Virus record (IMG/VR): IMGVR_UViG_3300048998_000030
Span: 1 to 26,958 of that record
Reading direction: 5' to 3' (one strand)
Length of the DNA stretch: 26,958 nt
From: a virus
Taxonomy: Duplodnaviria > Caudoviricetes
Shown piece by piece: positions 1 to 26,958 of this stretch. Under the pieces are notes generated by a model, which saw only the letters and a list, made by a program, of their open reading frames with translations, was not told the DNA's origin and ran no database searches. The translations under genes were made by a program, and so were the position numbers. The first letter of the stretch is position 1. Every line of letters begins with the position of its first letter.

Positions 1-180
1 TTGCCCCTATCCGTGCAGGTAGACACGCTGCAAGCGATCTTTGCCGCGTCTGTCCGCACGGAGGCAGAGGTGAAAAAGTTGGGGGAGTTCTTCCAGAACC
101 TCGTGAAGATGGGGCTGATAATGAGGTCCAAGTGGATCGCTCTCTCGCAGGGTGGGTCTGGAGTATCCGCAAGCGGGTAA
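1..180 (+). CDS. Tail assembly chaperone, C-terminal part (5' truncated by window)
   Basis: Frame 1 is open from base 1: LPLSVQVDTLQAIFAASVRTEAEVKKLGEFFQNLVKMG...SASG, stop TAA at 178-180. It lies directly upstream of the tape measure gene. Not in the ORF track; I translated it by hand. Confidence 0.7.
   Translation: MPLSVQVDTLQAIFAASVRTEAEVKKLGEFFQNLVKMGLIMRSKWIALSQGGSGVSASG
72..78 (+). other. Candidate -1 ribosomal slippery site G AAA AAG
   Basis: In-frame GTG AAA AAG at 70-78. A -1 slip enters the frame of ORF 132-443 with no intervening stop. Confidence 0.5.
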
Positions 181-443
181 ATCTTCTGTTGGATCACGGG
201 CATCCTGATGCCCGTGCATACCCTCTCGGGATGGTATGGGACGAAGCCAACATGGTAACTGAACGTCTGAACAATCGCATGGTCACTGAGTCGGTGCTGA
301 TGCAGAAAGTCATCACGGCAGTTCTCACCGGCAAGACAGGGTACGCGGATCTCCGCAAGACGCAGACGAGTTTGAATATTGAGACGGTCCCTCACGCCAC
401 CGTCGAGGGGCGAACTGAGGGACAAGTGAATGGCAAGCCGTGA
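132..443 (+). CDS. Tail assembly chaperone extension (gpT-like), probably made as a -1 frameshift fusion with the upstream ORF
   Basis: LLLDHGHPDARAYPLG motif typical of pre-tape-measure ORFs. Sits in the -1 frame relative to ORF 1-180, is open upstream of 132 and overlaps the TMP start. Confidence 0.7.
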   Translation: MDRSLAGWVWSIRKRVNLLLDHGHPDARAYPLGMVWDEANMVTERLNNRMVTESVLMQKVITAVLTGKTGYADLRKTQTSLNIETVPHATVEGRTEGQVNGKP

Positions 444-3400
444 CGTAAACCTAGTCATTAAGGCGACTGACGACTCCAGCAAAACCGTCGAAGCGATCGT
501 CAAAGCCCTTAACGACTTTACGTCCGGCTTGGATGCCACCGCTAAGAAGGCAGAGAAGGGCACCAGCGGTTTCGAGCTGCTGGGCAAATCCCTCTCCGGG
601 ATCGACAAGGTTCTGCGCGGCATGTCCGACGCAGACCGTCTCGCCCAAAGCCTCGATCGCGCCAGCAAGGGCGCATCCGATCTTTCCAACGCAGCAGACA
701 AGGCCGGCTCCGAAGTCACGCGGCTCGGGGAAGCCGTCAAGGCTGCCGGCGAGGGCACGGCCAAGTTCAAGTCCGAGCTGGCCGGCGTCGAAGCCGCGAT
801 CAACAAAGAGAAGACCGCGCTCGATGCCAGTGTCGCTTCCCATAAGAAGCTGAACACCGCCTACGTCGAGGGCAAGGCCGCTCGTGCGCAGCTCGAAACG
901 CAGGAAGCGAACCTCACCAAGACGCTCGCAACGCAGGAAGAGCGTCTTGCCAAGCAGGCTGCCAAGGTCGAAGCGCTGTCGGCCGCGTTCGCGTCCACGG
1001 AGACGCCCACGAAGCGCCTGACGACGCAGCTTGATACGGCCACCCTGTCGGCGCAGAAGACCGCCAACGCGATCAATGAGACGAAGCTGGCGCTCGCTTC
1101 CACGAAGGAACAGATCTCTGCTGCCGGCACGGCTGAAGCTGAGTACGCGGCGCAGGTCGCGGCCTCGGAAGCCTCGATCATCGCGCAGCGGCAGAACATC
1201 TCTCAGCTCACCGACGCTCGCAAGACGGCCACCACGACGGCCCGGCAGGCGGCTGCGGCTGAAGCGGCGCTGGTCAAGGAATATACCGGCGCGCAGGACG
1301 CCTTTGCCGGTGCCACGACAGGGGCCACGGAAGCCGGCGAAGCGCTGAACCGTCTCCATGCCAACATTGAGGCTGGCCGCGCTGCGTTTGCGGATCTCGC
1401 CAAGGCCGCGCAGGGACCGTTGAACGACGCGCTCCGTGCGCAGCAGTCGGTGGTCTCCAAACTGAACAACGAATATCAGGCGAACCGGAAGTCGCTTGCG
1501 GATCTGTCGGCGCTGATGGGCGCAGTCGGCGTGCCCACCCGCGAGATGTCCGAGCAGTACGACAAGCTCAATCAGACAAGCGCCACGGTCGCCACCAACT
1601 TCAAACAGCAGAGTGACGTGCTGCGGACGCTGCGCGGGGAACTCACCAACACCGCGACCACGACGGCTGAGCTGGCTGCCAAGGAACAGCTCTTCGCGTC
1701 GTCGCTCGATGCCGGCACGCGGGCGCTGTCGGCGTCCCGTCAGATCGTCGCGCAGGCGGCAGGCGAAACGCAAAAGCTGGTAGCCGCCAACGGCAATGCT
1801 GGCGTGTCTTTCAGCCAGATCGCCAAGGGCGCGAAGGAAGCAGCACAAGCCACGCAGGAGCTGGCCGAGAAGACCGACGAGTCGTCGGAGGCATACAAGC
1901 GAGCCGCCAACTCTTCCCGCGAAACCCTGTCGTTCACGCAGCGACTGAAGGGTGAAGTCCTCGGACTGATCGTGGCCTATACCGGCTTTCAGGGTGTCAT
2001 CGATATCCTGTCGAAGACGGTGGACGCCTACAAGACGCTGGAAGCCGCAACGTCTCGACTGAACGCGCTGCACGGTGGCGATCAGGCGCTGGTGGCATCG
2101 GATCTCGATTTCACCCGGCGAGCTGCCGATCGGCTCGGCATCCAGTTCGGCGCGCTGGCCGACGAGTACACCAAGTTCGCCGCGTCCACCAAGGGCACGG
2201 TGATCGAGGGCCAGAAGACCCGCGACATCTTCCTGTCGATCGCGCAAGCCGGTCGAGTCAACAAGCTCTCTCTGGAAGACATGAAAGGGATCTTCCTCGC
2301 CGTCACGCAGATAGCGTCCAAAGGACGTTTTCAAATGGAAGAGCTTTCGGGCCAGCTCGGTGACAGGCTCCCAGGAGCCCTGAACATTCTGGCTGACGGG
2401 CTGGGCATCACGGTCGCAGAACTCAACAAGCTGACGAAAGCCGGGGCAGTCTCGTCTGACAAGCTGGTGCAGTTCGCTGAAGAGCTGGACAAGCGTTACG
2501 GCGGTGCGCTGGCCGCTTCGCTGACGACCACGACCACCGCGCTCGGCATGCTCCAGAACGCCACGTTCGAAGCGCTCGTGCAGTTCGGCAAGGGCGGCTT
2601 TATCGAGGGCTTCACGGATCTGATCCGCAAGCTGACGGAGGTTCTGAAATCCGCGGACTTCCTCACCTTCGCGCAGAACGCCAGCTCCGGGTTTGGTATC
2701 CTCGCCAAGGCCATCGGCATCGCTGTCGACAACTTCCGTCTGCTGGCGGCGGTCGCGGGCGGCTTTGCCACGCTGAAGCTGGTGCCGATCTTTCTGGAAT
2801 GGGGCCGGGCTATCGCGGGTGTCTCGGCCGCTACCACGGGCGTAGCCGGTACGCTCCAGCGGGTTTCCAGCACAGTCGCACCGCTGGAGGCTGCGGCAGG
2901 CGGCGCAGCTCGTGGCGTCGGTCTGCTGGCGACTGCGTTGCGTCTGGTCACGTCGTCCACCGGCATCGGCCTGATCATCACGGCGATCGGCACGGGCATC
3001 GCCTATTGGGCGACAGCTACCAGCGACTCCACCAGCGCGTTCGTAGACAGCCAGCGCGTTCTCGATCAGCTCAAGAACTCCTACGATGCTGTCGGCGGCT
3101 CGGTAAAAGAGTGGGCCAAGTCGGTTGACGATGTCACCAAGGCGCAGACGGCGCAGGCGCTGGCTGAAGCGCAGACTGCTTTGGCTGCCGGCAAGAAAGC
3201 AGCGCAGGCAACCACCACCTCGCAATTGCAAATGGCTACGTCGGCCACACGGTCGCTCGGACAAGATCCGGGCTTCATCCAGCAAGCAAAGGAACTCTTG
3301 CAGCTTCAGGAGCTGTTCGAGCAGGACGCGGTATCTGCGGATCTCTACAAAGACGCGCTGGGGAACTTGCGCGACGAAGCGGTGCGCCCGGAGATAGCGT

Positions 3401-5748
3401 CCATCGCGCAGTCTATGATCAACAACGCGGAAGCTACGCAGACGCAGCAGACCGCCGTTGATAACCTGAAGCTTGCGTGGGTCGCCCTGAACGGCACCGA
3501 AGAAGAACGCAAAGCTGCGATGGATCAGCTCACGGGCAGGACCGCCGCTAACACCAAAGTCGTTGACGACGGCACGGTGCAGAACGAAGCCTACCAGAAG
3601 GTTCTCGAAAAGATCCAGAAGACGGCACCGCTGATCGGTGAAGCCTTTGACGATCTGAAAGAGCATCTGCTGCTCGATGAAGCGTACAACAGCGCGATCA
3701 AATACGCCAAGACCATGGGCGACGTGCTGCGGCTGACGAAGCAGTACAACGACACCCTTGCGGGCATGACGGCCAAGAGCGCCGACAAGATCTTCGGTAG
3801 CGCTTCCACCGGGCTCGATGCTTCGCGTGCGCTTATCCGCGATCGTGAACGCTTCTCCGGAACGGCCTATCAGGACACCGAAGGCTCGGACAACCATCCG
3901 GGAAAATTCCGTGCGGGCTTCGGCTCGGACACAGTGACGCTGTCGGACGGCTCCGTTCATCAGGTCACGGAAGGCATGACGGTTACGCTGGAGGACGCGA
4001 ACCGAGATCTCGATCGCCGCATCGGTGAGTACACCAACACGCTCAAAGAGACCGTTGGTGCCGGCAAGTTCGACTCGCTGACAGCGCAGCAGCAAGCCTC
4101 ACTGAACTCGCTTGTCCACAACTACGGAACGCTCCCCAAGGACATCGCGGAAGCTGTCAAGTCGGGCAGCAACGACGATATCGCGAACGCCATCCTGCAC
4201 CATCAGGGTGACAACGAAGGGATCAACTCCCAGCGCAGGGCCATCGAAGCCTCGCCGTTCCAGACGGACGACACGGAGAAGCAGAGCAAGCGTATCGATC
4301 AGGCGTTCGACAAGCAGACGAAGCTCAACGAAGCCTCGCAGGCTGAGACGGACAGCATCGCGGCAAAGGCAGCCGCGCAGGACGAAGCCAATGACGGTCT
4401 GACGAAGGAAGCCTTTATCGATAAGGGCATTGCGGACCTAATGAGGCAGAACAAGGACGCGTCTGCCGATGTCATCGCCAAGCGCCGGGAAGCCCTCGGG
4501 CTTGCCTATGACGCCAAGCAAGTCGGCAAGGACGCGTTGAAGGATGTCAAGGACGCAGCCGGCGCGGAAGCGGTGGTCAACGCGAAGATGTCCGAGCGCA
4601 ACGCGTTGCAGGCTCAATTCAAGCAGCAGACGGCGACAGGTGACACCGCAGGAGCGGCCGAGACCCAAACCAAGATCACGAGCCTCAACAGCACGATCCA
4701 GCAGTCTATCGACAAGGCCCGCGAGTTCTACAACGCGCTGGACGACGGCGACAAGAAGACGGCCGGCCTTGCTCGACTCGATGCACTTCAGACGAAGCTC
4801 GGGCTGGTAGCCGGTGCCACCAACAAGGCGACGGAAGCCAACAAAAATGCCAGCGTGGCATCGGAGAATGTCAACGCGCTGCTGGCGAAGCGCTCGGCGC
4901 TGGAAGGCCAGCTCTCCGGACAGCTCAAGGCCGGCGACGTGTCCGGTGCCACAAGCACCAAGAGCGCGATCACGGATCTCAATTCCGAGATCATCAAAGC
5001 GATCGATAATGCGGAAGCCATGTGGAAAGCGATTGGCGGGCCGGCTGCGGACGCCGCGATCACACGACTGGAAGCCGCCCGGATCAAGGCGCAGGACTTC
5101 AAGGCGGAAGCCAAGCAGACGCTCGTGGACTGGACGAAGGTGGGCGAGCAGTTCGCTGGCGGCTTGACGGATGCTGTCGGCAACTTCTTTGAGCAGGTCG
5201 CTGAAGGCACGCCGATCGGAGAGGCTGCCCGTGACGCGTTCCTCAAGTTCGCCTCGGACTTCCTGATCTCGATCGGCAAGATGATCCTGCAACAGGAGCT
5301 GCTGAACCTTGTCCGATCGTTCGGCGGTGTGTTCTCTCAGGTGGGTCTCGGCGCGGCTGTCCTGCACGGCGGCGGCACGGTGGGCGCTACAGCATCCAGC
5401 ACCAACACTGGCGGCAGGAATGTCTCGGCCGGCCTCTTTGCTGGAGCCCCACGGTTCCATGACGGCGGTCTGCCTGGACTCAAGCCCGGCGAAGTTCCGG
5501 CCATCCTGAAGACCGGCGAGGAAGTGCTGAAGGGCAACGACCCGCGCAATATCCTGAACGGTGGAGCTGCTGCTTCCGGCCAGCAGCAAGCAGCGGGCGG
5601 TGGACCGTTGCAGGTTCGCATCGTCAATAGCTTTGACACGGCCGATGTCGTCAGCCAAGGCTTGGCAACGGTGCCGGGTGAGCAGGCGATCATGAACGTG
5701 ATCAAGACGAACCGCTCGGCTATCCGCGACCTCGTGAATAACGGTTAA
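430..5748 (+). CDS. Tail tape measure protein with internal lysozyme-like domain
   Basis: 1772 aa, Ala-rich helical. Tape-measure core (DLDFTRRAADRLGIQFGAL...MEELSGQLGDRLPGA), hydrophobic central segments and C-terminal FHDGG...GEVPAILKTGEEVL motif. Confidence 0.95.
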   Translation: MASRDVNLVIKATDDSSKTVEAIVKALNDFTSGLDATAKKAEKGTSGFELLGKSLSGIDKVLRGMSDADRLAQSLDRASKGASDLSNAADKAGSEVTRLGEAVKAAGEGTAKFKSELAGVEAAINKEKTALDASVASHKKLNTAYVEGKAARAQLETQEANLTKTLATQEERLAKQAAKVEALSAAFASTETPTKRLTTQLDTATLSAQKTANAINETKLALASTKEQISAAGTAEAEYAAQVAASEASIIAQRQNISQLTDARKTATTTARQAAAAEAALVKEYTGAQDAFAGATTGATEAGEALNRLHANIEAGRAAFADLAKAAQGPLNDALRAQQSVVSKLNNEYQANRKSLADLSALMGAVGVPTREMSEQYDKLNQTSATVATNFKQQSDVLRTLRGELTNTATTTAELAAKEQLFASSLDAGTRALSASRQIVAQAAGETQKLVAANGNAGVSFSQIAKGAKEAAQATQELAEKTDESSEAYKRAANSSRETLSFTQRLKGEVLGLIVAYTGFQGVIDILSKTVDAYKTLEAATSRLNALHGGDQALVASDLDFTRRAADRLGIQFGALADEYTKFAASTKGTVIEGQKTRDIFLSIAQAGRVNKLSLEDMKGIFLAVTQIASKGRFQMEELSGQLGDRLPGALNILADGLGITVAELNKLTKAGAVSSDKLVQFAEELDKRYGGALAASLTTTTTALGMLQNATFEALVQFGKGGFIEGFTDLIRKLTEVLKSADFLTFAQNASSGFGILAKAIGIAVDNFRLLAAVAGGFATLKLVPIFLEWGRAIAGVSAATTGVAGTLQRVSSTVAPLEAAAGGAARGVGLLATALRLVTSSTGIGLIITAIGTGIAYWATATSDSTSAFVDSQRVLDQLKNSYDAVGGSVKEWAKSVDDVTKAQTAQALAEAQTALAAGKKAAQATTTSQLQMATSATRSLGQDPGFIQQAKELLQLQELFEQDAVSADLYKDALGNLRDEAVRPEIASIAQSMINNAEATQTQQTAVDNLKLAWVALNGTEEERKAAMDQLTGRTAANTKVVDDGTVQNEAYQKVLEKIQKTAPLIGEAFDDLKEHLLLDEAYNSAIKYAKTMGDVLRLTKQYNDTLAGMTAKSADKIFGSASTGLDASRALIRDRERFSGTAYQDTEGSDNHPGKFRAGFGSDTVTLSDGSVHQVTEGMTVTLEDANRDLDRRIGEYTNTLKETVGAGKFDSLTAQQQASLNSLVHNYGTLPKDIAEAVKSGSNDDIANAILHHQGDNEGINSQRRAIEASPFQTDDTEKQSKRIDQAFDKQTKLNEASQAETDSIAAKAAAQDEANDGLTKEAFIDKGIADLMRQNKDASADVIAKRREALGLAYDAKQVGKDALKDVKDAAGAEAVVNAKMSERNALQAQFKQQTATGDTAGAAETQTKITSLNSTIQQSIDKAREFYNALDDGDKKTAGLARLDALQTKLGLVAGATNKATEANKNASVASENVNALLAKRSALEGQLSGQLKAGDVSGATSTKSAITDLNSEIIKAIDNAEAMWKAIGGPAADAAITRLEAARIKAQDFKAEAKQTLVDWTKVGEQFAGGLTDAVGNFFEQVAEGTPIGEAARDAFLKFASDFLISIGKMILQQELLNLVRSFGGVFSQVGLGAAVLHGGGTVGATASSTNTGGRNVSAGLFAGAPRFHDGGLPGLKPGEVPAILKTGEEVLKGNDPRNILNGGAAASGQQQAAGGGPLQVRIVNSFDTADVVSQGLATVPGEQAIMNVIKTNRSAIRDLVNNG

Positions 5749-5751
5749 CCG

Positions 5752-6999
5752 ATGACGATCAATCCCGACAAAAACCTAGTCTACTCCAACGTCAATCCGG
5801 TGGGCGTGCAGCCCTACCGGATCTGGCCGTTGCGGCACAATTGGGCGAACTCGCTCCGGATGTCGCTGGAGTTCAAGACTGACATGCTGGTGTCCGGCAA
5901 CGGCAAAGAGCAGCGGCGTGCCGTGCGGGCAAACCCGCGCCAGTCGTTCGAGATGAACTGCAACTACTCGGGCAACGAAAAGTTCTACATGGACCGGTTC
6001 TTCGATCAGTCGCCGGCCAAGCTCGCGATCTTCCCGGTGCCCCATAAGTCCGTCAAGGGCGTGGACGGCATGGAGCCCGAGACCTACACGATGAAGTACC
6101 GTGGCGGCATCCGTGACTGGATGCACATCGGTATGATGGTGCTGATTACCGAGAAGGGCGCGGCAGAGACCCGGTACGTCTCTGGCTTTTCGAGTACACA
6201 GATGACGTTCACCCAAATGAGCATCACGCAGTTCACCAAGGACGCGGTGATCAGCCTCGCCTCGGCCGGTCGCATCGATCCAGATCCACAGTCGACTCGC
6301 CTCACTGCGGCAGCCGGCACGATCAGCATTGTCGCCACGACAAACCCCGGCTGGGACACCTATGTTCCCGGCACGCAGGATCAGTATTTCGTGGGCTTCC
6401 GCGAGTACCTGAACTACAAGACCGATTGGGGCCAGAGCCCGGCCGTGACGCACACGTGGACCCGCGACGATCTCGACTACGGCTACGGTGCGATCGAGAC
6501 CTACGTGCCGTTCGCCTATCCGTCACGCGGTACGAAGGTCAACTTCTGGCGCAAGGGCTATGACGAGTCGATGTCCATGATCGATTTCTTCTGCCGTATG
6601 CGCGGCCAGAACCGCGAGTTCCTGTTCCCTTCCTACGAGCGCCAGATCCCCTACTACGCGGCGGCTTCCCTCCAGAAGTCGATCCTGATCCACGGGCTGG
6701 ATTTCGCCTACACCTATCAGGACACGACGGTCTACAAGCGCATCCTGATCCGCAAAAAGGACGGGACAGAGATCCATGCCCAAGTTGACTTCATCCAAGC
6801 CTTGCCTGATACCAACACCTCAGTCATCTGGCTGACGGAAGAGCTGCCTGACACGCCTCTCGCACCAAACGATGTCTTCGGGATCTGGTGGGTCACGGTT
6901 GCCCGGTTCGGCACCGACCGCCTCGATATCGATTGGCTTACGGATGAGGTTGCTCAGTTCGCCTTCTCGGTGCAGAACTTGGAGAACTTCGACATATGA
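5752..6999 (+). CDS. Distal tail (Dit-like) virion protein
   Basis: Follows the TMP. HNW...LEFKTDMLVSGNGKEQRRAVRANPR motif and FFCRMRGQNREF typical of distal-tail proteins. Confidence 0.75.
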   Translation: MTINPDKNLVYSNVNPVGVQPYRIWPLRHNWANSLRMSLEFKTDMLVSGNGKEQRRAVRANPRQSFEMNCNYSGNEKFYMDRFFDQSPAKLAIFPVPHKSVKGVDGMEPETYTMKYRGGIRDWMHIGMMVLITEKGAAETRYVSGFSSTQMTFTQMSITQFTKDAVISLASAGRIDPDPQSTRLTAAAGTISIVATTNPGWDTYVPGTQDQYFVGFREYLNYKTDWGQSPAVTHTWTRDDLDYGYGAIETYVPFAYPSRGTKVNFWRKGYDESMSMIDFFCRMRGQNREFLFPSYERQIPYYAAASLQKSILIHGLDFAYTYQDTTVYKRILIRKKDGTEIHAQVDFIQALPDTNTSVIWLTEELPDTPLAPNDVFGIWWVTVARFGTDRLDIDWLTDEVAQFAFSVQNLENFDI

Positions 7000-7823
7000 G
7001 CTTTCAGGGATACGATCAGGATCAGGAACTCGGCGCACCGGTTGACCTATTCCAGTTCGTTATGAGCCCCACCCTTTCCTACTTCTATTGCTCGGCCGAC
7101 GCGGATCTGACGATCGGCGGCGTGGTCTACAAAGCGGTCCCGGTCCAGCGCCAGACGATCAAGACAAGCGGCAAGTTCGAGAAGACGAACCTTGAGATCC
7201 GCGTGCCCGTCACCACGGATCTGGCCGGGATCTTCCTGCCATACCCGCCACCGAACGTCGTGCGCGTCATCGTCCGGCAAGTCCATCTGACAGACCCGGA
7301 TCTGCAAGCGCTGGCGGTTTGGGCCGGCCGCGTGATCAGCTCGGCACGGGCAAACCATGAAGCGGTCCTGACGTGCGACAGCACGGTCCTGTCGTTCAAG
7401 CGGCCGGGGCTCAACCGGTTCTACCAGCACGGCTGCGGCCTGCTCCTGTACGGCTCGCTCTGCCGGGCAGACAAGGGATCGCACCAAGTCACGTTCAAGC
7501 CTGTCTCGATCACCGACGACGCGCTGCTGATCTTCCCGGCGAACTGGTGGCTGCCGTGGACTCACGCGAACTTCCGTGGCGGCACGATCGAGTGGACAAG
7601 TTCGCTCGGCACGGAGACCCGGACAATCATCGCCTCGGAGGAAGCCTACATCAAAGTCGGTGGACCGTTGCGCGACGTGACGACGGACACGGAGCTGACG
7701 CTGGCGCTCGGTTGCGCCCATGACATGGACGACTGCCGCAACGTCTTCAACAACATCCTGAACTACGGCGGGCAGCCGTGGATACCGTTCAAGAACCCTA
7801 CCAAGCAACACCCCTTCTGGTGA
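6996..7823 (+). CDS. Baseplate hub protein, DUF2163/BR0599 family (lambda gpL-like, Cys cluster)
   Basis: HGC...LYGSLC and GCAHDMDDCRNVFNNILNYGGQPWIP motifs; ATGA overlap with the upstream gene. Confidence 0.9.
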   Translation: MSFQGYDQDQELGAPVDLFQFVMSPTLSYFYCSADADLTIGGVVYKAVPVQRQTIKTSGKFEKTNLEIRVPVTTDLAGIFLPYPPPNVVRVIVRQVHLTDPDLQALAVWAGRVISSARANHEAVLTCDSTVLSFKRPGLNRFYQHGCGLLLYGSLCRADKGSHQVTFKPVSITDDALLIFPANWWLPWTHANFRGGTIEWTSSLGTETRTIIASEEAYIKVGGPLRDVTTDTELTLALGCAHDMDDCRNVFNNILNYGGQPWIPFKNPTKQHPFW

Positions 7824-7827
7824 CAGC

Positions 7828-8058
7828 ATGATTATTGGAATTATCATTGCGCTCGTGCTGATGATCATCGGGTACTTCCTGATGCCGAAGCCGAAGGCCG
7901 CGACACCGGATGCCGTCCAGCAGTTGGAAGCGCCGACCGCTGACGCCGGCATACCGTGGGCTGTCATGTTCGGGGATATGACTTTGAAGTCGCCAAACTT
8001 CCTCTGGTATGGCGACATCCGCAACGTCCGCAAAAAGAAGAAGAGCAAAAAGAAGTGA
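7828..8058 (+). CDS. Small tail-tip assembly protein
   Basis: Hydrophobic N-terminus then PTADAGIPWAVMFG...SPNFLWYGD, conserved between hub and tip genes in this tail type. Confidence 0.8.
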   Translation: MIIGIIIALVLMIIGYFLMPKPKAATPDAVQQLEAPTADAGIPWAVMFGDMTLKSPNFLWYGDIRNVRKKKKSKKK

Positions 8059-8258
8059 GCGAAGATCCTATCACGCTGGCCGACACCAAACGCGCCGGGC
8101 TCTGCATCAAAGGCATGCGCGAGTTCATCGAGAAGGACGGCGTCAACTTCAAGGATTTCGCCCGGAACGGCATCCCGGTGGAAACTGCCAGAGCCATCCC
8201 CGGCTGGGGCGCGATGGTCGATCACGTGCTGAAGACAAGGGAAGATCGCCGTGGGTAA
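8055..8258 (+). CDS. Small conserved tail assembly protein (67 aa)
   Basis: Start reassigned to GTG 8055, a GTGA overlap with the upstream stop. GLCIKGMREF...FKDFARNGIP motif; syntenic position. Confidence 0.75.
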   Translation: MSEDPITLADTKRAGLCIKGMREFIEKDGVNFKDFARNGIPVETARAIPGWGAMVDHVLKTREDRRG

Positions 8259-10785
8259 GGGCAAGTCAAATTCCACCATCTACTACGAGTATTATATCTC
8301 GATGCACTTTGGCTGGTGCCACGGTCCTATCGATCAGCTTATGCAGGTCTACTTTCAGGAGAAGGCCGCGCTCGATGCCGGGCAGGAGATGTCCGGTCCC
8401 GGCTCCCTGAAGATCAAGAAGACGGATCTGTTCGGCGGGTTTGAGCGCGAAGGCGGCATTATCGGCACGATCGACTGGCGTCCGGGCACCATGGATCAGA
8501 TGCAGTCTGACGAGATGGCGCAGCGGTACGGGTACGCCAAAGAGAACATGCCCGGCTATCGAGGGCTGGCGAACCTCGCCTTTCACGGCGACTCGAACTC
8601 GGATCAGGACGGCGGATCTGTCGGCACCAACAACCCGCAGGTCCCGAGCATGTGGGCGCGGCTGCGGCGATCGTCCAAGACCTTGGGCGTCAACACGGCG
8701 ATCATCCCCAGCCCTGATGGCGTCTGGTATAACAGCAACCCGGCCACCATGCTGCACGAGATCCTGTTCGACGGACAGTGGGGCATGGGCGCTGATAATG
8801 ACGACATCGAGATCCCGTCGTTCACGGGATCGGCGCAGACGCTGTTCGATGAGAAGTTCGGCATGTCGCTCGCGTGGACGAAGCAGACGACGATCGAAGC
8901 GCTCTGCCAAGAGATCCTAGACCACATCAACGGCATGATGTTCTTCAACCCGTACACCGCGAAGATGAACCTGAAGCTCATCCGCAACGACTACGACCGT
9001 GCTACGCTCCCCTCCATGGGTCCGGACAACGCGGTGCTGAAATCGTTCCAGCGCAAGCTTTGGGGCGAGACCGTCAACGAGATCATTGTCACGTGGACAG
9101 ATCCGACTGACGGCACGGAAGCGGACACAACGATCACCTATCAAGATCCCGGCAACATCGCCATGCAGGGCACGGTCTCCAGTGAGACCCGGAACTATTA
9201 TGGCATCCGCGACGAGACGCTGGCCGCAAACACGTGCATGCGGGATCTCCAGTCGTCGTCCGCGCCGCTGGCAACCATCTCGCTCGAATGCCTGCGCACC
9301 AACTGGAAGCATCTCGACGGCACGCCCATCATGCCGGGCGACTGCATCAAATTCGTCTGGCCCGAGTACGGTATCGTACAAACGATCCTGCGCGTGCTGG
9401 AGATCGATTGGGGCACGGTGGACAGCTCAAAGCTCACCGTCAATCTGATCGAGGACATCTTCTCCTTCGACCTTGCACAGTTCGCCCTGCCCGGTGGGCC
9501 GGTGTGGACAGATCCGGCCGCAGATCCCAACGGCACCGGGTATCTCCAGCTCAAGGCCAAGTTCTTTTCGGCCCCGTACACCCAGCTCCAACAGGACTTG
9601 GGCGAGGACGCAGAAGACGCGCTGATCGACTCCAACTACCCGCGTATCGTCATCGGGTGCATGGTCACTCCAGATAAGCCGATCTATGCAGACGGCGTAC
9701 TTGTTTCCGGCCAAGCAGACCTCCAGTCGTTCATCATGAATACACCCACCGTCAACACGCTGGGCGATCCCGATTGGCTCAGCCAAGGCGACAAGTCCCT
9801 GACGGCGAAGGCTACGCTCTTTACCAGCTTGGTTCCCGAAGTGCGATCCACTTTGCAGTTCAAGGACAAGTATGGCGGCGAGGGACCGCAAGTCGGCCGG
9901 TACGCCATCATCGGAAACCAAACCTCCGACGAGTTCAACGAAGAGTGGATCATGTGGGAGTCGCAAATCGATGACACCACTTGGTTCGTCCGTCGCGGCG
10001 TACTGGACACGGTGCCGGCGAACTGGAGCGGCGGTTCGATCATATGGTTCCTCGGTGAGTCGTGGGACGCATACGACCGCAGCGACACGCTGGCCGATGT
10101 CGAGGAAGAGTACGCCTTGCAGGCTCGCACGTCGAAGGGCATCCAAGACTTCGCCAACGCTACACACTTCACCACCGTTCGTCCGGATAGGCCCTATCGC
10201 CCGTACCGGCCAGCCAACGTCAAGCTCGACGGCGTGTCCTTCCAGAAGACGCCTTCGACCACCACGCTGTTCGACTACGGCCTGCTCGACTACAGCCAGA
10301 AGATTGATTGGGGACTCGATACCGATGATCAGAACGAACCGCGTGCGCCGCACTGGACGATCAACTGCTCGTGGGCAAACCGCAACAGGAAGATGGAAGA
10401 GAACGTCGTCCTCGCGTGGGATCAGGGTGACGTTTCGCCAGAGGACGGCCAAACCACTGAGATCTGGATCTACGCGAAAAAAGACGCAACGGGCAGCTAC
10501 GGTCGCCACCCGGAAGACGACACGCCGCTCGACAAGGTCGTAGGTCTGACGGGCACCAGCTTCACGCTGGACATCGTCGCCTACACATCGCAGTTGCTCA
10601 ACATGTCGCTGCGGTTCATGTCGCGCCGGGGAGACTTCGTTTCGCTGCAAGGCGCACCGGTCAACCTGTCGCTCTACGTGAAGGGCTACGGTTCGGATTG
10701 GGATTATCTCTATGGCGGCTGGCCGGCCGATGCCGTACTGCACGAATTTGAAGGCGACATCGTCCTTCCGTATTTGGGGAACTAA
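8251..10785 (+). CDS. Tail tip / central spike protein (gpJ-like)
   Basis: YYISMHFGWCHGPID, MPGYRGLA, NPA..LHEIL...WGMG, LKLIRNDY, RRGVLDTVP and W..RNR motifs. Confidence 0.88.
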   Translation: MGKGKSNSTIYYEYYISMHFGWCHGPIDQLMQVYFQEKAALDAGQEMSGPGSLKIKKTDLFGGFEREGGIIGTIDWRPGTMDQMQSDEMAQRYGYAKENMPGYRGLANLAFHGDSNSDQDGGSVGTNNPQVPSMWARLRRSSKTLGVNTAIIPSPDGVWYNSNPATMLHEILFDGQWGMGADNDDIEIPSFTGSAQTLFDEKFGMSLAWTKQTTIEALCQEILDHINGMMFFNPYTAKMNLKLIRNDYDRATLPSMGPDNAVLKSFQRKLWGETVNEIIVTWTDPTDGTEADTTITYQDPGNIAMQGTVSSETRNYYGIRDETLAANTCMRDLQSSSAPLATISLECLRTNWKHLDGTPIMPGDCIKFVWPEYGIVQTILRVLEIDWGTVDSSKLTVNLIEDIFSFDLAQFALPGGPVWTDPAADPNGTGYLQLKAKFFSAPYTQLQQDLGEDAEDALIDSNYPRIVIGCMVTPDKPIYADGVLVSGQADLQSFIMNTPTVNTLGDPDWLSQGDKSLTAKATLFTSLVPEVRSTLQFKDKYGGEGPQVGRYAIIGNQTSDEFNEEWIMWESQIDDTTWFVRRGVLDTVPANWSGGSIIWFLGESWDAYDRSDTLADVEEEYALQARTSKGIQDFANATHFTTVRPDRPYRPYRPANVKLDGVSFQKTPSTTTLFDYGLLDYSQKIDWGLDTDDQNEPRAPHWTINCSWANRNRKMEENVVLAWDQGDVSPEDGQTTEIWIYAKKDATGSYGRHPEDDTPLDKVVGLTGTSFTLDIVAYTSQLLNMSLRFMSRRGDFVSLQGAPVNLSLYVKGYGSDWDYLYGGWPADAVLHEFEGDIVLPYLGN

Positions 10786-10787
10786 GC

Positions 10788-11534
10788 ATGGGCGCGATCG
10801 TAGATATCGGCAACGTCAGCGCGCTCCGGACCTACCGGGCGCACACGAATGGCTGGGGCCATGGGATGAACCTGAACATGATCGCGCTGTCGATCATGAT
10901 GTCACCGGGCGTCAAGAGCATGACCACCGCGCTCCCCGCCAACGGCACGCAGGGCGACACCTATATCGATCCCGGCACCGGCAAAATGTGCATGTGGATC
11001 GACGCGTGGAACGACGGTGACGATCAGCCGGCCGGCTGGTATTGCCTGTCTCCGAACATCGGCTCGATCACGCTGGTCAACGACTCGCAGCACCTGATGG
11101 TCTACGAGCTGCCCGGCCAGTGGAGCTTGCTGGTGGATCTCACCGCCACCCACAATCCGGTGCAGCGCGAGCTGGCCTTCTACGCGCCGGGGCTCGTGCG
11201 CGCCAACACCTCGATCTTTGCCTACGTCGCCGGCATGGAGCTGACGTTCCCGGCTGGCGCGGACAGCTCGGGGGCCGGGCTGGAGATCGCACCGTCTGCC
11301 GCCATCACCTTCAACATCACGGGACCGGGCGGCACGTTCGGCACGATCGCCTTCGCTTCCGGTTCGCTGGTGGGCACCGTGACGATCGCCAATGAAACGA
11401 TCCTCCAGCCGGCCGTGCCGACAGAGAACCAATACGTGCAGGCGAACGTCATGAAGGTGATCTCGCCGGCAGACGTGAAAGGGGCCAGCGGTCTGAACGT
11501 GACGCTCCGTGGCAAGATCCGGGGGATCGACTGA
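10788..11534 (+). CDS. DUF2793-like tail fibre adaptor protein
   Basis: GWGHGMNLN...VKSMTTALPANGTQGDTYI...GWYCLSPNIG pattern; beta-rich C-terminal domain; follows the tip gene. Confidence 0.65.
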   Translation: MGAIVDIGNVSALRTYRAHTNGWGHGMNLNMIALSIMMSPGVKSMTTALPANGTQGDTYIDPGTGKMCMWIDAWNDGDDQPAGWYCLSPNIGSITLVNDSQHLMVYELPGQWSLLVDLTATHNPVQRELAFYAPGLVRANTSIFAYVAGMELTFPAGADSSGAGLEIAPSAAITFNITGPGGTFGTIAFASGSLVGTVTIANETILQPAVPTENQYVQANVMKVISPADVKGASGLNVTLRGKIRGID

Positions 11535-12295
11535 TGGCGATCGAACCGTACTTCCCGAAGCGCGCCTACATGGATCTGAGCTACAGCGATCATAGCCGGT
11601 TTCTCCGGGCGAACGTTCGCACGCTCCAGCGCCACGGCGAGCAACTGTGGGACAGCGACATCAACAATAATCTGAGCTACTGGACGGTCTGGATGCCGAT
11701 GTCGGTGATCTATCGCCGGGATCAGAAGCACAACATGCGCCCGCCGTTCTACAGCCCCACCGTCCAGAAATACATCATCGATCCGAAGTGGGCGAACGTG
11801 CCCGATGGCGGCGAGGATCTGATCTATTTCTATGCAACCGGCATGCTCGCCGCGCTCTACTACAAGCCGATCAACGGCGCGCTCGCGTGGGTCAAGGCCG
11901 ATCACATGCTGGTCGCCTACTGCCAAGACGAGTGGAAGGCCGTGGCCGCGCTCGATGTCAAGGACCGCAACGTCGAGATCGCGATCTACGCCAAGGGCGT
12001 GAAGCGTGGCAACCGGCCGTATGTCGCCACCCACGTCGTCGGCCAAGCGTTCACCCTGCCGGCCACCGGCCCTTCCAGCTTCCTCTCGCGAGCCCGTGGG
12101 ATCGATATCCGGACGGCGCTGATACTCACCAAGAACGGCGTGAAGGTGGGTGAAGTCTTTCAGACCCGCACGTCCTCCGGGCTGCACTCGGCCGGCGTCA
12201 CGTTCAACAAGGGCGATGTCCTCGGTATCCAGATCCCCGCTTCCGGTGGGATCAGCGACGAAATAATCATCTCCATCATTGGGAGCCTCGTTTGA
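11534..12295 (+). CDS. Divergent DUF2793-like tail protein
   Basis: W..DINNNL...KYII...YYKPINGALAWVKAD...Y..DEW parallels the upstream protein; TGATG coupling. Confidence 0.5.
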   Translation: MAIEPYFPKRAYMDLSYSDHSRFLRANVRTLQRHGEQLWDSDINNNLSYWTVWMPMSVIYRRDQKHNMRPPFYSPTVQKYIIDPKWANVPDGGEDLIYFYATGMLAALYYKPINGALAWVKADHMLVAYCQDEWKAVAALDVKDRNVEIAIYAKGVKRGNRPYVATHVVGQAFTLPATGPSSFLSRARGIDIRTALILTKNGVKVGEVFQTRTSSGLHSAGVTFNKGDVLGIQIPASGGISDEIIISIIGSLV

Positions 12296-14538
12296 CTCGA
12301 TACCTCATTGGCCGGCCCGTTGTAGCCGAACCCTACCTCGAACTTTACGAAGGCCAGTCAACCGGCACCGGCCCTGCAACGCGCCTCGGTTTCCAGCCGG
12401 GGATCGCCGGCCCGGTCAACAAGCTGAAGTTCTCGCAGAAGCTGACGGAGCTGGCGCTGGAGTGCGACTACCGCCGTGCCACAGTGCCAGGCATTGGCAA
12501 TCCGAACACGCCAATCGCCACGGGCGGGATCAAAGTCTTCTCCCCGGAAGACAACTACGTCGTGCTTGGCGGCAACGCCTCGACGCTGGCTGCCATGTAT
12601 TATCGGCGCGGCCCATACTACCTGCCGGTGCCGCCAGACAAGGTGCCCTTCCCGGTGACATCGGGCGCTTATGTCACGGCTGCGGTCATGTCGAACCAAG
12701 CCGGTGTGCTGGCCTTCATCACCTCGGACGCGCCGACGCTGGTCAAGTTCTGCGACAAGGTGACGGACGCCGAGACCGGTCTGGACACGTGGACGCAGAA
12801 GGCGACAGCGACGATCGCCACCGGTCTGACGGGCCTGTCGATCGCGCCGGACGGCTCCTACATCTCGGTATCCGCGCCGGGGATCGTCGGCCACGTCTAC
12901 AAGCTCGTCGGCACGGTCTACGTGGATGTCAGCCGCTCGGGTGCAAACCCTATTCAGGGCATGGTCAAGCGGTCTGACGGTGCGATCTACGTGATCGAAA
13001 AGTCGCTCACCGCCGCGACGGCAGCCGTGGTCTACAAATATGACGGCACGACTTGGACGCTGGTGATCACGCTGCTGATCAACACGGCCAACGGCGGCGT
13101 GTCCAGCGGCTACAAGTTCAGCCCGGACGGCAACACGATCGTCTATTGCTACACCCGGACAGCCACCGGCACCGGGGATGTTCTGTCGGTCTACCACCAC
13201 AACGGAACGACCTTCGTCAAGATGGCGTCGACTCCCGTGACCACGCCGCGTTGGCCGACGACGACAACCTGCATCGTGTCTCCGGACGGCATGTTCGCCG
13301 CTGTCAGCTTCTTCAGCATCGGCGCGTCACCGCAAAACCCAACGGTTCGGATGTACGCGCTGACGACGGCCGGCACCACGACCACCATGACGCTCGTGCA
13401 TGAATGGGTCACGACCGCTTCCTCGATCATCGCCCGGAACTTCTCGCCGGACATGTCGGTCATCCACTGCTCGAACGGCAACTCGATCGGCCAGCACTTC
13501 TCGACGGTCACGCCGTTCGGGGAGCTGACATCGATCCCGGAAGCGCCGGGCGTTGCCGCCAGCACGGTATGGGAGGTAGATTATGGAACTGTCGGGCAGG
13601 CGTCCTTCGCCATCTCGGGCTCCACCGTCATCCCGGTGATCCGCGACGGCAAGGGCAGCTATCTCGATGCCCGCATACTGGAGGGCACGTTCGTCTTCCT
13701 GTACGACCGCAAGCCGTCCGGTTCGGGTGGCGCGGACAACTTCATCGAGCGCAACTTCGTCCAGCATCTGCTTGGCACCGTCGTCACCGACATCGTCTTC
13801 TCGCCGGACAGCAAGGTCCTGCTCTACCACACGACGCGTCCGGGCGTCACCGATCAGTCGGGGCTCGGCCGGTTCGTCTACGACATCTCGCGGGCCGGCT
13901 TCATCACCTACAAGGGCGCGATCTATCTGGCCTCGGATGAAGCGAGCTTTGCCGCCGTCAATCCGTCCAGCTCCTACTTTGTCGTGTGCTTCCGCAATCC
14001 GACGAACGGCAGCAACGTCAAGCTCTATAAGCTCGATGCCTTGTTCGCCTACACGGAGAAGGACAGCCATCTGGTGGACTACGGGCCGGTGGCTTTCTCG
14101 GTCTGCGAAACGGTCGTCGTTGCCCACGGTGGGCTCACACCGTACACGCTCTACGCTCACACCTCGTCGCCTGACGTGCTGGTGCTTCAGCCGATCACCT
14201 TCACCGATTGGGACAGCGGTTCGGACATCCTTGCCGCTGCGTTCACACCGGATTGCGATGGCGTCGTTCTGCTGACACCCGACGAGATCGTGCTGCTGGA
14301 CTCCGACGACGGATCTGAAGACGACAGCTCGGATCAGCAAAACCCTCCGGACTCCACGATCGACATGGACCCGGACAGCCCGAACAGCATGATCGTCATT
14401 CCGCGAGACAACGGTGCTGCTGGTGGTAGCGCGCCCGCGAACGGTGCCGGCACTGGCATTGACGTGCCTTCGAAAAGCGTGGACAAGTTTGAATACATCC
14501 CCTACGTGGCTATCAATATCACTTACAGGACGTGGTGA
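12292..14538 (+). CDS. Beta-propeller virion protein, putative receptor-binding (748 aa)
   Basis: Repeated blade motifs IAPDGSY, FSPDGNT, VSPDGMF, FSPDMS, FSPDSK, FTPDCD; TTGA overlap start. Confidence 0.7.
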   Translation: MTRYLIGRPVVAEPYLELYEGQSTGTGPATRLGFQPGIAGPVNKLKFSQKLTELALECDYRRATVPGIGNPNTPIATGGIKVFSPEDNYVVLGGNASTLAAMYYRRGPYYLPVPPDKVPFPVTSGAYVTAAVMSNQAGVLAFITSDAPTLVKFCDKVTDAETGLDTWTQKATATIATGLTGLSIAPDGSYISVSAPGIVGHVYKLVGTVYVDVSRSGANPIQGMVKRSDGAIYVIEKSLTAATAAVVYKYDGTTWTLVITLLINTANGGVSSGYKFSPDGNTIVYCYTRTATGTGDVLSVYHHNGTTFVKMASTPVTTPRWPTTTTCIVSPDGMFAAVSFFSIGASPQNPTVRMYALTTAGTTTTMTLVHEWVTTASSIIARNFSPDMSVIHCSNGNSIGQHFSTVTPFGELTSIPEAPGVAASTVWEVDYGTVGQASFAISGSTVIPVIRDGKGSYLDARILEGTFVFLYDRKPSGSGGADNFIERNFVQHLLGTVVTDIVFSPDSKVLLYHTTRPGVTDQSGLGRFVYDISRAGFITYKGAIYLASDEASFAAVNPSSSYFVVCFRNPTNGSNVKLYKLDALFAYTEKDSHLVDYGPVAFSVCETVVVAHGGLTPYTLYAHTSSPDVLVLQPITFTDWDSGSDILAAAFTPDCDGVVLLTPDEIVLLDSDDGSEDDSSDQQNPPDSTIDMDPDSPNSMIVIPRDNGAAGGSAPANGAGTGIDVPSKSVDKFEYIPYVAINITYRTW

Positions 14539-14586
14539 CGTTCCAGCGATTCAGCTATAGCCGAAGCCACCCTTCAGGAGCGCCAC

Positions 14587-15015
14587 ATGTCCATTACCCG
14601 CATTTCCTCCCTCGCCGCCATCGTCATGTGCCAGTCGCTGATCAATCAGATCGAGATCGGCGCGGGTGTCGCCACCATCGGGATCTACGACGGCGCGATG
14701 CCGGCCGACCTCGAAACACCGATCGTCGCTCAAAACGAGCTGGTCATTCTGGAGCTGCCGAGCCCGGCTTTCGCTGATGCCATCGCATCCGGCACGGGCG
14801 GCACGGCTGTCATCAACACGGTCCCGGCCGTTGCCGCAACACTGAGCGGCACCGCCACCTTCGCCCGCCTGTTCAACAAGAACGGCGATGCCGTGCTAGA
14901 CGTGGACGTGTCCAACGCCGATGGCAACGGGGCGCTGAAGCTGTCCTCCGTGACGGTGGTTGCGGATGTCAACGTTTCCGTCGTTTCCCTCACCATCACT
15001 CAGCGCAAAGCTTAA
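14587..15015 (+). CDS. Small beta-rich virion protein, paralogue 1 (142 aa)
   Basis: AGGAG RBS; IYDGAMP...L..PAF...GTATFARL...G..VLD.DV motif shared with 15031 and 16916. Confidence 0.8.
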   Translation: MSITRISSLAAIVMCQSLINQIEIGAGVATIGIYDGAMPADLETPIVAQNELVILELPSPAFADAIASGTGGTAVINTVPAVAATLSGTATFARLFNKNGDAVLDVDVSNADGNGALKLSSVTVVADVNVSVVSLTITQRKA

Positions 15016-15030
15016 CAGGAGATCCGGGAC

Positions 15031-15471
15031 ATGGTCCTACGCATTAAGAACTCTCTCGCCATGATCGCATGCGATGCCATCGTGGATCAGATCGACGTCG
15101 GAGCCGGCACGTCGCTGCTCCAGATCTACAGCGGCGTGAAGCCCGTGAACCTCGGTGACGCGATCGGCGCGCAGGTCAAGCTGGCCGAGTTCGCCCTGCC
15201 AGATCCTTGCTTCGGCAATGCCGTTTCCACGACTGGCGGCGGCACGGCCACGGCTGACGTTGCCGACATTCCGACAGCCACCGCGCCTGCCGGTGCCGGT
15301 GCCGGTACGGTCGCCACTTGGTTCCGCGTCATTGACGGCAACGGCGCACCGATCATGGACGGCGAAGTCACCGACACGGCCGGCGTCGGCCCCATGAAGC
15401 TCGCCAACACCACCGTCGTCGCCAACATTGACGTGACTGTGGTTTCTTGGACCTGCTTCCACCCTGAATAA
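15031..15471 (+). CDS. Small beta-rich virion protein, paralogue 2 (146 aa)
   Basis: AGGAG RBS; LQIYSGVKP...QVKLAEFALPDPCF...ATWFRVIDGNG..IMDGEVT. Confidence 0.8.
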   Translation: MVLRIKNSLAMIACDAIVDQIDVGAGTSLLQIYSGVKPVNLGDAIGAQVKLAEFALPDPCFGNAVSTTGGGTATADVADIPTATAPAGAGAGTVATWFRVIDGNGAPIMDGEVTDTAGVGPMKLANTTVVANIDVTVVSWTCFHPE

Positions 15472-15495
15472 GAACGACAACAGTGAGGGCCGATC

Positions 15496-16902
15496 GTGGC
15501 AGTAGGGCAGCCGTATCTCGTCGTGTGGTCGAAGGTGGACAACACCGTTCGACTATTTGAACTCTCGGGATCAGCGTTTGTCCAGATCGGCACGTCGGCT
15601 CTCACCGTTGGATCTGATGTCGTCAGCAATGGGCGACTATTCTTCAGCGCCGATGGCAACCACATCCTCGGCGTCGGCAAGGCCAGCTTGGCTGCCACGA
15701 CCGCGCTTCTCTACAATTGGGATCTGACACTGACGCTCATCCAAGCCGCCGTTGCGCGGCCGACGATGGCAGCCGTCAATCACTTTGCTGCGGATCTCAC
15801 CAAGACGAACAACATCCTTTCCGTCGATCCGGCGAGCGCCAACTATGCCACGGCGCTGCTCGTGTCCGGCCAGCTCGACACGGTAGCGACTTCCGCTTTC
15901 GGTGACAGCTCCTACGTCAAGTGGTCGCCGGATGAGACCGGCCTGTTCCAGATCGCCGCCAGCGTCAGCCAGATCGTGCGCGTCTCCGGGCGATCCGGGA
16001 TCTACGCCAACGCCTTCGTCGTCACCAATCTGCCGAACGCCGGCCCCGGTGTGGTCGCGGACTGGTCATCGGACTCCAAGTATCTGTTCATCGGCTGCTC
16101 GAACGGCACCGTCGAGTGCTGGGCTTGGGACGGTTCGGCCGCGACACTCACGCAGCAGATGGCAAGCCCCGGCTACGGCGCGGTCACGGCTGTCTCGGTT
16201 CGCCCCGGTGGACGCTATGTCGCGATCGGCTATTTCGACGGTACGACCTACCGCACCGTGATCTACCGCCGCATCGGTCCATACCTGAAGCAGTTGCAGG
16301 TTATCTCTGGTCTCGGCCGGCTGCTGAACTGGACGCAGGACGGCCAGTATCTGCTCGATGCCGGCAGCAAGGTGGGCTACCAGTACGTCGGCAATGACGT
16401 GTTCTCGCAGGTCACGGGCATGCTCGATGCCGTGCCGGCCAACGTCGTGTCGCAGGCTGTCAGCCCGCATGCCGTCAGCGTGACAGGGTCGCCGCAGCTC
16501 TACGATCTGGCGGTGCCGGCGATCGTCAACAAGACCTACGATCCGACCGGGATCAAGTTCGCGCTGCTCGATGCCACGGCCACCTTCAGCCACAACGCAA
16601 CGTCGGCCATGGCGATCAAGGGCGGCAAGGAAGTCTCGGGCAACAACTGGCCGGAAGGCGGCAAGCCTGTCGCGAACCTGCACGTCGCTACGAACTCGAT
16701 CGGCGCGGTCGCCTCGGCCGACAACACGACGCAGGCGATCACCGGCACCACGGGGCTCGACTTCCGCTACGGCCTGATCTACGACGCAACGCACGACACG
16801 CCGCTCGTGTGGGTCGATTGGGGCGCAGCGCAGCACGTCGACTCCTCCATGACTATCGTTTTGAATTTCAGCTCGCCGGGCCTTATCCAGTTCGCGACTT
16901 AA
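15496..16902 (+). CDS. Beta-propeller protein fused to a C-terminal ~130-aa phage structural domain
   Basis: Blades FSADGNH, WSPDET, WSSDSKYL, VRPGGRYV, WTQDGQYL. C-terminal KFALL...EVSGNNWPEGG...RYGLIYD...PLVWVDWG domain is common in phage fibre-region genes. Confidence 0.72.
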   Translation: MAVGQPYLVVWSKVDNTVRLFELSGSAFVQIGTSALTVGSDVVSNGRLFFSADGNHILGVGKASLAATTALLYNWDLTLTLIQAAVARPTMAAVNHFAADLTKTNNILSVDPASANYATALLVSGQLDTVATSAFGDSSYVKWSPDETGLFQIAASVSQIVRVSGRSGIYANAFVVTNLPNAGPGVVADWSSDSKYLFIGCSNGTVECWAWDGSAATLTQQMASPGYGAVTAVSVRPGGRYVAIGYFDGTTYRTVIYRRIGPYLKQLQVISGLGRLLNWTQDGQYLLDAGSKVGYQYVGNDVFSQVTGMLDAVPANVVSQAVSPHAVSVTGSPQLYDLAVPAIVNKTYDPTGIKFALLDATATFSHNATSAMAIKGGKEVSGNNWPEGGKPVANLHVATNSIGAVASADNTTQAITGTTGLDFRYGLIYDATHDTPLVWVDWGAAQHVDSSMTIVLNFSSPGLIQFAT

Positions 16903-16915
16903 CAGGGGGCCGACG

Positions 16916-17338
16916 ATGGTCAATCGACTTAGCTATGCTGCCGCTGGAGCTGCGCTTAACGCTATCAACGCCCTGTTCAATGTCGGCACCGGCAACGCGC
17001 TGCTGCGCATGTATTCCGGCGCACGACCGGCAAGCGTCGAGACCGCTGTTTCCACGCAGGTTCTGCTGGCCGAGTTCATCCTGCCCAATCCGTTGTTCCC
17101 GGCCGCGACCGGCGTTCTCAGCACGGCGCAGGCAAACGCGGCGGCGATCGCTGCTGTCAACGGGCTGGCGAACGGCACGGCGACTTGGTTCCGCGTCCTC
17201 GACCGCAACGGGCTGGCTGTCATGGATGGCGACATAACGGAGTATCCCGGCACCGGGGCGCTGCAAGTCCCGACCGCCGCTGTCGCTTCCGGCAAGCCGG
17301 TGATCATCAATGGATGGCAATCCGTCTTCCCGCTGTAA
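16916..17338 (+). CDS. Small beta-rich virion protein, paralogue 3 (140 aa)
   Basis: LRMYSGARP...QVLLAEFILPNPLF...GTATWFRVLDRNG..VMDGDIT. Confidence 0.8.
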   Translation: MVNRLSYAAAGAALNAINALFNVGTGNALLRMYSGARPASVETAVSTQVLLAEFILPNPLFPAATGVLSTAQANAAAIAAVNGLANGTATWFRVLDRNGLAVMDGDITEYPGTGALQVPTAAVASGKPVIINGWQSVFPL

Positions 17339-17350
17339 GGTTCCGCGCCC

Positions 17351-19963
17351 GTGACGTTTGTACCTTCACTTCTTCAGCTACCAGATCCCGCGCTGCTGCC
17401 GGCAGGCATTGCCCGTGGCGCTGTCTGGTCGCCCAACGGGACGTATTGCGTCGTCCATCTGGCCGTCTCGCCGTACATAATCATCTACAAGCGTGTCGGT
17501 GAAACGCTGACGGCGATCCCCACGGCAAGCCGGCCGTCGCCCACGGGCGAGACCCGCTGCGGCACGTGGACCTCGGACAGCGCCTACTACATCTACGGCC
17601 AAGCCTCGCCCTCGCCGTTCATGCGGACGTTCCATAATAACGGCGATGACACGTTCACCGCTGTCACGACTCCTGCGTCCACCCTGTTCGGCGGCGATGT
17701 CGCGTGGTCTCCGGACACGTCTGTCGTCATCACGGCCAAGAACGCCTCTCCGTGGATTGGAGCCTACGGCCAGAACAGCCTGACGTTCACCGCTTGGACG
17801 CTCGCCTATGTCGGCGCAGCGATCTCGGGGCGCGTTTATGCGGCCACTTTCTCGCCTGACGGTGCCTACCTTATGGCGGCGGGCTTTTCCGACGCCCCGT
17901 ATATCTGGCTCTATCAGCTCTCTGATCTCACCGGCACCAAGCTGACGCTGTCCCGAGTCACCATTTACGATACGGACGGCGTCACGCCGCTCACTGTCGG
18001 TGGCGGCATCAACCGCGTCGGCTGGATGAAGAGCAAGAACGTCTTCGCCATCATCTCGAACGATATGGTTTTGCGTATCGTCCAGATGACTGGCACACTG
18101 ACGGCAAAGGTTGTCCGGGCGGTCACGGTGCCGGGCACGGGCAACAGCAACGGTTCGACCGAGTTCAGTTCCGACGACCGCAAGCTCTACTACACCACCG
18201 ACAACGGCGGCGGGTTTGTCGATATCAATCCGACGACATTCGTTATCAGCGATCCGCGTGGCGCAAACGCGAACCCGCCGACGACAACGGAGAAGTTCAC
18301 CACGGCGATCGTCGCGGCTGACGGCAAGCAGTACGTCGCTGTCACCGGCAACGATGCACCGTACTTCCGTTGGTATAAGACGCTCGACCGCCTCGCCAAC
18401 ACGCAGTATGGCGGCTACAGCGTGGCGCTCAAGGGCGCGGCCACGCAGGTCAATGTTGCGGCAAGCTTCCAGTCTCTGACGATGGCCGCGATCGGCGCGA
18501 ACATGCAGAGCATAGCCACCCGCGACTACGCGCCGGCAACGGCCTATGTCGGCATGGAAGCGCTCGTGCCCACCGTCTCGCAGATGTTCGCGGAAGTCGC
18601 TGACATCGAGATGGCGTTCAAGCCGCTGACATCGGCCAGTCTCGTGCGGCTGCGAGATCCGGACATCCTTGCCGCCAGCTTCCAGTCGCTGAAGACCGAC
18701 GCCTTCGTGATGGTTCCGAAACAGGTGTTCGCGGACTTCGCGTTCGGCAAGCTGACGACGGAAGCCTCGATCACGATTGTCCCGGAGATCTACGCGCCCT
18801 TCGCGTTCGGCGCGCTGACGACTGACATCCTGCTCAGCAAGCCTCTCTACCCGTCGTCGCTCGAAATGTCGTTTGGCGCGCTCACCTCGGACGGCCTCCT
18901 GCGACAGTTCGACCGCGACTCGATAGCCGCGTCTTTCGGTTCGCTCACGACCGCCGTGGATGTGAAGGTCCCGGTCTATTACTATGCCGAGTTCGCCTTC
19001 CAGAGCTTGACGACGGACGGCCTGATCAACGTGCCGATCGACGCGCACCTCGAAATGTCCTTCGGCGCTTTGAGCGAAGAGCTGGTGGGTGACGTGCCGA
19101 TCGACGCGCACCTCGCCATGTCGTTCAATCCGTTGTCGGCCGAGCTGGTGGGCGACGTGCCGGAAGCCATCTGGATAGCCGGTTCCTTCGGCAGGCTGAC
19201 GGCCGAGCTGGAAGGCAACGTCCCGGAAGCGATCTGGATTGCCGGTTCGTTCAGCAAGCTGACGGCGGATGTCGTGGGCAACGTGCCGCGTGCCATCTGG
19301 ATCGACGGAACGTTCAGCAAGTTCACGATGGCTTCCGAAGTCAAGGTGCCGTACCCGATGTCTATCGAGATGTCGTTCGGTTCGCTGACGGCCGAGCTGG
19401 AAGGCAACGTGCCGCGTGCTGTCTGGATCGAGGACTTCGCCTTCCAGCCGCTGACGATGGCTATTCAGGGCGGTTCCACGATCGGGCTGGACACGCGGCT
19501 GAACTTCGGCCGGCTGACGACCGTGGGCGTGATCGGATATCCTATTGTCATCGAGCCGCAGGACATCGTCCTGCCCTTCGTGGACGTGGCCGGCCGGTTG
19601 ACGATGATCGACTATCTCGACGGCGATCTGACGATGCCAGGGTTTTTCGCTGAAGGCGAGCTGCTGCTGTTTTACGGGATCGAGGGCGCGATCGAGCTGC
19701 CCTTCGTGGACGTTGCCGGCGAGCTGGCCTTCCTCTATCAGGTGTTCGCGGACATCGAGCTGCCGTTCATCCAGATCGACGGGGATCTCTACATGGACAT
19801 GGATCTCTCCGGAGACATCGTCCTGCCCTTCGTGGAGGTACGCGGATCAGGAGCTGCTGACACATCCGGGACCGGTAGCGCGCCAACGCTGATAGGCGAC
19901 ACGGATACGGTTCGCTTGGGTGGCGGCGTCTACTTTGGTTTCGAAGCTCTAACGATAGGATAA
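17351..19963 (+). CDS. Beta-propeller plus 21-aa tandem-repeat virion protein (870 aa)
   Basis: N-terminal ~345 aa has WSPNGTY, WTSDSAY, WSPDTS, FSPDGAYL, FSSDDRK blades; the C-terminal half is 21-aa repeats. Confidence 0.8.
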   Translation: MTFVPSLLQLPDPALLPAGIARGAVWSPNGTYCVVHLAVSPYIIIYKRVGETLTAIPTASRPSPTGETRCGTWTSDSAYYIYGQASPSPFMRTFHNNGDDTFTAVTTPASTLFGGDVAWSPDTSVVITAKNASPWIGAYGQNSLTFTAWTLAYVGAAISGRVYAATFSPDGAYLMAAGFSDAPYIWLYQLSDLTGTKLTLSRVTIYDTDGVTPLTVGGGINRVGWMKSKNVFAIISNDMVLRIVQMTGTLTAKVVRAVTVPGTGNSNGSTEFSSDDRKLYYTTDNGGGFVDINPTTFVISDPRGANANPPTTTEKFTTAIVAADGKQYVAVTGNDAPYFRWYKTLDRLANTQYGGYSVALKGAATQVNVAASFQSLTMAAIGANMQSIATRDYAPATAYVGMEALVPTVSQMFAEVADIEMAFKPLTSASLVRLRDPDILAASFQSLKTDAFVMVPKQVFADFAFGKLTTEASITIVPEIYAPFAFGALTTDILLSKPLYPSSLEMSFGALTSDGLLRQFDRDSIAASFGSLTTAVDVKVPVYYYAEFAFQSLTTDGLINVPIDAHLEMSFGALSEELVGDVPIDAHLAMSFNPLSAELVGDVPEAIWIAGSFGRLTAELEGNVPEAIWIAGSFSKLTADVVGNVPRAIWIDGTFSKFTMASEVKVPYPMSIEMSFGSLTAELEGNVPRAVWIEDFAFQPLTMAIQGGSTIGLDTRLNFGRLTTVGVIGYPIVIEPQDIVLPFVDVAGRLTMIDYLDGDLTMPGFFAEGELLLFYGIEGAIELPFVDVAGELAFLYQVFADIELPFIQIDGDLYMDMDLSGDIVLPFVEVRGSGAADTSGTGSAPTLIGDTDTVRLGGGVYFGFEALTIG
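18455..19850 (+). repeat. In-frame ~63-bp (21-aa) tandem repeats of two classes
   Basis: 16 clear F-x-x-[LF]-[TSK] units plus one degenerate unit, then 5 [DA]-[IL]-x-[LM]-P units. DNA-level similarity is obvious at units starting 19031, 19094, 19157, 19220, 19283 and 19346. Confidence 0.92.
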
Positions 19964-19967
19964 GGCC

Positions 19968-20246
19968 ATGGCCGAGACTGCAAAACTGACGATCTTCCGG
20001 GACGCGTGGACTCAGGTCCCTGTCGCCACCAGCTATCTTGCCGTCCAGCTCGGCGGCGGCGGATCGCTTCGCATCCACATCTCGGACGTGGAGCCGACTG
20101 CCGACAATGAGGACGGCGTGATCATCGCGTGGAACCGCGAGAACACACCGTCCAGCTTCGGTGCCGGCAACCTGCCGACCGGCGTCATGGTCTTCGTGCG
20201 CGCCGAGTCGACAGACGAACAAGAGATCACCTACCTCACCTACTGA
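19968..20246 (+). CDS. Small beta-sandwich-like hypothetical protein (92 aa), probably structural
   Basis: AGGA RBS region; last gene of the fibre operon; alternating hydrophobic pattern. Confidence 0.65.
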   Translation: MAETAKLTIFRDAWTQVPVATSYLAVQLGGGGSLRIHISDVEPTADNEDGVIIAWNRENTPSSFGAGNLPTGVMVFVRAESTDEQEITYLTY

Positions 20247-20568
20247 CGCGATTGCGCACGCCGACGTAGCGCAGCAGTTTCTCCATCACGCCGTTCAACG
20301 GCTGGAAGCTGCGCACGCCGGCTGCATCGTCCTCGGCCTTCCACTGCGAAGCCATGCGACACATGACCGCCCACGCGCCCTTGTCCTTGGCGTTGGCCCG
20401 ATCGAACCTCATAGCCATGAAGATATCGTACAGCTCAGCCCCGCGCTGCTTGCGCCGGTTGTTGTAAACCGTGCCGCAGGCGTGCGCGCAGAACTTCTTC
20501 TCGTAACGGACAGAGGGGCCGATAGGCTTGCCGCATTCAAGGCAACCAGCAGTGCCGTTATTATTCAT
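20236..20568 (-). CDS. Zinc-finger protein (CxxC...CxxxC), possible regulator
   Basis: CLECG...KKFCAHAC then basic YNNRRKQRGAELYD; fills the gap between the tail and lysis operons. Confidence 0.75.
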   Translation of the reverse strand: MNNNGTAGCLECGKPIGPSVRYEKKFCAHACGTVYNNRRKQRGAELYDIFMAMRFDRANAKDKGAWAVMCRMASQWKAEDDAAGVRSFQPLNGVMEKLLRYVGVRNRVSR

Positions 20569-20612
20569 GGGGATTACTCGCTATAACCAGTTGGGACCTT
20601 CCGAGTACACGG

Positions 20613-20652
20613 ATGTCTTACTGGTGGCAATGCCCCGGATCAGATAAGACGT
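20613..20652. promoter_or_regulatory. Imperfect inverted repeat between the divergent Zn-finger and endolysin genes
   Basis: ATGTCTTA-CTG...CAG-A-TAAGACGT arms with an inner GGCA-A-TGCC. Confidence 0.4.
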
Positions 20653-20676
20653 GGACATAGTTAACGTGAGGCTCCC

Positions 20677-21882
20677 ATGAACAACGACACGCTCATTAAG
20701 ACGGCCAGCACCAGCTTGTTCGCCGGCAAGATCACCGCACCGCAGCGGGACGGCATCCTCGCGATCGTCGCCGGCTGGGACAAGTACGGCTACGGCCTCG
20801 ATACCGGCATGGCCTATGTCCTCGCCACGGCCTACCACGAGACCGGACAGCGCATGGTGGCCGTGCGCGAGACCTTCGCCTCGACCGACGCGCAGGCGAA
20901 GTCCCGGCTGACGGCTGCCTTCAAGAAGGGCCAGATGAAATGGGTCAAAGAGGACTACTGGTCGTTCGGCTGGTATGGCCGTGGGCTCGTGCAGCTCACC
21001 CACGAAGAGAATTACAGCGGCGCGCTCCGTGAAGCCGTCTTGAAAGAGTTCCCCGGCAAGGACATCCACGCCACACCGGATCTCGCGCTCGATCCTGCCG
21101 TCGCGGTCTTCATCTTGATCGAGGGCGTGACAAAGGGCGTGACAGTGAAGTCCGACTTCACCAAGTACGCGCTGGAGGATTTCATCAACGCGGACAAGAC
21201 CGACTACCCGAACGCCCGCAAGACGGTCAATCCCGGCGAGCTGGACAGCTACCAGAAGATCGCCGGCTACGCGCTCAAGTTCGAGTCCGCGATCCGTGCC
21301 GCTCGACTGGCAGACGGCGAGGACTTCAAGGGTCCGGCCGAGAACATCTACGACGGCCGATCCTACGTTGCCGTGAAGAACGTGCAGCAGCTCCTGCTCG
21401 ACAAGAAGTACACCGACGTAGGCACGCCGGACGGCAAGTGGGGCACGAAAACCCGTGGCGCGGTGCTGGCCTTCCGGGCTGACAACGGCCTGCCGCTGGA
21501 GCCCACGATCACCGACACCGACTTCCTCGCCGCGCTTGCCACGAGTGACGCCCGCCTGATCGCGCCGGCACGCGCTGAAGCTACCGTGGCAGACCTTCGC
21601 CGCGACGGTTCGAAGACGATCCTCCACGCCGATCGGCAGCAGCTTATGGCGGCAGGCACGGCGGCGGCTGGCGGCATCGCGGTGGTCAACAAGACGCTCG
21701 ATCAGGTCGATCAGTACTCCGCTACGCTGCAACGTGTGGCCGGGTGGGTCCATCCGTTCGTCTCGATGGTCACGACGAACCTGCCGTTGATCCTGATCAG
21801 CGTCGGCGGCTTCGTGGCGTGGCAGGCGTGGAAGATCAAGAAGGCCAAGGTCGAAGCCCACCAAGAAGGGAAGCTCGCGTGA
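20677..21882 (+). CDS. Endolysin: GH19-like catalytic domain, peptidoglycan-binding domain, C-terminal membrane segment
   Basis: AYVLATAYHET, YGRGLVQLTHEENY, PDLAL and NARK.VN motifs; VQQLL...DGKWGTKTRGAVLAFRADNGL; hydrophobic LPLILISVGGFVAWQAW followed by KIKKAK. Confidence 0.9.
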   Translation: MNNDTLIKTASTSLFAGKITAPQRDGILAIVAGWDKYGYGLDTGMAYVLATAYHETGQRMVAVRETFASTDAQAKSRLTAAFKKGQMKWVKEDYWSFGWYGRGLVQLTHEENYSGALREAVLKEFPGKDIHATPDLALDPAVAVFILIEGVTKGVTVKSDFTKYALEDFINADKTDYPNARKTVNPGELDSYQKIAGYALKFESAIRAARLADGEDFKGPAENIYDGRSYVAVKNVQQLLLDKKYTDVGTPDGKWGTKTRGAVLAFRADNGLPLEPTITDTDFLAALATSDARLIAPARAEATVADLRRDGSKTILHADRQQLMAAGTAAAGGIAVVNKTLDQVDQYSATLQRVAGWVHPFVSMVTTNLPLILISVGGFVAWQAWKIKKAKVEAHQEGKLA

Positions 21883-22271
21883 CAGCCATCTGGACGTTCA
21901 TCAAATCACCCATCGGTCTGGCGCTGATCGGCTTCATCGCGCTGATGACCTACGTGCAGATCCAGCGGCATGATGCTGCGGCAGGCGCAAAGGCAGAGTG
22001 CAATGCAGCTCAGATCCAAAGCAACGCGGATGATCTCCAGCGCAAGCTCGATATCGCCACCCAACTCGCCAACGACAATGCAGCCCGAGCGGATAAAACT
22101 CAGGCGGATCTCGATACTCTGGAGAAAGCCCGTGCCGATCTACTTGCCGCGATGGATGCTGATAAAGGCAATTCTCGCCAGTTCCCTCCTGCTATTCTTG
22201 CTCGGATGCACGCCCTCGCCGCCACCGCCAGTTCGGGTAGCAACGCCGCTCCCAAAGCTGGACGCCCGTGA
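21879..22271 (+). CDS. Rz: Inner-membrane spanin (Rz-like)
   Basis: Start reassigned to GTG 21879 (GTGA overlap with the endolysin stop); N-terminal TM helix then Ala/Gln coiled coil. Confidence 0.82.
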   Translation: MTAIWTFIKSPIGLALIGFIALMTYVQIQRHDAAAGAKAECNAAQIQSNADDLQRKLDIATQLANDNAARADKTQADLDTLEKARADLLAAMDADKGNSRQFPPAILARMHALAATASSGSNAAPKAGRP

Positions 22272-22425
22272 CGAAGCCTTGTGCCCGGCAGCCGTGGTGA
22301 CGGCCGACAGTTGGAAGACTGCCGAAAGCGCGCTCCGGGCGTGGGTGTGCGAACGTTCACGGCACATTAATGTCAACGCGAGCTACAATGCGGCCCGGAC
22401 ACGGTTCGGAGCCCCTGCGCCTTGA
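22156..22425 (+). CDS. Rz1: Outer-membrane lipoprotein spanin (Rz1-like)
   Basis: ATG 22156 gives MLIKAILASSLLLFLLG-C lipobox, then Pro-rich TPSPPPP and two further Cys; overlaps the Rz 3' end in the +1 frame. Confidence 0.85.
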   Translation: MLIKAILASSLLLFLLGCTPSPPPPVRVATPLPKLDARDEALCPAAVVTADSWKTAESALRAWVCERSRHINVNASYNAARTRFGAPAP

Positions 22426-22486
22426 CCGTAGTGTGGCACCAGCGTATCAGCCTCGACCTTCTTTGTGCATGGCGAATTGTTGCTGA

Positions 22487-22513
22487 TTGTTTCCCTGCGG
22501 GCAGGGGCTAAAT
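22487..22513 (+). promoter_or_regulatory. Possible promoter with a palindrome in the spacer
   Basis: TTGTTT, then CCCTGC-GG-GCAGGG (22493-22506), then GCTAAAT, within the 113-bp intergenic gap. Confidence 0.3.
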
Positions 22514-22538
22514 AGTAAGCAGGGCTTTCGAGTCGAAG

Positions 22539-22838
22539 GTGGGTATTATGTTTTGGGGTAAAGGTGACAGCTCCAAGCTCTCACCAGAAAGTCGGCAGGT
22601 GCTGGAGCGGCTTCGGGAGCTGGAGGAGTCGGGGCACATCGTCGCCCTCACACCCGATCAGACCCAAGATGCCTTGCGCGCTATCAAGTTCTACCAGAGC
22701 GTCACCGCCACCACCGGCATGGTTGCCGGCATGCGCAATGTGTCGTACTGGCTCGCCGGTATGGTTGTCCTCTGGTGGACATCCAAGGACGCCGTCGTGG
22801 CGTTCCTGAAGCACATCATGACTACCTCTGGAGGGTGA
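22539..22838 (+). CDS. Small membrane protein, holin candidate (alternative start ATG 22548)
   Basis: One hydrophobic segment (YWLAGMVVLWW) near the C-terminus; adjacent to lysis genes. Confidence 0.55.
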   Translation: MGIMFWGKGDSSKLSPESRQVLERLRELEESGHIVALTPDQTQDALRAIKFYQSVTATTGMVAGMRNVSYWLAGMVVLWWTSKDAVVAFLKHIMTTSGG

Positions 22839-22839
22839 T

Positions 22840-23334
22840 TTGTACACGTTTGCTTGGTGGCGCTTGCGCTTCATAGAGCTGGCCGTCGCCGTGGTCTTTG
22901 GCTCTTCGCTGATCTACCTGATCGGCAACATCAACGATCAGCGCAAAGCCGGGATCTCGGCCGAGAATTGGTTCACCGTCAACAAGCTCTACGTCCCGAA
23001 CACCACGGCCGGCGAAGATCCGATCATCACCTACGATCGGACGATCAAGGAACCGTTCAGGGGCTTTTGGGTCACGGAAGTCCAGCGGCTCGATGAAAGC
23101 TCTGGAGCCTTCACGTTGGAGTGCAGCGGCTCGGGGATCAATGACTACGAGATCGTGGACTACATCCCGAACAACCAAGTTCGGTGGAGCTGGTATGTCG
23201 GGAACAAGTGCAGCAATCTGACGCCCGGCCAGTACCGGCTTCGCTCATCGTGGAAAATGCGCCGGTCCAGTTGGCCGGATAAGGAAGTGGTGGTCTATTC
23301 GAACCTCTTCCAGATCCGGCCATCCCGCCCCTAG
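22840..23334 (+). CDS. Membrane-anchored protein with a two-Cys soluble domain; holin/antiholin candidate
   Basis: GGAGG RBS, TTG start; N-terminal TM (IELAVAVVFGSSLIYLIG); beta-rich domain with LECSG and KCSNLTPGQY. Confidence 0.6.
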   Translation: MYTFAWWRLRFIELAVAVVFGSSLIYLIGNINDQRKAGISAENWFTVNKLYVPNTTAGEDPIITYDRTIKEPFRGFWVTEVQRLDESSGAFTLECSGSGINDYEIVDYIPNNQVRWSWYVGNKCSNLTPGQYRLRSSWKMRRSSWPDKEVVVYSNLFQIRPSRP

Positions 23335-23963
23335 ATCGGGGACTCGCCTTGATTGCGCCTGATCTTCGCGATGATCATGCGTGCGGTCCTCTCCTGCTTC
23401 GCGCTGAGTTCGTAGTCGGCCCGGTACTGGTGGGGCACCGTGGCTGCGAACTCTTTCTCCCAATGCTCCAGTGAACCGTCGTCGTCGTAGCTGCTGTAAG
23501 CTTGGTGCAGCTCATCCAGCAGCGGTCTGTTCTTTGGCCGTTGCCGGCGTTTCTGCTCAGCCTTGTGAGCGCGTGCTGCCTGCCGCTCTTCATCCGTCAT
23601 CTCGGCATCATCGAACGCGCCGCTATAGCGTTGCTTGGCGCTCTCGGCCTCGCGCTTTGCGGCGGCGGCAGCAGCTTCCCGTTGCGCGGCCCGTGCGCGG
23701 CGCTCTATGTCCGCAAAGAAGTCGTCACTGAAGCTGCTGCCGCGTTGGCGGAAAGGATTGTAGGAGGGGTCACGGCGCGGCTCTTGTTGCGGATGCCTGG
23801 ACTCCTGCCGCTGCGACTGCGGCCCCATACATAGCTCCACGATCGTCTTGTTTTCCGCCTTCGCCAGCTCGTGGATCTTCAGGGCTGCGGCTGCCCGCTC
23901 GCCCATCTGATCGCTCCCCAGCATGCCGAGATACTTTTCCAGCCGGGATCTGTTATCAGCCAT
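23331..23963 (-). CDS. Hypothetical phage protein (210 aa)
   Basis: N-terminal LGMLGSD..GE.AAAA and C-terminal WE.EF...LSAKQ motifs recur in alphaproteobacterial phage hypotheticals; last gene of the - strand operon. Confidence 0.75.
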   Translation of the reverse strand: MADNRSRLEKYLGMLGSDQMGERAAAALKIHELAKAENKTIVELCMGPQSQRQESRHPQQEPRRDPSYNPFRQRGSSFSDDFFADIERRARAAQREAAAAAAKREAESAKQRYSGAFDDAEMTDEERQAARAHKAEQKRRQRPKNRPLLDELHQAYSSYDDDGSLEHWEKEFAATVPHQYRADYELSAKQERTARMIIAKIRRNQGESPI

Positions 23964-24138
23964 CTTCCCACTCCGGGTCCGGCGCGAACGTCCAGCCCTC
24001 TTTCACCTTCACCCAATCACCCGCGCAGACCTGTACGCTCTCGGATGCCAGCACGCCGGCTATGTCATGATCCGGGTCCAGCCCAAGGATCTCTATGAGC
24101 TGGGCGTCGGTGATGTATTCGCGTTTCGGTTCTTCCAT
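23956..24138 (-). CDS. Hypothetical acidic protein (60 aa)
   Basis: Overlaps neighbours on both sides (TAATG upstream, 8-nt overlap downstream). Confidence 0.65.
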   Translation of the reverse strand: MEEPKREYITDAQLIEILGLDPDHDIAGVLASESVQVCAGDWVKVKEGWTFAPDPEWEDG

Positions 24139-24797
24139 TACACTACCTCTGCGATGTCCGGGTACATGATCGGATCTGTGAACTTGTTGGCTTCCTTGCC
24201 GTGGATCGTCCAGTCGCCGTGCTGCTCGCGGCCGAACATTTCGAGATATGGACCCTGCACCAGCCGCTCGATCTGCTTCCAGATGTCGGACGGCTTGCGG
24301 CTATGTTCCCGGCGCGGGGAGACTAGCAGGCGCGGCACGTTCTTGGCGTCCCGTGGTGGGGCTCCCACCGTGGCGAGGAAGCAGCGCTCGACCTCCTGCT
24401 CGGTCTCACCGAAGTACGCCTCATAGACGTGTTCAGGGTTCGCCCTTGTCCAGTGGCCGGTGCCTTGGAAGAACGTCTTGCCGTCCTTGTTCGTCTTGCC
24501 CCAATAGAAGCCGATCGTCTTGTACTTGAAGCCCCACGCCTTCAGGACTTCGTGTGCCATCTCGACGTGGCTGTCGATCACCCACATGAACAGGACGCAG
24601 TTTTTGTCGCAGAGATCCCGGACAGGCATGGCCTTGATCTCGTCTAGGGTCATCGTTTCGTAGTGGCGATCCGGTGAGCGGTCCATGCCCTTTGGGGATC
24701 TCGTGACATATCTCCATGGGGGGTCGCACAGAATTGCGCGATAGCGTTTGTAGCCCAAGCCCTTGAACGGCCCGGACTGGATAAGTTGTATGCTCAC
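24138..24797 (-). CDS. MT-A70 family N6-adenine methyltransferase
   Basis: DPPW catalytic motif, HYETM, LFMW, AWGFKYKT, REHSRKP and YLEMFGR. Confidence 0.93.
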   Translation of the reverse strand: MSIQLIQSGPFKGLGYKRYRAILCDPPWRYVTRSPKGMDRSPDRHYETMTLDEIKAMPVRDLCDKNCVLFMWVIDSHVEMAHEVLKAWGFKYKTIGFYWGKTNKDGKTFFQGTGHWTRANPEHVYEAYFGETEQEVERCFLATVGAPPRDAKNVPRLLVSPRREHSRKPSDIWKQIERLVQGPYLEMFGREQHGDWTIHGKEANKFTDPIMYPDIAEVV

Positions 24798-24993
24798 CTA
24801 GTTCCCTCATACGTCTATTGATTGCAGACCGCAGTTGCTTGCCGTCGTGGCCGTCCTTGGCCCCGTGGTGACAGACCGCGATCATCTTGCCGGCAAGCGT
24901 GACCTTGACGTGCTTGTGACCGTTCTCCATCGCCCACGGGTATCCGGTGGCATCGAGCATGGCTTCCATCTCTTTGCGGAGTCGGAACTTCAT
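24433..24993 (-). CDS. HicA-like (dsRBD-fold) small domain with a long out-of-frame extension over the methylase gene
   Basis: ATGA coupling to the upstream gene; first ~65 aa W.MENGHKHVKVTLAGKMIAV...KQLRSAINRR. The remainder looks non-protein-like and the true 3' end is uncertain. Confidence 0.5.
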   Translation of the reverse strand: MKFRLRKEMEAMLDATGYPWAMENGHKHVKVTLAGKMIAVCHHGAKDGHDGKQLRSAINRRMRELGEHTTYPVRAVQGLGLQTLSRNSVRPPMEICHEIPKGHGPLTGSPLRNDDPRRDQGHACPGSLRQKLRPVHVGDRQPRRDGTRSPEGVGLQVQDDRLLLGQDEQGRQDVLPRHRPLDKGEP

Positions 24994-25298
24994 ACGACAT
25001 CCATGTCGTCGTCTTCGTCTTCCTCGACGGGTGGTGGTGCCGGCCGCTTGTCCGCGCCCGGCTGGAGGTGTTCTTCCCAGCTACCGCCAGCGCCGGGGCC
25101 GAGCCCGTCGATCAACGCGGCGATCGGATCTTCGTCGTGCGCGATGTAGTAGGAGCTGCGGTTCTTCGGGTTCTGAACCGAGACCATCGTCCGGCCGTCG
25201 TCCAGAAAGAAGATGTTGATCGACTGCGTGAGTTTCAGGTCACGCGATCGGCGCAGGATAGTCCCGATGTCAGGCGGAAGGTCTGTCCATTTCGCCAT
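24990..25298 (-). CDS. Hypothetical protein with acidic C-terminal tail (102 aa)
   Basis: Start reassigned to ATG 25298, just after the GapR stop; ends EEDEDDDMDVV. Confidence 0.72.
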   Translation of the reverse strand: MAKWTDLPPDIGTILRRSRDLKLTQSINIFFLDDGRTMVSVQNPKNRSSYYIAHDEDPIAALIDGLGPGAGGSWEEHLQPGADKRPAPPPVEEDEDDDMDVV

Positions 25299-25299
25299 G

Positions 25300-25590
25300 C
25301 TATTCCATCCCCAACGCGGCCATGTACGTCTGGAGGATCGTTTCCTGCTCCAGCCGTTCGTTGGCATCTTTCTTGCGCAGCCGGATAATCGTCCGGATCG
25401 CGGTCGTGTCGTAGCCCCGGCCCTTGGCCTCGCCCATCACGTCTTTGATGTCGCCCGTGATCGCGCCCTTCTCTTCCTCCAGCCGCTCGATACGATCGAT
25501 GAAGGACTTCAGCTCAGCGGCGGCGACGGGCTCGGCTCCGAACTCGTTGTCGCCGTTGTGCCCGGTAGCGGTGTTGGTGTGCTTTGCCAT
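25300..25590 (-). CDS. gapR: GapR / DUF2312 (UPF0335) DNA-binding protein
   Basis: LKSFIDRIERLEEEK..I..DIKDV..EAKGRGYD...IR.IIRLRKKD..ER.EQE.IL..Y..ALGM signature. Confidence 0.93.
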   Translation of the reverse strand: MAKHTNTATGHNGDNEFGAEPVAAAELKSFIDRIERLEEEKGAITGDIKDVMGEAKGRGYDTTAIRTIIRLRKKDANERLEQETILQTYMAALGME

Positions 25591-26210
25591 CAGACTACGT
25601 CGTCCTCGTCTTCTTCCTCGACCACTTCGGCGGTCGCGGGGGCTTCGTCCACGACGCCGGCATGCGGGTCGATCTTGGTTGCGCCGTCACGCTTCAACGC
25701 TACGAAGTCGTCGCGCTTGACCTTGACGGCACGCTTGTCAGCCGGCAGGGGCTGATCGGGCTCGATCTCGAACACGGCGTTGACTTCGGCCCAATGCCAG
25801 AACGACTTGCTGGCGAAGGTCTTCGTGCCGAACTTGAGCGGTGCGCCCTTGGCTGGGGCTGCGGCAGGCTCCGGCCGGTTCGTCGCTACCCGTGGGTGCG
25901 TTGTGGCGCTCTCGGCCTTGACTGGAGCTGCGGCGGGCTCTGCCGTGGCGGCAGCTTCCCACTCTTCGTTCTCCGCGAACTCTACCCAATTGTCCACGGT
26001 CTCGAACCACTTCTGGCTGGCCGGGTGGGACACGCCTGCCGTGGCCGGGTCGTAGATTGCTTCGTCAGCGGCGAGACCGGGACGCGCCGTGGCGAAGACC
26101 GGGAACACCATGTTGCCCGAGACGTACTGGTAGGCGATGACTAGGGCCAGCACATTGCCGCTCTTGTCGATCAGCGTGGTGCCCGGTAGGGCGGCTACAA
26201 GGGATGTCAC
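25590..26210 (-). CDS. Hypothetical two-domain protein with Ala/Pro linker and acidic tail (206 aa)
   Basis: Overlap-coupled on both sides; ends EEEDEDDVV. Confidence 0.75.
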   Translation of the reverse strand: MTSLVAALPGTTLIDKSGNVLALVIAYQYVSGNMVFPVFATARPGLAADEAIYDPATAGVSHPASQKWFETVDNWVEFAENEEWEAAATAEPAAAPVKAESATTHPRVATNRPEPAAAPAKGAPLKFGTKTFASKSFWHWAEVNAVFEIEPDQPLPADKRAVKVKRDDFVALKRDGATKIDPHAGVVDEAPATAEVVEEEDEDDVV

Positions 26211-26671
26211 TGTATGATTGCTCCATATCGTTTGTGTGCAAGCGAACTGATTTCCGCTTGCAGTTGGTTTGGCAGGTTGAGATCGGTTTTATACCAATCC
26301 ATGACCCACCGTTCGAGGGTGAACAGGGCTTGGGCTTCCTCCGGGCGGATCTGATTGATCTGCACGTAGGCTGCCATGGTGACGATGCCGCTATTGTAGA
26401 CGGCGAGTGTCCCGAGCGGCGCGAACAGCCGGCCGTTCTGGATGATATAGCCGGTCTCCTGCACGGTGCGCGGCAGCAGCTCGCAGCGGATCTCGACGTA
26501 GTGGTGGGCCTTGCACAGATCCTCGTAGCCGCCCTTGCCGCCGTGGCGTGACAGGTACTTCAGGGTTGCGTAGCTGGTGCTGTCCCAGCCGTTGCGCATG
26601 GCGAACTCGTTGGGCTGGAGCGCCATGGCGGTGTAGTGGGTGCCGCCCACCTGTCGGTCTAGTGCGCTCAT
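26207..26671 (-). CDS. DUF3310 family protein (T7 gp1.7-like putative nucleotide kinase)
   Basis: QVGGTHY...QP.EF...KYLSRH..KGG.EDL.KA.HY signature. Confidence 0.85.
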   Translation of the reverse strand: MSALDRQVGGTHYTAMALQPNEFAMRNGWDSTSYATLKYLSRHGGKGGYEDLCKAHHYVEIRCELLPRTVQETGYIIQNGRLFAPLGTLAVYNSGIVTMAAYVQINQIRPEEAQALFTLERWVMDWYKTDLNLPNQLQAEISSLAHKRYGAIIQ

Positions 26672-26958
26672 TGGATGATCTTCCGGGATGCTTGCGCCAC
26701 GGCCTTCAGCTCGCGGCCGGTTAACGGTGCGCCCATCACTTCATCGCTCCCCTCCGACATCTTGAGGACGCCGAGATCCGACATGGTCTTGGGGAGCTTG
26801 CGGCCGATTTCACCGATAGGCGTGCCAGCCATAAGCCAAGCCTGCGATCGTTCCAACAGGAAAACCGCGATATCCAACGGCCTGAGAGAGGCATGCTGCT
26901 GGGCGATCAACTGTGCGCGCCGGACGACTTCCTCGCAGACGGTGCGAACGTGGTCGGC
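26668..26958 (-). CDS. Hypothetical protein, C-terminal part (5' end beyond window)
   Basis: Frame stays open from 26910 to the window edge (ADHVRTVCEEVVRRAQLIAQQH...); ATGA overlap with the DUF3310 gene. Confidence 0.7.
   Translation of the reverse strand, partial: ADHVRTVCEEVVRRAQLIAQQHASLRPLDIAVFLLERSQAWLMAGTPIGEIGRKLPKTMSDLGVLKMSEGSDEVMGAPLTGRELKAVAQASRKIIQ

Follow-up and report, generated by a model that had tools for sequence, protein, structure and literature searches.

Genes of the block and their context

The window, which is the whole 26,958-base stretch of viral DNA that was analysed, contains a block at 12292–20246 that is filled by seven plus-strand genes encoding proteins of 748, 142, 146, 468, 140, 870 and 92 aa. 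Features of the block and of the two genes before it, with bead and rope used as names for putative fibre components, are as follows.

10788–11534, +, g248, member of the Chi gp31-type tail-fibre family (DUF2793-like), preceding the block (phrog_7049 E 6e-6, phrog_5363 E 9e-9)
11534–12295, +, g253, paralogue of g248 (26% identity, E 3e-6; phrog_7049 E 0.007)
12292–14538, +, g748, propeller-like protein (PD40 E 3e-5)
14587–15015, +, g142, bead subunit (phrog_3758, E 1.4e-24)
15031–15471, +, g146, bead subunit (phrog_3758, E 2.4e-26)
15496–16902, +, g468, propeller-like domain and C-terminal ~140-aa domain (16474–16899; phrog_644-like) (phrog_24741 E 2e-44)
16916–17338, +, g140, bead subunit (phrog_3758; PDB 9RKV_A E 2e-9, 44NX_B E 0.008)
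17351–19963, +, g870, putative rope protein with N-terminal propeller-like domain (about 17351–18370), repeat tract and short C-terminal tail
18443–19543, +, 16 class A repeats of g870 (residue 365, a 50-residue gap, then 415–731; self-trained profile)
19547–19861, +, 5 class B repeats of g870 (residues 733–837; self-trained profile)
19862–19963, +, C-terminal tail of g870 carrying four hydrophobic-Gly motifs, a candidate peptide for anchoring
19968–20246, +, g92, small protein with an eight-stranded jelly-roll-like model, candidate anchor of the rope tail (phrog_4772 E 1e-4)

The tail module of the window was of Chi type (Casjensviridae-like) and comprised tape measure, distal tail protein, DUF2163-type hub, a 76-aa protein, tip protein and gp31-type fibre in the order phrog_2335, 1082, 778, 1180, 1101 and 7049, as in Chi; the hub also had matches, at under 60%, in 760 records of phages from many groups. 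In Chi, five genes (gp32–36) come after gp31, and the block occupies this slot, downstream of the gp31-type genes, without replacing the Chi-type fibre gene. The initial annotation had the block standing where a single trimeric tail fibre would be expected, which is contradicted by the two phrog_7049 genes directly upstream (10788–12295, E 6e-6 and 0.007). The counterpart of g248 at the same place in a related cassette, G003, was 40% identical. The rest of the described anatomy held with respect to the seven genes, the three paralogues and the repeat tract, with weaker evidence for the propellers. Neither head genes among the scanned proteins of the record nor chaperone or usher families among the 26 window proteins scanned were detected, the record being estimated as 45% complete.

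The repeat tract of g870

Residues 346–845 of g870 gave a BLOSUM autocorrelation of 0.80 at lag 21, compared with a best lag in 200 shuffles that never exceeded -0.46. A self-trained profile placed 21 repeats of 21 aa at residue 365 and then at 415–837, comprising 16 class A repeats (F-x-x-L-T) and 5 class B repeats (LP-F-V), so that the tract of about 22 units initially described stands at 21 by profile; a degenerate 22nd repeat near residue 344 was recognised only on visual inspection. Tandem Repeats Finder reported a period of 63 nt at 19029–19321. The halves of a repeat are mirror-like, for example W-I-A-G-S-F / G-R / L-T-A-E-L-E. A gap of 50–54 residues within the tract is conserved.

The repeat region matched no PDB sequence, and of 8000 scored candidates only the region itself emerged as a homologue; searches with g870 returned only g870 and one weak propeller match. 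A pooled repeat profile found few sites in g870, none in gp010 of phage 7-7-1 and one weak site in the KPP25 rope, and was therefore too composition-specific for use as a detector.

Putative bead and propeller-like proteins

The three small proteins were confirmed as paralogues, being 34–39% mutually identical and matching the phrog_3758 profile over their full length (E 1e-24 to 6e-29 over 134–141 residues). A search of 1.84 billion representatives with g146 matched 813 clusters (E<=0.001), and a 147-aa protein of KPP25, a phage of the same genus as A1002, belonged to the same family (E 1.5e-33). A 14-sequence profile prepared without the 44NX protein matched 44NX_B with E 1.5e-12; the match of this profile to 9RKV arises by construction, since gp014 of phage 7-7-1 was in the alignment, but the match from the direct g140 search does not. 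The monomer model of g140 (pLDDT 93) resembled 9RKV_A most closely (TM 0.87, Z 17.1), followed by the Sf14 neck chain 9c39_K (Z 9.4, rmsd 2.5, 108 aligned), GP4 fibre I (Z 5.7) and a phi812 chain (Z 5.6), although Z scores below 8 can reflect common arrangements.

By sequence, g142, g146 and g140 are relatives of the A1002 fibre dimer gp40 and of the 7-7-1 garland dimer, and by analogy with these proteins, all three are predicted to form two-fold dimers, which we consider likely. The nearest named relatives of g140 were 7-7-1 gp012 and Milano gp127. In a tree of 26 bead proteins, g140 grouped with these two, apart from the garland pair gp014/gp125 (support 84/93, not starred); the backbone of this tree was unresolved, so the three paralogues of the window could not be matched from it to the three of G003.

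The three proteins initially called beta-propellers (g748, g468 and g870) had weak Pfam WD40, PD40 or propeller matches, of which only that of PD40 in g748 reached the cut-off, and we regard all three as propeller-like. Relatives of g748 in cassettes G001–G003 were 1024–1092 aa long (E down to 1e-37). By eye, g748 has conserved strand-like N- and C-terminal segments, which are possible single rope sites. A relative of g468 was noted in 7-7-1 gp011 (E 1.6e-25), and the nearest named Atlas family of g468 was PF23140 Gp80 at 0.86, which serves as a lead only. The C-terminal domain of g468, matching phrog_644 with E 2e-4, is indeed similar in size to the small proteins, as the initial annotation stated, but sequence similarity to them was undetectable, and its reading as a fourth phrog_3758 paralogue was unsupported by sequence (phmmer E>0.2, hhalign probability 0.2%). 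Possibly, this domain is a fused bead of another family.

Co-occurrence and palindromy in other phages

The initial annotation had suggested that subunits of this family and 21-aa repeats should be looked for together across phages, and this association was borne out. Period-21 tracts were present in 43 of 80 bead loci as opposed to 2 of 80 tail-tip control loci, and a period of 20–25 was present in 40 of 64 clusters formed at 90% identity and, where 4 kb or more of downstream sequence followed, in 36 of 48 loci, the bead loci being mutually related so that these counts are not independent. A repeat of 20–25 was not detected in 32 of the 80 bead loci, many of which were short, nor in 12 of the 48 with at least 4 kb downstream, and in VP16C the bead was present without a detected tract. 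Six control loci carried a bead but no tract inside the fetched DNA, and extension of two of these revealed a rope just beyond. The period of 21 was constant across unrelated repeat sequences beside phrog_3758 beads. Gene order was kept in G001, G002 and G003, and in G006 as far as seen, with repeat counts of about 14 to 28.

Pseudo-palindromy was found in 24 of 37 tracts by comparison with column shuffles and in 30 of 37 by comparison with a null that keeps the in/out alternation, the palindrome axis of the latter test being derived from the same data as tested. The tract of the window gave p of about 0.03 under both nulls, and under the data-derived axis, Atu_ph07 gp575 and 7-7-1 gp009 did not reach significance (p 0.38 and 0.72, respectively). 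A pseudo-palindromic repeat is in accord with each repeat serving a two-fold dimer and not a monomer. In the KPP25 rope, no fixed period reached significance (best lag 20, -0.54; 95th percentile of shuffles -0.43); seven hydrophobic-Pro sites spaced 19–23 apart were picked in it by eye.

Proposed fibre and alternative mechanisms

Considered together, the genes, the repeats, the bead family, the g140 fold, the co-occurrence and the palindromy make it highly probable that the block builds a beads-on-a-rope virion fibre, in which one extended g870 chain would run through about 21–22 predicted dimers of the three ~140-aa proteins, one repeat per dimer. Each 21-residue repeat would complete the beta-sheets of both dimer halves, each mirror-like half serving one subunit; dimer formation and beta-augmentation are here carried over from solved relatives. 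We infer further that the repeat count would set fibre length (at most about 150–160 nm fully extended), that the N-terminal propeller of g870 would lie at the free tip as an adhesin with the C-terminal tail docked on g92, and that each repeat class may favour its own bead paralogues, by analogy with the A1002 rope, on which two stretches are taken by two types of dimer. Further propellers would be added by g468 and g748. The initial annotation is thus upheld by homology and co-occurrence in proposing a repeat chain that completes many beta-sandwiches and probably sets length, but not in its pilus precedent or in assigning, as it mainly did, a single small subunit to each repeat.

Alternatively, the tract might be self-folding, as a beta-solenoid or a homotrimeric shaft, with the small proteins assembled separately into a garland or decoration on a different string, such as the g748 termini. 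This reading is in keeping with the closest solved relative, 7-7-1 gp014, which forms a garland round tail fibres with no string identified, and with the failure of the repeat region to match anything but itself, yet it is improbable given a period of 21 that recurs in unrelated sequences specifically beside the bead family, which a self-folding shaft would not need, and given the grouping of g140 with gp012/gp127 rather than with the garland proteins.

In chaperone-usher pili, incomplete sandwiches are likewise filled by a strand of a different chain, but donation runs from one subunit to its successor and depends on a chaperone and an usher; in the fibre proposed here, one separate chain would serve all subunits. 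Donation of one strand per repeat to one monomer in the manner of such pili, giving about 22 subunits per fibre, would agree equally with the co-occurrence data and would let three paralogues and the fused domain occupy different places on one chain but is very unlikely in view of the dimers in all solved relatives, the two mirror-like halves of the repeat and the approximately 20.5 rope residues per dimer calculated for A1002.

Possible attachment sites of the proposed fibre

The model of g92 was a small eight-stranded jelly-roll-like fold (pLDDT 83) for which Foldseek gave no PDB match at E<=0.001, the RcGTA base protein being absent among the matches listed, and neither g92 nor its alignment found a significant match among PDB sequences. 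In all 4 of the related cassettes, the gene immediately after the rope was a g92 gene. Rope tails carried 4–5 hydrophobic-Gly motifs in 5 of 5 siphophage-type ropes, compared with at least 4 such motifs in 8 of 508 control ORFs, although this count was weak against shuffles of the tails themselves (p 0.016–0.11; window 0.11). Myophage ropes end differently, those of 7-7-1 in Arg-rich strands.

If the rope fibre is accepted, a capsid-vertex anchor is about as likely as a tail fibre, and the structure need not be a tail fibre; for each site, we put the chance slightly below even. Attachment at a capsid vertex via g92 would account for the pairing of this gene with motif-bearing rope tails and for its jelly-roll-like model, the RcGTA base being a jelly roll according to the available text of PMC7296036. 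It is also consistent with a weak match of one g92 relative to a 'head protein' family (E 0.006) and with phages 7-7-1 and Atu_ph07, which carry bead, propeller and rope genes as well as capsid fibres. Against this, the block sits among tail genes, the motif count is weak as noted, relatives of g92 were not detected in any of the four phages 7-7-1, Atu_ph07, RHph_N46 and Chi, myophage ropes end differently, and Milano encodes the same two beads, yet in the available text no long fibres were identified on that phage.

The fibre might equally hang from the tail tip or neck via g248/g253, g748 or g92, in place of Chi gp32–36. Such an arrangement agrees with gene position behind the tail-tip module and gp31-type genes and with the tail, neck or baseplate location of all solved rope fibres, as far as these are described in the texts available. 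It is also in line with a locus, L129, at which, by eye, a gene for a bead is followed by one for a distal-tail-like protein whose N-terminal repeats resemble a rope. However, it leaves the pairing of a tail of 4–5 motifs with a small jelly-roll gene without a reason, and the corresponding block of 7-7-1 adjoins terminase and portal genes.

Comparison with solved fibres

The nearest precedents for the proposed rope and dimers are the fibres of GP4, Bas63, phi812 and A1002 rather than donor-strand pili as initially suggested, and since this architecture has been solved in several phages, its principle is not new. In the podophage A1002 of Pseudomonas (PDB 44NX), according to the main text of PMC13730344, 147-aa gp40 forms dimers, 11 of which each form an augmented beta-sheet with the rope gp39; if placed on rope residues 243–468, these dimers would take up 20.5 residues each by our arithmetic. 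The A1002 bead is sequence-related to those of the window, dimers are likewise held on one rope at about 20 residues each, and its two bead types on two rope stretches may be compared with the two repeat classes of g870. The main text of that paper nowhere uses the word 'repeat'. Unlike the window, A1002 has its rope as part of the podophage nozzle, and spacing is irregular in the KPP25 counterpart, whereas the window represents a long-tailed phage with 21–22 regular sites, a propeller-like rope domain, three bead paralogues from a single family, two further propeller-like proteins and g92.

The structure closest to g140, garland gp014 of 7-7-1 (PDB 9RKV; PMC12796354), and Milano gp125/gp127 (PMC10811340) come from Agrobacterium myoviruses in which, from the available texts, the garland rings the baseplate and no string was identified. 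In the Bas63 and Sf14 whiskers and GP4 fibre I, as presented in the available part of PMC12609058, dimers of incomplete beta-sandwiches with a fold related to that of g140 are completed by a rope as 'beads on a string'. These proteins are only 12–15% identical to those of the window and form 2 or 5 dimers in collar-anchored fibres for which that text reports no propeller. In the phi812 baseplate arm, considered together with A511 gp105/T4 gp8, six segment dimers are connected by scaffold linkers to give continuous sheets, and receptor-binding proteins are borne on intervening docking loops, to which the conserved gap in g870 may correspond (PMC13433997, available text); this arm differs in being part of a contractile baseplate and in its weak fold score (Z 5.6). 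The head spike of RcGTA is similar in having a small jelly-roll gene beside a fibre gene with terminal repeated hydrophobic-Gly motifs and different in that its peptide is N-terminal with a period of 2 (PMC7296036, available text); the searches with g92 described above gave no sequence or fold match to the RcGTA base. Spikes of the RcGTA type are characterised by a vertex pentamer that binds one fibre chain and by a terminal fibre peptide with about five hydrophobic positions.

Candidate fibre genes in 7-7-1, Milano and Atu_ph07

The 21-residue pseudo-palindrome makes rope proteins of this bead family recognisable in sequence, which gives candidate genes for three structures, namely capsid fibres of 7-7-1, whose proteins are stated to be unknown (PMC12796354, available text), the garland string of Milano, stated to be unclear (PMC10811340, available text), and the capsid whiskers or hairs of Atu_ph07 (PMC6102473). 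Tentatively, as a reading somewhat less likely than not, we propose that the block is a head-fibre module of alphaproteobacterial phages with a palindromic 21-residue code, up to about 7 nm per repeat, a g92 pentamer at capsid vertices and a tip propeller, such that gp010 with gp012 dimers would be the flagellum-wrapping capsid fibre of 7-7-1, and gp575 with gp577 the capsid hairs of Atu_ph07. The literature searches made listed no publication with these assignments.

The block of 7-7-1, a flagellum-binding phage, contains two beads, a propeller with C-domain and two proteins with repeats, of which gp010 has 13 and gp009 has 5. Fibre length compared with repeat count offers a numerical test in a cultured phage, and the 13 repeats of gp010 were calculated to span 90–96 nm, the observed capsid fibres being 88–114 nm long.

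Genomic setting and gene content

The window, which is an entire viral record of 26,958 bases (estimated completeness 45%), contained all seven genes of the cassette reported in the initial annotation, named here by product length (g748, g142, g146, g468, g140, g870 and g92). The relevant features are as follows.

430-12295: Chi-type tail module (tape measure, distal tail, DUF2163-type hub, 76-aa protein, tip protein and two gp31-type fibre genes)
12292-20246, plus strand: the seven-gene block
18506-18592 (approximate): gap between early repeats of g870 (residues 386-414)
20236-20568, minus strand: 110-aa gene (phrog_20494, DUF2116-like), antisense between g92 and the endolysin gene
beyond the 110-aa antisense gene: endolysin gene
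24138-24797, minus strand: MT-A70 family methyltransferase (E 5e-30)

Phage Chi carries gp32-36 in the slot held here by the block. Thus, the block replaces gp32-36 and not a gp31-type fibre, and the suggestion that it stands in place of one trimeric tail fibre was not upheld, the gp31-type genes being retained. Among named phages, those whose block comes closest to this one have Agrobacterium and Rhizobium as hosts.

The three small proteins (beads) g142, g146 and g140 were indeed paralogous, with 34-39% identity and common membership of phrog_3758. Pfam matches to propellers were obtained for the three proteins described as such but were weak, and g748, g468 and g870 are putative propeller proteins. 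Sequence comparison detected no similarity between the C-domain of g468 and the small proteins; this domain matched phrog_644, and its nearest named Atlas family was Gp80, the GP4 fibre subunit (0.86), a lead only. Both termini of g748 (12292-12370 and 14460-14538) encode a conserved proline followed by an alternating hydrophobic strand, as in the related records G001-G003, and resemble single sites of a rope (the repeat protein, here g870).

As judged from sequence comparison, the block is a conserved module. G001, G002 and G003 had the genes in the same order, beginning with a large propeller protein and either one or three beads. The propeller with C-domain, the propeller with rope and a g92 relative then followed, and these last three were also seen in G006; a gene similar to the 110-aa antisense gene occupied the matching place in G003 and G006. 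Profile repeat counts, with stray propeller matches left out, were about 16-18 (G001), 15-17 (G002), 14 (G003) and 28 (G006). Beads, g468 relatives and period-21 proteins were present in the myoviruses 7-7-1, Atu_ph07 and RHph_N46, in which no g92 relative was detected.

Relatives of the small proteins and proposed mechanism

As sole query, g140 found PDB entries 9RKV_A (E 2e-9) and 44NX_B (E 0.008). The former is from a tail-fibre model of Agrobacterium phage 7-7-1 that includes gp014 "garland" homodimers (PMC12796354, in part). The latter is from the chain-like fibre of podophage A1002, where 11 dimers are built from the 147-aa gp40 and gp41 and an augmented beta-sheet forms between every dimer and rope gp39 (PMC13730344, in part); chain B was taken to be gp40 from its length. 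Phage KPP25, of the same genus, has consecutive genes of 171, 147 and 620 aa, the second product belonging to phrog_3758 (E 1.5e-33). An AlphaFold2 model of g140 (pLDDT 93), from an alignment of 73 sequences that included gp014, matched 9RKV_A with TM 0.87 and Z 17.1, an Sf14 neck chain with Z 9.4 and, both middling, GP4 fibre I (Z 5.7) and a phi812 chain (Z 5.6). In the portions of the reports covered, Bas63 whiskers comprise dimers that are incomplete sandwiches completed by the rope (PMC12609058) and phi812 has six dimers joined by scaffold linkers (PMC13433997). Thus, since sequence and fold relatives of the small proteins build rope-and-dimer fibres, the mechanism first proposed, a repeat chain donating strands to small subunits, agrees with that of the published fibres but is of a kind already known.

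The claimed tract of about 22 repeats was largely borne out. Period 21 scored 0.80 in g870 compared with at most -0.46 across 200 shuffles, and a profile located 21 repeats, of which 16 belong to sequence class A and 5 to class B; a 22nd is degenerate. The first repeat is followed by a 50-residue gap; gaps of 50-54 residues, placed behind the first, second or third repeat, recurred in six ropes (the window, G002, G003, G006, RHph_N46 and 7-7-1 gp010), possibly as loops on which a side adhesin docks.

Very probably, one g870 chain threads about 21-22 predicted bead dimers, or some 42-44 subunits. The fibre would be at most about 150-160 nm long at full extension, and less if dimers stack as in A1002. 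The propeller would then form the free end, and g870 would meet the virion through its C-terminal tail; different paralogues may occupy class A and class B stretches. What sets the window apart from known rope-and-dimer fibres is the regularity and palindromy of its sites, a rope that carries a propeller-like domain, the presence of three paralogues, additional propeller-like proteins and a candidate anchor.

Fold relatives of the g140 model in BFVD included Erwinia jumbo phages Alexandra and Yoloswag, Rheinheimera phage Barba31A and actinophage minor tail proteins. Among control genomes, phrog_3758 also gave a match in Synechococcus elongatus. In Mycobacterium phage Papyrus gp32-34 (L178, 1831-4339), gp34 is a bead relative and the N-terminal part of gp32 has a few weak rope-like sites.

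Period-21 tracts beside bead genes

Co-occurrence, proposed earlier as a check, was clear among the best 80 of at least 579 small-protein relatives on viral contigs, selected by one motif. A same-strand period-21 ORF was present in 43 of these 80 loci compared with 2 of 80 control loci picked by hub gene (0.89 and 1.16 Mb of DNA, respectively). One of the two control tracts was a long coiled-coil-like protein. With periods of 20-25 admitted, the counts were 48 (median distance 1.7 kb) and 6. Within the same best 80, a tract was found in 40 of 64 clusters at 90%, 23 of 31 at 70%, and 36 of the 48 loci that reached 4 kb or more past the bead gene on its downstream side. In six of the control loci, a bead gene was accompanied by no tract within the DNA retrieved; extending two of them revealed a rope a short way further on in each, and the remaining four were kept at their original length. 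Repeat sequences varied widely across loci while the period was constant.

About seven copies of a 25-residue repeat occurred in Chi gp36 (L092, 14142-16271, from residue 514) and AchV4 gp28 (L093, 10255-11991, from residue 288), at loci without a phrog_3758 bead; in Chi-like phages, these proteins may be the ropes of a different family of beads. Strand-like repeats of 22, 20 and 22 residues were seen in control tail loci without phrog_3758 (L128, 8007-10082; L134, 17625-20093; L164, 3600-5126), and other bead families may have periods of their own. At L129 (6468-10004), inspection by eye showed rope-like repeats, under the detector threshold, in the N-terminal part of a distal-tail-like protein whose gene follows a bead gene.

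Palindromic symmetry of the repeats

The repeats are much the same whether read forwards or backwards. In the pooled profile, G occupies -8/+8, T/S -7/+7, A/G -6/+6 and A/S -5/+5, with Q the commonest residue at -4/+4. Among 37 tracts (33 from IMG/VR, the window and three named phages) with period 21, at least 4 copies and 63 residues in register, duplicates removed, palindromy was significant against column shuffles in 24 (p<0.05) and above a null preserving alternation in 30, counts that are only indicative, given the relatedness of the loci and an axis derived from those same data. In crossing a two-fold dimer, a chain would pass along one kind of groove twice, the second time in reverse orientation, and symmetry of this sort would thereby be favoured. 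By arithmetic, the 11 dimers of A1002 would take about 20.5 rope residues each if they lie on residues 243-468. The KPP25 rope had no significant fixed period, which counts against this reading; by eye only, it has seven hydrophobic-Pro sites spaced 19-23 residues apart, equal in number to gp40 dimers.

Capsid fibres and the site of anchoring

Phage 7-7-1 has at each capsid vertex one fibre of 88-114 nm that wraps the flagellum, its proteins given as unknown in the part of PMC12796354 covered. The 13 repeats of 7-7-1 gp010 correspond to a calculated 90-96 nm extended, and the nearest named relative of g140 was the second bead of this phage, gp012 (tree support 84/93, not starred). In Atu_ph07, whiskers are mainly capsid-associated (PMC6102473, in part) and the rope has about 17 regular repeats. 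The 7-7-1 proteins gp010 and gp012 are candidate capsid-fibre proteins, a testable spin-off of the rope analysis. Against this assignment, Milano, with proteins about 89% identical, is without identified long fibres (PMC10811340, in part), and a role as garland string is an alternative for the 7-7-1 repeats. PMC8310070 (in part) contained nothing further on these genes. The main-text portions of the literature covered mention neither this palindromy nor an assignment of these proteins to the 7-7-1 capsid fibres.

For the proposed rope fibre of the window, a capsid-vertex anchor is given slightly less than an even chance. Four or five hydrophobic-Gly motifs ended all five siphophage-type ropes, compared with four or more motifs in 8 of 508 control ORFs, although shuffles of each tail gave p values of only 0.016-0.11. 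In all siphophage-type ropes examined, g92 or its counterpart directly follows the rope; g92 itself is modelled as a small jelly-roll-like fold, and in RcGTA a jelly-roll pentamer grips a comparable peptide (PMC7296036, in part). Attachment to the tail, held to be just as probable, is favoured by the gene position of the block, by the tail-side location of all solved rope fibres and by the failure of the g92 model to match any fold at E<=0.001. At loci L014, L017, L028 and L070, several ropes end in 2-6 copies of a short motif followed by an 84-135-aa gene, and some adjoin, by eye, head protease or head-tail connector genes.
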